This document shows, one piece after another, positions 1 through 64,000 of a stretch of DNA of 64,000 bases; the first letter of the stretch is position 1, and each line of letters begins with the position of its first letter. The notes beneath the pieces are model-generated. The model searched no databases. It was not told where the DNA came from and saw only the letters and a list, made by a program, of their open reading frames with translations. The position numbers were made by a program, and so were the translations under genes. The DNA comes from Parcubacteria group bacterium. GTDB lineage: Bacteria > Patescibacteriota > Minisyncoccia > Phycocordibacterales > Zambryskibacteraceae. The stretch is from positions 217,567 through 281,566 of the forward strand of contig JAQBRH010000004.1 in the NCBI GenBank assembly GCA_028286565.1, in the 5' to 3' direction.

Positions 1-1803
1 GATCTTTTTAACCATCGGAGTGTTGTCGTTGTTTCCTACCCAGGCCCCAATGACGAGATTTGGCGTATATCCCATGATCCACGCGTCCTTTGAGTTGTTC
101 GTGGTACCGGTCTTTACCGCTACCTGCCGATCGGGGATGTTGAGGGGGCTTGAGAGTCCGTATTCGGCGCTGCGCGCGTTATTGTCCGAGAGAATGTCAG
201 ATATCTTGCGGGCGCTGTCGGATGGCAATACTTGAACCGGAGCGGGAGTGAATTCCTCGATCACCCTGCCGCTGCCGTCTTGGATCTTCATGATCGGATT
301 ATAAGGATTCCGTACACCATCGTTCGCAAAGACCGAGTACGCGCTCGTCAGATCGAGGGGGGACACTTCTCCGCCTCCCAGGACCAGGGTGAGTCCGTAT
401 TGTGCCGGATCACCGAGATCTTCGATCCCCATCGCCTTCGCGAGATCGAGAGAGTCCTGGATGCCGTTCAGATACAACCCCTTCACCGCGGGCACGTTGA
501 TGGAGAGTGCGAGCGCTTCCCTGATCCTCATCGGCCCACGGAACTTGCTATCGAAGTTTCCCGGCGAATAGCAGCCGTTGTCCGAAGTGAAATTATCCTG
601 GGCGCAGTTCACGGAAAATTGGGTCGGTACGTCAAAGAGGATGGTGTCCGGGGTGTATCCCTTGTTGAACATGCCGGCATAGACGAACGGCTTGAAGGTC
701 GACCCCGGCTGGCGGTGGGCGGTAGCCACATTGAAGTTGCCGTTGATCGTATCGTCAAAATAATCCCGCGAGCCGGTCATGGCGAGAATGCCGCCGGTCT
801 TCGGATCGATCACCACGAACGCGTTATTGTCCGCATTAAAGTTTTTCTGGTTCGTAGCTCCATATTTCTTGGCGATCGCTTCGGCTTTGGCTTGGATATC
901 ATAATCGAGAGTGGTGATGATCTTCATTCCGCCTTGGGAGAACGTTTCTTCTCCATATTTCTTGGCCAGATAATCCATGACGAAGAAGACGAAGTGGGGC
1001 GCTCGGAGGCCGCCGTTGTTCGCCTTCGGGCTGAAGGTGATCTTTTCTAACATGGCCGCATCGAATTCGGCTTGAGTAATGAAATTATTCTGGAGCATCT
1101 CGCGGAGAACGAGGTTCTTCCTCTCCTCGAGCTTATCTTTATGAAGTCCGTACGGAGAGTAATAGGTCGGAGCTTTGGTCATGGCCGCAAGGTAGGCCGC
1201 TTCGCTCACCGTAACGTTCTTCGATTCTTTGCCAAAATATGAAAGCGACGCTTCCTCAACGCCGTAGATCGCTCCGCCGTACGGGCTTTCGTTCAGATAG
1301 AGGTTCAAGATCTCGTCCTTCGGGAGAGCCTTGTCGAGCTTCTCGGCGAGGATCCACTCCTTGATCTTTCGAGTGGGGGTCTTGTCGCCGTTCAAGATCA
1401 CGTTCTTCACCACCTGCTGGGTGATGGTCGAGCCTCCCTGGCTATACGAGAGTGTGGTGATGTTGACGAGAAGGGCGCGCAAAAACGACGACACCTTTAC
1501 TCCGCCGTGGCTATAGAAATCCTTGTCCTCGATGGCCAGGGTAGCCTTTTTGATATTCGGAGAAATACTTTCAAACGGCACCACCGTGCGCCTGACGTCG
1601 GAGGACATATCGTAGAGGAGGATCTGCCCGGTCCGGTCATAGATCTTGGTCGACTGGATAACCTTCCTATCGGCGAGGTCGGAGAGGTCGGGGATGCGCA
1701 AGGAAGCTACCCACAAAAAGATCATCCCCAAGAGGAAAAGAAGGCCTGAAAAGCCTATTAATACGCGGTTTCGCTTCCTATTGTCCTTGCGGCGCTCTTT
1801 CAT
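1..1803 (-). CDS. Class A penicillin-binding protein (bifunctional glycosyltransferase/transpeptidase); C-terminus lies beyond the window edge
   Basis: Reverse translation from ATG (RC of 1801-1803) gives an N-terminal TM anchor, GT51 motifs EDKDFYSHGG and GGSTITQQ, then transpeptidase motifs RQPGSTFKP (SxxK) and KTGTT. The frame stays open to position 1. It is absent from the ORF track because there is no stop in the window. Confidence 0.85.
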   Translation of the reverse strand, partial: MKERRKDNRKRNRVLIGFSGLLFLLGMIFLWVASLRIPDLSDLADRKVIQSTKIYDRTGQILLYDMSSDVRRTVVPFESISPNIKKATLAIEDKDFYSHGGVKVSSFLRALLVNITTLSYSQGGSTITQQVVKNVILNGDKTPTRKIKEWILAEKLDKALPKDEILNLYLNESPYGGAIYGVEEASLSYFGKESKNVTVSEAAYLAAMTKAPTYYSPYGLHKDKLEERKNLVLREMLQNNFITQAEFDAAMLEKITFSPKANNGGLRAPHFVFFVMDYLAKKYGEETFSQGGMKIITTLDYDIQAKAEAIAKKYGATNQKNFNADNNAFVVIDPKTGGILAMTGSRDYFDDTINGNFNVATAHRQPGSTFKPFVYAGMFNKGYTPDTILFDVPTQFSVNCAQDNFTSDNGCYSPGNFDSKFRGPMRIREALALSINVPAVKGLYLNGIQDSLDLAKAMGIEDLGDPAQYGLTLVLGGGEVSPLDLTSAYSVFANDGVRNPYNPIMKIQDGSGRVIEEFTPAPVQVLPSDSARKISDILSDNNARSAEYGLSSPLNIPDRQVAVKTGTTNNSKDAWIMGYTPNLVIGAWVGNNDNTPMVKKI

Positions 1804-1833
1804 AATGGCATTCTAGCATGCTACATTGTCTCT

Positions 1834-3012
1834 ATGAATGATACAGACGTAACAGATGTGCTTTCTCGCGCCGTGGCCGAAGTCATAGGCCAGAAAGAGA
1901 TAGAAGAAAAGCTTCGCTCCGGGGCTTCTTTGCGGGTCAAGCTCGGGATCGATCCGACGTCCCCCGACCTCCATATAGGGCGCGCGGTGACGCTTTTGAA
2001 GCTCCGGGATTTCCAAAAGCTCGGCCACACCGCTGTCCTCATCGTCGGAGACTTCACGGGCCTTATCGGAGACACTTCCGACAAGGATTCGGAGCGCCCG
2101 ATGCTTTCCGAAGAGACGATCGAAGAGAATAAAAGAACCTATTTCGATCAGATCGGGAAGATCATCGATCTCTCATCGGCCGAGCTTCACTACAACAGCT
2201 CATGGCTTGCTCCTCTGACGTATAAGGACATCGGCAAGCAGGCCGACCTTTTCTCCGTTGCCGATTTTATCGCTCGAGAGAATATCGAGAAGCGCATGGA
2301 TGCGGGAAAGAGAGTTTCGCTTCGGGAAGTGCTCTACCCGCTGATGCAAGGGTACGACAGCGTCGCGGTGAAGGCGGACATCGAACTCGGCGGCACCGAT
2401 CAGCGGTTCAATCTCCTTGCGGGCCGCACCATGCAGGCCGAATACGGCCAACATCCGCAAAACATCATCATGACCCCTCTCATCGAAGGGCTCGACGGGC
2501 GCAAGATGAGCTCGAGCTGGGGGAATACGATCAATTTGAACGCTACTCCGGACGACATGTACGGCAAGATCATGAGTCTCGTCGATTCGGAGATCGTCCG
2601 CTACCTCGAACTTTGTACGCGAGTGCCGATGAAAGAGGTCAAGGAGATCTCCGAAGATCTCGAGAGCGAGAAGCTTCACCCGAAAGACGCCAAGATGCGC
2701 CTGGCTCGCGAGATCGTCGCTTTGTATCACAACAGCGAAGCCGCACAAGCGGCCGAAAATAATTTCATCGAAACTTTTTCAAATAAAGGAGTTCCTTCGG
2801 ATATTCCAAATATACAAGCAGATGAGAACGCCAAGCTCATAGATACACTCCTCGCGGCCGGGATCATTGAGTCCAAAACCGAAGGGCGAAGACTCATCGA
2901 AGAAGAAGCCGTCACCAACACCGAAAGTGGAGAAGTCGTTTCTACCCCCGACGCCCCCTCGCTACCGGGCACATATAAGATCGGCAAGCGCAGATTCTTA
3001 AAAATAGTCTAA
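1834..3012 (+). CDS. tyrS: Tyrosyl-tRNA synthetase
   Basis: Class I HIGH motif (PTSPDLHIGRA), LMQGYD...ELGGTDQ, KMSSS (KMSKS-like), and a C-terminal S4-like domain (SKTEGRRLIEEEAV). 392 aa. Confidence 0.9.
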   Translation: MNDTDVTDVLSRAVAEVIGQKEIEEKLRSGASLRVKLGIDPTSPDLHIGRAVTLLKLRDFQKLGHTAVLIVGDFTGLIGDTSDKDSERPMLSEETIEENKRTYFDQIGKIIDLSSAELHYNSSWLAPLTYKDIGKQADLFSVADFIARENIEKRMDAGKRVSLREVLYPLMQGYDSVAVKADIELGGTDQRFNLLAGRTMQAEYGQHPQNIIMTPLIEGLDGRKMSSSWGNTINLNATPDDMYGKIMSLVDSEIVRYLELCTRVPMKEVKEISEDLESEKLHPKDAKMRLAREIVALYHNSEAAQAAENNFIETFSNKGVPSDIPNIQADENAKLIDTLLAAGIIESKTEGRRLIEEEAVTNTESGEVVSTPDAPSLPGTYKIGKRRFLKIV

Positions 3013-3014
3013 AG

Positions 3015-3041
3015 AAAAAGCCCCATCAGTGGGGCTTTTTC
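3015..3041. terminator. Rho-independent terminator, bidirectional (A-run/hairpin/T-run)
   Basis: AAAAAGCCCCATCAGTGGGGCTTTTT lies between convergent tyrS and the minus-strand acidic ORF. Confidence 0.7.
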
Positions 3042-3248
3042 TTATTCGTATTCGGCGAGTTCTTCGTCGATGTCGAGGCCTTCCTCTTCATCGTCGACGT
3101 CAACAACATCGTCATCATCATCTCCGTCGTCCGAAACTTTCTTTCGCGCTACGGGAGCGAGCTCTTCTTCTCCGAGCTTGTCCGCGCTAAGGTGGCCTTC
3201 ATCGAGGTCTCCTTCGGCGAACAATTCGTCTTTTCTTTCGTCGTCCAT
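3042..3248 (-). CDS. Small highly acidic hypothetical protein (~68 aa if it starts at the internal Met)
   Basis: The ORF ends in a D/E-rich tail (DDGDDDDDVVDVDDEEEGLDIDEELAEYE). The longer ORF-track start (3311) would overlap ruvC. No homology recognised. Confidence 0.35.
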   Translation of the reverse strand: MDDERKDELFAEGDLDEGHLSADKLGEEELAPVARKKVSDDGDDDDDVVDVDDEEEGLDIDEELAEYE

Positions 3249-3288
3249 CGTGAATTTATTGTGATATGAGTAAACGTGTATATTTGTA

Positions 3289-3792
3289 TCAAATGCCTTT
3301 GTATGTGGCAAGGTGAGTTATACCCACCGCCACCGCATCGATCTCGTCATCATGCTTCGGTTTGTGGTCCAGAGCCACTAATCGGAGGACCATGCGCTCA
3401 AGATCTCCCTTACTCGCCTTGCCGTAGCCCGTCACCGCAGCTTTGATTTCCTGGGGAGTATACTCGAAAACGTCGAGGTTTGCTCGCGCCGCCTCGTAGA
3501 GGATCACTCCGCGGGCTTCGGCTACTCGGATGCCGGTGGTGACGTTCTGGCTGAAAAAAAGCTTTTCCATGGCGAGGGTCGAGGGCGCATGTTCCTTGAT
3601 CACTCGCAAGAGCTCCTCGCCGATCTGCCTCAGGCGCTGTTCCTGCGGAGCTTTGCGGTCGGTGACGATGCAGTCCGAATATAATACTTTTTCTTTTGAG
3701 TTCTCTTTTTGAAGCACGGCGATGCCGACGCGGTCGAACCCCGGATCGATCGCGAGGACCCTGCCTCGCGAAGCCGAAATCTTATTCGGCAT
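3289..3792 (-). CDS. ruvC: Holliday junction resolvase RuvC
   Basis: RVLAIDPGFDRVGIAVL (RNase H-like fold, catalytic Asp) and DEIDAVAVGITH at the C-terminus. I chose the start at the Met (3792) that avoids overlapping the yebC stop at 3782. Confidence 0.85.
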   Translation of the reverse strand: MPNKISASRGRVLAIDPGFDRVGIAVLQKENSKEKVLYSDCIVTDRKAPQEQRLRQIGEELLRVIKEHAPSTLAMEKLFFSQNVTTGIRVAEARGVILYEAARANLDVFEYTPQEIKAAVTGYGKASKGDLERMVLRLVALDHKPKHDDEIDAVAVGITHLATYKGI

Positions 3793-4312
3793 TCGTGTAG
3801 ACGCCTTGGACCTCGTCATTTTCTTCAAGATCATTTATAAGCTTTTCCAAAGCAGCCTCATCTTCGGGAGAAAGGGGAACCGTCATCTTTGGCGTCCACT
3901 CGTGGTTCACCTTTTCGAATGCCCAGGCGGCCGAACCTTGAGCGGCGAGGGAACAGCCGTTCTCCGACAAAATAAATTTTACTTCTTGGGCGGCCTTGTT
4001 CCTGTTCGTGGTCAGGGCGTCGATCATGAGAGCAGATCCGCCGGGGCCATAGGCTTCGTAGGTGATGGCCTCAAAGCTCTCCGCGTCTCCGCCCGTGCCT
4101 TTCTTCACCGCGCGGTCGATGTTGTCCGAGGGCATGTTGAATTCGCGGGCTTTCTCTATGGCTGCGCGGAGTGTCGGAGACGAGGTGTCTCCCTTAGCTT
4201 CCTTGGAGGCGGTGGCGATCAGCTTTGCGAACTTGCCGAACATCTTCGACTTCGCCGCATCGGTCGCGCCCTTCTGCCTTTTGATCTTTGACCATTTGTT
4301 ATGTCCGGACAT
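3782..4312 (-). CDS. yebC: YebC/PmpR-family probable transcriptional regulator (short form)
   Basis: N-terminus MSGHNKWSKIKRQKGATDAAK is the hallmark of YebC/DUF28. It sits between ruvC and ruvB, as in many bacteria. Confidence 0.8.
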   Translation of the reverse strand: MSGHNKWSKIKRQKGATDAAKSKMFGKFAKLIATASKEAKGDTSSPTLRAAIEKAREFNMPSDNIDRAVKKGTGGDAESFEAITYEAYGPGGSALMIDALTTNRNKAAQEVKFILSENGCSLAAQGSAAWAFEKVNHEWTPKMTVPLSPEDEAALEKLINDLEENDEVQGVYTNAE

Positions 4313-4332
4313 GCCCTTAGCTTATAACCTAT

Positions 4333-4424
4333 GCTCAGGACAGTCTAGGTTGGTTGACTCAGGCTAGAAATCCTGATTTACTCAGTCCAGAAGTCCTAAC
4401 GTCAATCACCATCCTACGTAGGAG
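4333..4424 (+). promoter_or_regulatory. Repeat-containing upstream region: imperfect ~20-bp tandem direct repeats (ACTCAGGCTAGAAATCCTGA / ACTCAGTCCAGAAGTCCTAA, with a partial third copy) followed by a 10-bp perfect palindrome CCTACGTAGG, then GGAG 7 nt before the ATG
   Basis: Seen directly at 4333-4349, 4358-4377, 4379-4398 (repeats) and 4412-4421 (palindrome). TTGACT is at 4354-4359. Confidence 0.4.
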
Positions 4425-4430
4425 CGGGAC

Positions 4431-4649
4431 ATGTCGCTATTTGAATTTTTACTACGTAATGCTGAGATTCCTGAGGCTACAGGAAAAGAATGTAATTGCG
4501 GCGGCCGCATCATGAAGCATATTGAGCGAACGCCAGCAGGCCCAGCCGAGCCCGACTGGCGTGGTTTGTTCGGGACCAGACGCAGGCCGCCGGATACTGT
4601 CCGGTGGAAATATGAGTGCGAAAAGTGCAAAACAGAATTTTCTAAATAA
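4431..4649 (+). CDS. Small zinc-ribbon protein (CxC...CxxC), hypothetical
   Basis: 72 aa with CNCGG...CEKCK cysteine pairs. It has its own SD and a strong downstream terminator. It is on the opposite strand, embedded in the ruvC-yebC-ruvB cluster. Confidence 0.5.
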   Translation: MSLFEFLLRNAEIPEATGKECNCGGRIMKHIERTPAGPAEPDWRGLFGTRRRPPDTVRWKYECEKCKTEFSK

Positions 4650-4655
4650 GTATCT

Positions 4656-4682
4656 CCAGTCCTACAAGGACTGGCTTTTTAT
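4656..4682 (+). terminator. Rho-independent terminator
   Basis: CCAGTCCTACAAGGACTGG followed by CTTTTTAT; it overlaps the ruvB stop codon. Confidence 0.65.
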
Positions 4683-5701
4683 AAAAGTTTTTCCTGTAGA
4701 TTTTTAGGAACCGGTAATCCGAGGTGCTCATAAGCCTTTTGGGTCAGGCAGCGGCCGCGGGGAGTGCGTTCGATGAACCCCATTTGGATCAAATACGGCT
4801 CGTTGAATTCTTCGATCGTTCCTTCTTCCTCCGAGAGCGCCGCAGCGATGGTGCCGAGCCCGACCGGACCGCCTCCGAATTTCTTGGCGATCGTTTCAAG
4901 AAGCGTGCGATCGGAAGGGGTGAGTCCGACCTCGTCGACTCCGAGGAGCTTCAGGGCTTCTTCGACCGTATCCTTATCGAGGTTCCGCTTGTGCACCTGG
5001 GCATAGTCGCGGGCGCGCTTCAAAAAGTAGTTGGCGGTGCGGGGGGTGAAGCGCGAGCGCTTGGATATTTCTTTCTCGGCCGAGCCGTCGGAGGTGACGC
5101 CAAGGATCTTTGCCGAGCGTTTGATGATCCTCTCGATCTCTCCGTGCGTATAGAACTCGAGTCTGAAAAGTCCGCCGGAAAAGCGAGAGCGAAGAGGGGA
5201 GGAGACCATCGAGAGGCGAGTGGTCGCCGCAAGGAGAGTGAACGGAGGCAGTTCGAGCTGGATCGTCCTCGCGCTCGGGCCTTTGCCGATGATGATGTCG
5301 AGGACGCCGGACTCCATGGCCGGGTAGAGGACTTCCTCGATCGACTTGTTCAATCGGTGGATCTCGTCGACGAAGAGGATGTCGCCCGGCGCGAGGTTTG
5401 TGAGGATCGAAGCGAGGTCGCCGACCTTCTCGATGGCCGGGCCGGAAGTGATCTTCATCGAGCGCCCCGTCTCCTTGGCGATCAGGTGGGCGAGAGTGGT
5501 CTTGCCAAGGCCGGGCGGGCCATAAAAGAGGATGTGCTCGGGCGGAGTACTGCGCTCCGAGGCGGCGCGAAGAAGGATGCGGAGGTTTTCTTTGATGGTC
5601 TCCTGGCCGACGTAGTCTTCCCAGCGCGAAGGACGGAGCTCTTCTCCGACAAGAAGGACTTCGTCTGGTTCTGTATGCGGATCTTTCTCCTTACTTGACA
5701 T
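4679..5701 (-). CDS. ruvB: Holliday junction branch-migration ATPase RuvB
   Basis: Walker A GPPGLGKTTLA, Walker B ILFVDEIHRL, sensor and winged-helix C-terminus. 340 aa. Confidence 0.92.
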   Translation of the reverse strand: MSSKEKDPHTEPDEVLLVGEELRPSRWEDYVGQETIKENLRILLRAASERSTPPEHILFYGPPGLGKTTLAHLIAKETGRSMKITSGPAIEKVGDLASILTNLAPGDILFVDEIHRLNKSIEEVLYPAMESGVLDIIIGKGPSARTIQLELPPFTLLAATTRLSMVSSPLRSRFSGGLFRLEFYTHGEIERIIKRSAKILGVTSDGSAEKEISKRSRFTPRTANYFLKRARDYAQVHKRNLDKDTVEEALKLLGVDEVGLTPSDRTLLETIAKKFGGGPVGLGTIAAALSEEEGTIEEFNEPYLIQMGFIERTPRGRCLTQKAYEHLGLPVPKNLQEKLL

Positions 5702-5967
5702 AAAAAGTAATGTATGCTAGGATACTGGCAGTGATAGGAACTACCCGGTCTCGGGTCATTTTTATCCAAAACGTTCTCCAAATCATAAATCTCTAAGCAA
5801 CAACCGCCTTCACAGGCACTTCGAGCGATTCTTTGAGGACGTTTTGGTTCGCGCTTGCGCGTGCTGACTCCATCCTAAAAAGTTTCGTTTAACTTTTAGC
5901 TTCCGGGTTAAAAGTGTTGCTTGGAGATTTATGCCTTGGAGGCACTTGTCTCCACCTCATTATCCAT

Positions 5968-5998
5968 GAAAAAAGAGCCCTCACAAGGGTTCTTTTTT
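5968..5998. terminator. Bidirectional rho-independent terminator (serves minus-strand pilB)
   Basis: AAAAAAGAGCCCTCACAAGGGTTCTTTTTT. Confidence 0.6.
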
Positions 5999-6038
5999 AT
6001 GCAACAGCAGTTTGTACAAGTTTCAAACTCGTGTCTTA

Positions 6039-7718
6039 TTACACGCTTGAAAGGTCGAGGACTCGGGCGAGTTCGGGGAGGGAGGTTTCGCCCTTGAGGA
6101 CCTTCAAAATGCCATCCTCTGCGAGGTTTAAGAGGTGTTGAGGCTTGGCTGCGGATTCGATATCCCGCTCGGAAGGGTTGTCTATGACCGCCTTTTCGAT
6201 GTTTGCATCAACAAGGACCGCTTCATACACCCCGATGCGTCCTTTGAATCCGAGATTGTGGCATGCCTCGCAGCCTACCGGCTCAAACGACTTTTCTCTT
6301 TGAATGCCTTCGAGATACGTCGGATCGGTGATGCCCGCGAGCGCCCGGTCGACGATCTCTTTCTGCTTGCCTTCGAGCAGGACCTCCTTTTTGCACGTGT
6401 CACAAAGTTTTCGCACCAAGCGCTGGGCGATAGCGACGTTGAGGGCGCTTGAGATGATCTTCGGATTCACTCCGAGGTCGATGAGTCGGGGGAAGGAACC
6501 CGCGGCGGTGTTCGTGTGGAGGGTCGAGAGCACGAGGTGTCCGGTCAGAGCGGCGTTCACCGCCACTTCGGCCGTTTCGTTGTCTCGAATTTCTCCGACC
6601 ATGATCACATCAGGATCTTGTCGGAGAGCGGAGCGGAGTCCTTCGGCGAAGGTGTAGTCTCCCTCGGAGTCGGTCTGGGTCTGGACAATGCCGTCGAGGT
6701 GGTACTCGATCGGGTTTTCGATGGTGATCACCTTGATGTCCGGCGTGTAAATTTTACGAAGGAAGGCGTAGAGGGTCGTTGTCTTTCCTGAACCCGTCGG
6801 ACCGGTGGTGAGGATCATGCCGTTCGGCTTAACCACTTCTTTCATCAGGACCTCAAGGAGGCGCGGGTGGATCCCCAGCTCTTCAAGAGGGACGGAGATC
6901 GCTTCCGGCGTGAGAACTCGAAGGACCACGGACTCATCGTTCGGTCCGGGGAGGAGGGAGGTTCGGACCTCGATCTCTTCGTCGCCGAGCTTGATCGAGA
7001 ATCGTCCGTCTTGAGCTTTACCCTTGGTGTTCAATTTCAAATTGGAGACAAGCTTGATGCGCGAGAGGAGGAGTTCGAAGGTTTCCTTGTCGAAGTGGAG
7101 GATATCGGTCAAGACGCCGTCCAGACGAAAACGCAGTCGGACATTGTCTTCCTCGGGTTCGAGATGGATATCCGAAGCCTTGAGGGCGACGCCTCCGGCG
7201 AGGATGATCTCGAGGATCTTTGAGATGCGATACGCCTTTTTCATGGAGAGCACTTCGGTGATGAGCTTTTCGATATCCGCGAGAGTGGTCACTTTTTTCA
7301 TGACATCGAGGATTTCTTGGTTCGAGATGTCGAGGGCGCCCGCATTCGTCTCGAACGAATAAGAGAGGTCCTTGTATCGGTCCCAGACCTTTTGGAGCGA
7401 AGCGTGGGAGACCATGTAGAGGGTGGGGACATATCCTCGGCCCTCGAGTTCGGCCATGGCGGCGGCGGTCTTGTCGCTCGACGGAGAGAGGGCGGCGACG
7501 TCCAACTTCTTGTCCGTGATATTGAAGACCGCGATCTCGTTCGATCGCGCATCTTCTTCTTTGATCACGCGGAGAGCGTCGATGTTTATCGGATGAGCGG
7601 AGAGGTCGAGGTAGGGGACGCCGTGCCTTGAGGACATCATCGAGGCGAGGCTTTCCTCTTCCTGGCGCTTGAGCATTTCTGTTCGCTCGTCGGATTTTGT
7701 TTCGTCGAATTCAACCAT
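6039..7718 (-). CDS. pilB: Type IV pilus assembly / type II secretion ATPase (PilB/GspE family)
   Basis: N-terminal GSPII_E_N-like region, Walker A GPTGSGKTTT, Asp box and His box, and a CxxC...CxxC tetracysteine motif (CDTCKK...CEAC). I set the start at MVEFDETK (7718) rather than the ORF-track 7820, whose first 34 aa look non-coding. Confidence 0.85.
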   Translation of the reverse strand: MVEFDETKSDERTEMLKRQEEESLASMMSSRHGVPYLDLSAHPINIDALRVIKEEDARSNEIAVFNITDKKLDVAALSPSSDKTAAAMAELEGRGYVPTLYMVSHASLQKVWDRYKDLSYSFETNAGALDISNQEILDVMKKVTTLADIEKLITEVLSMKKAYRISKILEIILAGGVALKASDIHLEPEEDNVRLRFRLDGVLTDILHFDKETFELLLSRIKLVSNLKLNTKGKAQDGRFSIKLGDEEIEVRTSLLPGPNDESVVLRVLTPEAISVPLEELGIHPRLLEVLMKEVVKPNGMILTTGPTGSGKTTTLYAFLRKIYTPDIKVITIENPIEYHLDGIVQTQTDSEGDYTFAEGLRSALRQDPDVIMVGEIRDNETAEVAVNAALTGHLVLSTLHTNTAAGSFPRLIDLGVNPKIISSALNVAIAQRLVRKLCDTCKKEVLLEGKQKEIVDRALAGITDPTYLEGIQREKSFEPVGCEACHNLGFKGRIGVYEAVLVDANIEKAVIDNPSERDIESAAKPQHLLNLAEDGILKVLKGETSLPELARVLDLSSV

Positions 7719-7774
7719 GGATATATTGTATCCTATTCGCGCCTCCAAGGCCCAGTAGAGGGCTATTTCAGCTA

Positions 7775-7803
7775 TTGACATTAGACAAGTTTGGGTGTAT
7801 AAT
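7775..7803 (+). promoter_or_regulatory. Perfect consensus sigma70-type promoter (TTGACA, 17-nt spacer, TATAAT)
   Basis: TTGACA at 7775-7780 and TATAAT at 7798-7803. AGGAGG follows at 7827-7832, then GTG at 7839. Confidence 0.6.
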
Positions 7804-7838
7804 ACTACCAGAACAATCAACCCACCAGGAGGTGGACC

Positions 7839-8348
7839 GTGCGGTACCTTCCCATGCTGTTCCTCGCGCTCGCGACTGCGTGCGCCTCGTCTCGGGTCAT
7901 CCCGATCGTCACTACCTTCAACTCATGCCCGAACACTCGCGTGGACGTGTATCACGCGAACGGGCAGCGGCTGGCAAGCCTCACGTACGGCGAGGGGCCG
8001 AAGGTCATCCAGCTCGACGACAACCCGCAGAACCAGCGGCTGAATGCCTTCGCCTTCGCGCTCAACGGGCACACACCTGTCGGTGCATGGTGGCAGACGT
8101 TCCGTGTGGACGTCTACCAGCCGAACTACTCCGGCTCATACGGCATCACCGCTCCCCAGCCGAGTTCGACCCCGAACGGCTACACGTGGACGTTCGGTTC
8201 GGAGAACGGGTCGTGCCGATCCGTCTCGGACGGAAGCAGCGGAGGCAACAGCGCCTGGGGTTCCGGAGGACCGGCGTGGAATGTCATCCCGCAGGCTCGC
8301 CCGGTTGTCCGTCCCGCTTGGGGGACTCCCGGTCCCGCTTGGGAGTAG
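7839..8348 (+). CDS. Small secreted hypothetical protein (signal peptide, GC-rich, C-terminal PAW repeats)
   Basis: GTG start with a perfect SD. Signal-like N-terminus MRYLPMLFLALATACASS. Triple G-PAW-x repeat at the C-terminus. Local GC is clearly higher than the flanks. Confidence 0.55.
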   Translation: MRYLPMLFLALATACASSRVIPIVTTFNSCPNTRVDVYHANGQRLASLTYGEGPKVIQLDDNPQNQRLNAFAFALNGHTPVGAWWQTFRVDVYQPNYSGSYGITAPQPSSTPNGYTWTFGSENGSCRSVSDGSSGGNSAWGSGGPAWNVIPQARPVVRPAWGTPGPAWE

Positions 8349-8366
8349 AGGCCCGTTCTCGGGCAA

Positions 8367-8397
8367 GGCAGAGCTTCGCGCTCTGCCTTTTTTCTTT
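8367..8397 (+). terminator. Rho-independent terminator
   Basis: GGCAGAGCTTCGCGCTCTGCC followed by TTTTTTCTTTG. Confidence 0.7.
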
Positions 8398-8440
8398 GTC
8401 TAATACGTCTACAAATTCGTAGTGATATAATGACACATAT

Positions 8441-8878
8441 ATGAAGTACGTATCCAAAAGCCTTGAAGACACAAAGAGTTTTGCCAAGACGTTCGTCGAA
8501 TCGCTTACAACGGAAGACGACGCGATCGTCGTCGCTCTCGAAGGCGACCTCGGCTCGGGGAAGACCACCTTTTCTCAGCTTGTCGGAGAGGCGCTCGGCG
8601 TCCGGGACGGGATCCAGAGCCCTACCTTTTTGATCGAGAAGATATACGAGTTGTTCGACAAGCCGTGGAAACACCTCGTTCATATCGACGCCTACCGGCT
8701 CGAGAAGCCCGAAGAGCTCCTTCACCTCGGCTGGCAGGAGATCATCTCGCGTCCGGACAATCTCGTTCTCGTCGAATGGGCGGACAAGGTACGTGATATC
8801 ATGCCGGATGACGCTCTGAGGATCTCCTTCACCTTTGTCGATGAGACCACCCGCGAGATAGATATTCATGAAAGTTAA
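8441..8878 (+). CDS. tsaE: tRNA threonylcarbamoyladenosine biosynthesis protein TsaE
   Basis: 145 aa with P-loop GDLGSGKTTF and typical YjeE length and layout. It is preceded by TGaTATAAT 10 nt upstream of the ATG. Confidence 0.8.
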   Translation: MKYVSKSLEDTKSFAKTFVESLTTEDDAIVVALEGDLGSGKTTFSQLVGEALGVRDGIQSPTFLIEKIYELFDKPWKHLVHIDAYRLEKPEELLHLGWQEIISRPDNLVLVEWADKVRDIMPDDALRISFTFVDETTREIDIHES

Positions 8879-11255
8879 ACCAGATATACAGCGCCTCGTC
8901 CTCCTCGACGCTCATGCGATCATCCACCGGGCCTTTCACGCGCTCCCGGACTTCGCCACTTCGCAGGGCGAGCCGACCGGAGCGCTGTTCGGCGTGGTGA
9001 CCATGCTTACGAAGATCATCGAAGAGCTCGCGCCCGACTCGATCGTCGCTTGCTACGACCTCCCGGAGAAGACGCATCGCCACGAAGCCTACGAAGAGTA
9101 CAAAGGGACAAGGCGGGCCCTCGATCCGAACCTCGTTCTCCAGCTCGAACGATCCAAGGATATATTTCGCGCCTGGAACATCCCGATCTATTCGTGCCCC
9201 GGATTTGAAGCGGACGACATCCTTGGGACGATCGTCGAAGATCTGAAAAAAGACAAAGCGATCGAGATCGTCATCGCCTCGGGGGACATGGATACGCTGC
9301 AGCTCGTCGACGGCAAGAAGGTCCGGGTGTACACCCTGAAAAAAGGCATCAAGGACACGATCCTCTACGACGAGAAAGCGGTCTTCGAGCGATTCGGGTT
9401 TGGTCCGCTCCTCCTTCCGGATTTTAAGGGACTCCGCGGAGATCCTTCGGACAACATCATCGGGGTGAAAGGCATCGGGGAAAAGACCGCCACCTCGCTC
9501 ATCACCGCCTTCGGGACGATCGAGAAAATATATAAAGCTCTAAAGAAAAAGGATGAATACAAGAAAGCCGGCATCACCGAGCGCATAAAAGATCTGTTGC
9601 TTGAGAACGAAGAAGAAGCCCTCTTCTCAAAGACCTTGGCCACTATTCGCCGCGATGCGCCGATCAATTTCACCATGCCCGCGCCGTGGAAAGAAACGCT
9701 CGTCATGGAAAACTTGCTCGAGCTCTTTAAGACGCTTGAGTTCAGGACGATGGGTGAGAGGATTAAAAACCTGCTTGCGAGCAAGAAAGATGATAAAGCT
9801 AAAATTCCTAAGGATAAAAAAAGTCCGAAGATAAAAAAAGAAACGCCCGCTCCTGTCGAACTGAGCAAGGGCGACAAAGAGCTTCTCCTCATGCTCTGGA
9901 TCGTTGATTCGAATTTCACCCTGCCGACGCTCGAGGATGTCTTCGCCTTCACGAAGACCGAAGACAAAAAGGAGGCGCGCGCGATCCTCGAAGCGGAGCT
10001 TGATAAGCGCAAAGTTCGATCCGTGTACGAGGAGATCGAGAAGCCTTTGATGCCTGTGACCGAGCGGATGAACGCGCGCGGGGTAGTGGTGGACAAGGAT
10101 GAGCTCAAGAAGCTTTCGGTGACGTATCACAAAGAACTCTCGCGCCTCGAAGGAGAGATCTGGAAGCACGCGGGCGAGGAGTTCAACATTAATTCTCCAA
10201 AGCAGCTCGGAGAAATATTGTTTACAAAGCTCGATCTCGGAGAGAAGAGGCAAAAGAAGACGGCGACCGGAGGATTTTCTACCAAGGAATCCGAGCTTGA
10301 TAAGCTCGCGGACAAGCATCCGATCATCGGCTGCATCCTCGACTACAGGGAACTTTCTAAACTCCTCGGCACATATATAGATACCATTCCGCTCCTTCTC
10401 GACGCCGAGTCCAGGCTCCACTCGACGTTCACCCAGGAGGGGACGACCACCGGACGCATGGCGTCGAACGATCCGAATTTGCAAAATATCCCCATTAAAA
10501 CTCCGCTTGGCCGGGCTATCAGGCATGCCTTCGTCGCACCGAATGGGTTTGTCCTCCTTTCCCTCGATTATTCGCAGATCGAGCTTCGCATCGCGGCCAT
10601 CCTTTCCAAAGACAAAAAACTGATCGACATATTCAAAAAAGGCGAAGACGTCCACACCGGAGTGGCCATGCGGGTGTTCGGCGTGAAGGCGGAGGAGGTG
10701 GACAAGGCCATGCGCACGAAAGCCAAGACCATCAACTTCGGCGTCCTTTTCGGGATGGGAGTGAACGCTCTGAAGACAAACTTGAAGACTGACAGAAAAG
10801 AAGCGCAGGAATTTTATAACAACTACTTTAATACCTTCAGCGAACTCGCGGCGTATCTCGGTCAGGTGAAGGCCGAGGCGGAGAGGAAGGGATATACGGA
10901 GACCCTCTACGGGCGCCGCAGGTATTTCGCCGGGCTCAAGTCTCCGCTTCCTTTTATCCGCGCCGCCGCCGAGCGCATGGCCATCAATGCTCCGATCCAG
11001 GGCACCGAGGCGGACATCGTGAAGATCGCCATGAAGCGGATCGACGATCGTATATATACAAAGGGCTGGGAGGATCAGGCCTTTCCTGTCTTAAATGTTC
11101 ACGACGAAATAGTCTATGAAGTGAAAAAAGAGATCGCCGAAGAAGCGCAGAGAGAATTTAAAAAGATCATGGAAGAAGTGATCCCCGAGGAAAAGACGCT
11201 CGGCGTGCCTATCGTCGCCGAAGGGAAGACCGCTTCTAATTGGGGAGATATATAG
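8868..11255 (+). CDS. polA: DNA polymerase I (5'-3' exonuclease + polymerase domains; no obvious 3'-5' exonuclease domain)
   Basis: N-terminal 5'-nuclease; PolA motifs DYSQIELRI (A), RTKAKTINFGVLFGMG (B), VHDEIVYEV (C). 795 aa. Confidence 0.92.
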   Translation: MKVKPDIQRLVLLDAHAIIHRAFHALPDFATSQGEPTGALFGVVTMLTKIIEELAPDSIVACYDLPEKTHRHEAYEEYKGTRRALDPNLVLQLERSKDIFRAWNIPIYSCPGFEADDILGTIVEDLKKDKAIEIVIASGDMDTLQLVDGKKVRVYTLKKGIKDTILYDEKAVFERFGFGPLLLPDFKGLRGDPSDNIIGVKGIGEKTATSLITAFGTIEKIYKALKKKDEYKKAGITERIKDLLLENEEEALFSKTLATIRRDAPINFTMPAPWKETLVMENLLELFKTLEFRTMGERIKNLLASKKDDKAKIPKDKKSPKIKKETPAPVELSKGDKELLLMLWIVDSNFTLPTLEDVFAFTKTEDKKEARAILEAELDKRKVRSVYEEIEKPLMPVTERMNARGVVVDKDELKKLSVTYHKELSRLEGEIWKHAGEEFNINSPKQLGEILFTKLDLGEKRQKKTATGGFSTKESELDKLADKHPIIGCILDYRELSKLLGTYIDTIPLLLDAESRLHSTFTQEGTTTGRMASNDPNLQNIPIKTPLGRAIRHAFVAPNGFVLLSLDYSQIELRIAAILSKDKKLIDIFKKGEDVHTGVAMRVFGVKAEEVDKAMRTKAKTINFGVLFGMGVNALKTNLKTDRKEAQEFYNNYFNTFSELAAYLGQVKAEAERKGYTETLYGRRRYFAGLKSPLPFIRAAAERMAINAPIQGTEADIVKIAMKRIDDRIYTKGWEDQAFPVLNVHDEIVYEVKKEIAEEAQREFKKIMEEVIPEEKTLGVPIVAEGKTASNWGDI

Positions 11256-11272
11256 TTCGCTATACTACGCAT

Positions 11273-11716
11273 ATGGAAGAAGAGTTTTATCATAAAAATT
11301 TGTTCGCCGAAGTGGTGGACAAAAACTTCAGCGAAGCGGATGAAGAAAAGGCTCCGCTCGGGAAGAAGGGAAAATTCTTCCCGGATTTTGCCTTTACGGA
11401 TGCCATCACCGCCCGGAACAAAAAGGAAGCTTGGATCCAGTACCAACGAGAGCTCGCTTCGGGGCTCGCCGCCGAACAGCTCTTTTGGGCGACCGCGCGG
11501 CATTTTAAAAATTTAATGCTTGCTAAACGTACGAACTCTGCCGTCGAGGCGGATTTAAATCCTTTTGTCTATAAAAAACTTCAAGCGGGACTCAAAAATT
11601 ATAAAGAAGGAGAATTAGAATCTCTTTCGGAATCTCTGGTGATCGGATACCACGAAGCGAGAAGAGGGGAGGCGGAGATCGAGACGCTCCTTGAAAAAAC
11701 GCTTTTAAAGTTATAA
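11273..11716 (+). CDS. Hypothetical protein, possibly related to the DNA polymerase III delta (HolA) C-terminal domain
   Basis: I preferred the ATG at 11273, which lies 8 nt after a TATACT box, over 11240. There is weak resemblance (LFWATARHFKNLMLAK...) to the HolA C-terminal helices. 147 aa. Confidence 0.35.
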   Translation: MEEEFYHKNLFAEVVDKNFSEADEEKAPLGKKGKFFPDFAFTDAITARNKKEAWIQYQRELASGLAAEQLFWATARHFKNLMLAKRTNSAVEADLNPFVYKKLQAGLKNYKEGELESLSESLVIGYHEARRGEAEIETLLEKTLLKL

Positions 11717-11740
11717 AAAAGGCCCGGATTCCGGGCCGCC
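11715..11740. terminator. Bidirectional terminator hairpin
   Basis: AAAAAAGGCCCGGATTCCGGGCC; the T-run is on the minus strand, where it serves gene 11744..12295. Confidence 0.6.
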
Positions 11741-11743
11741 TGC

Positions 11744-12295
11744 TTATCGATCCTCGAACGTCTCGTCCCAATGGGCGATGCAGTACCGTTGACCCCTATG
11801 GCCGACGAACAGGAAGGGGTCTTTCTCGAAGCTCATGACCGTGAACCTTGCACCAGGCAGATGTTGGTGGATCTCCATTGCCGTCCGGCGGGCCGCCTTC
11901 GGTATGCGCGGCGAGACGGTGGGCACTTCCTCCGGTGTGGTGACCCATCGCATCTCTTTGCATCGCAGGAACGCTTCGTTCATGCAGACGGCAGCCAGAC
12001 CTCCGAATCCCACCGCCACGAGCGCGAAGAAGATCGTAAAGATCCACCCGGCGATGGTCGCGGGCAACGTTACCGAAGCCCAGACGAAGAAGACTGCGGC
12101 CACAAGATCTACTGCGCTCCAAGCTGCAGCCGTCGCCAGAACGAAGAGAGCTGTGTTTCGGAGGAACTTGTTCTGGAATTCCTCGACCTGTTCGGTCGGG
12201 AATATTGTTATCTCCAGATGCACGAGTGTGCCTGCTAGAGTCTCCGGGGCGCTTGGGGCGGTGATCCTACTGGGTTTCAATAGAGTCGCGAGCAC
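11744..12295 (-). CDS. Hypothetical membrane protein (2-3 TM helices)
   Basis: Hydrophobic core (LFVLATAAAWSAVDLVAAVFFVWASVTLPATIAGWIFTIFFALVAVGF). GC-rich. It is flanked by an imperfect ~50-bp direct repeat. Confidence 0.55.
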   Translation of the reverse strand: MLATLLKPSRITAPSAPETLAGTLVHLEITIFPTEQVEEFQNKFLRNTALFVLATAAAWSAVDLVAAVFFVWASVTLPATIAGWIFTIFFALVAVGFGGLAAVCMNEAFLRCKEMRWVTTPEEVPTVSPRIPKAARRTAMEIHQHLPGARFTVMSFEKDPFLFVGHRGQRYCIAHWDETFEDR

Positions 12296-12394
12296 GAGGT
12301 CTCTCCTTGTGGAAGTGGAACTGCATACTACAGAAAAAATAACAGCCTAATATCATAAAATCATTTTATTTAAGAAAGGTCAAATAGGTGAGGA

Positions 12395-12447
12395 AAAACC
12401 GCCGAGGATCTGAGACGCTCCTCGAGAAAACTATTTTGAGATTGTGA
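12395..12447 (+). repeat. Degenerate duplicate of the 3' end of gene 11273..11716 (imperfect direct repeat of 11665-11716)
   Basis: GAGGATCTGAGACGCTCCTCGAGAAAACTATTTTGAGATTGTGA versus GAGATCGAGACGCTCCTTGAAAAAACGCTTTTAAAGTTATAA. There is an identical 11-mer GAGACGCTCCT, with roughly 70% identity on each side. Confidence 0.5.
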
Positions 12448-12540
12448 TGTGTGGCCTCGGATAATTTCCTCGCCGCCGCTTGGAAATTTCCATGGCCTTG
12501 CCTCACGGTCCTTCAAGCTTTCAGGACATCGTTCCGGCTG

Positions 12541-12573
12541 GCACAAAATCATAAAATCCCGAGCAGTCGGGAT
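12541..12573 (-). terminator. Terminator downstream of tRNA-Lys (minus strand)
   Basis: Hairpin ATCCCGAGCAGTCGGGAT, followed on the minus strand by TTTTATGATTTTG. Confidence 0.6.
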
Positions 12574-12587
12574 ATTTATGTATTTTG

Positions 12588-12660
12588 TGCCCCCGGCAGG
12601 AATCGAACCTGCGACCATCTCCTTAAAAGGGAGCTGCTCTACCGACTGAGCTACGAGGGC
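12588..12660 (-). tRNA. tRNA-Lys (anticodon TTT)
   Basis: Cloverleaf: acceptor GCCCTCG/CGGGGGC, D-arm GCTCAGTCGGTAGAGC, anticodon loop CUUUUAA, T-arm GCAGGTTCGATTCCTGC. Very similar to the E. coli tRNA-Lys. Confidence 0.85.
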
Positions 12661-12704
12661 AAAATGCCTTGAAAATATAACTTAAAATCTAAGCAGTGTC
12701 GAGA

Positions 12705-13109
12705 TTATAGCGGGATGTCGAAAGCGAAGGCGCCGGCGCCGGTGAGGAGAAGAGAGAAGGCGATCGCACAGAGGAGGACATAGAAGACGATGTTTCGCTT
12801 CAAGAGCGCCGCTTCCTTGTATTCAAGATAGATCTCCATGCCGGTGAGAATGATGAAGCCGAGAGCGGCGACTTGGGTATAGATGCCGATGAGGAGCATG
12901 ACGCCCCCGAGGACCTCGAGCGCTCCGAGAACGGAGACGAATATTTCTGCGGAGCCGAACCCGAGAGCCTTGAAGGATTCGATCCATCGCCCCTTTTCGC
13001 TTTTGAACTTGAGGAGCCCAAGGTCAATGAAAATGAGGCCTATGACCACTCGAAGAAGAAACGGAGCCATTTGCGAGTAGGTGAGGAGTTCAGGGAACGT
13101 ATTAAGCAT
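12705..13109 (-). CDS. DoxX-family membrane protein
   Basis: Start at MLNTFPELL. It is a 4-TM protein with a DoxX-like pattern (FLLRVVIGLIFIDLGLLKF...VLGALEVLGGVMLLIG). The longer ORF-track N-terminus looks non-coding. Confidence 0.65.
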   Translation of the reverse strand: MLNTFPELLTYSQMAPFLLRVVIGLIFIDLGLLKFKSEKGRWIESFKALGFGSAEIFVSVLGALEVLGGVMLLIGIYTQVAALGFIILTGMEIYLEYKEAALLKRNIVFYVLLCAIAFSLLLTGAGAFAFDIPL

Positions 13110-13131
13110 GGACCTATGATAGCATGGCCAC

Positions 13132-13599
13132 ATGAAAACCGGGGTCCTCATTTTGGATAACGTTCGTAGCGTCGAGAACACCGCTTCGATCTTTCGCACG
13201 GCGGAATGTTTAGGCGTATCCAAGGTCTACCTCATAGGCACGACCCCGGCGCCGACGGACCGGTTTGGGAACAAGCGCGCCGATTTCGCCAAGGTGGCCC
13301 TCGGAGCCGAAGAGCTCGTCTTATGGGAGTATCAAAAAGAGATCCTGCCCGTGATCAAAGAATTAAAGGATCAAAATTTCAAGATCCTTGCCCTTGAGCA
13401 AGATGAAAATTCAAAAGACCTTTCTTCGTTCAAAGCGCCGGAAATGTTTGCACTTATCCTTGGGAACGAAGTCGAGGGTGTATCAAAGGCTGCTCTTGAT
13501 ATCTGTGACGTGATCCTTGAGATAAAGATGAAAGGGGAGAAGGAATCGATGAATGTTTCCGTGGCGGCCGGGATCGCTCTCTATGAGTTACTGAAGTGA
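13132..13599 (+). CDS. SpoU/TrmH-class (SPOUT) RNA 2'-O-methyltransferase
   Basis: 155 aa with SPOUT motifs (ALILGNEVEGVS...NVSVAAGIALYEL). Confidence 0.8.
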   Translation: MKTGVLILDNVRSVENTASIFRTAECLGVSKVYLIGTTPAPTDRFGNKRADFAKVALGAEELVLWEYQKEILPVIKELKDQNFKILALEQDENSKDLSSFKAPEMFALILGNEVEGVSKAALDICDVILEIKMKGEKESMNVSVAAGIALYELLK

Positions 13600-13611
13600 T
13601 ATGATCAGAGC

Positions 13612-14712
13612 ATGCTAGAGAGCCTATTTCTTCGGCGGGCAACTGCTGATCGGATCGAAAACATTCTTAAAAAGGATAAATTTATTTATACCGATGAAGA
13701 TGTCCATAATCTTCTCCAAGGAAATCAAAAGGGAAAAAGGTATGGAAATGCGGTTCTTGTTCGGGAGGAAGAGGGGGAAGCCCGAAAAAGATTTATAAAA
13801 ATAGTTTTAGACGGCAGCCGGAGGACGCTCGCTCTCTTTAGGCGCCACGTAAATGTTGCAGACGCTCTCGCTCATGATGCTCGGTACAATCTTCCAACAA
13901 TGGGGGTTCTTACCTTCTCTTTTGCTCCGCCTCTCCCGTATGCAATATTTGAAACAAGGGAAGAAGGAGAAGGATTCGGGTTCATGAATGATAAGCGGGA
14001 GTTCTATGAGAGATTGAATGAGAAGGACCTCCACAGTCTGGCGAAGGCTATCTATGCTTTTCATCAAGCCGGGTCTGCCGTAGGCAAAAGCGTCATATCC
14101 CATACCCGGCATATTTCTTCGGACTTCACCTACTATCGAGAGGGAATTCTAAAGTCTCTGCATACGCGAGTCACTCACAAGCGAAGCGACGGCAGTGTTG
14201 TAGAGAAAACGATCGAGCAGTTAATCGAAGAATATACGGGAGGCTCCCGCTGTAAGGAAAAGGCTCTCGATCTTTTAAAGAAAAATTGGTTTGTGGGAGA
14301 AAACATGAACCGAGACGATATCTTTTTGGTGCATACCGACTTGGCCATCGACAATGTTTATAAGCATTCGAGCGGCGAATTCGAACTCCTGGACTTTGAG
14401 TGGGTCGGGCACACTGACGATCCTTACATTGCTCTGATGTGGGATTATGGAAATCTCTGGTCCCGAGCTTGGTCGTCGCCCAAATTTCAAGATCTGCTTG
14501 GTCAGGCTGTGGTAGATGCGAATCCATATACAAACGCCAATCCGGATGTTCTTAAAAAAGTTATTATGATAAGCAAGCTTCGTTCTGGATTAAAAATTCT
14601 CCGCTACCATTTTGATTATCTTCACACCACCAAGAATGATAAGCGAAGCGAGGCCGAGTATCAGGAGATGTATCCCAAAAGTCTTGCGCGAATACGAGAA
14701 CTATTGGAATAA
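13612..14712 (+). CDS. Phosphotransferase enzyme family (APH/choline-kinase-like) protein
   Basis: Catalytic loop LVHTDLAIDNV (HxDxxxxN) and DFEW (DFG-like). 366 aa. Confidence 0.6.
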   Translation: MLESLFLRRATADRIENILKKDKFIYTDEDVHNLLQGNQKGKRYGNAVLVREEEGEARKRFIKIVLDGSRRTLALFRRHVNVADALAHDARYNLPTMGVLTFSFAPPLPYAIFETREEGEGFGFMNDKREFYERLNEKDLHSLAKAIYAFHQAGSAVGKSVISHTRHISSDFTYYREGILKSLHTRVTHKRSDGSVVEKTIEQLIEEYTGGSRCKEKALDLLKKNWFVGENMNRDDIFLVHTDLAIDNVYKHSSGEFELLDFEWVGHTDDPYIALMWDYGNLWSRAWSSPKFQDLLGQAVVDANPYTNANPDVLKKVIMISKLRSGLKILRYHFDYLHTTKNDKRSEAEYQEMYPKSLARIRELLE

Positions 14713-15561
14713 TTTTTGATGTACAGGACAGAAGTGCGCCGAGCGGCCTCCGACGATCATGCGCTCGAGGATGCCCGGGCAGCCGCGCTTCTTGCATTTC
14801 TTGTTATTCATTTGATACGCATTGTGCGTAGCTTGGAACTTGCCCCGCTCTCCTTTGATATTTCTATAGTCCGAGGTCGAGTCTCCGCCGAAGTCGATGC
14901 CTTTCTTCAAGGTGTCTTTCATGGCGGTGAACATGAGTTTCATATTTTTCTCCGGGATCTTCTCGACGATCGAAAGCGGGTGCACATTTCCTAGCCACAA
15001 GATCTCGTCCGAATAGATGTTCCCGATCCCGGCCACGACCGTTTGATCCATCAAGACGGACTTTATTTTGCCCTTCGGCTTTTTCATCAATCGAGAACGG
15101 AAGACGAGGAATTGAAAATTTTTATCGAGCGGCTCCGGTCCGAGGTGCGAGAGGTGAGGAGAGTCGGAGAGGGTCGCGGTGTCGAGAACGGTGACCTTGG
15201 CAAATTTGCGCATGTCGGAAAAGACCAGGTCTTTGCGGTTGTCCAAATTAAAGATCAAATGCACGAACGGATAGCCGGGCTTCGGGTCATAGACGAAGTG
15301 TCCGGTCATCTTCATGTGGACAAGGATGGTGTGTCCGCCGGAGAGGTGGAGCAGAATATTTTTGGCTCTCCGCTCCGCCTTGAGTATCTTTTGGCCGATC
15401 ACTTTCTTTTTGAAGCTCCTGAAGAATGCGGGCTCTTTTATGCTGCCCTTATGCATTGGGTGAGCGCTTTTGTATTCGGTCCACACATTTATGATCCTCC
15501 TCCCTTTGACGGTCTTGTTCAGACCGTTCACGGTGGTTTGGACTTCAGGCAGTTCTGGCAT
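14701..15561 (-). CDS. mutM: Formamidopyrimidine-DNA glycosylase (Fpg/Nei family)
   Basis: N-terminus MPELPEVQT (catalytic Pro2/Glu3), H2TH domain, and a C-terminal zinc finger (CxxC...CxxC in KKCKKRGC...HFCPVHQ). Confidence 0.85.
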   Translation of the reverse strand: MPELPEVQTTVNGLNKTVKGRRIINVWTEYKSAHPMHKGSIKEPAFFRSFKKKVIGQKILKAERRAKNILLHLSGGHTILVHMKMTGHFVYDPKPGYPFVHLIFNLDNRKDLVFSDMRKFAKVTVLDTATLSDSPHLSHLGPEPLDKNFQFLVFRSRLMKKPKGKIKSVLMDQTVVAGIGNIYSDEILWLGNVHPLSIVEKIPEKNMKLMFTAMKDTLKKGIDFGGDSTSDYRNIKGERGKFQATHNAYQMNNKKCKKRGCPGILERMIVGGRSAHFCPVHQKLFQ

Positions 15562-16843
15562 TGAGTACTTTTTCTAATTCCTCCTTCGCCACATCATAGT
15601 CGGACCACTCGAGGCGCTTGCCGTTCGCGAGCATGATGCACGGATCGGTGCCTTTGCCTGTGATGAGGACGACGTCGCCCGGTTCGGCTCTGCGGATCGC
15701 TTCAGCGATTGCCGCGCGGCGATCCATGATTATGTGCGGAGTGTGGACGGTAAAGCCCGGGAGCATGTCAGAGATGATCGTGTTCGGATCCTCATCGTAC
15801 GGGTCTTCATTTGTGAGGATGATTTCTTCACCAAAATAATCCGCTACCTTGGCCATTTCCGGCCTTTTCCATTTATCTCGGCCTCCGCCGGTGTTCCCGA
15901 GGACGCAGATCTTTTTCTGATCCCCAAAGGCCTTATAAAGTTCGCTCAAAGATTCAGCCGTGTGTGCATAATCGATAACCACATCAAAGTTTTGTTTTTC
16001 ATGAAGAGGATTGTCTTCGGGAAATTTCACGAACTCGACTCGTCCTTTAATAAGAGATAACTTCTCGATACCTTCCTTGATCGCAAGGAGAGGGATGCCG
16101 AAGGCTTCAGCGCAGACTGCCGCGCCGAGAAGGTTGTAGAGGTTGAAGACGCCGCGGAGAGGGGATCGTATCTCCGTTCCTTTATATGTAAAACAGATCC
16201 CTTTCCCATCCACCGTGTACGGCTCGCCGTCCTTCAAGGAGTACGGATAGCTCTCCGAAGCGCCGCATTTCAAAAAGAGGTCCGCATTCGGATCGTCCGC
16301 GTTCGCGACCACGACGCTTTTGTCCTTCAGTTTTCGTCCCAAGGATTCGGTTATCCTGAGTTTCGCCTCTCGATACTTCTCGAACGAGCCGTGGGACTCG
16401 ATGTGCTCGGGGGAAAGATTGGTGAAGACGAGAGCATCGAGATAGATGAATTTATGCCTGTACTGCTTGGCGGCCTCGGAAGAGATCTCGACGACCGCGA
16501 CGTCGCAGTCTTTCTTCACCGCTTCGCGGAGGAACTTTTGGACGAAGAATCGTCCGGGCAGGGTCATCTTTTGTTTGTTCGGGGTCGACTCATCTCCGAT
16601 CTTGAAGCGGATAGTGCCGAGGAGGGCGGTTTTATATCCGGCTGCTTCGAATATAGAAGAGAGCATCTCCGCGGTCGAGGACTTGCCCTTGGTGCCGGTC
16701 ACCGCAAGGACGGTGAGCTGTCTTGAAGGGAACCAGTATAAAAGAGCGCTCGTCACCGCGAGCCCGTAGTGATAGACGGGAGCGAGGGCGTCAAAAAGAG
16801 AACGAGGGATGAATCTTTTTATAAAACGGAGAATTGAGTTCAT
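15545..16843 (-). CDS. murE: Mur ligase family protein, most like UDP-MurNAc-tripeptide synthetase MurE
   Basis: ATP-binding VTGTKGKSSTA, TNLSPEHIESHG, VIDYAHTAESL, and C-terminal ITGKGTD. At 432 aa it is shorter than a canonical MurE. Confidence 0.7.
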   Translation of the reverse strand: MNSILRFIKRFIPRSLFDALAPVYHYGLAVTSALLYWFPSRQLTVLAVTGTKGKSSTAEMLSSIFEAAGYKTALLGTIRFKIGDESTPNKQKMTLPGRFFVQKFLREAVKKDCDVAVVEISSEAAKQYRHKFIYLDALVFTNLSPEHIESHGSFEKYREAKLRITESLGRKLKDKSVVVANADDPNADLFLKCGASESYPYSLKDGEPYTVDGKGICFTYKGTEIRSPLRGVFNLYNLLGAAVCAEAFGIPLLAIKEGIEKLSLIKGRVEFVKFPEDNPLHEKQNFDVVIDYAHTAESLSELYKAFGDQKKICVLGNTGGGRDKWKRPEMAKVADYFGEEIILTNEDPYDEDPNTIISDMLPGFTVHTPHIIMDRRAAIAEAIRRAEPGDVVLITGKGTDPCIMLANGKRLEWSDYDVAKEELEKVLNARTA

Positions 16844-16845
16844 GG

Positions 16846-17418
16846 TTATTTTTGGGCCAGGAGCTTTAGCGCCTGCTTCACGCGCTCGCTCGTGTTCGTG
16901 ATCTCTTTTGGAACTTTTTTCAACGCGTCGCGTGCATCGCGCTCCGGATAGCCGAGAGAGACCAGGGCTTCGAGGGCGTCGCCCTCGGCCTTGAGGTTCA
17001 TGCCTCCGTCAGCCACGGTGGTGACGAGCTTGTCGCGGAGCTCGAGGACGATCTTCTCGGCGTTCTTCTTGCCGATCCCGCTGACGCGGGTGAGGTACGA
17101 GGTGTCGTCTTCGGCCACGGCCTGGCGGAGCATCGAGGGGGTGGCCACGTTCAAGATCCCCAAGGCGGTCTTCGGTCCGATGCCCGAGATCGTGATGAGG
17201 AGCTCAAAGATGTCCAGGGTCTCTTTATCGGAGAAGCCGTAGAGGTCGAGGGCGTTCTCTCGAACAGCGAGATAGGTCCAGAGAAATACGGGCTCTCCGG
17301 GCAGGGCGACGAGGGAAGTGTCGGTCGTGACCGATACCTTGTAGCCGATCCCGCCGACGTCGACGATGAGGGCGTGAAGATCTTTGTGCTGTACGGTGCC
17401 TCGGAGCGTTCCTATCAT
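16846..17418 (-). CDS. ruvA: Holliday junction DNA helicase subunit RuvA
   Basis: MIGTLRGTV start and paired HhH motifs (LITISGIGPKTALGIL and LTRVSGIGKKNAEKIVLEL). Confidence 0.85.
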   Translation of the reverse strand: MIGTLRGTVQHKDLHALIVDVGGIGYKVSVTTDTSLVALPGEPVFLWTYLAVRENALDLYGFSDKETLDIFELLITISGIGPKTALGILNVATPSMLRQAVAEDDTSYLTRVSGIGKKNAEKIVLELRDKLVTTVADGGMNLKAEGDALEALVSLGYPERDARDALKKVPKEITNTSERVKQALKLLAQK

Positions 17419-17465
17419 GGGACCATACTATCAGATTCAGGCACGCGGTGCCTTGGTAGATAGTA

Positions 17466-17493
17466 TTGATTTATGCGAGGGCATCATGTACTA
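17466..17493 (+). promoter_or_regulatory. Sigma70-like promoter for rpsT (TTGATT, 17 nt, TACTAT), probably giving a leaderless mRNA
   Basis: The -10 box ends 8 nt before the rpsT ATG at 17502, and there is no SD. Confidence 0.5.
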
Positions 17494-17501
17494 TCTCGCA
17501 T

Positions 17502-17765
17502 ATGCCAATCACACGCTCAGCCAAAAAGGCCCTCCGCACTTCGTACAAGAAGCGCGTCTTCAACCAGATCCGAAAGGACAACGTCCAGAAGACCGTAAAG
17601 TCGGTCAAGAAGCTCGTTTCCGAAGGGAAGAAAAAGGATGCCGCCTCGGCTCTCCGCCTCGCCCAAAAGGCCCTCGACAAAGCGGTCAAAGAAAAGACTC
17701 TGAACAAGAACGCCGCTTCAAGAAAGAAGTCCCGACTCTCGAAGATGATCAAAAAGATCGCCTAA
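17502..17765 (+). CDS. rpsT: 30S ribosomal protein S20
   Basis: MPITRSAKKALRTSYKKR... is a basic helical S20 signature. I chose the start at the Met that matches the S20 N-terminus. Confidence 0.85.
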   Translation: MPITRSAKKALRTSYKKRVFNQIRKDNVQKTVKSVKKLVSEGKKKDAASALRLAQKALDKAVKEKTLNKNAASRKKSRLSKMIKKIA

Positions 17766-17772
17766 CAAAAAA

Positions 17773-17796
17773 CCGCCGAGAGGCGGATTTTTGTAC
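17773..17796 (+). terminator. Rho-independent terminator of rpsT
   Basis: CCGCCGAGAGGCGG followed by ATTTTTG. Confidence 0.7.
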
Positions 17797-17823
17797 AGTG
17801 TGGTATATTCTCATTTGTTAAAT

Positions 17824-17895
17824 GCTCCCGTCGTTCAATGGATAGGATGCGACCTTGCGGAGGTTGTGATGTAGGTTCGATTCCTACCGGGAGCA
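17824..17895 (+). tRNA. tRNA-Arg; the anticodon reads GCG (noncanonical in bacteria; needs verification)
   Basis: 72-nt cloverleaf: acceptor GCTCCCG/CGGGAGC, D-arm GTTC-AATGGATA-GGAT, anticodon stem CGACC/GGTTG with loop UUGCGGA, T-arm GTAGGTTCGATTCCTAC. The acceptor, D-loop and T-arm are near-identical to the tRNA-Arg(TCT) at 25341. Confidence 0.7.
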
Positions 17896-17926
17896 CATTT
17901 CTGAATAATGGTCGAATTATGAAAAA

Positions 17927-17954
17927 GAGCGCACAGGTGTGCGCTCTTTTTTGT
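17927..17954 (+). terminator. Rho-independent terminator after tRNA-Arg
   Basis: AGAGCGCACAGGTGTGCGCTCT followed by TTTTTG. Confidence 0.7.
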
Positions 17955-18090
17955 TCTAGCAAGTAGTGAAGAGGGATTCGCCGAATGGCTTCATGTAGCC
18001 AAGCGAGATTTGGAGGGTTGTAGGAATCGAACTTTTGACAGAAAAGGTGGGTGTGGTAGGGTGGGCCTAGAACTTCAATTGGAGCCCCCC

Positions 18091-18429
18091 ATGTTGAATC
18101 TATGGCTGATTGTTCTTGTCGTAGCTGGAACCTTTTGGGTGATCGGCTACAAGTACGGCTGTGACAATGGAATGCGCTGTGCACGTCACATGCTGACGCA
18201 CATCACCAAGCAAGATGATGGAATGACCGGTACGGTCGTCGCGATTAGAGGCGATCGTCACGCCGGTGTGCAATATGTGATTGTTGGGGTGTCTCGTGTA
18301 GCTGTGCTGATTGTGCGAGATACTAGCGTAGCTGGAGGTCCCTTGGAAGTAGGGGTACCGATCCTCATCAGAGGAAACAAGATTCATCGGCTTGATGTTA
18401 ATAGATTACTCACCGAGCGCCTTGCATAG
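18091..18429 (+). CDS. Hypothetical membrane-anchored protein (uncertain)
   Basis: GGAG sits 8 nt upstream of the ATG at 18091. It has an N-terminal TM helix (LWLIVLVVAGTFWVIGY). It lies in a low-coding region of atypical composition. Confidence 0.3.
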   Translation: MLNLWLIVLVVAGTFWVIGYKYGCDNGMRCARHMLTHITKQDDGMTGTVVAIRGDRHAGVQYVIVGVSRVAVLIVRDTSVAGGPLEVGVPILIRGNKIHRLDVNRLLTERLA

Positions 18430-19724
18430 GTGCTCTTTTCTTTTGCTATCCTCTCCCCGTGCCCCTCGCAGACAAAGACATAGAAGACTTCATCGAAGCC
18501 TGGAGACAAGATTTTAACGAGACCCTCATACCAGAGGTGGCACGAAGTGGGACGGTAGGAATCTACTCATGTCGTCGTCCCATCCAGACACCTTCAACTA
18601 TGGCCAGCGTAGCAACTATTGCAATCGCCAGGGCCACTCGAGCGTCGGTGACTCGGAGAGCATGGAATAAGCGCGTTTCGGCATCGATGAAATGAGAATG
18701 GAGGGAGATCGGTGAGATCATCCCTCCATTTTAGCACGTGCCTGTCATCAATCCTTCTGCTCAGTCTTCTCATTACTGGTACCCGTCTACGATTGCAGGC
18801 GACTGTTTTATTGCGATAGTCAAGAAGAAGAGGCGTGTAGTTCGCTATCGACCAATTGAATATCGCCAAATTTCCGGCCGATCGCGAGGACAACGGTAGA
18901 TATGTTGTCTGCAAAACTGTACGAGAAAAACACTCGTGGTCGCATCGTGTGCCGTTCGTGGAGATAGTCCTAGTAAGCTTCTTTGCCGCCTTTGTGAGCA
19001 CAATAGCGCAAGTATGTGTGTCGTAATGCCATAGCGCCATGATACCACGACGGTATGACGGGCGGTACTTACACACTAATAGAATAGGCAAATCAGCACA
19101 TAGATACTCCTGTTGATATTGAGGATTCTTTTTCATTTGAGCGAGTCGATGTGGGGACGTTGTACGGCCCGGGTCTCGTATGATAGGGGGAAAGAAGAAC
19201 CCTTACGCGAGGCAACCGATGCCCGATCTACATGAAAGCATTCACGGTCTGTTCTGTCCTCGACAGGAACGTCCAGTAGTGCTAACTCCGTCATTTGAGC
19301 TTGTGCCACTTTCTCTGATCAGCATGCAAGATTGACGAGTCGAACTGAATGACGACGGTGACAAATGGCGCGTGGTCAACGGCAGTAATTATAAGCCGAT
19401 GTTTGCTGACTTCGGAGAAGTGATCTTGACCCTGCCTTTGCGCGAACTTAGGCTCATCACCGTAGTTGATCTGAACAAGCCCAAATCACTCTCTCTGGCT
19501 CTAGGGATCGCTTATAATACCGGCAGAATTGACGGCGAAGCGGCCCACATGCACAGTCTTGGTACCTCACTACTCGCTAAACACGATGAGAAAAAGCTGA
19601 GAGGTGGTGGCTCGATTCAAGCATGTGGTGATTGACTATTGCGAGCGACTCAACCCGAGTCGCCGTTTTCTTTTGCTATATCGTGCGATGATGCGAGAGT
19701 TCGAGCATCCTCTAGAAATGGGCA

Positions 19725-20195
19725 CTAGAAACCTAAATATTCGAGCAGGGATTCTGCGAAAGGCAATCGATGATATTCGGCGGGGAGGTAGCGGAGAAGG
19801 GTCTTCTCAAGCCGTTCCCATTCGATGTCTTCTCCGAGAGGGACGATGATAAGGGGCATGAGCATCTTCTTCGAACGGAGGATGATCTTTTTGTGCGGAT
19901 GGTCCGTGTCGATCCAGAACGAACGGAGGGTGTCGTACGGGTATCGGGTCTTCTCTTTGATCACGCCCTGTTCGTCGATGACGACATGGACGGTCTCGGG
20001 GAGTCTATTTATAAAGAGAGCGAGAGAAAAGGCCGAGAGGAGAATGAGGATCGCGAAGATAAAGTTCCCGAGGACGATCGCCGCGACGGCAACAGCGACG
20101 GTGATGATGCCCACCGCCCAGAACCAATCCTCGGATCGCTGTTTGTGCTCGTATTCGTGGGCGTCCCATTCGATAGTAAAGGTCTGTCGTGTCAT
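19725..20195 (-). CDS. Hypothetical membrane protein
   Basis: 156 aa with 2 TM helices (WFWAVGIITVAVAVAAIVLGNFIFAILILLSAFSLALFI) and good coding character. Confidence 0.5.
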   Translation of the reverse strand: MTRQTFTIEWDAHEYEHKQRSEDWFWAVGIITVAVAVAAIVLGNFIFAILILLSAFSLALFINRLPETVHVVIDEQGVIKEKTRYPYDTLRSFWIDTDHPHKKIILRSKKMLMPLIIVPLGEDIEWERLEKTLLRYLPAEYHRLPFAESLLEYLGF

Positions 20196-20227
20196 GCAAA
20201 AATTGTAGCACGAGAATATAAAAAGAA

Positions 20228-20258
20228 ATCGCCAAGCGCGCGGTGCGCGCTTGGCGAT
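20228..20258. repeat. Long GC-rich hairpin (14-bp perfect stem), member of a two-copy hairpin family; also acts as the terminator of gene 20268..21044
   Basis: ATCGCCAAGCGCGC-GGT-GCGCGCTTGGCGAT, preceded by AAAAAGAA; there is a T-run on the minus strand. Confidence 0.6.
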
Positions 20259-20267
20259 GATTTCTTC

Positions 20268-21044
20268 TCACGTCTGCTTCGAACCCTTCTTGGGACCCTT
20301 CGTGAACCTGCCCCATTCCTCCGCGGTGAGCTTGAGCTCTTCGCGAGTGAACCGGAACTGATTGTAGAAGTAGGGGATCGACGTTTCGCACATACAGTCG
20401 AGCCAGCGTCCGCCGCCTGAGTACTTCTGGTCGCGCTTGATCTCGGCCGAGAGGATCTCGGCGAATTTAGCGCGAACGGCGGAGGAGATGAGACCCACTG
20501 AATTCGGATCGATGTTCGTCATCCGGACCCAGTCGATCACGCTCGAGATCTGTTCGAGAAGCTCGCCATCTCCGCACGTCGAGTAGACGTATGGGTTCGA
20601 CAAGGAGTCCGAATAGGTGTTCGAGAACTTGCCTTGAATACTCAGAATGGTCTTTGCCGTGGCGCGAACCGCGTCGGTGAAGTGGGTCGTGACGATGTCC
20701 GTCCCCACACCTTCGATAGCGACCTCAGCGTTCTTGTAGTGTTGCTGAAATCTCTCCCACGCTGCGGCTCGTCCGTAGTGATCGCAGGCAGTCGGCTCCG
20801 CATAACCGAAGCTGCGCGGCGCGCTGGCTGCGCTGTCGTCTGCGAGGAGGGTCTTGAACTCCGTTTGGAGCTTCGCCGAAACGACCTGCTTCGCGTGCAC
20901 TTCCAGCGATTCTTTGGCGAACCGAGCCTGGACGGCAGGTGTTTCCTCCCGGGCGACTTCCTTCAGGATGGGCTGTTGCTCTTCCTTCTTGCATGCGCTG
21001 ACGAAGGCGAGGGCCAGTACGAGGACGGCGATGAAACGATTCAT
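20268..21044 (-). CDS. Hypothetical lipoprotein
   Basis: Signal peptide with lipobox (LALAFVSAC). 258 aa. An AGGAG SD sits 5 nt upstream, and there is a strong upstream promoter. Confidence 0.6.
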   Translation of the reverse strand: MNRFIAVLVLALAFVSACKKEEQQPILKEVAREETPAVQARFAKESLEVHAKQVVSAKLQTEFKTLLADDSAASAPRSFGYAEPTACDHYGRAAAWERFQQHYKNAEVAIEGVGTDIVTTHFTDAVRATAKTILSIQGKFSNTYSDSLSNPYVYSTCGDGELLEQISSVIDWVRMTNIDPNSVGLISSAVRAKFAEILSAEIKRDQKYSGGGRWLDCMCETSIPYFYNQFRFTREELKLTAEEWGRFTKGPKKGSKQT

Positions 21045-21100
21045 GGTGTCTCCTAGGGTGAAGTGAGAAGAATGAAAGGTACAACTAATCTACTGCATGT

Positions 21101-21130
21101 ATTATATCACACATTGTATACAAAAGTCAA
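21101..21130 (-). promoter_or_regulatory. Sigma70 promoter with extended -10 (TTGACT, ~18 nt, TGaTATAAT) driving the lipoprotein gene
   Basis: On the minus strand, TTGACTTTTGTATACAATGTGTGATATAAT lies ~50 nt upstream of the ATG at 21044. Confidence 0.55.
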
Positions 21131-21167
21131 GTAAAGAATACGGCCCTGTATAGGCACATAAAGGAAA

Positions 21168-21194
21168 TCGCCGGGCGCGTGATGCGCCCGGCGA
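21168..21194. repeat. Second copy of the GC-rich hairpin family (11-bp perfect stem)
   Basis: TCGCCGGGCGC-GTGAT-GCGCCCGGCGA preceded by GGAAA, just like the copy at 20228. It lies downstream of minus-strand gene 21217..21441. Confidence 0.55.
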
Positions 21195-21216
21195 GGGGTG
21201 GGGAAGGAGCCTTGAG

Positions 21217-21441
21217 CTACGGGCGTTTGACCTTGAGGACGTTCAGGACGGCGGCGAGAGCTGTCGCCTGGACCTCGGCTTCCGCCTCGGTGCGCTCCGT
21301 CCGGGTCCCATAGAAGACCCGGTGGATGAAGCGGCTGCGCTCGTGCCGGACGTTGATCGAGCGGTTGCGTACGTCGGGGACGACCTTCCAGGGTCCGCGG
21401 CCGGGGGTGGTCACATCGAGTCTTGTCAGATCTGCTGCCAT
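21217..21441 (-). CDS. Small hypothetical protein (GC-rich)
   Basis: 74-aa ORF with no recognisable domain. It has a terminator-like hairpin downstream. Confidence is low. Confidence 0.35.
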   Translation of the reverse strand: MAADLTRLDVTTPGRGPWKVVPDVRNRSINVRHERSRFIHRVFYGTRTERTEAEAEVQATALAAVLNVLKVKRP

Positions 21442-21566
21442 AAATCCCTCTCTATCGGGTAGGGGTCCTGCGGGGAAATATTTCCTTTTTTAAACTAGCA
21501 CATTAAATATAGAATGTCAACTGGTCGGTTGATTTAGGGTCATCAATATGATTTGATAGTGGGCAC

Positions 21567-21653
21567 GGAGGAGTGCCAGAGCGGTTGAATGGAACAGTCT
21601 TGAAAACTGTCAGGCTCGAAAGGGTCTCGTGAGTTCGAATCTCACCTCCTCCG
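21567..21653 (+). tRNA. tRNA-Ser (anticodon TGA)
   Basis: 87 nt: acceptor GGAGGAG/CTCCTCC, anticodon stem ACAGU/ACUGU with loop CUUGAAA, a long variable arm, and T-arm GTGAGTTCGAATCTCAC. Confidence 0.85.
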
Positions 21654-21832
21654 CCGATATAAAAATGAGCGCCGGAAGGTGCCATTTTTGTTAGGCGGAG
21701 GAGAGCAAAGAGGCGACTCTCTTTGCGTGTGGGATTCGAAGCCCGATTGAGCATAATTTATGAGTGCACGAAATAAATTATCCAATCGGGGTACTGGTCC
21801 TGTAAGGACCGAATCTCTGACTCCGCAGCGTT

Positions 21833-22072
21833 TTATTTCTCTACCACTTCGACCGAATATTTTCGGGCGATGCCGAAGAGATAGATGATCTCGAGGAGGC
21901 CGAGGGTGTTCAATACGAGGATGGCCACGAACCAGTTCCGATGCTGGAGCTGGGCAGCTTTCCAGAGAGCAAACCCTTTCCAAGCGAGAGCCCAGATGAG
22001 GAGAGCTCCTGCGATGAGAGGATTCATAGAAAGCCAATCCTGGATCATGATCATGTTGGATGCGACTGTCAT
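21833..22072 (-). CDS. Small 2-TM membrane protein, hypothetical
   Basis: 79 aa with two hydrophobic helices (LIAGALLIWALAWKGFALW / WFVAILVLNTLGLLEIIYLFGI). Confidence 0.45.
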   Translation of the reverse strand: MTVASNMIMIQDWLSMNPLIAGALLIWALAWKGFALWKAAQLQHRNWFVAILVLNTLGLLEIIYLFGIARKYSVEVVEK

Positions 22073-22097
22073 CTACATATTGTACTATACTTACCCG

Positions 22098-22496
22098 ATG
22101 AAGCTTTTGGCCGTAGATTATGGAGCAAAGAGGGTGGGGATCGCCTCGACCGATGAAGCGGGAGAGTTCGCGATACCTCGCGCCGTCCTGCCCAATGATG
22201 AAAAGCTTGTCCCGACGATCCTTGATGCGGTGGCGAAATATAAGGTAGAAAGGATAATCCTCGGCGAGTCGAGCAATTTTGCCGGCAAGCCAAACGAGAT
22301 CATGAATGATGCCCACGTGTTCGCGGACAAGCTACGGCAACAGGGGGTCGAGGTGGTGTTCCACCCGGAGGTGTTCACCTCGATGGAGGCGGATCGCCTG
22401 CAGGGACGAACGGATATGCGCGATGCGTCGGCCGCCGCCCTTATATTAAAGAGTTATATTGATACCGAACATAATAAACAAGAGACCAATGCCTAA
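22098..22496 (+). CDS. ruvX: YqgF/RuvX-family Holliday-junction-resolvase-like nuclease (pre-16S rRNA nuclease)
   Basis: MKLLAVDYGAKRVGIA... is an RNase H-like fold with a conserved Asp. I chose the start at the Met that matches the family N-terminus. Confidence 0.8.
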   Translation: MKLLAVDYGAKRVGIASTDEAGEFAIPRAVLPNDEKLVPTILDAVAKYKVERIILGESSNFAGKPNEIMNDAHVFADKLRQQGVEVVFHPEVFTSMEADRLQGRTDMRDASAAALILKSYIDTEHNKQETNA

Positions 22497-22824
22497 CTAC
22501 ATTACGATCGACGAGTTCAAGAAAGGGGAGATCACTATCGGTGAGATCAAGAGCGCGGAGATGATCGAAGGATCGGACAAGCTCCTCAAGCTCTCCGTTG
22601 ATCTTGGAGAAGAGCGTCCTCGCACGGTCGTCTCGGGCATCCGCAAATATTTCGAAGATCCAAGCGCCCTTGTCGGGGTGAAATGCGCCTTTGCCACTAA
22701 CCTCGAACCTCGTCCGCTCATGGGCATTCCGAGCGAAGCGATGATCCTTGCCGTCTCAAATGACGAAACATTCTCTCTTCTCCGCGTCTCAGATGCAACG
22801 ACACCGGGGATGCGCGTGAAATAG
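22489..22824 (+). CDS. tRNA-binding domain protein (CsaA/EMAP-II-like OB fold)
   Basis: ITIDEFKKGEITIGEIKSAE...LKLSVDLGEERPRTVVSGI is typical of the MetRS-C/CsaA tRNA-binding domain. Confidence 0.7.
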   Translation: MPNYITIDEFKKGEITIGEIKSAEMIEGSDKLLKLSVDLGEERPRTVVSGIRKYFEDPSALVGVKCAFATNLEPRPLMGIPSEAMILAVSNDETFSLLRVSDATTPGMRVK

Positions 22825-22860
22825 TAGAAAGAGTGCGCATACTGCGTGTATACTTATAGT

Positions 22861-23883
22861 ATGTCGCATGTTCTTCGTGAGTCAGATAGGAAAAAAGGTT
22901 TTTTTGATTTTTTCCCGACGCCGCATTTTCTTTTTCTCACCACGGTGGGCGTTTCTCTCTCGGATAAAGAGCTCCACCTCATAGAGTTCAGACAGAGCAA
23001 GCATGCGGGGGAGCTCATCCTCTCGGAGTGGAATGAAGCAGGGCTTCCTCCGGGCGCGATCGATGCGGGCTATATCCACGATATTCCCGCTGTGGTGAAG
23101 GCCATCGCCGAGCTCAGGGCCAAGAATCCGTTCACTTTCGTGCGGGCGACGCTCCCGGAAGAAAAGGCCTATCTCTTCACGGTGGAAGTAGAAAAGGAGC
23201 CGTTCGAAAGCCTCCGAGACCGCGTGGCCTTCACCGTCGAAGAGAACGTTCCCGTGACCCTCGCCAAATCGATCTTTGATTTTGATATTATCGGCGAAAC
23301 CCGGGGCAAGTCGACGATCAAGGTCGCCGTCTGCGTGCTTCCGAACAAATCCGTCGCTTTTTATACCCAGATCTTCGAAGAAGCGGGCGCCACTCCGATC
23401 TCCTTTGATGTCGAATCTCAGGCGATCGCCCGCGCGGTCATCCGTTCGGGGGATGCGCGCACCCACCTCATCATTAATACAGGAGAAGAAAAGACGGGGC
23501 TCTATGTGGTCGAAGACGAAGTAGTGCAGTTCAGCTCGACTCCTCCGTACGGTACTCGGGCGGACGCGAACGGGTATAGCGACCTTGCAAACCTCAAAGC
23601 CGAGATACGAAAGGTCTTTGCCTTTTGGAACACTCGGCTTGATAAGGACAGTACGCCGGGCAAAAAGATCGAGAAGGTGCTCATCACCGGAGCCGAAGCC
23701 AAGAAAGAAGACTTTATCAGCGAGCTCATGAGCGACATTGACGTCCCTCACGCCCTCGCCAATGTCTGGGCGAACGCTTTCTCGATCGAGGAATATCCGC
23801 CGGACATCCCGTTCGATGAATCGCTCCGATATGCGGCGGCCATCGGCGCCGCTCTGCCTAAGAAACAACCCCGCTATGTTTAA
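22861..23883 (+). CDS. pilM: Type IV pilus assembly protein PilM (actin-like ATPase fold)
   Basis: PilM-like pattern (FDFDIIGE...KVAVCVLPNKSVAFYTQIFEEAGATPISFDVESQAIARAV). The ATG lies 6 nt after a TATACT box. Confidence 0.75.
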   Translation: MSHVLRESDRKKGFFDFFPTPHFLFLTTVGVSLSDKELHLIEFRQSKHAGELILSEWNEAGLPPGAIDAGYIHDIPAVVKAIAELRAKNPFTFVRATLPEEKAYLFTVEVEKEPFESLRDRVAFTVEENVPVTLAKSIFDFDIIGETRGKSTIKVAVCVLPNKSVAFYTQIFEEAGATPISFDVESQAIARAVIRSGDARTHLIINTGEEKTGLYVVEDEVVQFSSTPPYGTRADANGYSDLANLKAEIRKVFAFWNTRLDKDSTPGKKIEKVLITGAEAKKEDFISELMSDIDVPHALANVWANAFSIEEYPPDIPFDESLRYAAAIGAALPKKQPRYV

Positions 23884-24418
23884 GCTTTTAAACGACGAGA
23901 CGAGGATCATCGCGGTCAAAGAATATTCCCGAAGGCGGATGGTGGTCATCCTGTTCCTTTTCTGCACGCTCGTCCTGATCGCCATATTCGGAATATTTCC
24001 TTCATACACGGTCTCAAGCTCGAGAAAGGAGATCGCCATGTCTCGCATCGAGGTCTTGAAAAAGTCGCCTTCCTCCGAAGACGGGAGGACGCTCGAGAAG
24101 TGGCTCGGTCTGACGAATAAAAAGCTCACCGTCCTCTCACCGGATGCTTCGACCGACGAGCCGTATGAAATATTCCAAAAGATCATCGCCGCCAAGCCTG
24201 CGGGTGTTTCTCTCCTCGGGCTCCGCTGGGACAAAACGGGAACTGCGGTCACCATCTCTCTCTCCGGCATTGCGCGCGACCGCCAGGCTCTTCTCGCCCT
24301 CCAGGAAGCCTTGAACTCGTCGAAGAGTTTTTCAAAGGCGGTGCTGCCGGTCTCAAGCTTTGCCAAGGATAAGGATCTCGAGTTCGAACTCTCGATCTCT
24401 CCGATAATGAAAAAATAA
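23876..24418 (+). CDS. pilN: PilN-like pilus assembly protein (single N-terminal TM)
   Basis: Its ATG overlaps the pilM stop (translational coupling). It has a TM helix (VVILFLFCTLVLIAIFGIF) and then a periplasmic domain. Confidence 0.55.
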   Translation: MFKLLNDETRIIAVKEYSRRRMVVILFLFCTLVLIAIFGIFPSYTVSSSRKEIAMSRIEVLKKSPSSEDGRTLEKWLGLTNKKLTVLSPDASTDEPYEIFQKIIAAKPAGVSLLGLRWDKTGTAVTISLSGIARDRQALLALQEALNSSKSFSKAVLPVSSFAKDKDLEFELSISPIMKK

Positions 24419-24419
24419 T

Positions 24420-24986
24420 ATGCGCGATACCAAAACACTCCTCGTCTCGCTCTCGATCATCGCGCTTTTCTTCGTGTCGCTTCTCGGCTACGCCGTCTAC
24501 GATCTCCGAGGCAAGAACCAGGAGACATCCCTCCTCGTCAACGCTGCCGATGCGTCGGCTCGCTCGACCGATTCGGCCCTTTCTCTCCGCACCGCGAAGA
24601 ATAATTCAGAGGCGGCGATCGCCGAGCTCGACACGTCCATCCTCACCGAAGGGGAGCTCGTACCCTTGATCGAAGAAATAGAAAAAACCGGCAAGGACTT
24701 GGGACTCAAGACCTCGATCTCTTCAGTCACCGTCGACAAGGTGGATCCGACCGCCCACGGCAACGATCCGGACAAGGTCCACGTGGCCCTCGAGGCCGAG
24801 GGGCCGTGGGCGGGGAGCATCGCCTTTATCCACGCGCTCCAAAATCTACCCACGAAGATCTCTATCGATGACGTGTCTATCATCTCCGGCACCTCATCTG
24901 GCGTCAGTCCGACCGGCAAGCCCTTGGCGGCGAAGAAGATTTGGAGACTGCAGGCGGCTCTGACCGTGTATCTATTCAAGCCATGA
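24420..24986 (+). CDS. pilO: PilO-like pilus assembly protein
   Basis: It has an N-terminal TM helix and a coiled-coil plus periplasmic domain. Its operon position follows pilM-pilN. Confidence 0.5.
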   Translation: MRDTKTLLVSLSIIALFFVSLLGYAVYDLRGKNQETSLLVNAADASARSTDSALSLRTAKNNSEAAIAELDTSILTEGELVPLIEEIEKTGKDLGLKTSISSVTVDKVDPTAHGNDPDKVHVALEAEGPWAGSIAFIHALQNLPTKISIDDVSIISGTSSGVSPTGKPLAAKKIWRLQAALTVYLFKP

Positions 24987-25309
24987 AAAACGTAAATATT
25001 CAGATCAAAGGATTGAAGCTTCACAAGAACGGCAGGCTCTTTGGCTTTGGGACCAGCCCGAATGCCGACTGGAAGGTCATCTTTATCATATTCGTCCTTC
25101 TCTTCGTTATCGCTTCCGCCCTCTGCATCGATCTCTTTATCAAAGTGAACAACGGAGAGATCTTCGTGGTCAAAGAAAAGACCTCGACCCCGGTCCCGAC
25201 CCTCAACACCGCCCTCCTCGATAAGACGGTCACCTACTATCGAGATCGCGCGAAGACCCTCGAGGATATAAAGGCAAATAGGGACGCTACCGTTGACCCT
25301 TCGCTATAA
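24983..25309 (+). CDS. Hypothetical membrane protein in the pilus operon (PilP-like position)
   Basis: Its ATG overlaps the pilO stop. It has a TM helix (VIFIIFVLLFVIASALCIDLFI). Confidence 0.4.
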   Translation: MKNVNIQIKGLKLHKNGRLFGFGTSPNADWKVIFIIFVLLFVIASALCIDLFIKVNNGEIFVVKEKTSTPVPTLNTALLDKTVTYYRDRAKTLEDIKANRDATVDPSL

Positions 25310-25340
25310 TACAGTAGTATCTCTTGGTCGGTCCGAATTT

Positions 25341-25412
25341 GTTCCCGTAGTTCAATGGATAGAACAGAGCTCTTCTAAGGCTTTAATGTAGGTTCGATTC
25401 CTACCGGGAACA
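25341..25412 (+). tRNA. tRNA-Arg (anticodon TCT)
   Basis: 72 nt: acceptor GTTCCCG/CGGGAAC, D-stem GTTC/GAAC, anticodon stem GAGCU/GGCUU with loop CUUCUAA, T-arm GTAGGTTCGATTCCTAC. Confidence 0.85.
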
Positions 25413-25424
25413 CAAACAAAAATC

Positions 25425-25450
25425 CTCCGCTTCGGGCGGAGTGGTTTTGT
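25425..25450 (+). terminator. Rho-independent terminator after tRNA-Arg
   Basis: CTCCGCTTCGGGCGGAG followed by TGGTTTTGTTTG. Confidence 0.65.
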
Positions 25451-25545
25451 TTGTGTAGAGGAATCGAACGAGGAGGGGTCGGGAGGAGAGACTCCTCCCG
25501 TGGAGGAAGGATTGGGAAAACCGAGGGTTTCCCAGGGGTGAGATA

Positions 25546-25560
25546 TCCTACCGGGAACAC
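25546..25560 (+). repeat. Direct repeat of the tRNA-Arg(TCT) 3' end (TCCTACCGGGAACAC), an att-like footprint
   Basis: It is identical to 25399-25413. The intervening ~130 bp contain the terminator hairpin, an inverted T-arm-like GGAATCGAAC and the palindrome GGGAGGAGAGACTCCTCCC. Confidence 0.6.
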
Positions 25561-25657
25561 CGTTATCAACAACTCTTGCCGAACGTCAAATTGCGTGGTT
25601 ATTTTCATTGTATAATTATGGGGTCGAACTATTAAAATTAAAGGCTAAATATTCATT

Positions 25658-26035
25658 ATGGGAAAGACATCAGCTTCTGTGTTCGGATGGGTGCTCGTCG
25701 TTGTAGGCGTTTTGGGATTTATCCCTAACCCGATCGTCGGATCTGGCGGCATCTTTGTCACCGATCTGCTTCATAACCTCGTGCACATTATCTCAGGTGC
25801 GATCTTCCTCTGGGCGGCATACAGCGCTCCGATGAAAGCGGGCGCGGTTATGAAGACCTTCGGAGTCATTTACCTCCTCCTCGCAGTTCTCGGATTCTTC
25901 TCTTCAGGAGACATGCTCCTCGGTCTCATTTCCTCGAATATGGCGGATACGTATCTTCATCTGGTGCTCGGTATTGTCTTCGTTCTCGCGGGCGTCAAGG
26001 CCGGCAAGGCCATGGCTCCTCAGCCAATGATGTAA
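25658..26035 (+). CDS. DUF4383-family small integral membrane protein
   Basis: 125 aa with 4 TM helices and a WVLVVVGVLGFIPNP...LLHNLVHIISG pattern. Confidence 0.65.
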   Translation: MGKTSASVFGWVLVVVGVLGFIPNPIVGSGGIFVTDLLHNLVHIISGAIFLWAAYSAPMKAGAVMKTFGVIYLLLAVLGFFSSGDMLLGLISSNMADTYLHLVLGIVFVLAGVKAGKAMAPQPMM

Positions 26036-26096
26036 TCTCCTCGGACACCCTGCGGGTTTCCGACGCTTCGCTGCCTTCCGGCAAATCCGGTGCAAA

Positions 26097-26129
26097 ACAA
26101 AAACCACCCTGTTGGGTGGTTTTTGTTTT
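26097..26129. terminator. Bidirectional rho-independent terminator
   Basis: AAAACCACCCTGTTGGGTGGTTTTTGTTTT. Confidence 0.7.
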
Positions 26130-26131
26130 AG

Positions 26132-26213
26132 TGAGCACGGAGGGATTTGAACCCTCAAGCCTTGCGGCATACGGTTCTGAACCGTACGCGTATACCGATT
26201 CCGCCACGTGCTC
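26132..26213 (-). tRNA. tRNA-Leu (anticodon CAG)
   Basis: 82-nt type II tRNA: acceptor GAGCACG/CGTGCTC, anticodon stem UACGG/CCGUA with loop UUCAGAA, a 13-nt variable arm, and T-arm GAGGGTTCAAATCCCTC. Confidence 0.8.
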
Positions 26214-26252
26214 GTACCAAGAGAATACATTATATGCTAGTATCCTTCCAAC

Positions 26253-26325
26253 GGGCGATTAGCTCAGTTGGTAGAGCAACTCATTTACACTGAGAAGGTC
26301 ACAGGTTCGAGTCCTGTATCGCCCA
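26253..26325 (+). tRNA. tRNA-Val (anticodon TAC)
   Basis: Acceptor GGGCGAT/ATCGCCC, D-arm GCTCAGTTGGTAGAGC, anticodon loop UUUACAC, T-arm ACAGGTTCGAGTCCTGT. Confidence 0.8.
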
Positions 26326-26332
26326 CACTCAT

Positions 26333-27103
26333 ATGGATCTCACGCCTTTTATCATTTATGAAGACGAAGATATTCTCTGCTTGAACAAGCCGGCGGGTAT
26401 TGTCGTGCACGGAGACGGCCGGACAAAGGAGCCTTCGGTATCCGAATGGCTGGTGGAAAAATACCCGGAAGCCAAGGGAGTGGGAGAGATGATCCGGCTT
26501 GAAGCCGGGCTCAACGCGGACGGCTCCATGGCCGAAGGGAAGATCCTCGATCGTTCGGGCGTGGTACACCGCTTGGACCGCGAGACCTCGGGGGCGCTCC
26601 TCTTGGCCAAGACCCAAAAAGGTTTCGAACACCTTAAATCCCAATTCTTGGAGCGCACCATCCAAAAAAGTTATTTTGCCTTTGTGTATGGCAGCGTGAA
26701 GGAAGATCACGGCACTCTCTCGATGCCCATAGGCAAGAGCCCGGTAGATTTTCGCAGGTATTCGGCGAGCCGAGGCGCGTTCGGTGATATGAGGGATGCG
26801 GTCACTCATTTTCAAGTGATGAAGCGGGCCGAAGGAGTAACTCTCCTCGAGGCTCGCCCGAAGACCGGACGCACTCACCAGATCCGCGTCCATTTTCAGG
26901 CTCTCCAGCGCCCGGTCGTCTGCGACTCTCTCTACGCGGCTTCCAAGCCCTGCCTCCTCGGATTCAAGCGTTTGGCCCTCCACGCCCGCAAGGTCACCTT
27001 CAGTAACCTCGACGGTGAGCCGACGACGGTGGTCGCCGACTTTCCGGAGGACTTTTTACATGCTTTTGAGGAGATAGGCTATGTGCCAAAGGAGTTGTCA
27101 TAG
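26333..27103 (+). CDS. RluA-family pseudouridine synthase (RluD/RluC-like)
   Basis: Catalytic motif HRLDRETSG and a GRTHQIRVH motif. 256 aa. Confidence 0.85.
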   Translation: MDLTPFIIYEDEDILCLNKPAGIVVHGDGRTKEPSVSEWLVEKYPEAKGVGEMIRLEAGLNADGSMAEGKILDRSGVVHRLDRETSGALLLAKTQKGFEHLKSQFLERTIQKSYFAFVYGSVKEDHGTLSMPIGKSPVDFRRYSASRGAFGDMRDAVTHFQVMKRAEGVTLLEARPKTGRTHQIRVHFQALQRPVVCDSLYAASKPCLLGFKRLALHARKVTFSNLDGEPTTVVADFPEDFLHAFEEIGYVPKELS

Positions 27104-27135
27104 GGACGGGGTTGTGTTAGATTATTCGGACATTT

Positions 27136-27543
27136 ATGAATACAGTGCATTCACCGGTGAAGGTAGACGAACGAAAGAAACTCGACTTTAGGTCGGGGGA
27201 CACCGTTCGCGTCTGGCAAAAGATCCAGGAAAAGGGCAAAACCCGACTCCAGGCCTTCGAAGGACTCGTCCTCGCCCGAAAGCACGGCCAGGAAGCCGGA
27301 GCCACCTTCACCGTTCGCCGCGTCGCCTCAGGCGTCGGTGTCGAGAGGATCTATCCGCTCTTTTCCCCGATGATCGACAAGATCGAAGTGGTCAAGCGCT
27401 CATCCGTCCGCCGCTCCAAGCTCTATCACATCCGTGATAAGGCAGCCAAGGATATCCGCCGCCAGATGCGAAACACTCGTATGGCAAAGGATCCAGAAGT
27501 TGGGGCCGAGCCGGCGGTCGAAACAGAAGAAGCCAAAGCATAA
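27136..27543 (+). CDS. rplS: 50S ribosomal protein L19
   Basis: [33 protein letters not shown]...[11 protein letters not shown] is the canonical L19 sequence. Confidence 0.9.
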
Positions 27544-27565
27544 TCGCCCCTCGGGCGATTTGTTG
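27543..27565 (+). terminator. Rho-independent terminator of rplS
   Basis: ATCGCCCCTCGGGCGAT followed by TTGTTG. Confidence 0.6.
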
Positions 27566-27599
27566 AAATACGGGGTTTAATTTGGTACTCTTCACTCAC

Positions 27600-27681
27600 G
27601 CTCGGGTGGCGAAATTGGTAGACGCACTACCTTGAGGTGGTAGCGCCGAGAGGCGTGCTGGTTCAAATCCAGTCCCGAGCA
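27600..27681 (+). tRNA. tRNA-Leu (anticodon GAG)
   Basis: 82-nt type II tRNA: acceptor GCTCGGG/CCCGAGC, anticodon stem CUACC/GGUAG with loop UUGAGGU, a long variable arm, and T-arm GCTGGTTCAAATCCAGT. Confidence 0.8.
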
Positions 27682-27776
27682 CACTTCGACTCACTTCGTT
27701 CGCTCAGTGTAAACACTGGGCGAATTAGGTATGAGGAGAAGTACCCTGAGCTTGTCGAAGGGCATATAATTAATCC

Positions 27777-28031
27777 ATGGGTTGGTATGTATATATTGCC
27801 AAAGCAAGGACCGGACACTATTACGTCGGAATAACTACAGATCCAGATTCTAGAATAATTAAGCATAATTCTGGGCAGGGTTCTCAGATGGCAAAACAGC
27901 AAGGCCCATTCGAATTGATGTATCGATCAAAAGATTTGGGTAGTAAATCTGTGGCGCGCAAGAGGGAAGTTCAAATAAAAAAGTGGACTAAGGAAAAGAA
28001 AGATAGATTAATAAATGGTGAATGGGCCTAA
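27777..28031 (+). CDS. GIY-YIG nuclease family protein (YhbQ/UPF0213-like)
   Basis: WYVYIAKARTGHYYVGITTDPDSRIIKHNSG is a GIY-YIG core. 84 aa. TATAAT lies 8 nt upstream of the ATG. Confidence 0.7.
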   Translation: MGWYVYIAKARTGHYYVGITTDPDSRIIKHNSGQGSQMAKQQGPFELMYRSKDLGSKSVARKREVQIKKWTKEKKDRLINGEWA

Positions 28032-28061
28032 TTTGTGTTAAAAAGATATGGTTTCTCTAAT

Positions 28062-28134
28062 GGTGGCTATGGTGTAACGGTTAACACTCGAGCTTGTGGA
28101 GCTTGCAATCAGGGTTCGATTCCCTGTAGCCACC
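28062..28134 (+). tRNA. tRNA-His (anticodon GTG, with extra 5' G-1)
   Basis: G-1 + acceptor GTGGCTA/TAGCCAC, anticodon stem CGAGC/GCUUG with loop UUGUGGA, T-arm CAGGGTTCGATTCCCTG. Confidence 0.85.
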
Positions 28135-29721
28135 CCTAATGTTTCTTATTCTAATAGTGTCCCTAAAGGATTTATTCTTTTGGGCAAACATCCTTTCATG
28201 AGGGACGGGTTTGTGCTTGTTGCTGAAGCATATGGTCCCTGAGGCCACCAAAGCCTCAATTACAGGGCTTGGAACTGCCGTGACGAGTTTCCGGTTAGCC
28301 ACCTCAAAACGTTCCCAGAATAGGCTTATGTAGATCCTCTTAAGCTCTGGTGGAGCCTCCTGGTAGGACTGACCTATATTCTTGGCAAGGTGAACTATCT
28401 GCTGGATTGTGTCCACTTTGATGTTCCTGCTTTTCTCAAGTTTTATCAGCTCCTCGTCGCAAGTGTAGATTGCTTCTCGCTGCTTAAGTTTGATCCGAGT
28501 GAAGTCGCTATCATCTAGAATGCCGGAGACAAGTTTTTCTTCCGCCACAGCAAGCTTCTGTTCCGCACTAGACTTAACAGCAAGAATCTTTCTTTTCTCT
28601 CGGATAACATCTCGCTTTTTTAGATCATATATAAACTGCACACGGGTAAGTAGCTTTTCAATAAATTCTGGCGAGAATTCAATGCCCGTGAATAGCTCCT
28701 CAACAGCTATCTCAATATCAGCTGCTCTGACGCTGCGATCCTCATCAGAGATGATTCCAGGCTTTTGTTTACTTGTAAGATATGGACGGTAATAGGTCTT
28801 GTCTTTCTTCGGATGAGTTTCTCCTATAAAGCGGAGTCCGCTTACTGAGGAGAATATATATCCCCGCAAGAGGAAGTCGTATTTTCTTCTTCTGCAGGCG
28901 TGGTGATTATGGTCATCGCAGACCTCTTGGCAACGATCAAAGATGTCTTTGGTCGTGAGTGGGGGATGTTTGCCGATTTGCTCCATCTCCCTCCAACGCA
29001 TAATGCCGTAATAGAATGGATTGCGGATAAGTCGTAGTAGATTCGCAACGCTGAGCATCCCGCCAGTTCTCGACACAAGTCCTTTCTTCTTGAGTTCCTC
29101 ACCAAGCTCGAGCATGGAGTAAGAACCGGTTGAATATCTTTGAAAGAGTTCGGTTATAAGAGAACCCTTCATTTCATCCAGAATAATTATTCTCTTGTCT
29201 GGGTTGTCTGGTGCTCCGGCATTGAGATATCCGACAGGAACTTTGGTAACCCACCAGCCATCTCTGAACCTCTGCTCCATACTTTTAATAGTTTTCCTTG
29301 AGGTAATCTGTGACTGGTACTGGTTAATCAACGCTATAACGCCATCTTGCACTTCGCCCTCAATTGATTCATCAAGGCCAGGTTGATTTACCGAAATAAG
29401 CTTTACCCCTTTCCGTTTCAGAAGTGCTTTGATTGAAAGATGATCAAGCATATTTCTCGCAAGTCTATCGGTGTCGAGAACGTATACTGCACCAACCCTT
29501 TCATCTTCTTGAACACGTACAAGCAGTTCTTGTAGTGCGGGTCTGTTGGTATTCCTCGCTGTTTTTCCTAGGTCTTTGTAGACTCCATCCTCAGCCAACT
29601 CATATTCCGTACTGGCTAAGATTGCCTTCTTTGAGAGATCAAGCTGCGTCTGGATAGAGTATCGACCCTCACCGGCCTGTTCCTCAGTAGAAACTCTGCA
29701 GTAGATAAGGGCCTTTTCCAT
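28081..29721 (-). CDS. Large serine recombinase (site-specific integrase)
   Basis: N-terminal resolvase domain ALIYCRVSTEEQ (catalytic Ser), a recombinase domain and a Cys-rich zinc ribbon (CDDHNHHACRRRKYD). 546 aa. The last ~18 codons are antisense to tRNA-His, so the true stop is uncertain. Confidence 0.85.
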   Translation of the reverse strand: MEKALIYCRVSTEEQAGEGRYSIQTQLDLSKKAILASTEYELAEDGVYKDLGKTARNTNRPALQELLVRVQEDERVGAVYVLDTDRLARNMLDHLSIKALLKRKGVKLISVNQPGLDESIEGEVQDGVIALINQYQSQITSRKTIKSMEQRFRDGWWVTKVPVGYLNAGAPDNPDKRIIILDEMKGSLITELFQRYSTGSYSMLELGEELKKKGLVSRTGGMLSVANLLRLIRNPFYYGIMRWREMEQIGKHPPLTTKDIFDRCQEVCDDHNHHACRRRKYDFLLRGYIFSSVSGLRFIGETHPKKDKTYYRPYLTSKQKPGIISDEDRSVRAADIEIAVEELFTGIEFSPEFIEKLLTRVQFIYDLKKRDVIREKRKILAVKSSAEQKLAVAEEKLVSGILDDSDFTRIKLKQREAIYTCDEELIKLEKSRNIKVDTIQQIVHLAKNIGQSYQEAPPELKRIYISLFWERFEVANRKLVTAVPSPVIEALVASGTICFSNKHKPVPHERMFAQKNKSFRDTIRIRNIRGGYRESNPDCKLHKLEC

Positions 29722-29722
29722 A

Positions 29723-29989
29723 TTAGGTTCTTAGTTTTCTCAGTGAATCGATACGCACCTGGTCTGCTTCTAGGAAGGGGACTACTCGTCGATTTTTAAT
29801 CGCTGTGAGTTGATCAATCAGAACATTAATCTCGTTTGCCGATGAGGTCTTATTCTCTATAGCTTTATCCGCTCTTTCTCGAACAAGTTTGGCGTTCTTC
29901 TTTGCTCTTGGAAGTGTAAGTAGAAGCATCAGGAATCCGATTGACACAAACAGGCCCACCACGAGGAATATGAAGATGATTATTAGCAT
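29723..29989 (-). CDS. Small membrane-anchored coiled-coil protein, hypothetical (coupled to integrase start)
   Basis: TM helix MLIIIFIFLVVGLFVSIGFLMLLL, then a charged helical tail. Its stop abuts the integrase ATG. Confidence 0.4.
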   Translation of the reverse strand: MLIIIFIFLVVGLFVSIGFLMLLLTLPRAKKNAKLVRERADKAIENKTSSANEINVLIDQLTAIKNRRVVPFLEADQVRIDSLRKLRT

Positions 29990-30252
29990 GAAGGGAGTAA
30001 CAAGCGGTTAATCCCTTGGTGAGATACAAAAAGCCCACCACGGGTAGAGCCCGAAGGCTCTCGTACCAGTTTCCCGATACGGCAGGTCATGCGACCCCAT
30101 GATGGGTTCTTTGAGCACGACCTGACTTTGAACCATGCCTTTGGATTGCTCCAAAGGGTTAGGTTCCCAACTGTTCCCAGCTGTAAGTTAATTATGCCTA
30201 ATTTCATGGTTTTTGCTATAAGTGATCATTCCGCCCATATATGTCTTTAAAT

Positions 30253-30301
30253 TGCCGATGACTGCCGATAAGAGTCCTAAAACTAGCAATGACTAGCAAT
30301 G
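30253..30301. promoter_or_regulatory. Cluster of short tandem direct repeats (TGCCGATGAC-TGCCGATAAG; ACTAGCAATG-ACTAGCAATG), a candidate operator between the RHH gene and the integrase operon
   Basis: Seen directly at 30253-30272 and 30282-30301; both sets share the ATGACT core. Confidence 0.45.
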
Positions 30302-30312
30302 AGGGAGTCTGG

Positions 30313-30513
30313 CTACATGATTTCTGGTAATGATTCGTCCTGGTACTGCTCTATAATTTTTCGGTGCTTTTCTTGGTTAAATAGCTCTTCTAGTGCCTCG
30401 CTCACTATCTCGCTCATGGTCTTATTAAGATAAGTGGTGGCGATCTTACATAGGCGATGAGCTTTTTTGCTTACCCTTATTTGCCTTACGTAGCTAACTT
30501 GTCGATTTGTCAT
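30313..30513 (-). CDS. Ribbon-helix-helix (CopG/Arc-like) DNA-binding protein, putative regulator
   Basis: RQIRVSKKAHRLCKIATTYLNKTMSEIVSEALEELF is a beta-strand-helix-helix pattern. 66 aa. Confidence 0.5.
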   Translation of the reverse strand: MTNRQVSYVRQIRVSKKAHRLCKIATTYLNKTMSEIVSEALEELFNQEKHRKIIEQYQDESLPEIM

Positions 30514-30737
30514 TTTCTTATGCTTTTGGCTTCTATCTCCCTCATAGCTTTTAAGAGAGGCTATTAATTATTTGGCGGACAGAATGCTACTGTTTCCAAC
30601 CAGTCAAGGTTCTCCTAGGTCCTTGAATTTTTGTCTGGCGAAACGATCACATGTGTTCTTCCTGATGTGCAGGTGAGGTCCCCCGTTGAGAAGCCATTAC
30701 TCAGAGCGGGGACTTGCATCCGCACACCAACAAGTTT

Positions 30738-30911
30738 TCAGCCCAAGTTTTTCAAGAGATGTGCTGACAGCTCTTTCTGCTCACTATGGTTAATCGAAGT
30801 CTTTTCTATCTGAAGAAGAAATAGTTCTGCCAACTGATCAATGAAAAGGTTCTCAGATTTCTCTGTTTTTTCTTTTCTATTGGTCTTTTTAATGGCTTGA
30901 TACTTTTTCAT
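30738..30911 (-). CDS. Small hypothetical protein (uncertain)
   Basis: 58-67 aa helical ORF between the RHH and Zn-ribbon genes. No recognisable domain. Confidence 0.25.
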   Translation of the reverse strand: MKKYQAIKKTNRKEKTEKSENLFIDQLAELFLLQIEKTSINHSEQKELSAHLLKNLG

Positions 30912-31028
30912 ACAACAAAAAAGACCCAGCCAGGAAACCAAACAGGGGTGTTTAGTTACTTGGCTGGGTCCTCTAAGTTCTTGCGAACTTCTATATAACC
31001 CGCACTTCAGCTATGAATGTTCTACGAC

Positions 31029-31280
31029 TTAAATGCTATTCTCTATCTCGCTCTCTGTCAAATCTGCTGTAAACACCCCCTCATTGGGACCAAAGCGGAT
31101 CACCTTCATGCCACCCTCAGTATCTTTTCTAGGTGGATAAACAATAGATATCGTGTGGCATTTCGTGCATCTTATTTTTCTGATATTTTTCTCTCCAAGG
31201 TGTGAGTCGCCCATATAGTGTGCACAGTTCGTGCAGATAATTCTCTTGACCCCGTCTTTATTAAAAGTTTTCTGTTTCAT
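31029..31280 (-). CDS. Zinc-ribbon protein (CxxC-x17-CxxC), hypothetical; immediately downstream of the KAP NTPase
   Basis: CTNCAHYMGDSHLGEKNIRKIRCTKCH. 83 aa. Confidence 0.5.
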   Translation of the reverse strand: MKQKTFNKDGVKRIICTNCAHYMGDSHLGEKNIRKIRCTKCHTISIVYPPRKDTEGGMKVIRFGPNEGVFTADLTESEIENSI

Positions 31281-31305
31281 AAATTGATTATAAATTAATC
31301 AGTAT

Positions 31306-33576
31306 CTAGTACATAGGGTCATTTCTTTTTGGAAAATCTTTCTTGAAGAGTGATATTGCATCTTTTTGATTGTCGGGCAGTTTATCTAATTTCACTTTAT
31401 CTATTGTGGTTTTGATGTAATCGAGATCAAAAAATTCTTTGAGTGATGAAAATGATATTCTCGGTATTTGTTCAGTAATCATGCCAGATGATCTGAGAGA
31501 TATTGTTTTAAACTTTGATACAAACTCAGCCAAAGCAAGTCTGCTCTTTTTATAAGTATTAACAAAAGTCCTCATATCTTTTTCACCACCCCATTCCTTC
31601 CATCTATATAAAATGTAGACAAGGTTTTCTTGTTTTTTTAGAGATCCGTCTTTATATGCTTTATTTATTTTCTTAAGACCTTCCTTCGATAGCTCTGTTA
31701 TTTCTAGATTATCAAATAATTTTTCTCGGCCGGAAGATTCTTTTTCAGGTCTGGGGAAGTACGAGGAAATAAGGTGGATAGCCCCATATAAGGATTTAGT
31801 TTTTCGGATAGCTTCTCTGCTCGGTTCAAATATGGAAATTTCCCTATCTTTCAATGATTTTAGATAGAAATGGATTACCCTCATAAGATCTGTCTCGGCT
31901 CCGAAATCAAACATCTGATGGGACTTTATACCTGACACCTCATCTGCAATATCCAATAGAACAGTTAAGGTCTGAGCGATCTTATTTCCCTCGGTAGGGA
32001 ATTCTTTTACGTGATCTAGGATCGTAGTGAGAAACTTCCTGATGTCTTTCTTCTTGTCTTGAGTTTTGAGATAGCCGTGCAGCAGAGCAGAAAATTGTTT
32101 GTAGTCTCTAACTTTTTCTAGTGCTGAAGTAATCTCAGACGACCGCATCTCACCCTCAGGGACATTCAAGAAGAAGTAGGTATCAAAATGATCAGCTGAA
32201 CAAATCCTTCTATTCTGCCGCCACTCTTGTTCAATGGTATCGCCCATTGAGTAGTTCTCGAGCACCGATTTAAGGGGAGGGAAGAGTTCGACAAGAAAAT
32301 CTTTAATAAATGGATCAACTTTAACTAACTCAATTCCAATATTTTTCCTTATTTCATCAAGCCTTTTTGATTGATAGTCTCTATGATGGTTTAGCGTAGT
32401 GAACTCCTCTTTATTGTTAGATATGTAATTGTATAAATCAGGATAGAAGTGTTCGAGGGTTCTTATTCCGAGAAAATCAACAGGATCCACCTCGCTTGAT
32501 ATTAAGCTTGCCGCCATCGTCATTTGGCTCAGTGGCCTCTTGATTATTCTGAGATTCCCTCTTTTAAGAAAAGCTTTACCTAAGCCAGAATGATATAGTG
32601 TTGCCCATCTATTTTTATCCCATTTGCTTTCGGAGAAAAACTTTATCAGTTCGTCTAATTGAGCGAATAAGAATTCAGACAATTTTTTGTCATCAGCTTT
32701 TGGAAGCGAGATGGGAATTTGCACAATTTTCTCAATATATTCCATTCCCTCAATACCGTCCTTACTTATCATTTTTCCTACGGTGCCTACGTCCATAACC
32801 ATAAGATATATAAGATTTGGAAGATCTAAATTGATTTTTACTAGTTGGAATAGATTTCTTACCTCCTCCGGCGTGAGACGATCTATATCATCTATAATGA
32901 ACAGAATTTTGCGATCTCTTTTAGATAAAGTCTCTCTAATATCATTCTTTAGTTGGTTAAGCGTTTTCTCTGTTAAAGAAGATTTTTTCTTATAGAAATC
33001 CTCAGCCATAGATACAAGCCCTTCGATAAAGGTAAGAGATTCTAAAATTAAAATAAGAATTATTGTTCCTACGTAGGCGATAGGGCTAAATGCAAAAATT
33101 TTATCTAGTATCACAACTCCCGTAAGCCCAAGAATTGGGAGCCATAGCCTGATAATAGGAAGAAAAGCTTTGTCTTTGATTTTAGTTATTGTTCCTAAAT
33201 ACAATTTTACAAGACCAAGCTGCCTAGCTATTTCCTTGTCTATTTCATTATTTTTCTGTCCCAGCTCTTTACCAACCTCTAATAGAAAATTCTGGACCAA
33301 GTCTCCTTGGTTGGAGAATATCCAAGGGTTAAACTCTATAATTGTTGGGATCTTGTCCTGATCGATATCCTCCTCAAATTTATCAGGGTGATTATAAAAA
33401 TCTTTAATGAAATTGACGACAGAGGTCTTTCCATCACCCCATTTTGCATATAAACCAATTACAAGACTGTCGGAGTCCTTCCAAGATAGGATGTCTTTTG
33501 CGATACGCTTAGCAAAGCCTTTTCGGCCAAGGAGGTCTTCCTCAACTGTCTCTACCGCTTTATCAGAAAAAGCCAT
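31306..33576 (-). CDS. KAP-family P-loop NTPase (membrane-inserted NTPase domain)
   Basis: Walker A GLYAKWGDGKTSV, two TM helices inserted after the P-loop (LPIIRLWLPILGLTGVVIL / IAYVGTIILILILESL), Walker B ILFIIDDIDRL, and a long helical C-terminus. 756 aa. Confidence 0.8.
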   Translation of the reverse strand: MAFSDKAVETVEEDLLGRKGFAKRIAKDILSWKDSDSLVIGLYAKWGDGKTSVVNFIKDFYNHPDKFEEDIDQDKIPTIIEFNPWIFSNQGDLVQNFLLEVGKELGQKNNEIDKEIARQLGLVKLYLGTITKIKDKAFLPIIRLWLPILGLTGVVILDKIFAFSPIAYVGTIILILILESLTFIEGLVSMAEDFYKKKSSLTEKTLNQLKNDIRETLSKRDRKILFIIDDIDRLTPEEVRNLFQLVKINLDLPNLIYLMVMDVGTVGKMISKDGIEGMEYIEKIVQIPISLPKADDKKLSEFLFAQLDELIKFFSESKWDKNRWATLYHSGLGKAFLKRGNLRIIKRPLSQMTMAASLISSEVDPVDFLGIRTLEHFYPDLYNYISNNKEEFTTLNHHRDYQSKRLDEIRKNIGIELVKVDPFIKDFLVELFPPLKSVLENYSMGDTIEQEWRQNRRICSADHFDTYFFLNVPEGEMRSSEITSALEKVRDYKQFSALLHGYLKTQDKKKDIRKFLTTILDHVKEFPTEGNKIAQTLTVLLDIADEVSGIKSHQMFDFGAETDLMRVIHFYLKSLKDREISIFEPSREAIRKTKSLYGAIHLISSYFPRPEKESSGREKLFDNLEITELSKEGLKKINKAYKDGSLKKQENLVYILYRWKEWGGEKDMRTFVNTYKKSRLALAEFVSKFKTISLRSSGMITEQIPRISFSSLKEFFDLDYIKTTIDKVKLDKLPDNQKDAISLFKKDFPKRNDPMY

Positions 33577-33654
33577 AAGGCCATACTACATGAGGAGTTT
33601 GGAATTACCACACGCAAGCTTCTCTTTTGTTCTATCGAGGTATATTCTGGCTAT

Positions 33655-33966
33655 ATGAAAAAGGTTGTTGTATATGTGCCCCTAACCCACACCGATCAAG
33701 TTCGGGAGGCTATCGGGCAGGCTGGAGGCGGGCAGCTCGGGAAGTACGCCTTCTGTAGCTTCTCTACACGGGGTATAGGGCGTTTTAAGCCTCTGGAAGG
33801 GGCTAACCCTCATATTGGCTTTGTGGGTCAAATGGAGGCTGTAGAGGAAGAAAGAATCGAGGTTTCCGTGGAAGATAGTCTGGTGGAGAGTGTGATATCC
33901 GCCATTAAAAAGGTACATCCGTACGAGGAAGTGGCTTTGGACATATATAATTTAGAGCAAGTATGA
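33655..33966 (+). CDS. Small PII/CutA-like (Nif3 C-terminal-like) protein
   Basis: 103 aa. The C-terminal HPYEEVALDIYNLE resembles the Nif3/CutA HPYE(E/V)P motif, with a beta-alpha-beta pattern. The call is tentative. Confidence 0.4.
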   Translation: MKKVVVYVPLTHTDQVREAIGQAGGGQLGKYAFCSFSTRGIGRFKPLEGANPHIGFVGQMEAVEEERIEVSVEDSLVESVISAIKKVHPYEEVALDIYNLEQV

Positions 33967-34595
33967 AAATCACCAAACTTGGTCATTGCTGCCTACTGCT
34001 AGAAACTAAGGGCCAGAGAATTCTTACAGACCCAGGTAGCTATACCGTAGACGCACATTCTCAACTCACAAACGTCGATTACATTTTGTATACCCACGAG
34101 CATCAGGATCATTACCACCTTGAGTCATTGAAAGTGCTTATTGGAAAAAATCCACAAGCAATTATCTACACTAATGATTCCGTAAGTGAGCTTCTTACCA
34201 AAGAGGGAATAGCTCACACGCTTGTCCGGAACGGAGAAGCGGTATCTCTCGGGGAAATTTCTGTGGTTGGTATTGGTGAAGAACACGCCCAAATGCACAG
34301 CTCGATACCTTTATCGTCCAACATTGGTTTCCTAATTGATGAGAGATTATGGTATCCAGGCGATGCCTTCACTAATCCAGAAAGAGAGATAGAGATCCTC
34401 GCCCTTCCCGTGTCTGGCCCGTGGATGAAGATAGGTGAGGCAATAGATTACGCATTTCTTCTTAAGCCTAAAAAAGCTTTTCCGGTTCATGATGGTACAC
34501 GTTTTGGATCTGCACATAATCTCCCCGCGAAGCTTCTTCCGGCGAATGGCATCGAGTTTGTAGTAATGGCTGAGGGTGACAGCAGGGAATTCTAA
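33963..34595 (+). CDS. Metallo-beta-lactamase-fold hydrolase
   Basis: HEHQDH (HxHxDH) zinc motif, a downstream His, and the WYPGD...PVHDG motif. Confidence 0.75.
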   Translation: MKITKLGHCCLLLETKGQRILTDPGSYTVDAHSQLTNVDYILYTHEHQDHYHLESLKVLIGKNPQAIIYTNDSVSELLTKEGIAHTLVRNGEAVSLGEISVVGIGEEHAQMHSSIPLSSNIGFLIDERLWYPGDAFTNPEREIEILALPVSGPWMKIGEAIDYAFLLKPKKAFPVHDGTRFGSAHNLPAKLLPANGIEFVVMAEGDSREF

Positions 34596-34608
34596 TATAA
34601 TCAAAACC

Positions 34609-35295
34609 ATGACTGAACTTGAAAGGAATTTCCAAAAATTTAAGAAGATTACAAGAGAAGAGTTCTTTATTGCTGAAGAAATTAAAAAGCATGTTGAGAT
34701 TAAAGATACTGATACGATTTTGGATGTCGGCTGTGCTGATGGTAATCTCTCAAAGTCATTAACTAAAGACTCAACAAACATTACATTTCTAGATGTTGAT
34801 GAGTTTAATTTCTCTCCTCAGGAGAAATTTATCCGCTCTTCGTTTGAGGAGGTAGAGTTAGGCGAGAAGTTTGATCTGATTTTAAGTTCGCATGTCTGGG
34901 GACACTTCTACAGGAACAACACCTTTGGTTTCTGCTTTAAGAAAGCCCATGATCTGCTCAAAGAAGGCGGAAAGCTGATCGTGGTGCATAACTCTAATAA
35001 AGACTTTACCGGGAAGCTCATCGAATTCTCGAAGACATTATTCGATCAAATAGAGTTCGATGTCTTTCTCGATGAGTTCTTAGAAGGTGCAGATTATGAG
35101 GAATCCTACTTCGATGTGAATTTGAAAGCGGAAACATTCAGAGAACTGGCAGAACTTGTCCAGGTATTATTGGTTGTTCCAGATGCTATCTATTACTCGA
35201 AGATCGAAGAGATGACCCGCTTCTTAGAAGCTAATCTGGAAAAACCGGAGTTCGCTATTAATCAAAGACTTTTAGTAATAAAGAAGAAAGGTTAG
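34609..35295 (+). CDS. Class I SAM-dependent methyltransferase
   Basis: Motif I ILDVGCADGNLS. I chose the ATG at 34609, 7 nt after a TATAAT box; the ORF-track start at 34576 is in frame and overlaps the upstream gene. Confidence 0.7.
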   Translation: MTELERNFQKFKKITREEFFIAEEIKKHVEIKDTDTILDVGCADGNLSKSLTKDSTNITFLDVDEFNFSPQEKFIRSSFEEVELGEKFDLILSSHVWGHFYRNNTFGFCFKKAHDLLKEGGKLIVVHNSNKDFTGKLIEFSKTLFDQIEFDVFLDEFLEGADYEESYFDVNLKAETFRELAELVQVLLVVPDAIYYSKIEEMTRFLEANLEKPEFAINQRLLVIKKKG

Positions 35296-35312
35296 GCGAA
35301 TGAGGCTATAAA

Positions 35313-36206
35313 ATGACTTACGACAATAATTGGTTCAAACAACGGGCTCTTAATTCTTTCCGCAGGATAGGTCCTAACGTCTGGGATTATTCTGATTCTT
35401 TACTTCTTTATATTTCTTCAGGAGTGGAGAAATACGAATCTCTACAAGAGGAGGATACTCCTTATTTTAAGTTAGTGATTAAACCAGAACGCGAATATTT
35501 AGAATCAATAGCAAAGGATGTTATTAACGCCTTACCTTCGAATTTTGAGTATGTTGATCTTGGTCCAGGCACTGAACACAAGGAACAATTCTTTTTCGAT
35601 GAGCTTAAGAAGCAGGGGAAGAAGTTTACTTATATTCCTGTAGATATTAGCGAGCATTACCTCAAGCTGGCTGAACAACACGCTATCGATCAAGGCATTC
35701 CTGTCAGCACAATACAGTCTTCTTTTGAAGAAGCGGCTGAAGTATTAGGAGAAGGAAGCGTGCCACGCTTTGTAAATATTGGGCTCACTTTCTCTAACTA
35801 TGAACCTCAGGTAATTCTAAAACTACTTAAAACTATTGCAGGCAAGGGAGGGTTCGTTTTTATCAATAGCCAAATGAGAGATAGGTTAGATATAAATAGT
35901 TTACAACGAGTATATGCAGAAGATGCTTTGACTTTGGCGGACGATAAACTCAAGCTAGTCGGTTTAGATCCTAATGCTGATGTGACCCCAAGAAAAGCAG
36001 ATGATGCTATTAAGGTATGGTGTTCAGTTATTAAGCCCTCTCTCGATCTTGAGACGATTGGAGTTGTGGAGGGCGATAAATTGCTTGTTTTTCAATCCCT
36101 CCGATATACACCAGAGAAGCTTAAGGAAGAACTAGAAAAAGCTTCGGAGAACTATCAAGTGTTTGATACAGGTGCTTCTTTCATTGCTGGGTTAATCAAA
36201 ACCTAA
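35313..36206 (+). CDS. EgtD-like (Methyltransf_33/DUF323) SAM-dependent methyltransferase
   Basis: YVDLGPGTEHKEQFFFDEL, YIPVDISEHYL and NIGLTFSNYEP resemble the EgtD-family motifs (ELGSGSSxKTR, VPVDVS, GSTIGN). Confidence 0.5.
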   Translation: MTYDNNWFKQRALNSFRRIGPNVWDYSDSLLLYISSGVEKYESLQEEDTPYFKLVIKPEREYLESIAKDVINALPSNFEYVDLGPGTEHKEQFFFDELKKQGKKFTYIPVDISEHYLKLAEQHAIDQGIPVSTIQSSFEEAAEVLGEGSVPRFVNIGLTFSNYEPQVILKLLKTIAGKGGFVFINSQMRDRLDINSLQRVYAEDALTLADDKLKLVGLDPNADVTPRKADDAIKVWCSVIKPSLDLETIGVVEGDKLLVFQSLRYTPEKLKEELEKASENYQVFDTGASFIAGLIKT

Positions 36207-36447
36207 ACCAAAGCAGGGAAGGAGGAAATAAAATCCAGCTTCTCTTTTACTCCTTCCAGGTATATTCTGTCGGAGAAGATATCCAGAATAATTTTCCTAT
36301 CGGGACCCAAATTTGCGAAGCTAATTTGGCGTAGGCTACAGGGAATCGAAAGACGGAGGCGCGAAGCCGATCCAGCAGGATCGCAGCCGAGTCGGGGTCG
36401 CGGAAATTTTCTGCCGAAAATTATCCGTGCCCGATGAACCCCTTATT

Positions 36448-36531
36448 CTGTAGCCACCCAAATTTTTAGGCCTATAAATAAAGGTAGTTTTTGGTACCCA
36501 GATGGGGATTAGAACCTGATATACTCACAAG
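36448..36531 (+). repeat. Cassette boundary/promoter module R1 (att-like CTGTAGCCACCC + ACCCAAATTTTT + GATATACT -10 box 6 nt before the ATG)
   Basis: It is related to R2 at 38172-38276 (~80% identity over 75 bp). Confidence 0.55.
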
Positions 36532-37248
36532 ATGAAAGAGGATATTTATTTTGAAAGTGGAAGTCTTAAACTTGTTGGCACTTTATATAAAGCGCCTAAG
36601 GAGAAAGCCTCAGCGCTTTTAATTGCAGGAGGGGGGAACACCCATCGACACAAAGGATATTATCCTCCGTGGCAAAACTTTCTTTTGGAGAACGGAGTCA
36701 CAACATTCAACTTTGATTTTCGAGGGGTAGGAGATGCAGAAGGAAATTTAAATGAAAGCAATCTAAATACAAGAGCAGAAGATGCGAAAGCTGCCCTTGA
36801 AATTCTGAAGCAACATTCTGATACAGAAAATATATTTGTAGTCGGTGTAAGCATGGGCGGGCCTGTGGCGATAAGGATAGTAGATCATTCAATTAAAGGA
36901 ATGCTTCTGGTTGTTGCCGCTGCATATTCAATGGAAGCGCGAGATAAGAATTTTGGCCCCGAGTTTTCAGAAGCGATACGAAAACCAGACAGCTGGAAAG
37001 ATTCACCTGATTTTAAAGACTTAGAGAGATACATGGGCGACACATTTTTGCTATATACGGATAGTGATGAAGTAGTTCCTCAGGGTATAAGTTTGAACTA
37101 CGAAGAGATCATAAAAGCAAAAGGGGGACAGGTGCTTGCCCTTAAGGATGCCAACCATCGAACCTGGAAGGAAGGGCAACAAGAATATGCCTTAAGGGAG
37201 ATGTCGAATTTTATCCTTGAGAAGAGCCTATCAAAGGTATACTCATGA
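36532..37248 (+). CDS. Alpha/beta-hydrolase fold protein
   Basis: Nucleophile elbow GVSMGG, then a downstream Asp and His (DSDEVV...ANH). 238 aa. Confidence 0.7.
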   Translation: MKEDIYFESGSLKLVGTLYKAPKEKASALLIAGGGNTHRHKGYYPPWQNFLLENGVTTFNFDFRGVGDAEGNLNESNLNTRAEDAKAALEILKQHSDTENIFVVGVSMGGPVAIRIVDHSIKGMLLVVAAAYSMEARDKNFGPEFSEAIRKPDSWKDSPDFKDLERYMGDTFLLYTDSDEVVPQGISLNYEEIIKAKGGQVLALKDANHRTWKEGQQEYALREMSNFILEKSLSKVYS

Positions 37249-37625
37249 GTATGATAAGTTTCATTTTAAATCTTCCTTGGACTATTCTCGGTGTATTGGC
37301 AGGGATTGTGTCGATACCTAAAAAGTTTCAAGGCAATAAAAATCCTTTCGCTTTAGTATTTACTGTAAAAAGTTTCTGGTGGTATACATGGCAACCCAAG
37401 ATGAGGGGAGCGCGAGCTATGACGATAGGGCATGTGGTTCTTTTGAGCCCAAATATTTTGGAGCACGATCTAGAACATGAACTTATACACGTAGAGCAAG
37501 CTGTGCGTATTCCACTTATACATCCAGTTCTCTATGCAATCGAAAGTTTTAGGAAGGGCTATCGAGAGAATAAATACGAAAAGGAAGCTTATGGTAGGGC
37601 AGGAAACATTTATATAGAAAAATGA
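37245..37625 (+). CDS. Small membrane-anchored HExxH zincin-like protein (paralog A)
   Basis: N-terminal TM, WWYTW, then LEHDLEHELIHVEQ (HExxH plus a downstream Glu). Its start overlaps the upstream stop (ATGA). Its 3' ~360 bp are ~98% identical to 38918-39275. Confidence 0.6.
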   Translation: MSMISFILNLPWTILGVLAGIVSIPKKFQGNKNPFALVFTVKSFWWYTWQPKMRGARAMTIGHVVLLSPNILEHDLEHELIHVEQAVRIPLIHPVLYAIESFRKGYRENKYEKEAYGRAGNIYIEK

Positions 37626-38173
37626 CTGAAAAAGAAATTCTCAAGCTTATCCAAGAGGACTCATGGATGATGGAGACTTTACGTAAAGCAGAAAGTTTGA
37701 ATTTAAAAGATTGGGCTATTGGAGCGGGATTCATTCGAAATAAGATTTGGGATCACCTTCATGGATATACGGAAAGAGAATGGGGGAGCAGCGATGTGGA
37801 TCTGGTCTATTTTGATGAAGATGATAAGGGTGAGGAATATGATGAGAAGTTGTCTGAGAAGTTAAAGAGTGAGACAGGGACCAATTGGGAAGTGGTAAAT
37901 GAGCACCATGCTCACGTATGGAATAAGATTCCGCCTTACACTTCCGTTGAGGATGCAATTTCAAAGTTCCCTGAGACTGTAACCGCTATAGGTGTTCGCA
38001 TAAGAAATGAAGAAATAGAACTGATTACACCCTATGGAATTGAAGATAACGTGAGCATGATCATCCGACCAACGCCCATATTTGAAGACAAGATGGATAA
38101 GATCCGTGAGAGGGTGGCAAAGAAGGGTTGGATGGAAAAATGGCCTAAACTAAAGTATGCGGAGACCGAATAA
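37622..38173 (+). CDS. Nucleotidyltransferase-fold protein (minimal NTase, PF06042-like)
   Basis: GAGFIRNKIWD...SSDVDLVYFD, i.e. the G[GS] and DxD motifs of the Pol-beta superfamily. It is translationally coupled to the HExxH gene (ATGA overlap). Confidence 0.55.
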   Translation: MTEKEILKLIQEDSWMMETLRKAESLNLKDWAIGAGFIRNKIWDHLHGYTEREWGSSDVDLVYFDEDDKGEEYDEKLSEKLKSETGTNWEVVNEHHAHVWNKIPPYTSVEDAISKFPETVTAIGVRIRNEEIELITPYGIEDNVSMIIRPTPIFEDKMDKIRERVAKKGWMEKWPKLKYAETE

Positions 38174-38276
38174 AGTTCTAAACCCATCCACCCACCGACC
38201 CAAATTTTTTCAGGGCTATAAATAAGGTTAGTTTTTGCTACCCAGATGGGAATTTAGAAATGATATACTGAATTCT
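38172..38276 (+). repeat. Cassette boundary/promoter module R2 (AGTTCTAAACCCATCCACCCACCGACCCAAATTTTTT...GATATACT)
   Basis: Shares the AGTTCTAAACCCATCC boundary with R3, and the ACCCAAATTTTT..TATAAATAA..GTTAGTTTTTG..TACCCAGATGGG block with R1. Confidence 0.55.
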
Positions 38277-38810
38277 ATGAAAAGATTTTCAATCGTGATT
38301 CTTGTTCTCGTAGGTTTGAGCGCGGGTTACTGGTATAAAACCGGACATGTCGCACTGCAACCGGCGCTGTGGAAATCTGTTTGGATAGGTACAACGTACC
38401 CCCCGCTCTCTAATGGATTGTCTAGCAACGGCGCGCTCACAGTTGGAGACGCAAGATATGCCACATATGTTATAGACGAGATGAAAACTCCAGACGGCAC
38501 CGAACTATGGTTAGCAAGCATGGTAAAGGGAGTGAACGGAAAGCCTATTTTTACCGTTACTGACGCCCTACCTTTTTTCTCTGGCGCTGATGAAAACGGA
38601 AATATGTCGATTTGGGGAGTATGCGGTTATTCGCCTGACAAAGTACTTAATATCGATAATTCAATTGTCGCTCAGATAAGTGCCAGAGACTATGTATCCA
38701 GTGGGCCCATTAATGCAAAGAAAGCATGGAAGGCGAATAATGCCACTGGAAAATTTGAGTCGATTCCGCCAGTAGGAATCTCCTGTATTAATGAAGGAGG
38801 GCAGGAGTGA
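38277..38810 (+). CDS. Membrane-anchored/secreted hypothetical protein
   Basis: Start at MKRFSIVILVLVGLSAGYWYK, an anchor resembling that of gene 40405. No domain recognised. Confidence 0.45.
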   Translation: MKRFSIVILVLVGLSAGYWYKTGHVALQPALWKSVWIGTTYPPLSNGLSSNGALTVGDARYATYVIDEMKTPDGTELWLASMVKGVNGKPIFTVTDALPFFSGADENGNMSIWGVCGYSPDKVLNIDNSIVAQISARDYVSSGPINAKKAWKANNATGKFESIPPVGISCINEGGQE

Positions 38811-38830
38811 TAAAACACTCCCTTCATTCG

Positions 38831-38900
38831 AAACTAGTTCTAAACCCATCCGCCCGACGACCCGGTTTTCAATCTGTCGACCCAGGGGTATACTCTGAGT
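38831..38900 (+). repeat. Cassette boundary/promoter module R3 (AGTTCTAAACCCATCCGCCCGACGACCCGGTTTTCAATCTGTCGACCCAGGGGTATACT)
   Basis: Nearly identical to R4 at 40349-40404; the TATACT box lies 6 nt before the ATG. Confidence 0.55.
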
Positions 38901-39275
38901 ATGATAAGTTTCGTTTTAAATCTTCCTTGGACCATTCTTGGTGTATTGGCTGCTATTGTTTCAATGCCTAATAAGTTTCGTACTAACCCGAGCCCTTTCG
39001 CTTTGGTATTTACTGTAAAAAGTTTCTGGTGGTATACATGGTTACCAAAGAGGAAAGGAGCACGAGCCATGGCGATAGGGCGTGTGGTTCTTTTGGGCCC
39101 AAATATTTTGGAGCACGATCTAGAGCATGAACTTATACACGTAGAGCAAGCTGCGCGTATTCCACTTATACATCCAGTTCTCTATGCAATCGAAAGTTTT
39201 AGGAAGGGCTATCGAGAGAATAAATACGAAAAGGAAGCTTATGGTAGGGCAGGAAACATTTATATAGAAAAATGA
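38901..39275 (+). CDS. Small membrane-anchored HExxH zincin-like protein (paralog B)
   Basis: MISFVLNLPWTILGVLAAIVSMP...LEHDLEHELIHVEQ. The C-terminal half is nearly nucleotide-identical to paralog A. Confidence 0.6.
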   Translation: MISFVLNLPWTILGVLAAIVSMPNKFRTNPSPFALVFTVKSFWWYTWLPKRKGARAMAIGRVVLLGPNILEHDLEHELIHVEQAARIPLIHPVLYAIESFRKGYRENKYEKEAYGRAGNIYIEK

Positions 39276-39829
39276 ACGAAGATCTTGTTTACATCGACCA
39301 ATACGGCCTCCTTGGTAGTAATTTCTATTGGCACCATAGAGCGGATAAGGGACTGTCTGATCAAGATCTGATCGAAGCCGAACTGACTAATGATCGAGTG
39401 TTGGTGCACAGAGATATTATCGATAAATTAATTTCGATAGATAAAGAATTCCAGAAGAGGGGGTATAGGCTCTATATCAAAGAAGGATACCGTTCAAAAA
39501 AGCTCTACGAGATGATCTACAAGCGACGGGTAGAAATGTTCGGCAAAGAGGAAACAGATAGACTCTTGAACATGAAGGATATGCCGCATTCTTTTGGCAA
39601 GTCTATTGATGTATCCCTGAGAGATATTACCGGTACAGAAGAAGTGCCAATGCGTAACAAGGCGGATGGGACCGGTGCTTTATTTATTAATTTCTATAAA
39701 GGCAAGGAAGACGAACAAAGTAAGAAGTATCAAGAGCTGCAAGATTTTGTGCTTTCAGTAATGCGTGCTCATGGATTTAAGCTTGGAACTAAGAACGAAT
39801 ATTTCCACTTTGATCACAAAGAGTTCTAA
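39272..39829 (+). CDS. Peptidase M15 (VanY/D-Ala-D-Ala carboxypeptidase-like, LAS zinc-binding) family protein
   Basis: PHSFGKSIDVS (H-x2-G-x-S-I-D) and EYFHFDH (second His), as in VanX/VanY. It is coupled to the HExxH gene (ATGA overlap). Confidence 0.55.
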   Translation: MNEDLVYIDQYGLLGSNFYWHHRADKGLSDQDLIEAELTNDRVLVHRDIIDKLISIDKEFQKRGYRLYIKEGYRSKKLYEMIYKRRVEMFGKEETDRLLNMKDMPHSFGKSIDVSLRDITGTEEVPMRNKADGTGALFINFYKGKEDEQSKKYQELQDFVLSVMRAHGFKLGTKNEYFHFDHKEF

Positions 39830-39865
39830 ATTCATCTCCGCGGGGGTATACTTCTTCTCAATCAT

Positions 39866-40333
39866 ATGGATGTACACGTAAGGCGATCTAGGAACGGGCA
39901 GGGCATTTTTGCAAATAGAGATTTTTCTGCACAAGAAGTTATATATGAAGTGAAAGGAAAATTGATCACATGTGGCGAAGATGAGGATATCGATCAGAGG
40001 GTCCGGGATAATACATTTAGATTCGACAAAGAGAAATATCTAAGTCCGGAAGGCGAATTGGGCGATTTCCAGAATCATTCGTGCGAACCGAATGCCGGAG
40101 TTTTCAAAAGTAAGAAAAAACTTTTTATTAAGGCGATTAAAAATATTAAAGAAGGCAAAGAGATCCTTATAGACTATTCCACGATCCTTGCTACAGACGA
40201 CACCTGGACGATGAAATGTAATTGCGGAAGCGCAAACTGCAGGGGGATCATAAAGAAATTCAAGAATATACCAAAAGTAACCAAAGAAAAGTATCTCGCC
40301 TTAGGTATTGTCCCAGAGTACATCTTAAATTAA
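39866..40333 (+). CDS. SET-domain protein (putative protein lysine methyltransferase)
   Basis: NHSCEPN, EILIDYS (ELxxDY) and the post-SET Cys cluster CNCGSANCRG. It has its own GGGGGTATACT promoter box at 39842-39852. Confidence 0.75.
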   Translation: MDVHVRRSRNGQGIFANRDFSAQEVIYEVKGKLITCGEDEDIDQRVRDNTFRFDKEKYLSPEGELGDFQNHSCEPNAGVFKSKKKLFIKAIKNIKEGKEILIDYSTILATDDTWTMKCNCGSANCRGIIKKFKNIPKVTKEKYLALGIVPEYILN

Positions 40334-40348
40334 GGCGGCCCTCATTTC

Positions 40349-40404
40349 ATCATCCGTCCGACGACCCGGTTTTCAATCTGTCGACCCGGGGGTATACTTT
40401 AGGC
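40349..40404 (+). repeat. Cassette boundary/promoter module R4
   Basis: CATCCGTCCGACGACCCGGTTTTCAATCTGTCGACCCGGGGGTATACT; 52 of 55 nt match R3. Confidence 0.55.
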
Positions 40405-40977
40405 ATGAAAAAACAACAAGGATTTGCCACCCCCCTTACGCTGGGGTTACTAGTAGTTTTGCTTGTGGGAGGGGGGTATTATTGGATGAATCACAGGTCT
40501 TCTTCGAATTCTCCGGCCAAGACGCTCAGCATAACCGCCTCGGACTGGAGCACCTACAAATGGATGGGAATCGAACCGACGCATATTTCCTTTGCAGAGG
40601 CGGCGACTCCCGCTCTTGCCATCACGGGGTGGAAAGGTTTTGTGGATTTTAATTCAGACGGTCCGGCGGGGAACCTGAGAGTTGAAACTTTTCAAAAAAC
40701 AAATTCTGAAAAGGACTTTCCTTCATATGTAGCGGCCAACATGGGGATCTTTGAGTCAGTGAAGTTTTTCCAAGTCGCGGGCCACGATGCAGCAAGGATA
40801 CGACACGCATCCAAAGATCAATACGACGCGGACGTCGCCTGGTACTTCATAGATGCGGGCGATAAGTCTATCATTGCCATCTCTACCAGCGGAGACAGCA
40901 TGTATCTCTACGACGATGATCAAAACGGCATGTCATCAAGGGATAGGTACATCGCCGGGTACCAGCCTGCGAAGTAA
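40405..40977 (+). CDS. Membrane-anchored/secreted hypothetical protein
   Basis: N-terminal anchor LLVVLLVGGGYYW, then a soluble domain with no recognised fold. 190 aa. Confidence 0.45.
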   Translation: MKKQQGFATPLTLGLLVVLLVGGGYYWMNHRSSSNSPAKTLSITASDWSTYKWMGIEPTHISFAEAATPALAITGWKGFVDFNSDGPAGNLRVETFQKTNSEKDFPSYVAANMGIFESVKFFQVAGHDAARIRHASKDQYDADVAWYFIDAGDKSIIAISTSGDSMYLYDDDQNGMSSRDRYIAGYQPAK

Positions 40978-40983
40978 CCTGAT

Positions 40984-41148
40984 ATGAGGAAACTCCAATG
41001 GACCCAGGTCACGTGGTATTCCAAACTCGCCACCATTATTTTGCTGATGGGCGCCTTTCCGGCCCTGGCCTTCTATATAGGAACCCAATACGAAGAGACA
41101 ATGCTTGCCACTACTCAGGAACAATATATTGACATTTCGAACATTTAA
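40984..41148 (+). CDS. Small (54 aa) single-TM protein; paralog of 45895..46095
   Basis: LQWTQVTWYSKLATIILLMGAFPALAFYIGTQYEE versus IKWNDITWYSITISGVFFLILLPSIIFYIGNQYKE. It is below the ORF-track size cutoff. Confidence 0.4.
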   Translation: MRKLQWTQVTWYSKLATIILLMGAFPALAFYIGTQYEETMLATTQEQYIDISNI

Positions 41149-41205
41149 GGTAGTATAAAACAAGACCTCGTACTGCGAACGTCCCTTAGAAACAGGAGCT
41201 CTCTC

Positions 41206-41583
41206 ATGTTTGCTCAGTTCTATCAACGGGTACGCTTTGCCGCAGCGGTTCTGATCGTGCCCTGTGCAGTCTCTCTGCTTTCTCTTCTGACCTTTCACTT
41301 CAGCAGCATCCTCGGATGCCTGGTGACGATCGCAGCAAGCCTCTTCGGAGCATTGATGGTGATCTCTGAGGAGGATAGAGACGGACGTATCAGCCTGGCG
41401 TACATCGTTTGGCTCGTGGCTGGTATCGTGATGACGACGGCGTTCTTCTTCCTTCATCCCTCCTACTCATACGCCTACTTTACGGTCGTAGTAGCATTCG
41501 GGGTGTGGAGTTTCGCCATTCTCATGTATCTCGCCGACAAGGTCCGGCAGATCCCTGTCCGGAGCCCCAGTCCGAAGTTCTGA
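41206..41583 (+). CDS. Hypothetical 4-TM membrane protein
   Basis: 125 aa with four hydrophobic segments. Confidence 0.45.
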   Translation: MFAQFYQRVRFAAAVLIVPCAVSLLSLLTFHFSSILGCLVTIAASLFGALMVISEEDRDGRISLAYIVWLVAGIVMTTAFFFLHPSYSYAYFTVVVAFGVWSFAILMYLADKVRQIPVRSPSPKF

Positions 41584-41724
41584 TCGCCATTGCATAAGCT
41601 CTGGCATTTTTTATATCAAAAAAGAGGTGAAATAATTTTTGAATCCCCGATGTACTAATAGATGAAGCTCGGATGCTCACTGCAAACGGCCTCACCATGG
41701 TTGTTATTCGCTAACGTACAATTT

Positions 41725-42135
41725 ATGAAACCTACATTCAAAAAGTCTCTCATGACCTTCGGGGCCTTGGCGGCCATCGGTGCCGGAGCCGGCCTGACCG
41801 GACTCGTCGGCGCCCAAGGAGTGACCACTACTGCATCTACTCAGCCTACGGCAGCCGTATCGGCGCCCGCTGATGCTCGGCAGATGGATCACTCTAAGGG
41901 CGGCCACATCGGCTCGAACGGAACCAAAGAAACACTCCTGACCGGCGATACAGCCTCCAAGGTGACCGCGGCAGCTCTCGCCGCCGTGCCCGGAGGAACG
42001 ATCGAGCGGGTTGAGAATGACGCCGAAGGTGCGGCCTACGAGGCTCACATGACCAAGGCCGACGGAACCCATGTCACCGTGAAGTTCGATTCGAACTTTG
42101 CGGTCACGGCGACCGAGACCGGTCACGGAAGATAA
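41725..42135 (+). CDS. PepSY-domain secreted protein
   Basis: N-terminal signal/TM MKPTFKKSLMTFGALAAIGAGAG and a C-terminal PepSY-like module (GGTIERVENDAEGAAYEAHMTKADGTHVTVKFDSNF). Confidence 0.55.
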   Translation: MKPTFKKSLMTFGALAAIGAGAGLTGLVGAQGVTTTASTQPTAAVSAPADARQMDHSKGGHIGSNGTKETLLTGDTASKVTAAALAAVPGGTIERVENDAEGAAYEAHMTKADGTHVTVKFDSNFAVTATETGHGR

Positions 42136-42167
42136 TACCCGATGCTTCTCTTCACAAAACAGCTCCA

Positions 42168-42800
42168 ATGGAGCTGTTTTGTTTTGAAATATTTCAGCTG
42201 TCCGGATTGTATACTAGAGAGGTGGGGGATATCTATGAACATCTAGCCGACGAGGAGTTGGTCTCGATGGTCCAAAAAGGGGACACACACCCGTTTGGGG
42301 CCCTGGTCGAGAGGTTCGAGCCAAAACTTCTGCGGTACGGCAGGAAATTTCTGGCTACTCCGGAGGACATCGAAGATGCCGTGCAGGATGTATTCATAAG
42401 CGTCTACAAAAATATCCAAAGCTTCGACCTCGGCCAAAAATTCTCTCCATGGATCTACAGGATCGCTCACAACGCGTTCGTCAACGCTCTCAAGAAGCAT
42501 TCGCGAAATCCTTTTCAATTCATGGATTTCGATGTGCTCGTCTCGCATGCGGTCGACGACGATCCGGTGAGGAAGGAGGAAGAGCAAAAGGAGATGCGGC
42601 AGATGATCGACGCGCATCTCGAGAGGCTTCAGCCCAAATACAGGGAAGTGCTTATCCTGTATTATCTTGAGGATATGCAATATAAAGAGATCGGGGATAT
42701 TCTCGAGGTCCCGACAAGCACGGTGGGCATCAGGATCAAGCGAGCCAAGGACGCGCTCAAAAAAATTTATATAGACGAGCACCCGACCTATGGAAAATAA
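42168..42800 (+). CDS. ECF-type RNA polymerase sigma factor (sigma-70 regions 2 and 4)
   Basis: DEELV..GD...F..L..R, region 2.2 FISVYKNIQSF, and region 4 HTH YREVLILYYLEDMQYKEIGDILEVPTSTVGIRIKRA. The start is uncertain: TTG/GTG alternatives at 42207/42222 follow a TGTATACT box. Confidence 0.8.
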   Translation: MELFCFEIFQLSGLYTREVGDIYEHLADEELVSMVQKGDTHPFGALVERFEPKLLRYGRKFLATPEDIEDAVQDVFISVYKNIQSFDLGQKFSPWIYRIAHNAFVNALKKHSRNPFQFMDFDVLVSHAVDDDPVRKEEEQKEMRQMIDAHLERLQPKYREVLILYYLEDMQYKEIGDILEVPTSTVGIRIKRAKDALKKIYIDEHPTYGK

Positions 42801-43512
42801 TCATACACAAAATCTCAAAGACAGCATTCTCGATAAAATAAATTCCAGGGAGCTTTCGATGCGTCCGCGTGTTTACTTTACGCTGAAAGTGGCTGCGACG
42901 GTTCTCACCGCCGGCGCGGTGCTCCTCGCTTCTATTTTCATCTTTAATTTTATTTTCTTCAGTCTCCGCATCAATCATCACGACGCGCTTCTTGGATTCG
43001 GACCAAGAGGCTTCAGAGCGTTCCTCGGCTTCTTCCCCTGGGCCCTCTTTTTCCTCGACATCGGGCTTTTGATCCTCCTCCATTTCCTCCTCAAGCATTT
43101 TAAATTCGCCTACAAGATCCCGTCCCTCTATCTCATCAGCGCGCTTCTCCTCGCGAGCTTCGCCGTCGGACTCGGGCTCGACAGGACTCCTTTGAACGAT
43201 CACTTCCTTCGCCGCTCCGACGAACACGGGCTCCCCGGGCCGTTCAACGGGTTCTATGAACACGCTCGGAGCCCTCATCCTCAGGGAGACGGGGTCTGCA
43301 CATGCACGATCACTGCCATAGAGGGGAATACGCTTTTCGTCAAAGACTCAAGAGGCGAGAAAACAATTCTCCGGATCATTCTTCCCGAGAACGATCCGAG
43401 GGCGACCACCACCTCATTGAGGGTGGGGGACACGGTACTCGTGGCCGGGGACGAAGCGGAAAGCACCATCCGGGCGTACGGCGTTCGCAAAATAGGCTCC
43501 GGCGCGATATAG
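42790..43512 (+). CDS. Putative membrane anti-sigma factor (overlaps sigma gene stop)
   Basis: It has an 11-nt overlap with the ECF sigma gene, multiple TM helices and a C-terminal soluble domain. Confidence 0.5.
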   Translation: MENNHTQNLKDSILDKINSRELSMRPRVYFTLKVAATVLTAGAVLLASIFIFNFIFFSLRINHHDALLGFGPRGFRAFLGFFPWALFFLDIGLLILLHFLLKHFKFAYKIPSLYLISALLLASFAVGLGLDRTPLNDHFLRRSDEHGLPGPFNGFYEHARSPHPQGDGVCTCTITAIEGNTLFVKDSRGEKTILRIILPENDPRATTTSLRVGDTVLVAGDEAESTIRAYGVRKIGSGAI

Positions 43513-43521
43513 TATTCCTCT

Positions 43522-45264
43522 ATGAAGATTCTTCTTGTCTATTTGAAGCGCTACTGGAAGCTCTCTCTCCTGGTCGTCATCCTCGCGGCCGTTAACCAGG
43601 TTTTTTCTCTGTTCGAGCCGATCATCTTCCAGCGCATTATCGACAACTACGCTTTGCGTTTCCATGAGATCACCCAAGCGGAATTCTTCCACGGCACCAT
43701 CCTCCTCCTCCTCGTTTTCGTTGGGAACGCCTTTATCTCCCGCATCGCAAAGAATTTTCAGGACTATTATTTGAATACTGTCAGCCAGCGGTCGGGGGCG
43801 GACATGTATCGCGAAGGGGTAAGGCATTCGCTCGATCTGCCGTACTCGGTGTTCGAGGACGAGAGGAGCGGGGAGACCTTGGGCAAATTGCAAAAAGCGC
43901 GCCAGGACACGGAGAAGCTCGTCATCGACACCATAAACGTTGTGTTCATTTCGGCGATCATCCTTATCTTCATCCTCGTATACGGGGCCATGGTGTACTG
44001 GCTCATCCCGATCATCTTTGTGGGCATGATGGTCGTGGTCGGAGGGATCACCGTTCTCTTCTCGAGAAAGATAAAGACGATCCAGCAAAAGATCGTGGCG
44101 GAGACGACCGCGCTCGCCGGAGCGACGACCGAGTCCTTGCGGAACATCGAGCTCGTAAAGGCGCTCGGCCTCGCCGGCCAAGAAGTGGATCGTTTGAACG
44201 CGGTGACAGAAAAGATCCTCAAGCTCGAACTCAAAAAGCTGCAGTATCTGCGCATGCTCGACTTCGTCCAGGGGACGGTGACGAATTTCATCCGGGCGGG
44301 GCTCTATCTCTTCTTGTTCTATCTCATCTTCGTTCAGAAGATAACCCTTGGGCAATACTTATCGCTCAATATCTATTCGTTCTGGCTCTTTTTCCCGCTT
44401 GCTCAGATCACTTCGTTCATAAGCACATATCGCCAGGCGGAAGCGTCCCTTGAGAACTATACAAAGCTCATGAACACTCCCGCAGAGCCGAAAGCATCAG
44501 CTCCGCAAGAACTCGGCCCTGTGACAACGCTCGAATTCAACAATGTGTCGTTCGGATACAAGTCGAGCACCACTCAAGCCCTCTCGAATATCTCTTACAG
44601 AGCGTCCCGCGGTGAGACCATCGCTTTTGTCGGACCTTCGGGGTCAGGCAAGACGTCTCTCGTTAAGCTTCTCGTTCTATTATACGAACCTACCTCGGGA
44701 GGCATCCTCTATAACGGCATCGCGCATACGGACATCGACAAGGAGGAGTTGCGGGCCCAGATCGGCTTTGTCACGCAGGATACGCAGCTCTTCTCCGGGA
44801 CTATCCGCGAAAACTTATTGTTCGTGAATCCCAGTGCGACGGACGACGAATGCTTAGACGCTCTAGAGAAAGCCCAGTGCCGGAATCTTTTGGAGCGCGG
44901 AGGCAAGGGGCTCGATACGGTGATCGGAGAGGGAGGGGTGAAGGTCTCGGGCGGAGAAAAACAGCGGCTCTCGATCGCACGGGCGCTCCTCAGGAAGCCG
45001 CACATCCTTATCTTCGATGAAGCGACGAGCGCCCTTGATTCGATCACCGAAGCGGAGATCGGTAAGACGATCCGGGATGTCTCGACCCTGCAGTCGCATA
45101 TCACTGTGCTGATCGCGCATCGCCTCTCGACCATCATGCACGCCGACCGCATTTATGTGCTCGAAAAGGGCGTGGTGGCCGAGGCCGGCACTCACGAAGA
45201 GCTCCTTGATACAAAGGGCCTTTACTCGGCAATGTGGAGACAGCAGATCGGAGAGAGAGTCTAG
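43522..45264 (+). CDS. ABC transporter, fused permease/ATP-binding exporter (MsbA/type I exporter-like)
   Basis: Six-TM N-terminal domain; Walker A GPSGSGKTS, signature LSGGEKQRLSIARALL, Walker B ILIFDEATSALD, and an H-loop. Confidence 0.85.
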   Translation: MKILLVYLKRYWKLSLLVVILAAVNQVFSLFEPIIFQRIIDNYALRFHEITQAEFFHGTILLLLVFVGNAFISRIAKNFQDYYLNTVSQRSGADMYREGVRHSLDLPYSVFEDERSGETLGKLQKARQDTEKLVIDTINVVFISAIILIFILVYGAMVYWLIPIIFVGMMVVVGGITVLFSRKIKTIQQKIVAETTALAGATTESLRNIELVKALGLAGQEVDRLNAVTEKILKLELKKLQYLRMLDFVQGTVTNFIRAGLYLFLFYLIFVQKITLGQYLSLNIYSFWLFFPLAQITSFISTYRQAEASLENYTKLMNTPAEPKASAPQELGPVTTLEFNNVSFGYKSSTTQALSNISYRASRGETIAFVGPSGSGKTSLVKLLVLLYEPTSGGILYNGIAHTDIDKEELRAQIGFVTQDTQLFSGTIRENLLFVNPSATDDECLDALEKAQCRNLLERGGKGLDTVIGEGGVKVSGGEKQRLSIARALLRKPHILIFDEATSALDSITEAEIGKTIRDVSTLQSHITVLIAHRLSTIMHADRIYVLEKGVVAEAGTHEELLDTKGLYSAMWRQQIGERV

Positions 45265-45325
45265 GCGTGTCATAATCAAACGCGCAGCTCGTCTGTAGGA
45301 ACAGTTATACATAAATTAAAAACAA

Positions 45326-45523
45326 ATGGACGATCAAAAAACAAAATTACCGGATGACCGAACGACCGTCGACGACCTCGTCTCGCCGGCTAATACCGAA
45401 AAATTATACGGAAAGGAGGCGGATGAAGATGAAGAAAGGCCGGGTCAGGCTGAAACCATCGAGACAGAATTGCCAGATGCGCCCGACGACGTCGATGAGA
45501 ACATGTTCCCAAGCGCGGACTAA
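45326..45523 (+). CDS. Small acidic hypothetical protein (uncertain)
   Basis: 65-aa D/E-rich ORF. Confidence 0.25.
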   Translation: MDDQKTKLPDDRTTVDDLVSPANTEKLYGKEADEDEERPGQAETIETELPDAPDDVDENMFPSAD

Positions 45524-45546
45524 CCTCTCGGTGCTATAATCTCCGC

Positions 45547-45861
45547 ATGAAAATCTCATCCTTTAAGGAGCGGGTATATGCCGTCGCTTCAAAGATCCCC
45601 AGAGGCAAAGTGGCTACCTACGGACAGATCGCCCGGCTCGCCGGTTCCTCCGGAGCGGCTCGGGCCGTCGGACTCTGCATGAAGAATAATCCCGATACAA
45701 AAAAAGTTCCATGCCACAGAGTCGTCGCCTCGGACGGATCATTGACCGGCTATGCCTACGGCAAAGGGATCGTCACCAAGCGGGAAATGCTTGTAAGGGA
45801 AAAGGTGAAATTTAGCCAAGATCGGGTAGACCTCGGCTCATCACTCTGGAAAACCGGCTAG
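45547..45861 (+). CDS. ogt: Methylated-DNA--protein-cysteine methyltransferase (minimal, C-terminal domain only)
   Basis: The active-site motif VPCHRVV, with Cys present, and the preceding HTH (YGQIARLAG). 104 aa. Confidence 0.8.
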   Translation: MKISSFKERVYAVASKIPRGKVATYGQIARLAGSSGAARAVGLCMKNNPDTKKVPCHRVVASDGSLTGYAYGKGIVTKREMLVREKVKFSQDRVDLGSSLWKTG

Positions 45862-45894
45862 TTGGGATGCGGGACTCGCTACGTCTCTATACAT

Positions 45895-46095
45895 ATGATC
45901 AAGTGGAACGACATAACCTGGTATTCGATAACTATCTCAGGGGTCTTTTTTTTGATCCTCCTGCCTTCGATTATCTTTTATATAGGCAATCAGTACAAGG
46001 AAGTGGCGAATACCTATAGCGCAGCTCAACAGATCCTCATCGAGGCGCAAGAAAAAGTGGCCCAGCGCGCCGCCTCAACCACCCCCGGCCGCTGA
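45895..46095 (+). CDS. Small single-TM protein; paralog of 40984..41148
   Basis: Shares the W..ITWYS...FYIG.QY.E pattern with the paralog. Confidence 0.4.
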   Translation: MIKWNDITWYSITISGVFFLILLPSIIFYIGNQYKEVANTYSAAQQILIEAQEKVAQRAASTTPGR

Positions 46096-46117
46096 TCCGT
46101 GGGTATAAGATAAGGCC

Positions 46118-47257
46118 ATGGAACCACTCGCAGCCACAATTCGACCAAAAAACCTCGATGAATTCGTGGGGCAAGCGGATCTGGTCGGTGAGGGCCGGCC
46201 GCTCAGGGTGGCCATTGAAGAAAAACACCTTTTTTCTTTTCTTCTCTGGGGTCCGCCGGGAGTAGGCAAGACCACGCTTGCCCGGATCTATGCGAAGAGC
46301 CTGAACGCGGAATATCACGAACTCTCGGCCGTGTCCGCGGGCAAAGATGATATCCGCACCATCGTCGAAAATGAAGGGACGCTGTTTGGGCCGAAGATAT
46401 TATTTCTCGACGAGATCCACCGGTTCAATAAAGCTCAGCAGGACTTTCTGCTGCCGTATGTTGAGACGGGCAAGCTCACCCTCATCGGAGCCACGACCGA
46501 GAATCCCTCGTTCGAGGTCATCCCCGCGCTTCTTTCTCGGACCAGGGTATTTGTTCTCAAAGAACTTTCGGATCCCGAGATGAAAGAAATTCTGGCGCGG
46601 ACAGGCGTCGCCCTCGAGGGAGCGGCCGAAGAGTGGATCATCCGGATCGCGAACGGCGACGCGCGGCAGGCTCTGGCCATGCTTGAGAATACGAAGAAAT
46701 TGTATACGGATGTGACCGTGGAAAATTTGGAGAAGGCCGTTCAGGATCGGCGGCTCAGGTTCGATAAAAAAGGCGATGAGCATTACAACACCGTCTCCGC
46801 TTTTATAAAATCGATGCGCGCTTCGCAGCCGGACGCCGCACTCTACTATCTCGCTCGGATGATCGCCGGCGGGGAAGATCCGAAATTCATCGCCCGGAGA
46901 ATGGTGATCTTTGCCTCGGAGGATATAGGGATGGAGGATCCCCAGGCCTTGCCTCTGGCCAATGCGGTGTTCAGAGCGGTCGAAACAATCGGTTACCCGG
47001 AAGCGGGGATCAATCTCTCTCACGGCGCGGTCTATCTGTCCCTCGCACAGAAATCGAAAGCGGCGTACAACGCATATACCAAAGCGCTCGCCGCCGCCGA
47101 GACGCACGGCAATCTGCCCATTCCGCCGAAGATCAGGAACGCTCCGACCAAGCTCATGAAGGATCAGGGCTACGGCAAGGGATACGAAAGATACACAAAA
47201 GAGGATCTTCTGCCCGAAGAATTGAAGGGAGAAAAGTTCTGGGAACCCGGATCTTAA
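46118..47257 (+). CDS. rarA: Replication-associated recombination protein A (AAA+ ATPase)
   Basis: Walker A GPPGVGKTT, Walker B LFLDEIHRF, an MgsA C-terminal domain, and length typical of RarA. Confidence 0.85.
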   Translation: MEPLAATIRPKNLDEFVGQADLVGEGRPLRVAIEEKHLFSFLLWGPPGVGKTTLARIYAKSLNAEYHELSAVSAGKDDIRTIVENEGTLFGPKILFLDEIHRFNKAQQDFLLPYVETGKLTLIGATTENPSFEVIPALLSRTRVFVLKELSDPEMKEILARTGVALEGAAEEWIIRIANGDARQALAMLENTKKLYTDVTVENLEKAVQDRRLRFDKKGDEHYNTVSAFIKSMRASQPDAALYYLARMIAGGEDPKFIARRMVIFASEDIGMEDPQALPLANAVFRAVETIGYPEAGINLSHGAVYLSLAQKSKAAYNAYTKALAAAETHGNLPIPPKIRNAPTKLMKDQGYGKGYERYTKEDLLPEELKGEKFWEPGS

Positions 47258-47769
47258 TCCTTTTTTAATACGAACCGATACGGCTTGTCCTTCCATGCGC
47301 CGGCGTAGTCGACGCCGATGCGCGGCGTGCGGAGAATTTTTGAAGAGGGAACAGGCGGCGCGTCCTCGATCCATAGCCCGGACGCCCGGCCGAGCTTTTT
47401 TCCGTTCAGGTTTTTATCTATGCCGAATTCTCTCGCCACTCGGCCCGGGCCTTTTACTTTTTCTGTCGAACGAATGAGAATGGCGGCGGGGAAATCTTTT
47501 TCTTCGGTAACGATGTTCAGCATCCAGTACATCCCGTAGATAAGGTACACATAGATCGTGCCGGGTTTCCCGTGCATCACTTCGGTGCGCGCGGTCCTGC
47601 CTTTGGACGAATGCGAAGCAAGATCGTGCGGGCCGACGTAGGCTTCGACTTCAGTGATACTGTCTCGGACCGTTTTGTCTCCGATCTTTCTCACCAGGGT
47701 TTTTCCGACGAGTGCTCGAGCGGCCGTGAGAGTCTTTTGTTCAAAGAATGAAGATGGAAGGAGAGACAT
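47254..47769 (-). CDS. mpg: DNA-3-methyladenine glycosylase (Mpg/AAG family)
   Basis: GKTLVRK...EVEAY...SHSS.G.T.R...MHGKPGTIYVYLIYGMYWMLNIV is characteristic of PF02245. Confidence 0.8.
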   Translation of the reverse strand: MSLLPSSFFEQKTLTAARALVGKTLVRKIGDKTVRDSITEVEAYVGPHDLASHSSKGRTARTEVMHGKPGTIYVYLIYGMYWMLNIVTEEKDFPAAILIRSTEKVKGPGRVAREFGIDKNLNGKKLGRASGLWIEDAPPVPSSKILRTPRIGVDYAGAWKDKPYRFVLKKD

Positions 47770-47922
47770 ACTTCATTATAACGTTTGACACTCCGCATCA
47801 CTTCTGGTTAGATTGATGAAAGACACCCCACAGAACGCGAAGAACCTTTGGTCCTTCTCAACCCTCTGCACGCACCTTTTCCCACCCCTCCTCCCTTATC
47901 CCTCAGTATTGAGGAACACCGC

Positions 47923-48156
47923 ATGCTGCAAGCTGCACCGGCACGCCCGGGCGTGTCGCCAGTTTCCGTGATCGAAACAGAGGAAGAGATGGCGGAACGC
48001 CGTCTCAGATCCCTGCTTCGTGGAGACTCTGGCATTGTTGCCATCCTGACGCGAGACTATCGGATGACGAAGGACGAGTTGTTCCACATTCGTCCGACCG
48101 CACAGCGGAACATGCCTGAAGCGGTGAGAGAACTGCTCTCGATGAAGAAGAAATGA
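47923..48156 (+). CDS. Small hypothetical protein
   Basis: GAGGAA SD lies 6 nt upstream of the ATG at 47923. 77 aa with no known domain. Confidence 0.3.
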   Translation: MLQAAPARPGVSPVSVIETEEEMAERRLRSLLRGDSGIVAILTRDYRMTKDELFHIRPTAQRNMPEAVRELLSMKKK

Positions 48157-48223
48157 ATCGATGAGTGCTCGAACCGACGAAGGTTTGGGCATTTTTATTT
48201 TATTTTTGTGCTAGGCTGATATC

Positions 48224-48883
48224 ATGCTATTCAAGAACTGGGCAAAAAATCTTTTGTTCCTTCTCGTATATATTTTTTCGGGGATCGCTCTTGTCACTAT
48301 CATCGAAGGAGTGGTCACCGGATCAGAACTCACTCCGTTCAATACCGCTGCAGAAGAAGTGGTCAGTCATTTTCGCACGCCGCTCCTGACGAACATCATG
48401 GTCTTCGTGACGAACGCCGGGAGTCCGTTCTTCCTTTCGATCGCCGCGATCTTCCTCGCGATCTTTATCGTCCTGCATCGAGACACGTATGACGCGATGC
48501 TCTACGTCGTATCGATGGCCCTCGCCCTCATCTCTTTTACGCTTCTGAAGAATATGCTGCATCTCCCTCGTCCGACCGGAGGGCTTATCCATCTCTCGAG
48601 CTGGGCCTTCCCATCCGGGCACGCCACCATCGCCACGGCCTTTTTCTTCGCCACCGCGTATTCATTCTTCGATCGTTTTAAGAGCGCTCTGTGGAAGACC
48701 GTGCTCGTAGCCGTCTCGATCGCCGCGGCGGCGCTCGTCTGCTTTTCTCGCCTCTACCTCGGTGTCCACTCCGCGCTCGATATCCTGGCGGGCATCAGCC
48801 TCGGACTTCTGTGCGTGAGCTTCACCGTCCTTGTCTTCAATATTTTTCTGGAAGAACGCAGATCTCTCCGCAAGCGTACATAG
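48224..48883 (+). CDS. PAP2-family membrane phosphatase (undecaprenyl-diphosphatase / PgpB-like)
   Basis: Motifs KNMLHLPRP (KxxxxxxRP), PSGH and SRLYLGVHSALD (SRxxxxxHxxxD). Confidence 0.8.
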   Translation: MLFKNWAKNLLFLLVYIFSGIALVTIIEGVVTGSELTPFNTAAEEVVSHFRTPLLTNIMVFVTNAGSPFFLSIAAIFLAIFIVLHRDTYDAMLYVVSMALALISFTLLKNMLHLPRPTGGLIHLSSWAFPSGHATIATAFFFATAYSFFDRFKSALWKTVLVAVSIAAAALVCFSRLYLGVHSALDILAGISLGLLCVSFTVLVFNIFLEERRSLRKRT

Positions 48884-48930
48884 ATCTCCGAATGTGATAG
48901 GATAGGGCCATACAAATTTAATCCCCATCC

Positions 48931-49719
48931 ATGAACGAATTTTCATTTGAAATAAAGCGATTGCTGAAATGGTCCGGTTTTGTGGTGATCATCCTCGGCA
49001 TCTTTCTTTTGTTCGCCGCCTTGAACGCTTTCAAGACTTGGCACGCTCCAAGCCCCGCCTTCAACTCCATTTCAGTAACCGGCAAGGGGGAATCGGTGAC
49101 CGTTCCTGATGTGGCCACATTTTCCTTTACTGTCTCGGCGGATGCCACGAGCGTCGGGGGTGCGCAAGATCAAGTGACGAAGAAAATGGATCTCATTTTG
49201 CAGAGCCTCGCTGATCTGAATATCGCGAAGGCGGATATCAAGACCACGGATTATACGGTCTGGCCGAAGTACACATACACCTCCGGAGTATGCACCCAGA
49301 ACTCATGCCCTCCTTCACGGCAGATCGCCGACGGGTATACGGTCAACCACTCGGTCCAGGTGAAGATCAGGAAAACAGATGATGCAGGCAAGGCTCTCGG
49401 CCTCGTCGGCGGCAAGGGAGCGACAAACGTCTCTTCGCTCAACTTTACCTCTGATGATCCGAACAAAGCGCTGAACGAAGCTCGAGCCAAAGCTATCGAC
49501 GATGCCAAGGCTAAGGCGGAAGACCTCGCGGATCACCTCGGAGTAAGGCTTGTTCGAGTGGTCGGCTACTATGATTCGAACGGCCCGTTCCCTATGTACG
49601 AAAGCGCGAGCGCCGGACCTACTATGCTGAAGGCCCAAGACGCGGTTTCGAGCCCGACCGTCCCGAGCGGGGAGAACAAGACGACCGTGAACGTGACCGT
49701 GAACTACGAGATCCGCTAA
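48931..49719 (+). CDS. SIMPL-domain (DUF541) periplasmic/anchored protein
   Basis: N-terminal TM, then the SIMPL pattern (ISVTGKGESVTVPDVATFSFTVSA...Q..K..A..KA.DDAKAKAE.LA..LG). Confidence 0.7.
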   Translation: MNEFSFEIKRLLKWSGFVVIILGIFLLFAALNAFKTWHAPSPAFNSISVTGKGESVTVPDVATFSFTVSADATSVGGAQDQVTKKMDLILQSLADLNIAKADIKTTDYTVWPKYTYTSGVCTQNSCPPSRQIADGYTVNHSVQVKIRKTDDAGKALGLVGGKGATNVSSLNFTSDDPNKALNEARAKAIDDAKAKAEDLADHLGVRLVRVVGYYDSNGPFPMYESASAGPTMLKAQDAVSSPTVPSGENKTTVNVTVNYEIR

Positions 49720-49816
49720 CTTCACCCTCCTTCTCCCAGATAAAGGAGAGGGGTTTGACATTGTCTCTCGAGGTATAGTATGATTAAAGGACGCCACCGA
49801 GGCGTTTTTTAATACA

Positions 49817-49999
49817 ATGTCTGCATTCATCGACTACATCAAGGACACCCGCGGGGAACTTTCGCACGTCTCTTGGCCTACCCGAAAACAGGCGATCGCT
49901 TTCACCGTGATCGTTATCCTGGTCTCGATCTTTACCGCCTTCTTCCTCGGATTCTTCGACTATCTCTTCTCTCTTATTATCAAGAAGTTCGTTATCTAA
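49817..49999 (+). CDS. secE: Preprotein translocase subunit SecE
   Basis: 60 aa with a single C-terminal TM helix. RGELSHVSWPTRKQ follows the SecE pattern. It sits immediately upstream of nusG. Confidence 0.8.
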   Translation: MSAFIDYIKDTRGELSHVSWPTRKQAIAFTVIVILVSIFTAFFLGFFDYLFSLIIKKFVI

Positions 50000-50003
50000 C
50001 CCC

Positions 50004-50549
50004 ATGACAAAACAAAAGCTTTCCGAAGGACGAAATTGGTATGTGATCCACACCTATGCGGGATATGAGAACGCCGTTCAGCGAAACCTCAAGCAGCGCA
50101 TCGAATCACTCGGCATGGAAGACAAGATCTTTCAGGTCATCGTCCCTACAGAGAAGAAGATCAAGATCAAAGGAGGCAAGCGCGTCGAAGAGGAAGAAAA
50201 GATCTACCCGGGTTATATCCTCGTGGACATGATCGTCACCGATGACTCGTGGTACGTGGTTCGAAACACTCCTCGCGTGACCGGCTTCGTCGGATCGGGA
50301 GTCTACCCCGTGCCTATAGACCAAAAGGAGGTCGAGTCGCTCTTCTCCAGAATGAACGCGGACAAGGTCATGCACCAGATCAACCTGTCGCCGGACGACG
50401 CGGTTCAGATCGTCGACGGTCCGTTCAAGGATCTCGAAGGCAAGGTCAACGAAGTCGACGAGGAGCGAGGCAAGGTCAAAGTCCTCGTTTCCATGTTCGG
50501 ACGCGAAACTCCGGTCGAGCTCGACTTCTTGCAAGTGAAGAAGATGTAA
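50004..50549 (+). CDS. nusG: Transcription termination/antitermination protein NusG
   Basis: NGN domain (WYVIHTYAGYENAV) and a KOW domain (VDGPFKDLEGKV). Confidence 0.9.
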   Translation: MTKQKLSEGRNWYVIHTYAGYENAVQRNLKQRIESLGMEDKIFQVIVPTEKKIKIKGGKRVEEEEKIYPGYILVDMIVTDDSWYVVRNTPRVTGFVGSGVYPVPIDQKEVESLFSRMNADKVMHQINLSPDDAVQIVDGPFKDLEGKVNEVDEERGKVKVLVSMFGRETPVELDFLQVKKM

Positions 50550-50569
50550 GGTAGTCTAATCGGACATTT

Positions 50570-50992
50570 ATGGCAAAGAAAGTAACAAAAGTACTCAAAC
50601 TCCAGATCCCGGGCGGCAAGGCCGTCCCAGGACAAGCGCTCGGCCCGGTCCTCGGAGGAGCGGGTATTCAGATCGGAGAATTCGTCAAGCGATTTAACGA
50701 TGAGACCAAGGACCGCGTCGGAGACATCGTCCCCGTCGTCGTCGAGGTGTACGAAGATCGTACCTACAACATGACCTACAAGACCGAGCCAGCGGCGAAC
50801 CTTATCTTGAAGGCCCTCGGCAAGGAGAAGGGTTCAGGCAAGCCGAATACCGCAAAGATCGGAGTGCTCTCGAAAGCTCAGATCCGAGAGATCGCCGAGA
50901 AGAAGATGTCAGACCTCAACGCAGGGGACATCGACGGAGCGGTCAAGATCATTTCCGGTACCGCTCGAAGCATGGGGGTGGATATTAAATAA
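50570..50992 (+). CDS. rplK: 50S ribosomal protein L11
   Basis: MAKKVTKVLKLQIPGGKA...PPVGPALG-like pattern. 140 aa. Confidence 0.9.
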   Translation: MAKKVTKVLKLQIPGGKAVPGQALGPVLGGAGIQIGEFVKRFNDETKDRVGDIVPVVVEVYEDRTYNMTYKTEPAANLILKALGKEKGSGKPNTAKIGVLSKAQIREIAEKKMSDLNAGDIDGAVKIISGTARSMGVDIK

Positions 50993-51017
50993 AAGAATTA
51001 AAAGTGCCTCCGTTGTT

Positions 51018-51048
51018 GCCCCGCTCCTGCGGGGCTTTGACTTTTTAT
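51018..51048 (+). terminator. Rho-independent terminator after rplK
   Basis: GCCCCGCTCCTGCGGGGC followed by TTTGACTTTTTAT. Confidence 0.7.
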
Positions 51049-51158
51049 ACGGGCATGTTATTGTTGAGCCCGGCCTAAATTGTCCTTTGTTGTACTGCTC
51101 GTGCGAGCAGGCTGTACCCCCGGCCACTAGGTCCGGGACCACTCTTCTGGAGATCCAC

Positions 51159-51830
51159 ATGTTTCGACGACTCACTGCAGTTCTCGTTCTTGCTTTCATG
51201 GCTGCTCTGGCAGGTCCGCTCCAGGCTCAGGTGCCCTACGGCACGAACTGCACGCTGCCCGCGAACTCCTTCGGAGGTTCCGGCATCCCGACGAACAACG
51301 TCATGTGCAGCGTGTTGAACGGCGTCCAGCTCGGTATGTCGTCGACAGGAAGCTACACCAGCCCCGCTACGACCACGGACGGTCTCGGCACGTACTACTC
51401 GACCCCGGGCAACCGGACCGGAGCGCCACCGGCGACAACCGTGAACTTCGCCAAGTGGAACTTCAACTGGTTCGTCGGGGGCGCATCCGCGAATGACTTC
51501 TTCTCGCTCGCCATGGACTTGAATTCGGGCCCCTCGTTCACGCCGCAACTCGTGCAGACGTGGTACGGCAACTTCTTCGATTCGTCGAACATGGGCTACC
51601 TCGGCGCGTTGTTCAACAACAACAATCTCGGGCAGTACTCGTTCGAGCTCACCCAGTGGTCCGACGCGAACATGACGACCGAGCTCCAGCATGTCGGCAT
51701 CAACGTCGAAGTGAACGCGGACGGCCAGCCGCCCGTTACCGCCACACCCGAACCCGCCTCGCTGGGACTCCTCGCGACCGGGCTCATCGGCATCGTCGGC
51801 ATCGTTCGCCGGCGCAAGCAGACCACCTGA
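51159..51830 (+). CDS. PEP-CTERM-anchored secreted protein (exosortase substrate motif)
   Basis: N-terminal signal peptide (MFRRLTAVLVLAFMAALAGPLQA); C-terminal PEP + TM + basic tail (TPEPASLGLLATGLIGIVGIVRRRKQTT). It lies in a GC-rich patch. Confidence 0.7.
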   Translation: MFRRLTAVLVLAFMAALAGPLQAQVPYGTNCTLPANSFGGSGIPTNNVMCSVLNGVQLGMSSTGSYTSPATTTDGLGTYYSTPGNRTGAPPATTVNFAKWNFNWFVGGASANDFFSLAMDLNSGPSFTPQLVQTWYGNFFDSSNMGYLGALFNNNNLGQYSFELTQWSDANMTTELQHVGINVEVNADGQPPVTATPEPASLGLLATGLIGIVGIVRRRKQTT

Positions 51831-51937
51831 CCTTCGGGTCTCACCGCTAATCCCTCCCGGGGTTAGCGGCTTTTCTTTTGTCTGAATATGTGTAGAGTAG
51901 GGGGCAGATATCGATCCTCTCAACAGGAAGGAATGCT

Positions 51938-52258
51938 ATGTTTTATGCGATCGTTACCCTGCCGTTCGAAGACAGACCCGGAACTCCCACGAAGGATATT
52001 CGGTTCGTGATGGGGGAGCCGTTGAAAGCTCTCAAGATCGTTCGGGCGATTCAGCGACTCGACACTCAGCGTGTGATCAGCCAGATCATGGTTTTCTCTC
52101 TGGATCCTGAAATGGCCTACAATCTCGCTCATTTGGGTGCATTCAGACTTGCTGCCGACGGCCCAACGATGGAACATGCTTCGTGGCACAGGGACGAGGG
52201 ATGGAACGAGGTTTTCTACGTAGGGCATTTCAAGGCAGTAGAGGGTGTTCCGGCCTAA
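51938..52258 (+). CDS. Hypothetical protein
   Basis: 106-aa ORF with good coding character and no domain recognised. Confidence 0.35.
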   Translation: MFYAIVTLPFEDRPGTPTKDIRFVMGEPLKALKIVRAIQRLDTQRVISQIMVFSLDPEMAYNLAHLGAFRLAADGPTMEHASWHRDEGWNEVFYVGHFKAVEGVPA

Positions 52259-52349
52259 CCGCCGGATTTTTCTTTGACTTCTTTTTGTCCAGGGGTAGAC
52301 TACGCCTAGACCCTTTGTGCTCGTTCCTTATACTAACCCTGAGGCCCGT

Positions 52350-53393
52350 ATGCAAGACGCTCGCAGCCACACCTCCGCCAAGGTCATCGCAGAGAGTGTG
52401 TACAGAGGAAGCAGACTCACCACATTCGAGATCGTGTTTCCGCGGATCATTCTCGCGGAATTCAACACGCATCGCTTGCTGAGTCGTAACTCGGCAAGCT
52501 CCCGAGCCTACCCCACATGGAAGGGTTTGGTGAAAGTGGTGGAATACCCGTTTGTTCCATCTCAGTTTGGAAAGAACAAGGCGGGCATGCAATCGACCGA
52601 GGATGTTTCGGAAGGAGATCTCAACGCAGCCAGGCAGAACTGGCTTGTCGGTCGAGATGTCGCGGTTATCCAGGCCTTCTATCTTGCAGGCGGATACGAC
52701 GAGATCATGAGGAACGCCAAAGGCGACCAGCAGGCTGAAGATGCGTGCAGACGCATCGATGAACTGGCCCGCGAGTATCCTGATGTTGTCCGCAAGATGA
52801 AAGCGTTGTCGGTCGGTGTGCACAAGCAGCATGCCAACCGCGTGCTTGAGCCATACGCTTGGCATACTGTGGTTGCCACAGGCGCCCATTGGCGAAATTT
52901 CTACGGACTGCGTGCCTCTAAGGAGGCACAGCCCGAGATCCGCGAAGCCGCTATCGCCATGATCGATGCTCATTTGCAGAGCGTTCCCCGCGAACTTGAT
53001 TGTGGAGAATGGCATCTGCCCTTTATCACTTCCGAAGATCGGGAAGAGGTCAAGGAATGGGAGCCATTGGCGCGCGTGTCGAGCGCCCGCTGCGGTCGCA
53101 CGAGCACTCTTACCCACGACGGCCATCGGAGTATCTCTGAAGACCTCACCATGGCTGACAGACTGCAGGGCCCGGGACATATGTCTCCGTTCGAACATCC
53201 CGCTCGTGCTCCTGAAAAAGGAATTCACTGGAAGTGGAGCAAAGGAGGTAACTTCGGTCGACCCTGGACGCAGTATCGGAAGATGCTGCAGGGGGAACAT
53301 GATTTTTCGAGGCTGGCATCCCCTGAGGATCTTTTGTTGGGAGTAGGAGGAGATCAGAAGAGGCTGGATTTTATCCTTTCTCTCAATGAATGA
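52350..53393 (+). CDS. ThyX-like (flavin-dependent thymidylate synthase family) protein, divergent, with a ~110-aa C-terminal extension
   Basis: ThyX signature region reads NTHRLLSRNSASSRAYP, where the family has RHRxxSxxxxSxRY; the later block ANRVLEP...HWRNFYGLRASKEAQPEIREAA resembles the ThyX ARxVLP...RSLxHFxxLRxxxxAQxEIR block. An alternative GTG start lies at 52317. Confidence 0.6.
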   Translation: MQDARSHTSAKVIAESVYRGSRLTTFEIVFPRIILAEFNTHRLLSRNSASSRAYPTWKGLVKVVEYPFVPSQFGKNKAGMQSTEDVSEGDLNAARQNWLVGRDVAVIQAFYLAGGYDEIMRNAKGDQQAEDACRRIDELAREYPDVVRKMKALSVGVHKQHANRVLEPYAWHTVVATGAHWRNFYGLRASKEAQPEIREAAIAMIDAHLQSVPRELDCGEWHLPFITSEDREEVKEWEPLARVSSARCGRTSTLTHDGHRSISEDLTMADRLQGPGHMSPFEHPARAPEKGIHWKWSKGGNFGRPWTQYRKMLQGEHDFSRLASPEDLLLGVGGDQKRLDFILSLNE

Positions 53394-53519
53394 TCTATAG
53401 CGAGGACCCATGTCCTCGTTTTTTATATAAAATAACTCGTATTTAAAACCGTTAAGTCAACTTGTTTAGTTTTTATATGAGCTTAAGCTAGGCAAAGATA
53501 CTCAATCGAGAGGTTCTTT

Positions 53520-54143
53520 ATGAATGAATTCGGCAAGTTCATTGTGGTGTGTGGGACGGAAGGATCAGGCAAGACCACGGCAGTCAAACGGCTCATGAGT
53601 AGTGACCTTAAAGACTCTTTCGTGGATTCAAGAGAACCGGGAGGTTCTAAGGGTGGTGAAGATATTCGCAAATTCATTTTCGCGAATCCCGATCTTCATA
53701 CCGAAGCCCGTTTCCATCTTTTCTGGGCTGCACGCAAGGATCATTGGAACACTTTGATCTTGCCTGCATTGAAGAGCGGAAAGCATGTGATTTGCGATCG
53801 ATTCGATTGCTGCACCTATGCCTTTCAGTGCTACGGAGAGGAGCATGTCCACCTGCAGAACATCTTCAGGACAATTAGGGAAGATATGTTTCCTAGCTGG
53901 AAAGTAGAGTGGAGGCCGCAGTATATCCACTTCGACTTACCTCCGCTCGTCGGCCTCGGACGAAAGATCGCCGACGGAGATCGCAACTTCTTCGACGACG
54001 AACAGCTCGCTTTTCATGAGAGAGTACGGCGTGGGTACGAAGAATTTGGCAAATTGTTCCCAGTGAAGCGTCTCAATGCTGACCAGGATCCTGAGATGGT
54101 CTGGCGTGATTTCCGCACAAATGTTGAAAAGATCTTGGTGTGA
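53520..54143 (+). CDS. tmk: Thymidylate kinase
   Basis: P-loop VVCGTEGSGKTT, the REPGG motif, and DRFDCCTYAFQ (DRY-like). Confidence 0.85.
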   Translation: MNEFGKFIVVCGTEGSGKTTAVKRLMSSDLKDSFVDSREPGGSKGGEDIRKFIFANPDLHTEARFHLFWAARKDHWNTLILPALKSGKHVICDRFDCCTYAFQCYGEEHVHLQNIFRTIREDMFPSWKVEWRPQYIHFDLPPLVGLGRKIADGDRNFFDDEQLAFHERVRRGYEEFGKLFPVKRLNADQDPEMVWRDFRTNVEKILV

Positions 54144-54185
54144 GCCAAGGTCTTTTTTCTTTGTCAGTTTTAAGTATGATGAAGA

Positions 54186-55809
54186 GGTGAAAAACACTCT
54201 CTATACCTTGGTCGAAGAAGCCCTCGTCTCGCTCGGGGTCGAAGATCAGAAATTCACCATCGAACATCCGACGAACCTCGCCTTCGGGGACTATTCGACG
54301 AATGCGGGGATCATCTCCGGTAAACCTGAAGAATTGGCCGCCGCCCTTCGACGAGCTCAGGGCGATTTGCTTGGGCAAATCGAGAAGATCGAGGTGAAGA
54401 ACGGCTTCATCAACTTCTATCTCTCAAAAGAATTTTTTAAGAAATCGATCGGAGAGATCGCAGAGAAGGGGGGTGATTTCGGCAAGAATGAGAGTTTGAA
54501 AGGGGAGAGAGTGCTCGTCGAACACACCGACCCGAATCCGTTCAAGCCGTTCCATATCGGGCACCTTATGCCAAACGTCGTCGGTTCAACGCTCGCCCGC
54601 ATTTACGAATGGAACGGCGCCGAGGTAAAGGAAGCCTGCTACCAGGGAGATGTAGGCATCCATGTGGCCAAGGCCATCTGGGGGATCCTTCATGGAGAAA
54701 AAGAAGACGCCTACCCGGCCGGCAACAAGGCCTTTGAGGAGAACGAGGAGGCAAAGGAAGAAATTAAAGCGATCAACAAAAAGATTTATGATCGATCTGA
54801 TGAGAAGATCAATCAGCTCTATGACCAGGGGAGAAAGGTAAGCCTCGATTATTTTGATTCTATATATACAAAGCTGGGTACAAAGTTCGATTATTTCTTT
54901 TTCGAATCAGAAACTGCTGGTGTAGGAAAGAAAATAGTAGAAGATCATCCAGAGATATTTGAAAAGTCCGAAGGGGCGGTGATCTTTCATGCAGAGAACC
55001 ACGACAAGTCACTCCACACCCGAGTGTTCATAAACTCAGAAGGGCTGCCTACGTATGAGACCAAGGAGCTTGGCCTGGCCAAAGTGAAGGCAGAAAAATA
55101 TCCATATACAAAGTCGATCGTGGTGACAGGGAATGAGATCAATGAGTATTTCAAGGTGCTTCTTCAGGCGATGAAGCTTATCTTCCCGGACCTTCGCGAG
55201 AAGACTGTGCACATCTCACACGGGATGCTCCGCCGGCCTACAGGCAAGATGAGTTCACGAACCGGAGATGTGATCACTTTCGAAGAACTCCTTGAACAGG
55301 TGAAAGAGAAAATTGCTGAGAAGGGGGACATTGCCCAGGAAGAAGTGGCGATCGGTGCGATCAAATACATGATCCTCCGGTCAAACATCGGAAGCGACAT
55401 CATCTTTGATATTGATAAGTCCGTCTCGACCGAAGGCGACTCCGGCGTCTATCTCCAATATTCATACGCTCGAACCAATTCGCTGTTGGAGAAAGCGCGC
55501 ATCCAAGGCAAGGCCTTACACGCCGATTCCCAAAGCCCCGCCTTGGATACGCGAGAGACTCATTCGCTCGAAAAGCTTTTGTATAGATTCCCGGAGATCG
55601 TAGAGAGGGCCCGAGAGGAGAATGCTCCCAATCTGCTTGTAACATATCTTACCGAGATCGCCGGTTCTTTCTCAAACCTCTACGCTTCCGAGCAGATCAT
55701 TTCCGATTCTCCCGGATCTTCATATCTCCTTGCGGTCACTGAAGCCTTTAATACGGTCATGAAGAACGGCCTCACTATCCTTGGCATCCCAACCCCCGAG
55801 AAGATGTAA
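54186..55809 (+). CDS. argS: Arginyl-tRNA synthetase
   Basis: HIGH motif (PFHIGHLMPNVVG), a class I core, and a C-terminal DALR anticodon-binding domain. I chose the GTG start at 54186 to avoid a 68-nt overlap with tmk; the ORF-track start is 54076. Confidence 0.85.
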
Positions 55810-55832
55810 TTTGAGCCCAAAAGTGCTACAGT

Positions 55833-58800
55833 ATGCCCACAATGCCTGAAGATAAAGGGCTATCTCGTTCCCAAAGGGAGGAGAAGGTCCTCCAATTTTG
55901 GAAAGACAATTCAATATTCGAAAAGAGCCTTGAGAAGCCCTCTCCCAAGGGCGAATTCGTGTTTTATGAAGGCCCCCCGACGGCGAACGGCCGACCCGCC
56001 CTTCACCATCTCGAAGCTCGCTCGTTCAAGGATGCGATCCCACGGTTTAAGACCATGCAGGGATTCCATGTCCGCCGAAAGGCGGGGTGGGACACGCACG
56101 GTCTTCCCGTAGAGATCGAAGCGGAGAAAACCCTCGGCCTTAAATCCAAAAAAGAGATCGAAGCCTACGGGGTGGCAAAATTTAATGCCGAATGCAAACG
56201 AAGCGTCGGGAAATACATCGACGAATGGGCCCGCTTCACCGACCGCATCGGATACTGGACCGACCTCGACGACGCGTACTTTACGTACCACAATTCATAC
56301 ATCGAATCGGTGTGGTCCGTCCTCGCCCATGTGGAGAAGCGAAAACTTTTGTATAAGGACTACAAGGTGGTACCGTGGTGCCCTCGCTGCGGGACGGCCC
56401 TTTCCTCGCACGAACTTGCTCAAGGGTATAAGGACGTCAAAGACCTTTCGCTCTATGTGAAGTTCAAGCTCGTCGATTTCCCAAATGCCTACTTCCTCGC
56501 CTGGACGACCACTCCGTGGACTCTACCCGGGAACGTCGCGCTCGCGGTCGGGCCAGGGATCACCTATGTCGAAGCAAAAGTGGGAGAGACTATCTATGTT
56601 CTAGCCAAAGAGCGGCTCTCCACCCTCACCGAAGAGTATGAAGTCATCGCCGAACACAAAGGCAAAGACATGGTCGGGATGAAGTACGAACCTTTGTATC
56701 CGTTCGTCGAGAACAACGGCAAGGCCTTTCAGATCTATCCGGCGGATTTTGTCACGACCGAAGACGGGACGGGCATCGTCCATACTGCGGTCATGTACGG
56801 GCAGGAAGACTTCGAGCTTGGCACCAAGGTTGGTTTGCCCAAGGTGCATTTGGTAAACCCCGATGCGACATTCAAAGACGGCCTCGACTGGCTCTCCGGC
56901 CGATCGGTCATCGATGAGACGCTTGCGGTCGATATTTTGAAGGACCTCCAAGCCCGCGGACTTTTCTACCACAAAGAGAATCATCTTCATTCGTATCCGT
57001 TCTGCTGGAGGTGCAAGACCAGGCTCATCTACTATGCAAGAGATTCGTGGTACATCAGGATGTCGGAGGTCAGAGATGATCTGGTAAAGGGGAACCAAGA
57101 GATCCACTGGGAGCCGGAGTATATACAAGAAGGCCGATTCGGCGATTGGCTCAGGGAAGTAAAGGACTGGGCGATCTCTCGCGAGCGATACTGGGGGACT
57201 CCTTTGCCGATCTGGCAGACCGCGGACGGAGAGCGCTTGGTCGTTGATTCGATCGACACGCTGAAAAAACACACTAAGAGATCCGGCAACTCATATTTTG
57301 TGATGCGGCACGGCGGAACCGAAGGCAACAGGCAAGAGATCGTCAGCTACAACAACCAAGCGAACGATCATCTGACCGAAGAAGGGAAGATCGGAGTGGA
57401 GACCGCCGCAGAGAAATTGAAAGGCGAAAAGTTCGACCTCATCATCGCCTCGCCGTTTGCGCGGGCGCAGGAGACGGCGAAGATCGTACAGGAGACGATC
57501 GGATTTGATGCAGACATCATTACGGACGAACGCATCCAGGAAATAAATCCGGGCGACTATGACGGCAAGAGCTGGTTCGATTATCATGAAGCGGTCTCGA
57601 GCGAGAAGGACTGGTTCAAAGGCAAACCTCACGGAGGAGAATCATACGAAGAAGTGCAAAAGCGGGTAGGAGAATTCCTCTACGACCTTGAGACGACCTA
57701 CAAAGATAAAAAGATCCTGGTGGTGACGCACGGCGGACCGGCTTGGCTTTTGCATGCGGTATCCGGCGCATATCTCCCGACAAACAAAGAATACAAAGTG
57801 CCCGAGCACACGGTCCCCACCAAGATCTTCGTGCCCGAGTTCACCCGCTTTATGAACGCCGAAGTCCGCGAACTTCTGTTCGTTCCGCTTCCGCACGATG
57901 AGAATTATACGGTCGACCTCCACAAGCCGTTCATCGACGACGTGGTGCTCGAAAAGGACGGCAAGGAATATACACGAGTGAAAGAAGTGATGGATGTGTG
58001 GTTCGACTCCGGCGCCGTGCCCTTTGCCCAAGACGCGAATGATCGAGAAAAGCCGGGAGATTTTAAAAACATTCTATACCCCGCGGATTTTATTTCCGAA
58101 GCCATCGATCAAACCCGCGGATGGTTCTACACCCTGCATGCGATAGGCATCCTCATGGAGAAAGGCCCCGCCTACAAGAACGTTATCTGCCTCGGCCACA
58201 TCATGGACAAGGAAGGCAAGAAGATGAGCAAATCCATAGGCAACGTCGTGGACCCGTGGGAGCAGATAGAAAAGTACGGAGTGGATACGCTGCGCCTCTG
58301 GATGTATTCGGTGAACCAGCCGGGAGAGTCCAAGAACTTTGATGAGCGCTCGGTTGATGAGATCCAGAAGCGGGTCTTTAACCTCGTCGACAACGTCTTT
58401 GCTTTTTATGAGCTCTATCGGGATGCGGGTGTTGAAACTCCTTCATCCGTGCCACAGAGCAATAATATCCTGGACGCGTGGATCCTCACCAAGCTCGGGG
58501 GACTCGTCCTCTATTCGACGACGAAGCTCGAAGGGTATCAGCTCCTGGAGCCGACCCGCGCAATAAGGGCCTTCATCGACGATCTGTCGACGTGGTACGT
58601 GCGCCGATCGCGAGACCGCCTCAAGGCGGGGGAGACGGAAGCAAAGGCGACGCTCTATTTTGTCTTGAAGACCATTTCTAAGCTCCTGGCCCCGTTCGCT
58701 CCGTTCTATGCGGACGATCTCTATCAAAAACTCCGCACGCCAGGAGATCCTTTGAGCGTGCACCTCGACTCGTGGCCCGCACTCGATGCTTCGAACGAAG

Positions 58801-59204
58801 AGCTTCTCAAAAATATGGATACGACGCGCAAACTCGTCTCCTCGGCGCTTGAATTGCGCTCGAGCGCGAATATCAAAGTTCGCCAACCGCTTCAGAAACT
58901 CACCATCAAGAACGATGAGCTCGGCCAAGAGTTCCTCGACATCATCCGCGACGAGCTGAATGTGAAGGAAGTAACAGTGAATAAAGACCTGGCTACCGAG
59001 ATCGAACTCGACCCGACCATTACTCCGGAACTCATGCTCGAAGGCCGCATGCGAGACATCGTCCGCTCTATCCAAGAGATGAGGAAGGGTAATGACTTGA
59101 ATCCCGGAGATATCATGGAATATTCCGTCGCCGAAGAGGACAGAGAGATATTCGAGCGATTCAAAGACCAGATCGTTGCTTTGACGAATATAGAGATCAA
59201 GTAA
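55833..59204 (+). CDS. ileS: Isoleucyl-tRNA synthetase carrying an in-frame histidine-phosphatase (PGAM-like) domain insertion
   Basis: IleRS motifs: PPTANGRPALHH (HIGH-like), the CP1 editing region, WAISRERYWGTPLPIW, DVWFDSG and KMSKS. A ~190-aa insert between WGTPLPIW and DVWFDSG carries the His-phosphatase motifs RHGGTEGN, LTEEG, SPFARAQETA and VVTHGG. Confidence 0.9.
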   Translation: MPTMPEDKGLSRSQREEKVLQFWKDNSIFEKSLEKPSPKGEFVFYEGPPTANGRPALHHLEARSFKDAIPRFKTMQGFHVRRKAGWDTHGLPVEIEAEKTLGLKSKKEIEAYGVAKFNAECKRSVGKYIDEWARFTDRIGYWTDLDDAYFTYHNSYIESVWSVLAHVEKRKLLYKDYKVVPWCPRCGTALSSHELAQGYKDVKDLSLYVKFKLVDFPNAYFLAWTTTPWTLPGNVALAVGPGITYVEAKVGETIYVLAKERLSTLTEEYEVIAEHKGKDMVGMKYEPLYPFVENNGKAFQIYPADFVTTEDGTGIVHTAVMYGQEDFELGTKVGLPKVHLVNPDATFKDGLDWLSGRSVIDETLAVDILKDLQARGLFYHKENHLHSYPFCWRCKTRLIYYARDSWYIRMSEVRDDLVKGNQEIHWEPEYIQEGRFGDWLREVKDWAISRERYWGTPLPIWQTADGERLVVDSIDTLKKHTKRSGNSYFVMRHGGTEGNRQEIVSYNNQANDHLTEEGKIGVETAAEKLKGEKFDLIIASPFARAQETAKIVQETIGFDADIITDERIQEINPGDYDGKSWFDYHEAVSSEKDWFKGKPHGGESYEEVQKRVGEFLYDLETTYKDKKILVVTHGGPAWLLHAVSGAYLPTNKEYKVPEHTVPTKIFVPEFTRFMNAEVRELLFVPLPHDENYTVDLHKPFIDDVVLEKDGKEYTRVKEVMDVWFDSGAVPFAQDANDREKPGDFKNILYPADFISEAIDQTRGWFYTLHAIGILMEKGPAYKNVICLGHIMDKEGKKMSKSIGNVVDPWEQIEKYGVDTLRLWMYSVNQPGESKNFDERSVDEIQKRVFNLVDNVFAFYELYRDAGVETPSSVPQSNNILDAWILTKLGGLVLYSTTKLEGYQLLEPTRAIRAFIDDLSTWYVRRSRDRLKAGETEAKATLYFVLKTISKLLAPFAPFYADDLYQKLRTPGDPLSVHLDSWPALDASNEELLKNMDTTRKLVSSALELRSSANIKVRQPLQKLTIKNDELGQEFLDIIRDELNVKEVTVNKDLATEIELDPTITPELMLEGRMRDIVRSIQEMRKGNDLNPGDIMEYSVAEEDREIFERFKDQIVALTNIEIK

Positions 59205-59794
59205 TGTCTTATAATATTTACACGACTCGAGGGCTCGTTTTGTCCGCGAGGCCTCTTCGCGAAGCCGATCGCTTGTATTCGATCCTCACCCGCGACCTCG
59301 GGCTTATCTATGCGCGGGCGCTCGGGGTGAGGAAGGAAGCCTCAAAACTTCGAAGCAGCCTTGAGCCATATTCTCTCGTGCATGTATCCGTGGTAAAGGG
59401 GCAGGTCCAGTGGAGAGCGACAAGCGCGTCTCTGGTTGCGCCGCCGAGCGTGCTTGATCACAAGAAAAAAGTATTCAAATCTCTTGTTCGAGGCCTCTCG
59501 CTCCTCGAGCGGCTCGTGCAAGGAGAAGAGAAGCACCCCGAGCTGTACGACTCGGTTGAAGAAATTTGCCGCTTTGCCGCGAGCGAGGAAGTGGGAGCGG
59601 AAGATGGGGAAGCGCTCGAGACGATCCTCGTCGCCCGCCTGCTGTTCCACCTCGGATATCTGTCCGAAAAGGATGTGCCGGAACATATTGTGAAAGGCGA
59701 GCTTACCCGGGAACTCGTAGCAGAAACTTCGAGGAATAAGAAAAAGATAATAGAAGTTATTAACCACGGCCTAGAGAATACGGATCTTACATAA
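59204..59794 (+). CDS. recO: DNA repair protein RecO
   Basis: N-terminal OB fold (RGLVLSARPLREADRLYSILTRDLG) and overall RecO-like length and helical C-terminus. Confidence 0.75.
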   Translation: MSYNIYTTRGLVLSARPLREADRLYSILTRDLGLIYARALGVRKEASKLRSSLEPYSLVHVSVVKGQVQWRATSASLVAPPSVLDHKKKVFKSLVRGLSLLERLVQGEEKHPELYDSVEEICRFAASEEVGAEDGEALETILVARLLFHLGYLSEKDVPEHIVKGELTRELVAETSRNKKKIIEVINHGLENTDLT

Positions 59795-59809
59795 TGATAT
59801 AATACGACC

Positions 59810-61729
59810 ATGGAAGACGAGAGGAGCAATATAAATAAATTGAACGAGTCGCTGTATTCGCGCACCCGCTATCAGGCCCCGGATGACCGCCGTACTCCGC
59901 TTGTTGCAAGCGAGGCGCCGGACGTAAGCGAATCCTTCGACTCCAAATCGATCGACGACATGATAAAAGAAGACCGCCGCAGGAACGAGAACCATCCGAT
60001 CATGGCAAAGATGTTCACCTTTGCTCTTATTTTCTGCTTGGCCGCCGCCGCGGTCGCGGGCTATATCTATCTCGCCGGAGGGAACCTCATTTCTTCGAAG
60101 AATGTGGAGATCTCGGTCCTCGGACCCGTGTCCGTGGCTGCCGGAGCTCCGCTCGAGCTTGGGGTGACCATTTCGAACAAGAATAACGCCGATCTCGCCA
60201 CCGTGAACATGGTGGTCGAATATCCGGAAGGCACCCGCTCCGCCGAAGACTCGACGAAGACCCTGGCTCGAGACAAAGTGGCGGTCGGAGCTATCGCCGC
60301 GGGTGCTTCGGCTACCCGCACCGAGCGGGCCATCCTCTTCGGCCAAAAAGGGGACATTAAAACCGTCATCATTAACCTTGAATACAGGGTCCAAGGATCG
60401 AACGCTATTTTCTCCAAACAAAAGTCGTATGACATTTCCATCGGCTCCGCGCCGGTCACCATGACGGTGGATGAGCCTCCGACGGTTACTTCCGGTAATA
60501 CATTTCAAACCAAGATCACCATTCTCGCTAACTCAAGCGAGATTTTGAAAGATGTGCTGATCCGCGGCGAATATCCGTACGGGTATTCCGTCTCAAGCGC
60601 CGTGCCGAATCCCTCTGCCGGAGACAATATCTGGTCGCTCGGCGACCTCCAGCCCGGAGAGAAGCGAGAGATCGTCATTAAAGGAATTCTTCTCGGTGAG
60701 AATCAAGAGGAGCGAACTTTTAGGTTTTATGCGGGAGTAGGGAAGACCGGAGATCCGAACAAATTCGAAAGCACTCTTTCTCTTTCTACCCAAACGGTCC
60801 AGATCAGCCGCTCATCGCTCAGCCTGGCCGTCAGCTTGAACGGAGAAAATACGTCCTCGTACATCGCTCCGGCGGGCAATGTTATCCAAGGGGCGGTTTC
60901 GTATAAAAATAATCTCCCGACGAACGCCTCGAATGGCCGTATCCAGGTGACGCTTTCGGGGGCGGCGCTTGATAAGTTTTCTATTCAAGCGGACAAGGGC
61001 GGATTTTATAATTCGAGCAACAATACAATAGAATGGAATCCTTCGAACTACCCCGAGCTTGCCACCTTGTCTCCCGGCGAATCGGGGCAGGTTAGCTTCG
61101 CCTTCTCATCCCTCGCCGTCCTTCCTCCCGGAGCGAAGAACAACGAGATGTCCCTGAACACGAGACTCACAGCCGATCCATCAAGCGGGGATACTCAAAG
61201 CATCCTCACGGCTTCCGCCACGAACTCGGTCAAGGTCGCTTCAGAAGTGACGCTGTCGGCCAAGGCTCTTTACTCGCGCGGACCGTTCAAGAACACGGGC
61301 CCTATCCCCCCAAAAGCCGAGAAGCCGACGACCTACACGCTTGTGCTCGACCTCGGGAACACTCAAAACGATGTAACCGGCGCCGTGGTCACGGGCAAGC
61401 TCGGACCGAACGTCACCTGGACGGATAAAACGAGCGTCACCGGAGGACAGATCTCGTACGATCCCGCGGCGAATGTTTTAACATGGGTCGTGGATAAACT
61501 TCCCTCGGGTGCCGGGTTCTCAGGCAAGGCGCTCGAAGCGGTGTTCCAGGTATCCTTGAATCCGTCGATCGGCCAGGTCGGCTCTTCACCGATCCTTGTT
61601 TCCGGACTCTCCTTCAGCGGGACAGACTCGTTCACGAACTCCAAGGTGAGCTTTGCTCTGCCTGCGGTCACTACCCGCATCACTTCCGACCCCGCCTATG
61701 TCCAAGGGGACGACCTGGTTGTTAAATAG
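59810..61729 (+). CDS. Large membrane-anchored surface protein with repeated beta-rich (Ig-like) domains, hypothetical
   Basis: Cytoplasmic N-terminus, a TM helix (FTFALIFCLAAAAVAGYIYLAG), then ~540 aa of Ser/Thr/Gly/Asn-rich extracellular repeats. 639 aa. Confidence 0.55.
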   Translation: MEDERSNINKLNESLYSRTRYQAPDDRRTPLVASEAPDVSESFDSKSIDDMIKEDRRRNENHPIMAKMFTFALIFCLAAAAVAGYIYLAGGNLISSKNVEISVLGPVSVAAGAPLELGVTISNKNNADLATVNMVVEYPEGTRSAEDSTKTLARDKVAVGAIAAGASATRTERAILFGQKGDIKTVIINLEYRVQGSNAIFSKQKSYDISIGSAPVTMTVDEPPTVTSGNTFQTKITILANSSEILKDVLIRGEYPYGYSVSSAVPNPSAGDNIWSLGDLQPGEKREIVIKGILLGENQEERTFRFYAGVGKTGDPNKFESTLSLSTQTVQISRSSLSLAVSLNGENTSSYIAPAGNVIQGAVSYKNNLPTNASNGRIQVTLSGAALDKFSIQADKGGFYNSSNNTIEWNPSNYPELATLSPGESGQVSFAFSSLAVLPPGAKNNEMSLNTRLTADPSSGDTQSILTASATNSVKVASEVTLSAKALYSRGPFKNTGPIPPKAEKPTTYTLVLDLGNTQNDVTGAVVTGKLGPNVTWTDKTSVTGGQISYDPAANVLTWVVDKLPSGAGFSGKALEAVFQVSLNPSIGQVGSSPILVSGLSFSGTDSFTNSKVSFALPAVTTRITSDPAYVQGDDLVVK

Positions 61730-61762
61730 AGAATACGCTAGAATAGGCGCTACAACAGCCCT

Positions 61763-63073
61763 ATGGCCACAAAAAATCCGGAACGAATGGAAAAGCTCAT
61801 CTCCCTCGCCAAGAGGAGAGGTTTTATCTATCCGGGCTCCGAGATCTATGGCGGCCTCGCCGGCACGTGGGACTACGGGCCTCTGGGGATCGCCCTCAAG
61901 AAAAACATCACCGATCTCTGGTGGAAAACGTTCGTCTCGAAACGAGACAATGTATACGGCATCGACGCGGCCATCCTCATGAACGCTCGGGTATGGGAAG
62001 CTTCGGGCCACGTGGCCGGGTTCTCCGATCCTCTGGTCGAGTGCGAGAAGTGCAAGAGACGCTTCCGAGCGGACCACCTCGAAGACAAGGAGAAGTGCCC
62101 CGAATGCGGCGGCAAGCTCGGCGAACCCAAGCAGTTCAACATGATGTTCAAGACGAAAGTAGGAGCGAGCGAAGAAGCGTCCGTATCGTATCTTAGACCG
62201 GAGACGGCTCAAGGTATATTTGTGAATTTTAAAAATGTCCTCGACTCGTTCCATCCAAAGCTGCCGTTCGGCATCGCTCAGATCGGCAAGGCCTTTCGAA
62301 ACGAGATCGCGCCCCGCGACTTTATCTTTCGCGTGCGCGAGCTCGAGCAGATGGAGATAGAATATTTTGTGAAGCCCGACTCCTGGCAGGAAGAGTTCGA
62401 GAAGTGGAGAGAAGGCGTCCGGCTCTGGGTCAGCCTCCTCGGGCTTACGAATGTCCATGAGGTCGAGATAGGGGACGGCGATCGGGCCCACTATTCTGTG
62501 CGGACCGTCGACTTTGAATACGAGTACCCGTTCGGCCAGAACGAGCTTCTCGGCCTCGCCTGCCGAACGGACTTCGATCTAAAGAACCATACGAACGCGA
62601 GCGGCGTGAGCCTCGAATATTTTGATGAAGAGACCAAGGAGCGAGTAACCCCGTACGTCATCGAGCCGTCGTTCGGCGTTGAGCGGGCGGTCCTCGCCGT
62701 TTTGAACGAAGCCTACAGCGAAGACGAGCTTAGCGGAGAGCCGAGAGTATTTTTGAAATTCCCAAAGCACCTTGCTCCGGTCCGCGTCGCAGTCTTCCCA
62801 CTATTGAAGAACAAGCCCGAATTGGTGGCCAAGGCGCGCGAGATCCGCTCATTCCTCTCTGAAGAGTTCGACAATACCGTCTTCGACGACAACGGCAACA
62901 TCGGCAAGAGATACAGAAGGCAGGATGAGATCGGCACCCCGTTCTGCGTCACTATCGACTTTGACACTCTCGGCGAAAATCCAGAACTCAAGGATACCGT
63001 CACTGTCCGCGATCGAGATACAGGCGAACAAAGACGCGTGAAAGTGGCGGATTTGAAGGACGTCTTGAAGTAA
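61763..63073 (+). CDS. glyQS: Glycyl-tRNA synthetase (class II, homodimeric type)
   Basis: RRGFIYPGSEIYGGLAGTWDYGPLG N-terminus, class II motifs, and a Cys cluster CEKCKRRF...CPECGG. Confidence 0.9.
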   Translation: MATKNPERMEKLISLAKRRGFIYPGSEIYGGLAGTWDYGPLGIALKKNITDLWWKTFVSKRDNVYGIDAAILMNARVWEASGHVAGFSDPLVECEKCKRRFRADHLEDKEKCPECGGKLGEPKQFNMMFKTKVGASEEASVSYLRPETAQGIFVNFKNVLDSFHPKLPFGIAQIGKAFRNEIAPRDFIFRVRELEQMEIEYFVKPDSWQEEFEKWREGVRLWVSLLGLTNVHEVEIGDGDRAHYSVRTVDFEYEYPFGQNELLGLACRTDFDLKNHTNASGVSLEYFDEETKERVTPYVIEPSFGVERAVLAVLNEAYSEDELSGEPRVFLKFPKHLAPVRVAVFPLLKNKPELVAKAREIRSFLSEEFDNTVFDDNGNIGKRYRRQDEIGTPFCVTIDFDTLGENPELKDTVTVRDRDTGEQRRVKVADLKDVLK

Positions 63074-63090
63074 GGTATCCTTAGCTTCCT

Positions 63091-64000
63091 ATGCAATACA
63101 AAAAGAAAGTTTTAAAGAACGGGATGAGGGTGATGGTGGTGCCCTTGAAGGACACCAATACGGCGACAGTGCTCGCCCTTGTTGAGGCAGGGTCCAAATA
63201 CGAGACCAAGGACAAGAATGGCATTTCGCATTTCCTCGAACATATGTGTTTTAAAGGTACAACCAAGCGACCTACCTCTTTGCTTATAAATGCCGAGCTC
63301 GATGGGTTGGGAGCTCAACACAACGCTTTTACTAGCGAAGAGTTCACCGGGTATTATGCCAAGGCGGAAGCCTCAAAACTTTCTCAGATCGTTGACGTTA
63401 TCTCGGACATGTATCTCGACCCGATCTTCCCCGAAGCGGACATGCAGAAAGAAAAAGGCGTGATCATCCAAGAGATCAGCATGAAGGAGGATAACCCACA
63501 AAGGCTCATTCACTCTGTATTTAAAAATCTTGTGTACGGCGATCAGCCAGCCGGGTGGACAATTCTTGGGCCAAAGAAAAATATTCAAAAGATGAAAAGG
63601 GAAGACTTCGTAGAGTACAGAAAAAAGCATTATGTGGCTAAAGCCACCACTGTAGTTGTGGCCGGGAAGGTCGAAGCAAGCAAAGCGTTCAACATGATCG
63701 AGAAAGCCTTCAAGAATATCTCTACCGACAAGAAGCATCAAAAGTTAAAAGCGCGAGATGAACAAAAAACTCCGAGGATCCTCATCAAGAAAAAGGACAC
63801 GGATCAAACTCACCTGATCTTGGGTTTTCGTACCTTCGATACGTATGATAAAAGAAACGAAACACTTTCAGTGATGAATGGAGTGCTTAGTGGGGGAATG
63901 TCATCTCGACTCTTTCATAAGCTTAGGGATGAGATGGGAGCTTGTTACTACGTCTATTCGTACGTCGACGATCAAACAGATCATGGGCATCTTGCTATAG
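63091..64000 (+). CDS. M16-family (insulinase/pitrilysin-like) zinc peptidase, partial (continues beyond window)
   Basis: Inverted zinc motif HFLEHM (HxxEH) near the N-terminus, plus a downstream Glu (EISMKEDNPQ). Confidence 0.75.
   Translation, partial: MQYKKKVLKNGMRVMVVPLKDTNTATVLALVEAGSKYETKDKNGISHFLEHMCFKGTTKRPTSLLINAELDGLGAQHNAFTSEEFTGYYAKAEASKLSQIVDVISDMYLDPIFPEADMQKEKGVIIQEISMKEDNPQRLIHSVFKNLVYGDQPAGWTILGPKKNIQKMKREDFVEYRKKHYVAKATTVVVAGKVEASKAFNMIEKAFKNISTDKKHQKLKARDEQKTPRILIKKKDTDQTHLILGFRTFDTYDKRNETLSVMNGVLSGGMSSRLFHKLRDEMGACYYVYSYVDDQTDHGHLAI

Follow-up and report, generated by a model that had tools for sequence, protein, structure and literature searches.

The window, a stretch of 64,000 nucleotides (64 kb) of DNA from a Parcubacteria group bacterium, contains a tRNA-His gene, the gene of a large serine recombinase (LSR) running into it from the opposite strand, cargo genes, and a block of short cassettes further to the right. 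The tRNA and the adjoining part of the locus, called layer A, comprise:

28063-28136, plus strand: tRNA-His(gtg), the integration target (Rfam 60.9 bits)
28081-29721, minus strand: LSR, 546 aa (Resolvase PF00239, 83 bits; Recombinase PF07508, 46 bits)
29723-29989, minus strand: 88-aa membrane ORF, overlapping the LSR start
30026-30165, minus strand: full-length LOOT sRNA (RF03000; Rfam 85.5 bits, gathering score 46.4)
30313-30513, minus strand: 66-aa ribbon-helix-helix (RHH)-like protein, candidate regulator (weak RH3_dom match)
30575-30805, minus strand: second conserved non-coding region, candidate structured RNA or regulatory region
31029-31280, minus strand: small ORF of 83 aa whose CxxC pairs may form a zinc ribbon
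31306-33576, minus strand: KAP-family P-loop NTPase, PifA-like abortive-infection/defence cargo (PF07693, 2.5e-41)
33655-36206, plus strand: four-gene cargo operon
36237-36269, plus strand: second copy of the operon promoter module (33617-33649, 85%)
36292-36314, plus strand: degenerate copy (17/23) of the attR junction TTATTCTGTAGCCACCCAAATTT
36334-36350, plus strand: inverted 17-nt copy of the tRNA-His T-loop/acceptor
36351-36447, minus strand: GC-rich P arm of attP; reconstruction and homology predict that, in the excised form, it codes for an alternative C-terminal tail of the LSR
36448-36460, plus strand: attR core, CTGTAGCCACCC plus A, the displaced original tRNA 3′ end

The interval 28136-40404 is foreign DNA. 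Its GC content (0.36-0.46 across 28-40.4 kb, 0.50-0.59 in the flanks) agrees with the GC drop noticed beforehand, and a check of codon composition gives a quantitative break as well, GC3 being 0.33-0.50 where that of the host is 0.56-0.68; on the right, the change is sharp (40334-40404). The trinucleotide signatures of the host DNA on the left and on the right correlate at 0.99. Correlation with the host is 0.58 for layer A and 0.63 for layer B; between the two layers it is 0.78, and between layer A and the island of a related locus (L082) it is 0.93. Of the two layers, one is an integrative element of 8.3 kb that is intact (layer A, 28136-36459), and the other is an older foreign block of 3.9 kb without a recombinase (layer B, 36460-40404).

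The limits of layer A are given by a direct repeat. The last 12 nt of tRNA-His (28124-28135) constitute the attL core, and CTGTAGCCACCC is found in exactly two copies in the 64 kb, there and at 36448-36459, as had been predicted; any given 12-mer would recur by chance within 15 kb with a probability of about 0.001. When up to 3 mismatches are allowed, an 18-nt tRNA probe has 2 matches where 0.03 are expected. At attL, the tRNA 3′ end is supplied by the element and reads GCCACCCCT. The attR core encodes CCA, and so does the unoccupied tRNA-His gene of the metagenome contig L088, which is 100% identical to the gene of the window over 76 nt. Moreover, the sequence just inside attR is homologous to the un-recombined C-terminal coding tails of LSR homologues (L174/L175), as well as to what is left of a P arm in a tRNA-Trp scar (L019), where this remnant is enclosed by an 18-nt direct repeat. 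Site-specific integration at tRNA-His by the adjacent LSR, with attL and attR marked by the 12-nt repeat, is thereby upheld. The inverted 17-mer GGCTACAGGGAATCGAA (36334-36350) is indeed the reverse complement of tRNA-His 28115-28131. Instead of marking an element boundary, it falls within the LSR element, where the recombinase's alternative coding tail ends. In the reconstructed circular form, it would be the source of the stop codon of the LSR ORF. The motif ACCCAAATTT occurs three times, at 36305, 36456 and 38198, 1-2 nt away from where it had been placed. All the features listed in the original prediction are thus present and non-random.

Probably, in a Parcubacteria (CPR) lineage, the LSR recombined an attP located in its own gene with the 3′ end of tRNA-His, the crossover taking place in the 12-bp identity CTGTAGCCACCC. 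The element would have provided a replacement tRNA 3′ end at attL, and the original CCA-encoding end would have moved to attR (36448-36460). The reconstructed junctions read ...CCCCTTATT-CTGTAGCCACCC-CTAATGTTTC... for attP and ...GATTCC-CTGTAGCCACCC-AAATTTTTAGG... for attB, and in neither of them can the dyad symmetry usual for LSR att sites be seen. No excision or circular junction was observed, and a search for the attP junction in viral contigs returned nothing.

It might be imagined that all 12.3 kb form one LSR element, with the true attR at about 40.4 kb and the repeat at 36448 being internal or a chance match. Low GC content does extend unbroken up to 40404, the trinucleotide signatures of the two layers are related, and an 8-mer, GCCACCCC, lies near the compositional edge, at 40426-40433. 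However, this 8-mer, the sole candidate for a tRNA-His att remnant at the right edge of layer B, falls within the coding sequence of the host-composition gene and has a chance probability of about 0.2 within 12 kb, as compared with about 0.001 for the 12-mer. Furthermore, the P-arm/tail homology is found immediately to the left of 36448, as the attP reconstruction predicts, and the remnant at 36448-36460 corresponds to the native CCA-encoding end of L088. A single element is therefore highly improbable.

From the sequence, attP would lie within the 3′ coding end of the LSR gene itself, so that integration would swap the C-terminal tail of the enzyme. The ORF is antisense to tRNA-His and overlaps it by its final 56 nt, in line with the original prediction, and its final 18 codons (GGYRESNPDCKLHKLEC) are the tRNA read antisense. 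These 18 codons would form the tail of the integrated form, and in the circular form about 40 codons would be P-arm sequence, read leftwards between 36447 and 36337. Among the 120 best LSR homologues, antisense-tRNA peptide ends (RG[GA]YRESNP..HKLQC) are found in 51, and 32 terminate at the junction. A conserved un-recombined tail, VVEDVRTVFERRNDATIYIP, was detected by regular expression in 5 of the 120, and three further homologues (P0015, P0017 and P0030) are tail-like by eye. Both tail states exist in near-identical homologues, which split exactly at the junction: P0077 and P0057 (93% identity) diverge exactly after DTVWGA, and P0030 and P0018 (83% identity) exactly after TTTQLR. The window's own P-arm tail bears only a weak resemblance to the conserved tail. 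The un-recombined forms L174 and L175 are on contigs with host-like genes and thus need not be free circles. The LSR, the catalytic mechanism of which is a presumed one, carries the YCRVSTEEQ catalytic motif; four zinc-ribbon cysteines are absent from its subclade, so that recombinase activity is not guaranteed. Location of attP inside a gene is known from the SSV1-type integrase partition and from the integration-dependent immunity of mycobacteriophage BPs. Common to these systems and to the present one would be an attP in coding sequence and C-termini that differ between integrated and free forms. Here, in contrast, the serine integrase would keep all its catalytic and DNA-binding domains, with only about 20-40 terminal residues changing. 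This tail swap may have a regulatory meaning.

The tRNA-His junction is found throughout the family. In seven further independent Patescibacteria loci, a homologous LSR gene (39-67% identity) is convergent with tRNA-His, with overlaps of 11-56 nt (L002, L003/L172, L004, L082/84, L085-87, L171 and L173). Two metagenome contigs, L088 and L089, have an identical tRNA-His 3′ half and no element. The expected empty sites therefore exist. L088 is syntenic upstream over about 6.7 kb (the whole contig), and in L089 a homologue of the window's sigma factor (42168) lies only about 570 nt beyond the tRNA. Two-sided synteny with the window is present in neither contig, so that they do not demonstrate a clean 12.3-kb indel. 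At the distal ends of related elements, a repeat of at least 10 nt was looked for and not found, and these ends were not located; hence, such a repeat is so far on record for two loci, the window (12 nt) and L019 (18 nt).

The conserved core of the element consists of the RHH-like gene, the conserved non-coding region, an independently transcribed LOOT and the LSR. LOOT has a GCATAAT -10 box upstream and an intrinsic terminator, ACCCGTGGTGGGCTTTTTGT, and is conserved together with its promoter and terminator. In searches with the Rfam model and with our own covariance model, this LSR clade has it at 8 distinct loci, as a terminator-bounded sRNA gene 0.3-3 kb upstream of the LSR, and it is absent from all 157 LSR loci that are more distant (some 2.2 Mb of sequence). 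LOOT is linked to this LSR clade, and a function in this setting may be surmised; the RF03000 family is derived from metagenomes, has no known function and is described without genomic context (PMC7779021). The RHH-like protein has a homologue at the equivalent position in L082. The region 30575-30805 is common to L082 and L170 (76% nucleotide identity) and has no Rfam match; its consensus fold, from 3 sequences only, includes 13 pairs with double changes. The 88-aa membrane ORF is not conserved in related elements. The cargo is accessory, as had been supposed, and includes a defence gene, the KAP-family NTPase, which matches PifA of PADLOC at 8.4e-76 over 7-712 of 720. The operon encodes a weak P-II-like protein, a metallo-beta-lactamase-fold protein, a SAM methyltransferase and a Methyltransf_33/EgtD-like methyltransferase; a gene 80% identical to the P-II-like one is carried by the L082 element at its far end. 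Behind the second copy of the operon's promoter module, which is directed across attR, there is no gene. The LOOT RNA, the attP-inside-ORF design and the family-wide conservation did not figure in the original prediction.

Layer B is of another kind:

36461-38173, plus strand: cassette 1, with R1 promoter module (36461-36531), alpha/beta hydrolase, 126-aa HExxH membrane protein and NTP_transf_6 nucleotidyltransferase
38174-38810, plus strand: L+R1 module (38174-38276) and cassette 2, a 177-aa predicted secreted/membrane protein starting at 38277
38811-39829, plus strand: L+R2 module (38811-38900) and cassette 3, with a second HExxH paralogue and an M15/D-Ala-D-Ala peptidase-like protein
39830-40333, plus strand: short L'/R2' module and cassette 4, a SET-domain protein
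40334-40404, plus strand: L''+R2 module before the first gene of host composition (40405-40977), where the foreign composition of the island ends on the right

It is made of five promoter-led cassettes separated by mosaic L/R modules, and each cassette has its own -10 box 6-13 nt ahead of the ATG, so that the mRNAs of layer B are probably leaderless. The conserved boundary/promoter modules that had been predicted do occur, as pairs of 83-89% identity: 38847-38907 with 40351-40411 (61 nt, 89%), 36463-36525 with 38207-38269 (63 nt, 83%) and 38167-38201 with 38829-38863 (35 nt, 83%), with a partial third copy at 39823-39853. A gene duplication of 385 bp (37246-37630 and 38896-39280, 88-94%) accompanies them, the two HExxH paralogues being 88% identical in amino acids. 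The right junction is reproduced with 100% identity in an independent Logan assembly (L001, 39246-41964).

According to the original prediction, the island grew by tandem accretion. At least two layers are indeed present beside the tRNA. In its full form, this model supposes at least five site-specific integrations at tRNA-His, each cassette being one event that left an att-like remnant. The cassette boundaries are mosaic, with every breakpoint directly after ...ACCC, and the arm pairs P-arm/R1, L/R1, L/R2 and L''/R2 are those expected for exchange at a common core. R1, the flank following the displaced tRNA end, recurs at 38198 behind ...CCGACCC; the L modules start with GTTCTAAAC and end with CCACCC/CGACCC, vaguely like a tRNA from T-loop to CCA; and the geometry demands that layer B be older than layer A. 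Mean similarity to tRNA 3′ ends exceeds that of shuffles in 4 of 6 modules, whereas maximum similarity is non-significant in 5 of the 6. This marginal likeness is not specific to tRNA-His, since the L modules best match Val, Pro, Ser or Leu tRNA. In addition, the same modules bound cassettes on an unrelated contig, L176, which has no tRNA in its 5.3 kb. Neither a second recombinase nor any recombinase fragment or remnant is present in layer B, and no tyrosine recombinase is found among the 20 scanned window ORFs of at least 200 aa outside the island. The sites that LSRs recombine are attP and attB; a hybrid attL remaining from a first event is not a normal substrate (PMC3783163). Finally, the HExxH duplication is gene-sized with its junction at the -10 box, which fits module-mediated recombination. 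Cassette-by-cassette integration with att remnants is thus unlikely and, with the modules recurring away from any tRNA and no second recombinase, this part of the prediction is not supported.

Another origin of layer B may be envisaged, namely a single acquisition from a lower-GC Parcubacterium by transformation and homologous or illegitimate recombination, the modules being terminator/promoter repeats of the donor. In L176, a contig of the same sample, the modules surround an HExxH gene of 76% identity in DNA of GC 0.38, the HExxH family (156 proteins) is restricted to Parcubacteria/Paceibacterota, R2 contains a plausible TTTTCA-17-TATACT promoter, and most modules show no folding. However, ordinary intergenic regions do not reach 83-89% identity between non-homologous genes; the mosaic L/R combinations and the module (Me) before the host-composition gene require recombination between modules; and DNA that entered through an integrase typically sits directly beside a tRNA 3′ end, as layer B does. 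Such a donor block is conceivable, without being the favoured explanation. Insertion of the LSR element (layer A) at tRNA-His beside a pre-existing foreign cassette block (layer B) is the reading that we consider probable. Layer B was already next to tRNA-His before layer A came. It most likely represents the remains of earlier acquisitions at the hotspot, decayed and reshuffled through recombination between repeated modules, and would have been assembled in this way.

With integron cassette arrays, layer B shares one-directional short cassettes and related boundary elements directly after stop codons. In contrast, IntI is absent, each cassette has its own promoter, significant folding of the attC-hairpin type is found in only 1 of 10 modules, and the core, GTTCTAA...TTAGAAC, has a polarity opposite to RYYYAAC...GTTRRRY. 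The filamentous phage phiRSM integrates at tRNA-Ser. It has in common with layer A a serine-family recombinase and a tRNA gene 3′ end as attB. Its recombinase is small (cited in PMC7192596, ref. 22), and this resolvase-type enzyme of a Ralstonia phage is unrelated in architecture to the 546-aa LSR. Known LSRs and serine integrases (phiC31, Bxb1, A118, CcrB/CcrC, XisF) share with the present enzyme the Resolvase and recombinase domains, a length of about 550 aa and a short att identity, and in NCBIfam the enzyme is most similar to CcrB, CcrC and XisF. Unlike these enzymes, which target protein-coding genes, this one targets a tRNA gene, has lost the four zinc-ribbon cysteines and shows no clear att dyad; the 3′ end of its gene would span attP, with tails specific to the integration state. 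No RDF was identified in the element.

Islander-type islands have an integrase gene beside a tRNA, 3′-end integration with restoration of the end by the element, a displaced 3′ fragment as distal direct repeat, foreign composition, and accessory and defence cargo (PMC4383910). All this is found here; however, Islander-type integration is described as catalysed by tyrosine integrases (PMC4383910), and here the enzyme is an LSR, the identity block is just 12 nt and attP would lie within the integrase ORF. The Prochlorococcus tycheposons are likewise small cargo elements at tRNA genes that build islands and occur in tandem, a minority of them (27/937) carrying an LSR; the available text describes neither a LOOT RNA nor an attP-in-ORF design for them (bioRxiv 10.1101/2020.12.28.424599). 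The present element belongs to a different phylum, and no replication module was seen in it. Thus, the island is real, and serial insertion accounts for only part of its build. As the LSR element lies between the tRNA and the older foreign block, DNA has accumulated beside tRNA-His in at least two temporal layers.

The island beside tRNA-His stands apart from the rest of the window by its composition. In a check run, GC was 0.36-0.46 in the island and about 0.53 outside, as the original prediction had indicated, and the discontinuity extends to codon level, with GC3 of 0.33-0.50 in the 19 scored island genes (28081-40333) against 0.56-0.68 in the flanking genes. The right compositional edge, as seen from GC3, is sharp and lies at 40334-40404. 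Since an independent assembly (L001) matches positions 39246-41964 of the window with 100% identity, binning did not create this junction. In the flanks are genes for housekeeping functions, namely L19, a pseudouridine synthase, RuvB, PolA, Fpg, aminoacyl-tRNA synthetases and PilM, together with seven other tRNAs. According to the trinucleotide signature, the two parts of the island, layers A and B, belong to one mobile pool, separate from the host. The antisense recombinase gene, the distal and inverted tRNA copies and the thrice-occurring motif, all announced beforehand, were found again and are listed here with the other main features.

28063-28136, strand opposite the recombinase gene: tRNA-His(gtg)
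28081-29721 (-): 546-aa ORF of the large serine recombinase (LSR), ending 56 nt inside the tRNA gene
28124 and 36448: direct repeat of the tRNA 3' end, CTGTAGCCACCC, found nowhere else in the window
28136-36459: layer A, the LSR element
30046-30165, same strand as the LSR: full-length LOOT RNA (Rfam RF03000), 305 nt upstream of the LSR
30575-30805 (-): conserved non-coding region of about 230 nt
36305, 36456 and 38198: motif ACCCAAATTT
36334-36350: inverted 17-nt copy of tRNA sequence
36460-40404: layer B, the cassette block

An 18-mer probe from the tRNA, with up to 3 mismatches allowed, gave 2 matches where 0.03 would be expected.

Further observations concern the surroundings of the island. 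The final 8 nt of the tRNA-His gene, GCCACCCC, recur in direct orientation at 40426-40433, 21 nt inside the first gene of host composition and about 25 nt past the compositional edge of the island; this copy may have arisen by chance or be what is left of the outermost att site. On the other side, a 380-nt insert of low GC (0.39) separates tRNA-Leu(gag) from tRNA-His (27683-28062) and contains an ORF (27777-28031, +) for an 84-aa stand-alone GIY-YIG nuclease (PF01541, 1.8e-13). Only about 45-50 nt lie between these tRNAs in L088, a metagenome contig, and in L082, the locus of a related element, so that 27683-28062 is a second, separate insertion at the hotspot. Farther away, a 1123-aa class I aminoacyl-tRNA synthetase (55833-59204, +), IleRS-like by its PF00133 and Anticodon_1 domains, carries a His_Phos_1 histidine-phosphatase domain (7e-36) inserted at residues 489-642. 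GC dips a second time, less strongly (0.47), at 13-15 kb, where a 366-aa ORF without Pfam domain (13612-14712, +) is located.

Related genomes lacking the insertion had been expected to show an empty tRNA-His site. A single search of metagenomes, for the 44 nt that form the 3' half of the window tRNA-His, returned two contigs, L088 and L089. In a check run, both were found to carry an identical tRNA 3' half and no LSR element, as expected, but neither is syntenic with the window on both sides. The gene order of L088 matches that of the window along all 6.7 kb of the contig (about 20.0-28.1 kb in the window), from tRNA-His back through tRNA-Leu, L19 (83% amino acid identity), the pseudouridine synthase and further tRNAs. 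Its homology ends at 28135, where an unrelated membrane-protein gene follows. In L089, the tRNA is followed first by one small gene and then by a homologue of the window sigma factor (42168-42800). tRNA-His is clearly the breakpoint, and the difference between occupied and unoccupied sites would correspond to an exact indel at this gene.

Layer A is a serine-recombinase integrative element. Its recombinase has a resolvase catalytic domain (PF00239, 83.2 bits, residues 4-155) with the serine-nucleophile motif IYCRVSTEEQ, in which R9, S11 and Q15 are invariant in 20 homologues, followed by a Recombinase domain (PF07508, 45.6 bits, residues 187-267). Profile search gave no match in the LSR to the zinc ribbon PF13408. 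In the alignment (residues ~290-325), the cysteine positions that read C..C...C...C in homologues are S, S, P and I. Loss of all four cysteines is common to P0001-P0005 and P0007, the subclade of homologues that contains the window LSR, whereas other homologues keep them. The fold of the ribbon may persist without zinc, and the cysteine-less enzyme is probably active. An identical protein is encoded by a MAG named 'Parcubacteria group bacterium'. In the viral contigs searched, relatives of the LSR did not exceed 31% identity and the attP junction was absent. Enzymes of this class cut with a 2-bp stagger and swap half-sites between attP and attB, and excision from attL and attR requires a directionality factor (PMC3783163). 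A coiled-coil motif of such enzymes also controls directionality. Apart from small ORFs, no candidate for a cognate directionality factor emerged here.

Seven further independent loci, from Buchananbacteria, Paceibacterota and other Patescibacteria, encode homologues with 39-67% identity. In all seven, the LSR gene is convergent with tRNA-His and the 3' ends overlap by 11-56 nt. Remoter members abut tRNA-Asn (L011, L012) or tRNA-Leu (L019). No distal repeat of at least 10 nt was found in the related elements within the available flanks, and a search for their P arms, which are arms of attP, by core k-mers was uninformative. In L019, an 18-nt direct repeat of the tRNA-Trp 3' end (CGAGTCCCGCCGCCCCTG) lies 140 nt after tRNA-Trp and encloses a P-arm-like motif; this site (4555-4785) is a scar of about 157 nt of an LSR element, or a miniature element. 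The same locus has an intact LSR (9198-10856) that reads through tRNA-Leu(caa).

In layer A, attP lies inside the recombinase ORF. When 36459 is joined to 28136 in a reconstruction, the LSR ORF gains about 40 codons by reading through 36447-36337, and the inverted 17-nt tRNA copy terminates this circular-form ORF (FDSL followed by the stop). The reconstructed tail, which includes TDNFRQKIS, resembles the tail of the homologue in L175 (VTNNFAKQN) and the P-arm remnant of L019 (RTGFAKKND). This similarity delimits the P arm as 36351-36447, the attR core as 36448-36459 and the element as 28136-36459. The predicted attP junction is GATGAACCCCTTATTCTGTAGCCACCCCTAATGTTTCTTATTC and the predicted attB junction, at the restored site, is GGTTCGATTCCCTGTAGCCACCCAAATTTTTAGGCCTAT. 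At attR, the displaced tRNA end is GCCACCCA, with CCA encoded, and the unoccupied gene of L088 reads the same; the end supplied by the element is GCCACCCCT. The att sites of large serine recombinases are expected to be about 40-50 bp long and to have an imperfect dyad centred on a 2-bp crossover. In the reconstructed attP and attB, the best dyad centred in the 12-nt core reached 8-9 of 22 positions, near chance.

Both forms of the protein are found in public data. Among the 120 best LSR homologues, 51 end in peptides coded by the antisense strand of the tRNA, such as RGAYRESNP...HKLQC, where the H of HKLQC corresponds to the complement of the GTG anticodon, and in 32 the ORF stops at the junction. 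A conserved tail, VVEDVRTVFERRNDATIYIP, replaces the tRNA-coded end in 5 homologues by regular expression, and P0015, P0017 and P0030 were judged tail-like by eye. Two loci, L174 and L175, have the tail form with no tRNA adjoining the LSR gene, and L175 keeps GGGGTGCC, the antisense tRNA-His end, where the tail starts. The differences between these two tails are mostly synonymous (for instance, Arg as AGA or CGT), which indicates that the tail is protein-coding. Furthermore, P0077, with the tail, and P0057, with the tRNA-coded end, are 93% identical up to a split that falls exactly at the end of DTVWGA; for P0030 and P0018, with 83% identity, it falls exactly behind TTTQLR. Such pairs, split at the junction, mean that the same lineages are present in attP and attL states, and lend indirect support to excision as a circle with restoration of attB. 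The tail swap may have regulatory value. An orphan promoter copy at 36237 would transcribe across attR or, in the circle, antisense to the tail.

The LOOT RNA of the element scores 85.5 bits (gathering threshold 46.4) and covers model positions 1-121 of 121. LOOT is also present, with a GCATAAT -10 box and the terminator ACCCGTGGTGGGCTTTTTGT, in four groups of related loci (L082/83/84, L085-87, L170 and L173). Between the window and L082, the LOOT region is 87% identical in DNA, and the LSRs only 67% identical in protein. A covariance model that we built from the five sequences added LOOT in L174 (3986-4122), L007 (8198-8341) and L009 (1-142), where it lies 1.7-3.1 kb upstream of LSRs of the clade that have no adjacent tRNA. 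Hence, LOOT goes with the recombinase clade rather than with tRNA-His as a target. The same model found none in 67 distant genome LSR loci, nor in 90 loci of the viral collection (80 with an LSR and 10 with an L-motif match). In three loci LOOT is on the strand opposite the LSR, 1.7-1.9 kb away, and is therefore an independent sRNA gene rather than an LSR leader. A guide function resembling that of bridge RNAs was considered and rejected: in four elements, the longest matches between LOOT and att sites were 6-7 nt, no better than with shuffles. In the literature searched, no function or genomic context of LOOT was found, and the family is not discussed in the main text of the paper introducing 224 motifs.

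Layer A also shares with L082 a gene for a 66-aa RHH-like protein. The conserved non-coding region upstream of this gene has counterparts in L082 (3915-4130) and L170 (4000-4225). Its long hairpin, GUCCCCG...CGGGGGAC, has U-A in L082 in place of a C-G pair. The region had no Rfam match; it may be a second element-specific RNA or a control region. The cargo in the window comprises a PifA-like KAP NTPase (PADLOC, 8e-76) and a four-gene operon. That of related LSR/tRNA-His islands differs: copper resistance, with P-type ATPase, CsoR-like and cupredoxin genes (L085, 1006-5003); a DGR, with RVT_1 and bAvd, and an AlwI/D12 restriction-modification system (L173, 1-6441); and AbiE, as AbiEii (L172, 1086-1951). 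The host flank of L003/L172 carries a group I intron (74 bits) and a fluoride riboswitch, at 18817-19094 and 20867-20928.

Layer B lies outside attR and must therefore have adjoined the tRNA before layer A arrived. Its genes are all on the plus strand and encode an alpha/beta hydrolase, two HExxH membrane proteins (88% amino acid identity), an NTP_transf_6 protein, a predicted secreted or membrane protein, an M15 peptidase-like protein and a SET-domain protein. The predicted boundary modules were recovered by a repeat finder, together with a 385-bp gene duplication. Each cassette is headed by G[GA]TATACT, 6-13 nt before the ATG; counts of promoter and terminator consensus across the island were not above shuffles. 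The intergenic modules are mosaic. The L part (AGTTCTAAAyyyATCC...CGACCC) comes after the stop codon and is fused to a promoter part, R1 or R2; the combinations in the window are P arm with R1, L with R1, L with R2, and the variants L' with R2' and L'' with R2. Only some of the modules have terminal inverted repeats. The array motif is AGTTYTARAYYYWTCY. The window has 3 copies of the L motif (0.01 expected). Of the 176 fetched loci, only L001, whose sequence is that of the window itself, and L176 match it. In L176, where GC is 0.38 and there is no tRNA, these modules again flank an HExxH gene of 76% identity and other cassettes. In viral contigs, an L 16-mer gave 10 single matches, about chance level by our own estimate. 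The HExxH protein (124-126 aa) is always the first of a two-gene unit with overlapping start ATGA (37245-38173 and 38901-39829 in the window, 544-1223 in L176), with NTP_transf_6, M15 peptidase or a 101-aa unknown protein as partner. Its family comprises 156 proteins, from Parcubacteria only and without Pfam domain.

The original prediction proposed serial integrations leaving att remnants, and cassette-by-cassette integration at tRNA-His is possible for layer B. Serial integration at one tRNA would leave a displaced tRNA 3' fragment in direct orientation for each element; one clear fragment (36448) and one degenerate copy (36292-36314) are present. The L modules, considered as decayed tRNA-His ends and rejected as such, are only marginally similar to tRNA 3' ends and not His-specific. 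Neither a second recombinase nor a fragment of one was found in layer B, and none was found among the 20 window ORFs of at least 200 aa scanned outside the island. In an integron, the modules would be attC-like hairpins; only module 3 of L176 folds significantly (z = -3.8), module Mb does so weakly and the rest do not, and the same 20 ORFs include no tyrosine recombinase. We take layer B for foreign DNA that had reached this hotspot earlier and was most likely reshuffled via its repeated modules. A bolder reading, in which we place little confidence, would be that a CPR-specific LSR clade rewrites its own C-terminus by integration, the attP-only tail (VVEDVRTVF...) being a directionality or expression switch, LOOT a functional core component (acting, for instance, in excision, copy number or host interaction) and the L/R array a cassette-exchange platform at tRNA-3'-like L sites.

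Compared with tRNA-associated genomic islands in general, the outline is ordinary. However, the islands of the Islander paper have tyrosine integrases (PMC4383910), whereas the enzyme here is a large serine recombinase. Unlike in a textbook island, attP is inside the integrase ORF, the zinc ligands are lost, and a conserved sRNA and a neighbouring cassette array are present. In ecological terms, tycheposons come closest (bioRxiv 10.1101/2020.12.28.424599).

Descriptions of mobile elements in the Candidate Phyla Radiation are poor so far. The present analysis defines a widespread element family of Patescibacteria with a precise and predictable target, the 3' end of tRNA-His, which could be of use for genome mining and possibly for integration tools. 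The orphan Rfam family LOOT thereby acquires a first genomic context, and attention is drawn to an unexplained family of cassette-boundary repeats. Defence cargo, PifA-like here and DGR, restriction-modification and AbiE in relatives, moves through reduced genomes with these elements. Finally, because the serine integrase gene spans attP, the enzyme comes in two forms that depend on the integration state, and these two forms suggest a way, open to testing, in which directionality could be controlled with no additional factor.

Follow-up and report, generated by a model that had tools for sequence, protein, structure and literature searches.

Does the KAP NTPase gene in this part of a tiny Parcubacteria (Patescibacteria) genome belong to a dedicated defence module? 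The original prediction combined it with a zinc-ribbon protein and a ribbon-helix-helix (RHH) protein, the latter binding 10-bp repeats to control a nearby serine integrase. We examined this by computation throughout, in a window of 64 kb, the whole stretch of DNA that was analysed. The GC fraction is 0.36-0.46 over 28-41 kb, compared with 0.50-0.58 in the flanks. A tRNA-His gene (28063-28136, plus strand; ARAGORN, Rfam tRNA 60.9 bits) is the integration site and forms the left end of this island. The expected serine integrase is present: a 546-aa large serine recombinase (28081-29721, minus strand; depositors' name Recombinase) whose ORF terminates within tRNA-His on the opposite strand. It matches Pfam Resolvase at residues 4-155 (2.5e-23), Pfam Recombinase at residues 187-267 (9e-12) and PHROG 95 'integrase' (6.7e-69). 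An N-terminal resolvase catalytic domain, a following recombinase domain and a length within about 450-600 aa place it among the large serine recombinases; no zinc-ribbon subdomain appears among its Pfam matches with E up to 0.1. Just upstream lies an 88-aa ORF with a hydrophobic N-terminus (JWN89_630; 29723-29989, minus strand; ORF list and exact database look-up). Its stop is 1 nt ahead of the integrase start codon, and because of this gap the two genes are assigned to one operon.

The other end of the island is less sharply defined. Local alignment and the sequence itself place two fragments of the tRNA-His 3' end at 36334-36459, namely an inverted 17-mer at 36334-36350 and the direct 12-mer CTGTAGCCACCC at 36448-36459. 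This interval is a candidate right junction (attR) that would give an element of ~8.4 kb, the reconstruction of the excised form being not decisive. The low-GC integrative island at tRNA-His measures 8.4 kb or more and may reach 13 kb, with a putative right end. Its layout, with the integrase gene at the island end abutting a complete tRNA gene and partial tRNA copies deeper inside, is shared with the tRNA-gene-targeting integrases of phages and islands. The classic enzymes of this kind are tyrosine integrases, whereas the enzyme here is a large serine recombinase and the 3' end of its coding sequence runs into the tRNA gene.

The KAP gene (JWN89_632; 31306-33576, minus strand) encodes a PifA-like P-loop NTPase of 756 aa, assigned by Pfam, PADLOC, motifs and alignment. 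Residues 18-351 match Pfam KAP_NTPase (PF07693; E 2.5e-41, 142.3 bits, cut-off 20). Walker A (AKWGDGKT) occupies residues 44-51, and Walker B (LFIIDD) residues 225-230. Both motifs are intact on alignment, with W46, G47, G49, K50, D229 and D230 invariant across 16 KAP homologues including F-type PifA. Two hydrophobic segments, at about residues 137-192, lie between them, as estimated by hydropathy only from Kyte-Doolittle 19-residue windows scoring above 1.6 and starting at residues 137-173. These results bear out the earlier description of Walker motifs split by two TM helices. The PADLOC PifA model (PDLC02361) aligns its profile positions 7-712 of 720 with residues 4-741 (E 8.4e-76, 254 bits). 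The family is sporadic over many phyla, with members of ~750 aa at 99% coverage. As judged from sequence, the protein is a membrane-anchored PifA-like NTPase of a class already shown to block phages. The resemblance extends to two other kinds of NTPase, Tmn (the YobI-type transmembrane NTPase) and QatA, which likewise have either a P-loop NTPase carrying membrane segments or a KAP-like domain. PADLOC gave no Tmn match to the KAP protein and no matches for the ORFs neighbouring its gene. The QatA model matched the NTPase core only (1.7e-12 and 9.8e-07), and QatABCD was rejected on account of these partial matches and the lack of QatB, QatC and QatD genes nearby.

PifA, encoded by the F plasmid, shuts out phage T7; a defining trait of PifA would be phage exclusion via a membrane lesion that phage proteins trigger. 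F-plasmid PifA resembles the protein in the island in being a KAP P-loop NTPase of similar length (741 versus 756 aa) with the invariant Walker A and B residues, in being carried by a mobile element, and in the full-length fit of the PADLOC PifA model. Unlike it, the island protein has a longer and clearly hydrophobic insert between Walker A and Walker B, has no pifC repressor gene beside its own gene in the window, and resides in a Patescibacterium on a serine-integrase island instead of a conjugative plasmid. Their BLASTP alignment has 25% identity (E 5e-21) and is confined to residues 5-308, the C-terminal halves giving no BLAST alignment. Four further diverse KAP NTPases were shown in 2026 to defend, giving protection from phage of up to 6 logs (PMC13552941). 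Together with the action of PifA against T7, these results render outdated the earlier remark that KAP NTPases of prokaryotes lack functional characterisation. KAP NTPases beside serine recombinases block phages in a manner dependent on Walker B and the C-terminal region (PMC13552941). The antiphage KAP proteins found by the RADS pipeline (PMC13552941) share with the island protein TM helices, one of them within the NTPase domain, a long C-terminal region without known domain, a single-gene organization and genetic linkage to a serine recombinase. Their recombinases are small, in contrast to the 546-aa large serine integrase here that targets a tRNA gene. The integrase also lies 1.6 kb away, with the RNA described below and small ORFs in between, and the island KAP protein, in contrast to those systems, is known from sequence alone.

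It could also be that the KAP protein is not antiphage and serves the element or the cell in another membrane-linked role, such as exclusion of competing elements, signalling or scaffold assembly. The authors of the 2026 study raise the possibility that phage exclusion is not the primary role of PifA (PMC13552941), and such a role would accord with a similarity to F-type PifA that is limited to the NTPase domain and with the position of two homologous KAP genes (L001 and L002) in a conserved uvrA-uvrC-ddl-tRNA context. We consider it improbable in view of the full-length PADLOC PifA match, the protection conferred by the four tested proteins, the sporadic phyletic spread, and neighbourhoods that are variable and include a few genes of defence or mobile-element type. 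A role of the KAP gene in defence or abortive infection, as cargo of an integrative element, is plausible by analogy with the tested proteins.

We then inspected whether the zinc-ribbon gene belongs to such a system. The 83-aa CxxC...CxxC protein (JWN89_631; 31029-31280, minus strand; ORF list and sequence) is encoded as originally described, beginning 25 bp past the KAP stop. A hairpin followed by a T-run at 30914-30979 (minus strand; inverted repeat I1 and sequence) is the likely terminator of a KAP and zinc-ribbon transcript, and its DNA is conserved in L190, which carries a zinc-ribbon homologue. The 25-bp spacing and the shared terminator point to co-transcription of the two genes in this genome, and because of this a functional link local to this genome is possible. 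The gene is not a conserved partner of KAP. Among the nine closest KAP homologues, with 43-63% identity and several on short contigs, tblastn of the loci found the zinc-ribbon and RHH genes at none (0/9), the very finding that the original prediction had named as speaking against it. Conversely, only two zinc-ribbon homologues occur among 5.8 billion clusters, and the KAP gene is absent beside both: that in L190 adjoins an HTH gene, and that in L191 lies upstream of a related integrase. The neighbours of the KAP homologues differ at almost every locus; the one shared neighbour, SIR2, is that of the close relatives L001 and L004. The varied neighbours include a few of defence or mobile-element type, specifically SIR2, NERD, mREase_II (a methyl-directed restriction enzyme) and HTH_3/Peptidase_M78 (ImmA/IrrE-type). 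Of the proposed KAP and zinc-ribbon defence module, the KAP half stands as a plausible defence gene and the conserved pairing does not. The zinc-ribbon ORF would instead belong to the backbone of the integrase element.

The supposed regulator fares less well. The 66-aa 'RHH' ORF (30313-30513, minus strand) does not directly follow the zinc-ribbon gene, as had been stated, but lies 515 bp from it, separated by the terminator-like hairpin and a further small ORF of 57 aa (30738-30911, minus strand; from the ORF list) that has no family assignment and was not called by the depositors. The RHH/Arc matches of the 66-aa ORF are all sub-threshold: the best Pfam match is RH3_dom (E 0.0043, 17.6 bits, cut-off 27), followed by 56B_RHH (E 0.016), and the Arc-like PHROG match has E 0.0061. 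The ORF is likewise absent from the depositors' gene calls and has zero homologues among 1.84 billion representatives. An AlphaFold single-sequence model of the monomer is one helix over residues 3-59 (pLDDT 87.8), the RHH strand being one that forms only in dimers. Hence the ORF is an orphan whose status as a gene is doubtful and whose RHH fold is putative.

The repeats that this protein was proposed to bind are of two kinds. The exact tandem ACTAGCAATG x2 (CATTGCTAGT x2 on the minus strand) at 30281-30300, found by a tandem scan, is the sole exact 10+10 tandem in the window, where 0.02 are expected; it is non-random. The second set, TGCCGATGAC/TGCCGATAAG at 30251-30270 (reverse complement ATTGCCGATG/ACTGCCGATA), is not exact, with 8/10 matches, and is at chance level, as 15 tandems with up to two mismatches occur in the window against 16 expected. 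The motif ATTGC is common to this reverse complement and the other repeat. The exact tandem lies ~135 nt upstream of a LOOT RNA, and at another locus, L003, a similar TTGCTAAC x2 lies at equal distance upstream of LOOT. Tandem repeats of 10-11 bp are found 100-180 nt upstream of LOOT at 12/81 loci, compared with 3/65 control regions. These repeats, the common terminator of the closely spaced KAP and zinc-ribbon genes, and the weak Arc/RHH-like matches (E 0.004-0.016) are what a dedicated KAP, zinc-ribbon and RHH module with an RHH-controlled integrase can draw upon. The repeats at L003 are present without an RHH homologue, the zinc-ribbon and RHH genes are missing at the closest KAP loci, the zinc-ribbon homologues are not beside KAP genes, and the RHH ORF is an uncalled orphan with a single-helix model, behind a terminator and another ORF. 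Taken together, we regard such a module as very improbable. The conserved LOOT in the same interval as the repeats provides an alternative means by which the operon could be controlled.

This RNA was overlooked in the original prediction. LOOT (Rfam RF03000) is found by its covariance model as a full-length copy of 120 nt at 30046-30165 on the minus strand, covering model positions 1-121 of 121 with 85.5 bits (gathering score 46.4). Its 3' tail, ACCCGUGGUGGGCUUUUU (30028-30045, minus strand), is the strand of a terminator-like site (30048-30034); its sequence complements the 5' strand of helix P4 and the P4 loop. LOOT and this terminator lie between the 10-bp repeats and the integrase operon, and JWN89_630 occupies the position held in other elements by a membrane-protein gene after LOOT. 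LOOT is reportedly known from marine metagenomes, with no assigned organism and few nearby ORFs, and is said to be presumed trans-acting. The copy studied here agrees with the family in its full-length match, the same six helices and strong covariation. It differs from that description in belonging to Patescibacteria genomes, in adjoining serine integrases and phage packaging genes, and in lying directly upstream of membrane-protein genes with a terminator that competes with P4. Rfam types LOOT as a trans-acting sRNA, and a stable terminated transcript would fit that typing equally well.

An independent pattern scan of GTDB genomes gave 80 further loci, 65 of them named Patescibacteria, and LOOT is present in 80/80. 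A large serine recombinase occurs in 38/80, and LOOT recurs in integrase-bearing mobile elements of Patescibacteria. The set of 83 LOOT entries, which counts L151 with its two copies twice and includes the window, L003 and L006, contains ParB-methylase in 24, TerS-like in 19 and TerL in 10. At 8/32 LOOT-linked recombinase genes, the 3' coding end enters a tRNA gene by 12-60 nt on the opposite strand, with seven tRNA species represented. LOOT was also found at 3/10 KAP loci, and given this frequency the KAP cargo and the LOOT element family may be linked beyond chance. With respect to the recombinase, LOOT is on the 5' side in 42/43 gene copies. A general role as integrase regulator is ruled out, since 33/43 recombinase genes are divergent from it. 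The gene that follows LOOT shares its strand in 75/78 loci. In 69/78 the start of a co-directional ORF is no more than 150 nt away, most often 55-60 nt, and 59 of these 69 ORFs encode a transmembrane segment. LOOT is followed by a T-run in 72/78 loci, and a -10-like box precedes each copy.

Conservation of the competing helices was examined across these sequences. All six LOOT helices covary in the 83 sequences, and P4 does so in 6/6 pairs. The duplex of the tail with P4 has a mean of -22.7 kcal/mol for cognate pairs compared with -15.1 for non-cognate pairs (70 loci), and the median rank is 4% for the cognate duplex, whereas control regions rank at ~50%. The anatomy is that of an attenuator: two conserved helices that exclude each other, of which one is a terminator, lie directly ahead of a gene on the same strand. 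An alternative is that LOOT is a trans-acting sRNA of the element, for example in immunity or copy control, with the terminator ending the LOOT transcript and the membrane-protein gene expressed separately. Rfam types the family as Gene; sRNA, the -10-like box and the T-run would delimit such a transcript, and LOOT sits between integrase and packaging genes, where prophages keep lysogeny and immunity functions. A co-directional ORF within 150 nt at so many loci is unexpected for an independent sRNA, however, and a covarying helix that lends its 5' strand and loop to a terminator stem is usual for attenuators and riboswitches. Furthermore, LOOT shows no target complementarity to the neighbouring tRNA or the attachment region. 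We regard the sRNA alternative as unlikely, though less so than the two alternatives considered above for the KAP gene.

On balance, the region is probably an island at tRNA-His that carries a single-gene defence cargo and has its integrase operon gated by LOOT. The cargo would be the PifA-like KAP NTPase, held in the membrane by the hairpin that separates its Walker motifs; by analogy with PifA and the tested KAP defence proteins, it most likely acts alone. Such a protein would sense the infecting phage and, by hydrolysing NTP and by means of a conserved C-terminal region of ~450 residues, halt infection at the membrane. The backbone would consist of the large serine integrase with its 3' end overlapping the tRNA, preceded by LOOT, an intrinsic terminator and the small membrane-protein gene. 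From the conserved anatomy and the covariation, LOOT and the terminator most likely constitute a transcription attenuator acting in cis. Expression of the membrane-protein gene that follows would be gated in this way, and in this island so would that of the integrase, to which this gene is coupled. For the family as a whole, the reading is tentative and a little short of evenly balanced: LOOT may be a riboswitch-like attenuator of Patescibacteria prophages and integrative elements, rather than a free-standing sRNA. Its P1-P6 core would alternate with a long-range terminator helix involving the P4 5' strand and loop, gating a variable membrane-protein gene and in some elements also a tRNA-inserting serine integrase. 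If the attenuator reading is true, an orphan RNA class would be placed in a host clade and a genetic setting, and would have a mechanism that lends itself to testing.

The KAP gene (31306–33576, minus strand in the ORF list) comes from a Parcubacteria-group MAG, and its protein is 100% identical to JWN89_632 of a 308-kb contig. GC content is 0.36–0.46 over 28–41 kb of the window versus 0.50–0.58 in both flanks; the KAP region therefore lies within a foreign island. Downstream of KAP, the minus strand carries an 83-aa Zn-ribbon ORF (31029–31280), a hairpin with a T-run (30914–30979), a 57-aa ORF (30738–30911), a 66-aa ORF originally predicted to encode an RHH protein (30313–30513), the Rfam RNA LOOT (RF03000; 30046–30165), a short terminator (30028–30045), an 88-aa membrane ORF (29723–29989), and a large serine recombinase gene (28081–29721). 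Two short repeats are located at 30251–30300. Over its final 56 nt, the recombinase gene overlaps tRNA-His (28063–28136, plus strand), which forms the left end of the island. Immediately outside this end, between tRNA-Leu and tRNA-His, is a stand-alone ORF of 84 aa with a GIY-YIG nuclease domain (27777–28031, plus strand; Pfam 1.8e-13).

At the right end, the search for a clean direct repeat turned up short fragments of the tRNA-His 3' end alone, namely an inverted 17-mer at 36334–36350 and a direct 12-mer at 36448–36459, which enclose a GC-rich segment of about 100 nt inside the low-GC island. These fragments may represent an attR, or else a scar left by a previous integration. They suggest an element of ~8.4 kb, with older accretions beyond it out to ~41 kb. 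The plus strand of 33600–40900 hosts small genes spaced by repeated intergenic modules, which end, a few bases short of each start codon, in ...GGGGTATACT or AGGTATATTCTG. These modules may be promoters repeated ahead of near-leaderless mRNAs, or else cassette junctions. A single gene of the low-GC stretch is duplicated (37246–37630 and 38896–39280, 88–94% identity).

The original observation is confirmed in part. The KAP ORF has the length and anatomy originally described (Pfam KAP_NTPase, 2.5e-41). Its Walker motifs are intact, with Walker A (AKWGDGKT) at residues 44–51 and Walker B (LFIIDD) at residues 225–230, and a hydrophobic stretch lies between them at about residues 137–192. The catalytic residues are invariant across an alignment of 16 homologues that includes F-type PifA. 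The PADLOC PifA model covers residues 4–741 with an E-value of 8.4e-76. As the PifA comparator, we used the T7 exclusion protein (741 aa) adjoining pifC on an IncF plasmid, instead of AP001918. BLASTP aligned this F-type protein with residues 5–308 only, at 25% identity, so that KAP counts as a distant, PifA-like NTPase and not as an orthologue of PifA. Its full-length relatives, at ~750 aa, number more than 200 and are scattered across phyla; further close relatives were sought in JGI metagenomes, which yielded just two distant paralogues on one contig (27–28% identity). The view that KAP NTPases are functionally uncharacterised is outdated. PifA excludes phage T7, and a 2026 study (PMC13552941) tested four more, which adjoin small serine recombinases and protect against phages in a manner requiring Walker B and an unannotated C-terminal region. 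The original proposal of KAP as a likely defence gene carried by an integrative element is upheld. Judged from its sequence, it is a new, distant member of the known PifA-like single-gene defence class, here in a Patescibacterium.

The proposed partners of KAP fared differently. We fetched the loci of all nine closest KAP homologues, which have 43–63% identity. By tblastn, neither the Zn-ribbon nor the 'RHH' ORF has a counterpart in any of them (0/9 for each), and the 57-aa and 88-aa ORFs likewise gave no homologue across the nine loci. As no partner gene is present at the closest KAP loci, the original prediction is refuted for both Zn-ribbon and RHH; its claim of a conserved module is wrong, and the three-gene KAP/Zn-ribbon/RHH module is not to be carried forward. 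The gene after KAP differs at nearly every locus. A convergent SIR2 gene abuts KAP in two loci, L001 and L004; elsewhere KAP is followed by unrelated proteins of 321, 329, and 263 aa, and in L194 by two tiny ORFs, a NERD protein, and an HTH_3/Peptidase_M78 (ImmA/IrrE-type) pair. A conserved downstream partner of any kind was also rejected, as an all-against-all BLAST of the neighbours linked just the near-identical SIR2 genes of L001 and L004. Two further observations concern these neighbourhoods. In the related genomes of L001 (5905–8301) and L002 (5237–8268), the KAP gene follows immediately on a tRNA gene within a conserved uvrA-uvrC-ddl neighbourhood, apparently a second hotspot at which the same defence gene inserts. 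The KAP-adjacent proteins of L006 (3305–4270, minus strand) and L007 (2916–3905, plus strand) match no family and contain R-x4-H motifs (RNRLIH and RSDFFH), spotted by eye, that are HEPN-nuclease-like.

The Zn-ribbon ORF itself is as first described, starting 25 bp past the KAP stop and having two CxxC pairs. It matches no Pfam family above threshold, and has only two homologues among 5.8 billion clusters. The first lies after an HTH gene, and the second comes before a small ORF and a serine recombinase N-terminus that is 74% identical to that of the window over 19 residues. The reverse look-up found KAP beside neither. The 'RHH' ORF does not directly follow the Zn-ribbon gene; the two are 515 bp apart, with the terminator-like hairpin and another ORF between them. 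The depositors made no gene call for it. A word-indexed search, which missed even the ORF itself, returned zero homologues, and so did a complete HMMER search against 1.84 billion representatives. The RHH identity is not supported: these searches gave no homologue, and the RHH/Arc matches reach just E 0.004–0.016. A single-sequence AlphaFold model consists of one long helix; the strand of an RHH fold forms only in dimers.

The repeats through which the RHH protein was supposed to control the integrase are only partly confirmed. The first, ACTAGCAATG x2, is exact and the sole exact tandem of its kind in 64 kb (0.02 expected), whereas the second matches at 8/10 positions and belongs to a class that is unenriched (15 found vs 16 expected). 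The exact tandem is located ~135 nt 5' of LOOT, and shares ATTGC with the reverse complement of the second repeat, which gives an arrangement of two direct and two inverted repeats. At the KAP-homologue locus L003, TTGCTAAC x2 and, after it, inverted copies of TAGCA type stand as far from LOOT as the repeats of the window do, and no RHH homologue was found there. Tandem 10–11-bp repeats occur at this position in 12/81 LOOT loci vs 3/65 control regions. They look like putative operator sites near the LOOT promoter. Between a divergent integrase gene and LOOT, three other loci have exact or near-exact 10–11-bp tandems (TTGTTGGTAAC x2 / AATCCGACAC x2), ~105–115 nt upstream of LOOT in L117 and L154 and ~97 nt in L137, akin in position to the repeats of the window and different in sequence.

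LOOT, which the original prediction missed, falls exactly in the region downstream of the 'RHH' ORF and upstream of the integrase operon. The copy is full-length and scores 85.5 bits against a gathering score of 46.4. Two of the nine KAP loci also contain LOOT: in L003 it adjoins the operon of a serine recombinase, and in L006 a tyrosine integrase is near it. From the window copy and the Rfam structure we derived a covariance model; it replaced RNAalifold applied to three LOOT copies aligned with MAFFT, in which the structure was mis-registered. We then scanned GTDB genomes with a LOOT-specific DNA pattern, independently of KAP, and all 80 resulting loci have a full-length LOOT. By name, 65 of them are from Patescibacteria lineages, nine are unclassified, and six bear other names. 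A looser pattern applied to viral contigs gave 80 loci, all of which were false positives by covariance search. LOOT is thus nearly confined to Patescibacteria MAGs, and is a hallmark of Patescibacteria mobile elements. Our literature search found no organism or function assigned to it, and the mention found concerns structure only.

The position of LOOT relative to the next gene is highly regular. This gene is on the same strand in 75/78 loci and starts within 150 nt in 69/78, with a commonest spacing of 55–60 nt; 59 of those 69 genes encode a transmembrane segment. A T-run occurs no more than 45 nt after LOOT in 72/78 loci, and the bases just 5' of it, referred to as the tail, can base-pair with 'AAAG' together with the 5' strand and loop of P4. 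The duplex of tail and P4 has a mean energy of −22.7 kcal/mol for cognate pairs vs −15.1 kcal/mol when tails are swapped between loci; cognate pairing has a median rank of 4%, and two control LOOT regions rank at ~50%. The six Rfam helices, including P4, are themselves 94.4% paired, with a covariation score of 0.663 vs 0.18 for shuffles and 0.05–0.09 for slid controls. A pair of conserved helices that exclude each other, one being a terminator 5' of a gene, constitutes an attenuator or riboswitch layout. We infer that LOOT and its terminator probably act as an attenuator/riboswitch-like element. A trans-acting sRNA, which is the type that Rfam itself gives LOOT, is a possible though less likely reading. 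With the attenuator/riboswitch-like element, the operon gated in the window would comprise the 88-aa ORF and the integrase gene, whose start codon is 1 nt after the stop of the former. LOOT was also considered as a guide RNA of the integrase, a role that is not supported: cognate LOOT/tRNA complementarity was no better than non-cognate in eight loci.

We inspected the LOOT loci as off-centre 8-kb windows, and found a large serine recombinase in 38/80. Of 43 copies of the recombinase gene, 42 have LOOT on their 5' side, with gene and LOOT either divergent, often just 105–166 bp apart, or co-directional as in the window. For the other side of LOOT, we counted 83 entries (the pattern-scan loci, the window, L003, and L006, with L151 counted for both of its copies). 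ParB-methylase is present in 24, TerS-like in 19, and TerL in 10 (PHROG 38, 4.4e-75). Such phage genes across from LOOT indicate that many LOOT elements are prophages. KAP is confined to the three KAP-derived loci; hence it is the integrase backbone, and not KAP, that LOOT accompanies.

Eight of the 32 full-size recombinase genes end 12–60 nt inside an antisense tRNA gene (28081–28136 in the window; also L120, L127, L148, L164, L172, L175, and L176). The tRNAs are of seven species, i.e. His, Glu, Asp, Asn, Lys (twice), Ala, and Gln. As the recombinase ends within the tRNA, LOOT is inside the element and the tRNA is the insertion site. The overlap points to a putative subgroup of tRNA-targeting serine integrases whose attachment site falls within the end of their own coding sequence. 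The idea that LOOT is itself the attachment site was ruled out, since the visible element ends are tRNA genes; the two LOOT copies in some genomes and a tandem 4.3-kb mini-element also argue against it. The latter is a 4333-bp unit tandemly repeated in a Saccharibacteria contig (L151, 1703–8000). It contains a 158-aa ORF, a 68-aa ORF, LOOT, a Zn-ribbon membrane protein, a 230-aa ORF, and a 596-aa serine recombinase, and is 99.98% identical to the whole contig L120 (4569 bp), binned as Nomurabacteria. This unit may be a minimal LOOT-integrase mobile element.

Very little is known of immunity in Patescibacteria, to which KAP adds a defence-class member. The large serine integrases that target tRNA genes may interest those who mine integrases as genome-engineering tools. 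The LOOT-integrase backbone is the most interesting content of the region, as through it an orphan RNA family gains a host clade, a genetic setting, and a mechanism that can be tested. The fixed relations of LOOT to a serine integrase, a membrane-protein gene, and a competing terminator pose a concrete experimental question.

Follow-up and report, generated by a model that had tools for sequence, protein, structure and literature searches.

The window analysed here is a 64-kb stretch of DNA from a Parcubacteria MAG (locus tags JWN89_638, JWN89_641 and JWN89_643). A tRNA-His(GTG) gene on the + strand (28063..28136; ARAGORN; Rfam, 60.9 bits), with the 3' terminus ..CTGTAGCCACCC, anchors the whole region. 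It is followed by an integrative element of ~8.2 kb, a short resident spacer and a series of cassettes: small co-oriented gene units whose contents are unrelated and whose boundary and promoter modules are conserved. The chances are about even that four gene cassettes of horizontal origin make up a hypervariable array at 36460-40367, directly 3' of the tRNA-His terminus. A first-pass annotation of this DNA had described a cassette array with portable promoter and boundary modules and varied contents, and that description holds; the tRNA-His anchor, the 8.2-kb serine-recombinase element at the same junction and the foreign composition of the array were absent from it.

The element (28137..36308) separates tRNA-His from the array, to which it does not belong, and has the same ..ACCC| junction. 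It encodes a large serine recombinase (28081-29721, - strand) with Pfam and PHROG integrase matches, the 3' end of which overlaps the tRNA in antisense; a PifA-like KAP NTPase (31306-33576, - strand; PADLOC PifA, 8e-76); and a + strand cargo operon for a P-II-like protein, an MBL-fold hydrolase and two methyltransferases (33655-36206). Alignment to L080, a syntenic site empty of the 8.2-kb element, would place the right end at 36308/36309 (GGGACCC|AAATTTG). Recombinase homologs with 60-67% identity overlap tRNA-His likewise in L069 and L072. Resolvase and Recombinase domains, integration at the exact same tRNA-His 3'-end junction in three genomes, the site being empty in a fourth, and PifA-like defence cargo are what tRNA-targeting large-serine-recombinase elements display, a likeness that applies to 28137-36308 only. 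This segment is an ordinary tRNA-targeting element, the context of the array and not the array itself. A LOOT RNA (30046-30165, - strand; Rfam) is also present in both L069 and L072 and, as a conserved companion of the serine-recombinase element, is noteworthy in itself.

The resident spacer, or 'H-box' (36309..36459, + strand), has a host-like GC of 0.54 and a fold z-score of -3.3. It carries 17 nt of the tRNA-His T-arm/acceptor in inverted copy at 36334-36350 and a direct 12-nt copy at its end: when the tRNA region is compared with the window by BLAST, 36448-36459 matches the tRNA 3' end at 28124-28135 exactly. An equivalent structure follows tRNA-His in L080, with an inverted fragment and a 14-nt direct copy (CCCAGTAGCCACCC). 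The array starts right after the H-box.

Cassettes and promoter modules

All features of the array lie on the + strand. It opens with R1 (36460..36531), a b-type promoter module (AAATTTTT..TATAAATAA..TACCCAGATGGG..TAGAACCTGATATACT) with a -10 box at 36520-36525, 6 nt before the ATG. Cassette 1 (36532..38173) encodes an alpha/beta hydrolase (36532-37248), the minimal zincin HExxH-TM (copy 1, 37245/37251-37625) and an NTP_transf_6 nucleotidyltransferase (37622-38173). R2 (38172..38276; nhmmer E 1e-8) joins a boundary, module a (AAGTTCTAAACCCATCCACCCACCGACCC, 38172-38201), which abuts the stop codon, to a b-type promoter (38202-38269; -10 box 38264-38269). Cassette 2 (38277..38810) encodes a 177-aa protein that is membrane-anchored at its N terminus and matches no family. 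R3 (38834..38900) combines module a (38834-38863, E 2e-9) with a c-type promoter (38864-38894), TTTTCA-N17-TATACT with GGGG ahead. In cassette 3 (38901..39829), HExxH-TM copy 2 (38901-39275) is joined through an ATGA start/stop overlap to a weak M15/VanX-like peptidase (39272-39829). This cassette runs directly into a c-type promoter, R5 (39820..39865), with no module a between; R5 was recognised by reading the sequence (TTCTAA 39824-39829, 17-nt spacer, TATACT 39847-39852) and precedes cassette 4 (39866..40333), a SET-domain protein. R4 (40351..40404) contains the 3' half of module a alone (CATCCGTCCGACGACCC, 40351-40367) and a c-type promoter (40368-40398); here, at its distal end, the low-GC array meets host-like DNA.

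The seven array genes have a GC3 of 0.34-0.45, as compared to 0.64-0.73 for host genes, which marks them as compositionally foreign. The gene after R4 (40405..40977, + strand), encoding a 190-aa membrane-anchored protein, has a host-like composition (GC3 0.56); it is probably a resident gene, or an old ameliorated cassette, 3' of the array.

The b-type promoter is an extended -10 element (TGATATACT), and the c-type promoter follows TTCTAA/TTTTCA-N17-TATACT; each occurs upstream of about 10 different gene families across loci. As annotated at first pass, TATACT lies 6-7 nt before the cassette ATG in R1-R4 (36520, 38264, 38889 and 40393), a spacing from which leaderless mRNAs are predicted. This is a host-wide layout and no special feature of the array: the box is found throughout the window and is the host's ordinary -10 element for leaderless mRNAs. 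HExxH-TM copy 1 has its own TATACT-N7-ATG within the 3' end of the hydrolase gene (37238-37253). The box preceding the SET gene, earlier listed as a fifth box, ends 13 nt from the ATG and not 6-7 nt. It belongs to a complete promoter of the c type (TTCTAA-N17-TATACT), with a -35 hexamer that runs over the M15 stop codon; it is therefore not a module a copy.

Among the cassette proteins, the SET-domain protein matches Pfam SET at 7.5e-17, and the M15 assignment is weak, with Pfam matches of 25.6 and 22.3 bits, both under the curated cut-offs. SET homologs with 60-67% identity occur in other Parcubacteria both within an array (L080) and outside arrays (L074-79). The anchored protein of cassette 2 has no homology to the anchored protein after R4.

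The HExxH protein is a ~124-aa membrane-anchored zincin, widespread in Parcubacteria (140 matches) and without a fixed partner, its homologs lying beside unrelated genes (NUDIX, S24, FUR-ZIP, MazG-like, PNPOx). That the locus is a polymorphic toxin/effector-immunity or anti-phage defence system, with HExxH as the conserved partner of variable effector enzymes, is very improbable. SET proteins are effectors in some pathogens, and a weak NCBIfam match to AnkI/LegAS4 (22 bits) was obtained, but PADLOC matches no cassette protein, and toxin, immunity or secretion-system domains were not found in them. Nothing points to immunity pairs, nor to the toxins or effectors that the first-pass annotation had suggested, and its pairing of a conserved small partner with a variable enzyme is weakened by the freely varying neighbours. 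The HExxH/NTP_transf_6 pair is also present in another lineage (L061), a recurrence that favours an old linkage plus local duplication over partner-swapping.

Repeats and the boundary module

The repeats R1-R4 are all present where first annotated. R1 and R2 share 83% identity over 63 nt (36463-36525 vs 38207-38269), the R2 and R3 boundaries 83% (38167-38201 vs 38829-38863), and R3 and R4 89% over 61 nt (38847-38907 vs 40351-40411). The duplicate HExxH genes are 94% identical over 287 nt and 88% over 84 nt. The near-identity of R1 to R2 and of R3 to R4 shows that plain local duplication contributes. All three occurrences of AGTTCTAAA lie within the array (0.36 expected; three reached in 0/100 shuffles), as does every one of the three exact copies of GGGGTATACT; CATCCRYCCRNCGACCC has three exact array copies against 0.21 expected. 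Of the three stop codons at which AGTTCTAAA had been placed, two stand: it abuts the stop at 38174 and, at 39822, contains the TAA at 39827-39829. At 38836 it lies 25 nt past the stop (38808-38810).

Module a is a conserved 29-nt C-rich boundary (AAGTTCTAAACCCATCC..CGACCC) found at or near the stop codon in cassettes 1 and 2. A profile search detected no full-length copy elsewhere in the 64-kb window (the other ~60 kb). About 24 copies, all clustered and between unrelated genes, span seven other metagenomic contigs (L001, 5; L057, 5 and further degenerate ones; L058, 2; L059, 2; L060, 1; L061, 4; L080, 1). The modules thus extend beyond this locus, and the repeats are not the product of one local duplication alone, the case that the first-pass annotation had named as speaking against its reading. 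The identical 29-mer occurs in L057 (4/5 copies), L058 and L060, despite their different tRNA-His genes; this 29/29-nt identity spans genomes with a GC of 0.35 vs 0.50 whose shared proteins are only ~80% identical. The L061 copies are decaying. Together, the identical and decaying copies look like active and fossil arrays.

The main rival explanation is that the modules are purely cis-regulatory. The b and c modules would be a lineage-specific promoter family, and module a an operator, insulator or rut-like factor-dependent termination element, separating the leaderless transcription units of a co-regulated accessory cluster inherited vertically beside tRNA-His. Gene turnover would then reflect ordinary duplication, deletion and homologous recombination with no dedicated site-specific system, the conserved 30-90-nt modules possibly acting as portable homology after DNA uptake. 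This is possible, if rather doubtful. Consistent with it, the -10 boxes are ordinary and host-wide, the -35/-10 spacing of c-type modules is the canonical 17 nt, and a c-type promoter also precedes folD, a housekeeping gene, in L058. The first 10-15 nt of module a, which open with the AGTTCTAAA motif, are common to the -35 region of c-type promoters, which makes a regulatory role plausible, and a related motif is inverted just 5' of the b-type -10 boxes, as with paired operator sites. C makes up 45% of module a and G 10%, intrinsic terminators are absent from the cassette ends in the window, local duplications are evident, and most arrays show no adjacent recombinase. However, some 60 other genes of the window have no full-length module a, and identity of 29/29 nt across genomes whose shared proteins are ~80% identical, while the L061 copies decay, exceeds that of usual operators or rut sites. 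A canonical intrinsic terminator precedes module a in L060 and L057, and the module is therefore not required for termination there.

A second possibility would be that the boundaries are MITE-like miniature inverted-repeat elements with outward promoters, inserted between pre-existing genes, such that the modules are mobile and the genes are not. Some a+b boundaries do have terminal inverted repeats (AGTTCTAAACCCAT / ATGGGAATTTAGAAAT in R2), the 51-nt boundary at 1229 of L001 carries perfect 12-nt inverted repeats, and the modules carry promoters, as do the Correia elements of Neisseria. This explanation is nonetheless unlikely: motif copies in a+c boundaries are direct and not inverted, there are no target-site duplications, the window holds no dispersed copies, all copies share one orientation and cluster in one locus, and the foreign composition of the intervening genes is left unexplained.

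No dyad symmetry was found in module a, and it has no significant similarity to tRNA 3' ends. An inverted GTTCTAA-like motif on the promoter side lies at a distance varying from 14 to 60 nt, unlike fixed recombinase half-site geometry. The array had initially been called integron-like. In a classical integron, attC-bounded promoterless cassettes are captured by the IntI tyrosine recombinase; CALINs are clusters of attC sites without integrase. The likeness is superficial: small, co-oriented, functionally unrelated cassettes on a chromosomal platform beside a fixed site, repeats beginning at the preceding gene's stop codon, and content that varies between relatives. In contrast to integrons and CALINs, the anchor is a tRNA gene 3' end, the array has no IntI, with no tyrosine recombinase among the genes from 27.7 to 43.5 kb, and the boundaries are conserved in sequence with no R''/R' core sites and no consensus attC-type hairpin (0 to 8 weak pairs, no covariation). 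Every cassette has its own promoter, and there is therefore no reliance on Pc. An integron or CALIN is highly improbable, and that identity is refuted by the attC-structure test unless an IntI encoded elsewhere in the genome acts on these sites.

The ACCC junction at tRNA-His

In four loci (the window, L058, L060 and L080), tRNA-His is immediately followed by an array at its 3' end. Three of them (the window, L058 and L080) carry a copy of the tRNA's own 3' terminus fused straight to a promoter of type b or c, just as module a is fused at other boundaries; in the window, the promoter so joined is the b module of R1. The sequence ..[C/G]ACCC closes module a, the tRNA-His terminus and the recombinase element at its right end, and interchangeable b/c modules are joined to all three there. 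In alignment, the tRNA copy, module a, the element right end and its L061 homolog end in ..CCC, followed by AAATTT... or by b. Downstream of orthologous nucleotidyltransferase genes (82% identity), the left half of the boundary is module a in the window and element-end sequence in L061. The sequence ACCC|CTTAAGT of the L001 boundary at 1229 is found unchanged where the recombinase elements of L069 and L072 adjoin tRNA-His. Taken together, these junctions show that foreign DNA, promoter modules and serine-recombinase element ends all meet at one short sequence, ..[C/G]ACCC|.

A purely cis-regulatory role leaves unexplained why the foreign-composition block stops at ACCC| junctions and why, at an orthologous position, module a is replaced by a recombinase-element end. 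Against the recombination model, the arrays in L057, L058, L060, L061 and L080 have no visible recombinase gene beside them, and no module a lies within 10 kb of the recombinase homologs in L069 and L072.

Turnover, mechanism and related systems

Content varies between related genomes, a comparison that the first-pass annotation had called for. L057 and L058 have a common ArsR-Grx-rhodanese operon (78-87% amino-acid identity), upstream of which lie about 8 cassettes in L057 vs 1 in L058, and different ones. Such comparisons of diverged genomes suggest that cassettes are mobile; neither an excised circle nor a vacant cassette site nor a strain-level presence/absence polymorphism breaking at ACCC| was observed.

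The favoured mechanism is that cassettes are gained, lost and reshuffled through recombination at the ..[C/G]ACCC| junction. The tRNA-His terminus (..CACCC) would be the chromosomal attachment site and module a (..GACCC) the cassette-borne one, and every new insertion would displace older cassettes further from the tRNA. The likeliest catalyst, and the least supported step, would be a trans-acting large serine recombinase from the same family as that of the neighbouring element. The second copies of the HExxH gene, of the b module (R1/R2) and of the c module (R3/R4) probably arose later by local duplication or gene conversion, which would account for the mosaic seen at first pass. Counting against the recombination model, the homology between HExxH copies stops inside the cassette, at the next gene's ATG, and not at a boundary.

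Parts of this architecture are found in known systems. In Prochlorococcus islands built by tycheposons, successive integrations at one tRNA displace older elements inward and leave scattered degenerate remnants and partial tRNA copies; the integrases are tyrosine or large serine recombinases, and the cargo consists of accessory genes (bioRxiv 10.1101/2020.12.28.424599). Similarly, the array start in the window and L080 is marked by 12-14 nt copied from the 3' end of the host tRNA-His. Unlike tycheposons, the array units span 0.5-1.7 kb, hold 1-3 genes and lack genes for integration or replication, and their internal boundaries are not host tRNA copies, module a being common to genomes with different tRNA-His.

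In the SCC/SCCmec composite islands of staphylococci, Ccr large serine recombinases insert at one site, the 3' end of rlmH; tandem arrays include recombinase-less cassettes mobilised in trans, with short direct repeats of the integration site between them. One-site tandem cassettes, some without a recombinase gene, and short direct repeats between them would be features in common with the present array. SCC units differ in being many kb long, their repeats are copies of the rlmH end and their site has no fused promoter modules; the role of a serine recombinase at the tRNA-His array is, by comparison, inferred only. In pdif modules of Acinetobacter plasmids, dyad-symmetric XerC/XerD sites of about 28 nt flank modules in alternating orientation. 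Here, too, small modules bounded by a conserved site of this length encode no recombinase and are presumably moved by a host enzyme; module a, in contrast, has no dyad symmetry and always one orientation.

A tRNA-His-anchored, self-promoted cassette array, built via recombination at the shared ..[C/G]ACCC junction with the recombinase a candidate only, is a reading that stands at roughly one chance in two. The recurrence of the boundary in seven other environmental contigs, between unrelated genes, points to an undescribed gene-capture hotspot rather than a one-off duplication.

Architecture of the tRNA-His locus

We conclude that the locus downstream of tRNA-His is a tRNA-anchored array of self-promoted cassettes: it is foreign in composition, its content varies among relatives, its modules are spread over other contigs, and its units meet at a common junction. 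The window belongs to a Parcubacteria MAG (locus tags JWN89_638/641/643). Host DNA has about 53% GC, and a block of lower GC at 28-40.4 kb consists of three parts: a serine-recombinase element, a spacer (the H-box) and the array itself, which runs from 36460 to about 40367. The GC3 of the seven array genes is 0.34-0.45, as compared with 0.64-0.73 for host genes and 0.56 for the gene after R4, the fourth of the boundary/promoter modules (R1-R5). The limits of the low-GC array are ..ACCC/ junctions, the slash marking the junction, at 36459/36460 and 40367/40368.

The array starts just past tRNA-His in the window and in three of the contigs compared with it (L058, L060 and L080). The host tRNA-His 3' end recurs as a direct copy at the array start (12 nt in the window, 14 nt in L080, 8 nt in L058). 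Here, the copy closes the H-box (36309-36459, 151 nt), which has host-like GC; besides the terminal direct 12-nt copy, the H-box holds 17 nt of the tRNA-His 3' part in inverted form. L080 has an equivalent at about 780-911, both being 130-150-nt spacers directly after tRNA-His; the predicted fold has z = -3.3 in the window and -1.0 in L080. L058 carries a 65-nt insert between copies of GGGCACCC.

An element of about 8.2 kb follows tRNA-His (28063-28136). It contains a large serine recombinase, a LOOT RNA, a PifA-like KAP NTPase and a small cargo operon, with the recombinase (Resolvase and Recombinase domains) at one end. Homologs of the recombinase (60-67% identity) occupy the same position relative to tRNA-His in L069 and L072, two Parcubacteria contigs with L19/tRNA-Leu synteny in common, each with a LOOT RNA. 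The order tRNA-Leu(GAG), gene, tRNA-His is common to L080 and the window; L080 lacks the element and is an empty site for it. When aligned to L080, the element has its right end at 36308/36309 (GGGACCC/AAATTTG), and 28137-36308 has the sequence features expected of a large-serine-recombinase integrative element with site-specific insertion.

Several further features of this region may be recorded. In three genomes (window 28081-28136, L069 6545-6576, L072 11592-11602), the recombinase ORF runs with its 3' end into the 3' part of tRNA-His, which lies on the opposite strand, so that the attachment junction falls within the sequence that encodes the recombinase C-terminus. The LOOT RNA (Rfam RF03000, 83-85 bits; window 30046-30165, minus strand; L069 4548-4667, plus strand; L072 9323-9442, plus strand) lies 300-560 nt upstream of the recombinase gene on the same strand in three of three tRNA-His-targeting elements, which makes it an apparently conserved part of the element family. 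The KAP-family NTPase (31306-33576, minus strand) matches the PADLOC PifA model at 8e-76, and the element therefore probably has a defence gene of the abortive-infection type. Between tRNA-Leu(GAG) and tRNA-His, a small GIY-YIG gene (27777-28031, plus strand) is foreign in composition (GC 0.39, GC3 0.35); L080 has in its place a gene read from the sequence as TsaC-like, and in L074-L079 a GIY-YIG gene lies downstream of a SET homolog.

Promoter modules, boundary and cargo

The first-pass annotation described four modules with shared blocks, and these are located in the sequence as it claimed: the block common to R1 and R2 is 63 nt (83% identity), that of R2 and R3 is 35 nt (83%), and that of R3 and R4 is 61 nt (89%). 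The short motifs of the array are far more frequent than chance and, within the window, restricted to it. The gene for a small membrane-anchored predicted zincin (HExxH-TM) is also present twice, its copies being 88-94% identical at the nucleotide level. Local duplication (R1/R2, R3/R4, HExxH) clearly contributes to the array of the window.

The modules resolve into a boundary and two promoter types. Module a, the boundary, is C-rich and about 29 nt long, reads AAGTTCTAAACCCATCC[A/G]CC...CGACCC and lies upstream of the promoter. It starts at the preceding stop codon or a few nucleotides away; the proposal that the boundary coincides with three stop codons holds for two, and at 38836 AGTTCTAAA sits 25 nt past the stop. 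The b-type promoter (R1, R2) has an extended -10, TGATATACT, with TTAGAAC upstream, and the c-type promoter (R3, R4, R5) has the form TTCTAA/TTTTCA-N17-(GGGG)TATACT. The first 10-15 nt of module a are common to the -35 part of the c-type promoters, and b-type modules terminate in an inverted version of this same motif.

Each cassette has its own predicted -10 box, 6-13 nt before the ATG; for the SET gene the distance is 13 nt rather than the 6-7 nt noted originally. TATACT is not specific to the array. TATA[AC]T stands 6-7 nt before the ATG of many host genes across the window, and beyond the island the pattern TATA[AC]T (or TACAAT), N5-6, then ATG (or GTG) marks at least 10 host ORFs. As this layout precedes many host genes, TATACT is the organism's ordinary predicted -10 for leaderless mRNAs. 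Host genes often have a TATAAT-like hexamer 5-7 nt before the start and no visible Shine-Dalgarno, and for this reason leaderless mRNAs appear to be frequent in this member of the Parcubacteria.

A third promoter-like module, d (CTTCTCTTTTAC..AGGTATATTCTG), occurs at 33617-33649 and 36237-36308 in the window and at 1268-1340 in the contig L061. It precedes a P-II-like gene; the second copy is the right end of the recombinase element, with no ORF after it, and the L061 homolog replaces module a after a nucleotidyltransferase gene.

The cassettes encode an alpha/beta hydrolase, an NTP_transf_6 nucleotidyltransferase (NTase), a weak VanX/M15-like peptidase, a SET-domain protein and two anchored proteins that are unrelated to each other; the idea that these two are paralogs was dropped, as similarity is absent. 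The assignment of the peptidase to M15 is weak, the match falling under the Pfam cut-offs. Pfam and NCBIfam return only generic small enzymes for the cassette proteins, and PADLOC returns zero matches. The suggestion of a polymorphic effector/toxin system thus finds no toxin or defence match in the three resources, and a defence/toxin locus is rejected: no toxin or defence domain with a matching immunity gene could be recognised.

The HExxH-TM family is widespread in Parcubacteria in a homolog search, which also gives 37251 as the annotated start of copy 1; the 126-aa and 124-aa readings are unmatched in an exact-protein look-up. A conserved small partner paired with a variable enzyme had been proposed. 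The neighbours of HExxH change between genomes, the HExxH/NTase pair recurs in L061, and for the second copy local duplication or gene conversion is a better explanation than partner-swapping. At 37238-37253, the former promoter of HExxH copy 1 (GGTATACTCATGAGTATG; counterpart before copy 2, GGGGTATACTCTGAGTATG) forms the last five codons and stop of the hydrolase gene, such that the alpha/beta hydrolase ORF reads into a retained -10 box. In one lineage (L067, L068), genes for a FUR-family regulator and for a ZIP zinc transporter come after that of the predicted HExxH-TM zincin (L067 5698-7293; L068 1430-2557, the Zip gene being cut by the contig end), which hints at a link to zinc homeostasis.

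Spread of the modules and the common junction

Modules a, b and c also occur beyond this genome. L001, whose HExxH homolog is 76% identical, has all three between different genes, the module-flanked genes being MazG-like, APH and small membrane proteins. An exact-pattern metagenome scan adds four further contigs, and L061-L063 and L080 were reached via homologs of cassette proteins. L057 has five copies of module a within 3 kb, which separate a methyltransferase, a CmpB-like protein, a SAM-riboswitch gene, a CDPS-like gene and a membrane protein. One L057 cassette (6532-6642, plus strand) combines a SAM-I riboswitch, scored by Rfam at 45.7 bits, with a 62-aa ORF and an intrinsic terminator, and the product of another resembles a cyclodipeptide synthase.

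The expectation that cassette content varies among relatives is borne out by L057 and L058. These have a common ArsR-glutaredoxin-rhodanese operon (78-87% amino-acid identity), upstream of which lie about eight cassettes in L057 and one in L058, none the same. The comparison as a whole covers eight loci, some retrieved by the motif itself, with no close strain pairs among them.

A profile search finds no full-length module a in the remaining ~60 kb of the window and none around the more distant homologs of HExxH, the recombinase or SET. In representative genomes, among which the source genome is not included, the 16-mer AGTTCTAAACCCATCC gives 53 single hits in unrelated taxa; these are chance matches. 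Two boundary patterns give zero matches in viral contigs.

Alignment of the boundaries reveals a common junction. The left halves, ending ..[C/G]ACCC, are the tRNA-His terminus or its copy, module a, and the right end of the recombinase element; the right halves directly after the junction are interchangeable, being b, c, the left end of the recombinase element, and the ancestral tRNA flank. Orthologous NTase genes (82% identity) are followed by module a in the window and by the homolog of the element's right end in L061, and homologous b modules then follow both left halves. One boundary in L001, ACCC/CTTAAGT, matches the element/tRNA junction of L069 and L072 exactly; it spans 51 nt, with perfect 12-nt inverted ends and ACCC at its centre.

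This arrangement suggests that cassettes are gained and lost by recombination at ..ACCC/. In the main rival, likewise plausible, modules a, b and c have a purely regulatory role within an accessory cluster, the genes of which turn over by ordinary or homology-assisted recombination.

Descent of module a from the tRNA was also considered. The layout of module a fits T-loop, T-stem, acceptor and discriminator by length, and the c module of L057 and L058 contains a significant T-arm-like 14-mer. In the form of a decayed tRNA-His 3' end, the idea is rejected: module a aligns no better than shuffled controls, and the same sequence occurs in genomes whose tRNA-His genes differ. On sequence grounds, module a is not demonstrably tRNA-derived.

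Relation to known systems and a possible route of gene capture

The closest known systems are integrons/CALINs, tRNA-anchored tandem islands such as those of tycheposons, SCC composite islands and pdif modules; the array has logic in common with each but in every case lacks defining features. Integron attC sites vary in sequence and conserve structure (imperfect R''-L''/L'-R' inverted repeats, hairpin), whereas here the boundary is conserved in primary sequence, not in structure. RNAalifold yields 8 weak pairs (-4.6 kcal/mol, no covariation) for six a+c boundaries and 0 pairs for seven a+b boundaries. Integron cassettes are promoterless under a common Pc, while here each has its own predicted promoter. 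A Pfam scan of the main ORFs at 27.7-43.5 kb for intI, which encodes a tyrosine recombinase bearing the IntI-specific insertion, gave only the serine recombinase of the 8.2-kb element. The integron-like reading of the first-pass annotation is accordingly rejected: the island genes include no tyrosine recombinase and no intI, the boundaries show no consensus attC hairpin, and the cassettes are not promoterless. Tycheposon-like islands likewise abut a tRNA gene, but their units carry or derive from integrase or replication elements, and no integrase fragments are found within the array. Partial copies of the host tRNA separate the units of such islands; in the present loci a direct copy stands at the array start, internal module a resembles tRNA tails no more than shuffled controls do, and the c module of L057 and L058 has its T-arm-like 14-mer. 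A MITE is rejected (inverted repeats in some a+b boundaries only, no target-site duplication, no full-length copies outside the array in the 64 kb), as is a known RNA (no Rfam match in 36150-40450, even at E=1).

If recombination at ..ACCC/ underlies cassette turnover, the tRNA terminus would be the chromosomal site and module a the cassette site. As a further step, the serine recombinase may act on the cassettes in trans. It is not an obligate partner of the array: loci of its homologs lack module a, and most arrays have no visible recombinase. It remains a candidate acting in trans, and this step is the more weakly supported, because most arrays lack a nearby recombinase and module a lacks clear half-site geometry. 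In module a, an AGTTC motif is displaced by 5 nt away from the junction relative to its place in the tRNA, attP and attB half-sites differ in such spacing, and the 51-nt boundary of L001 has its symmetry about ACCC; the promoter-side motif distance varies from 14 to 60 nt. A serine-integrase geometry of the boundary is a lead only. The full proposal, which we regard as possible although doubtful, is an undescribed gene-capture platform of Patescibacteria: cassettes with a 29-nt site, a serine recombinase in trans, and insertion at the tRNA-His ..CACCC and at earlier cassette ends. On this proposal a portable leaderless promoter would follow the boundary, with the recombination junction between the two, and each gene would be expressed on capture.

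Patescibacteria (Candidate Phyla Radiation, CPR) have tiny genomes, few have been cultured, and little is known of how they gain genes. For this group, we found in the literature searched no cassette array, boundary or gene-capture platform of this type, nor any cassette boundary that is defined by a conserved sequence and linked to a single tRNA gene. Should the boundary be a recombination site, it would be a searchable marker for the lineage's accessory-gene hotspot, would allow the mobile gene pool (here small hydrolases, nucleotidyltransferases, methyltransferases, NUDIX, MazG and APH-type enzymes) to be catalogued, and would offer a candidate minimal site-and-recombinase pair. If true, the gene-capture proposal would describe what is functionally an 'integron' made from different parts. 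The portable leaderless promoter modules are documented here and, even if a, b and c are purely regulatory, would constitute the first defined promoter/boundary family for Patescibacteria.
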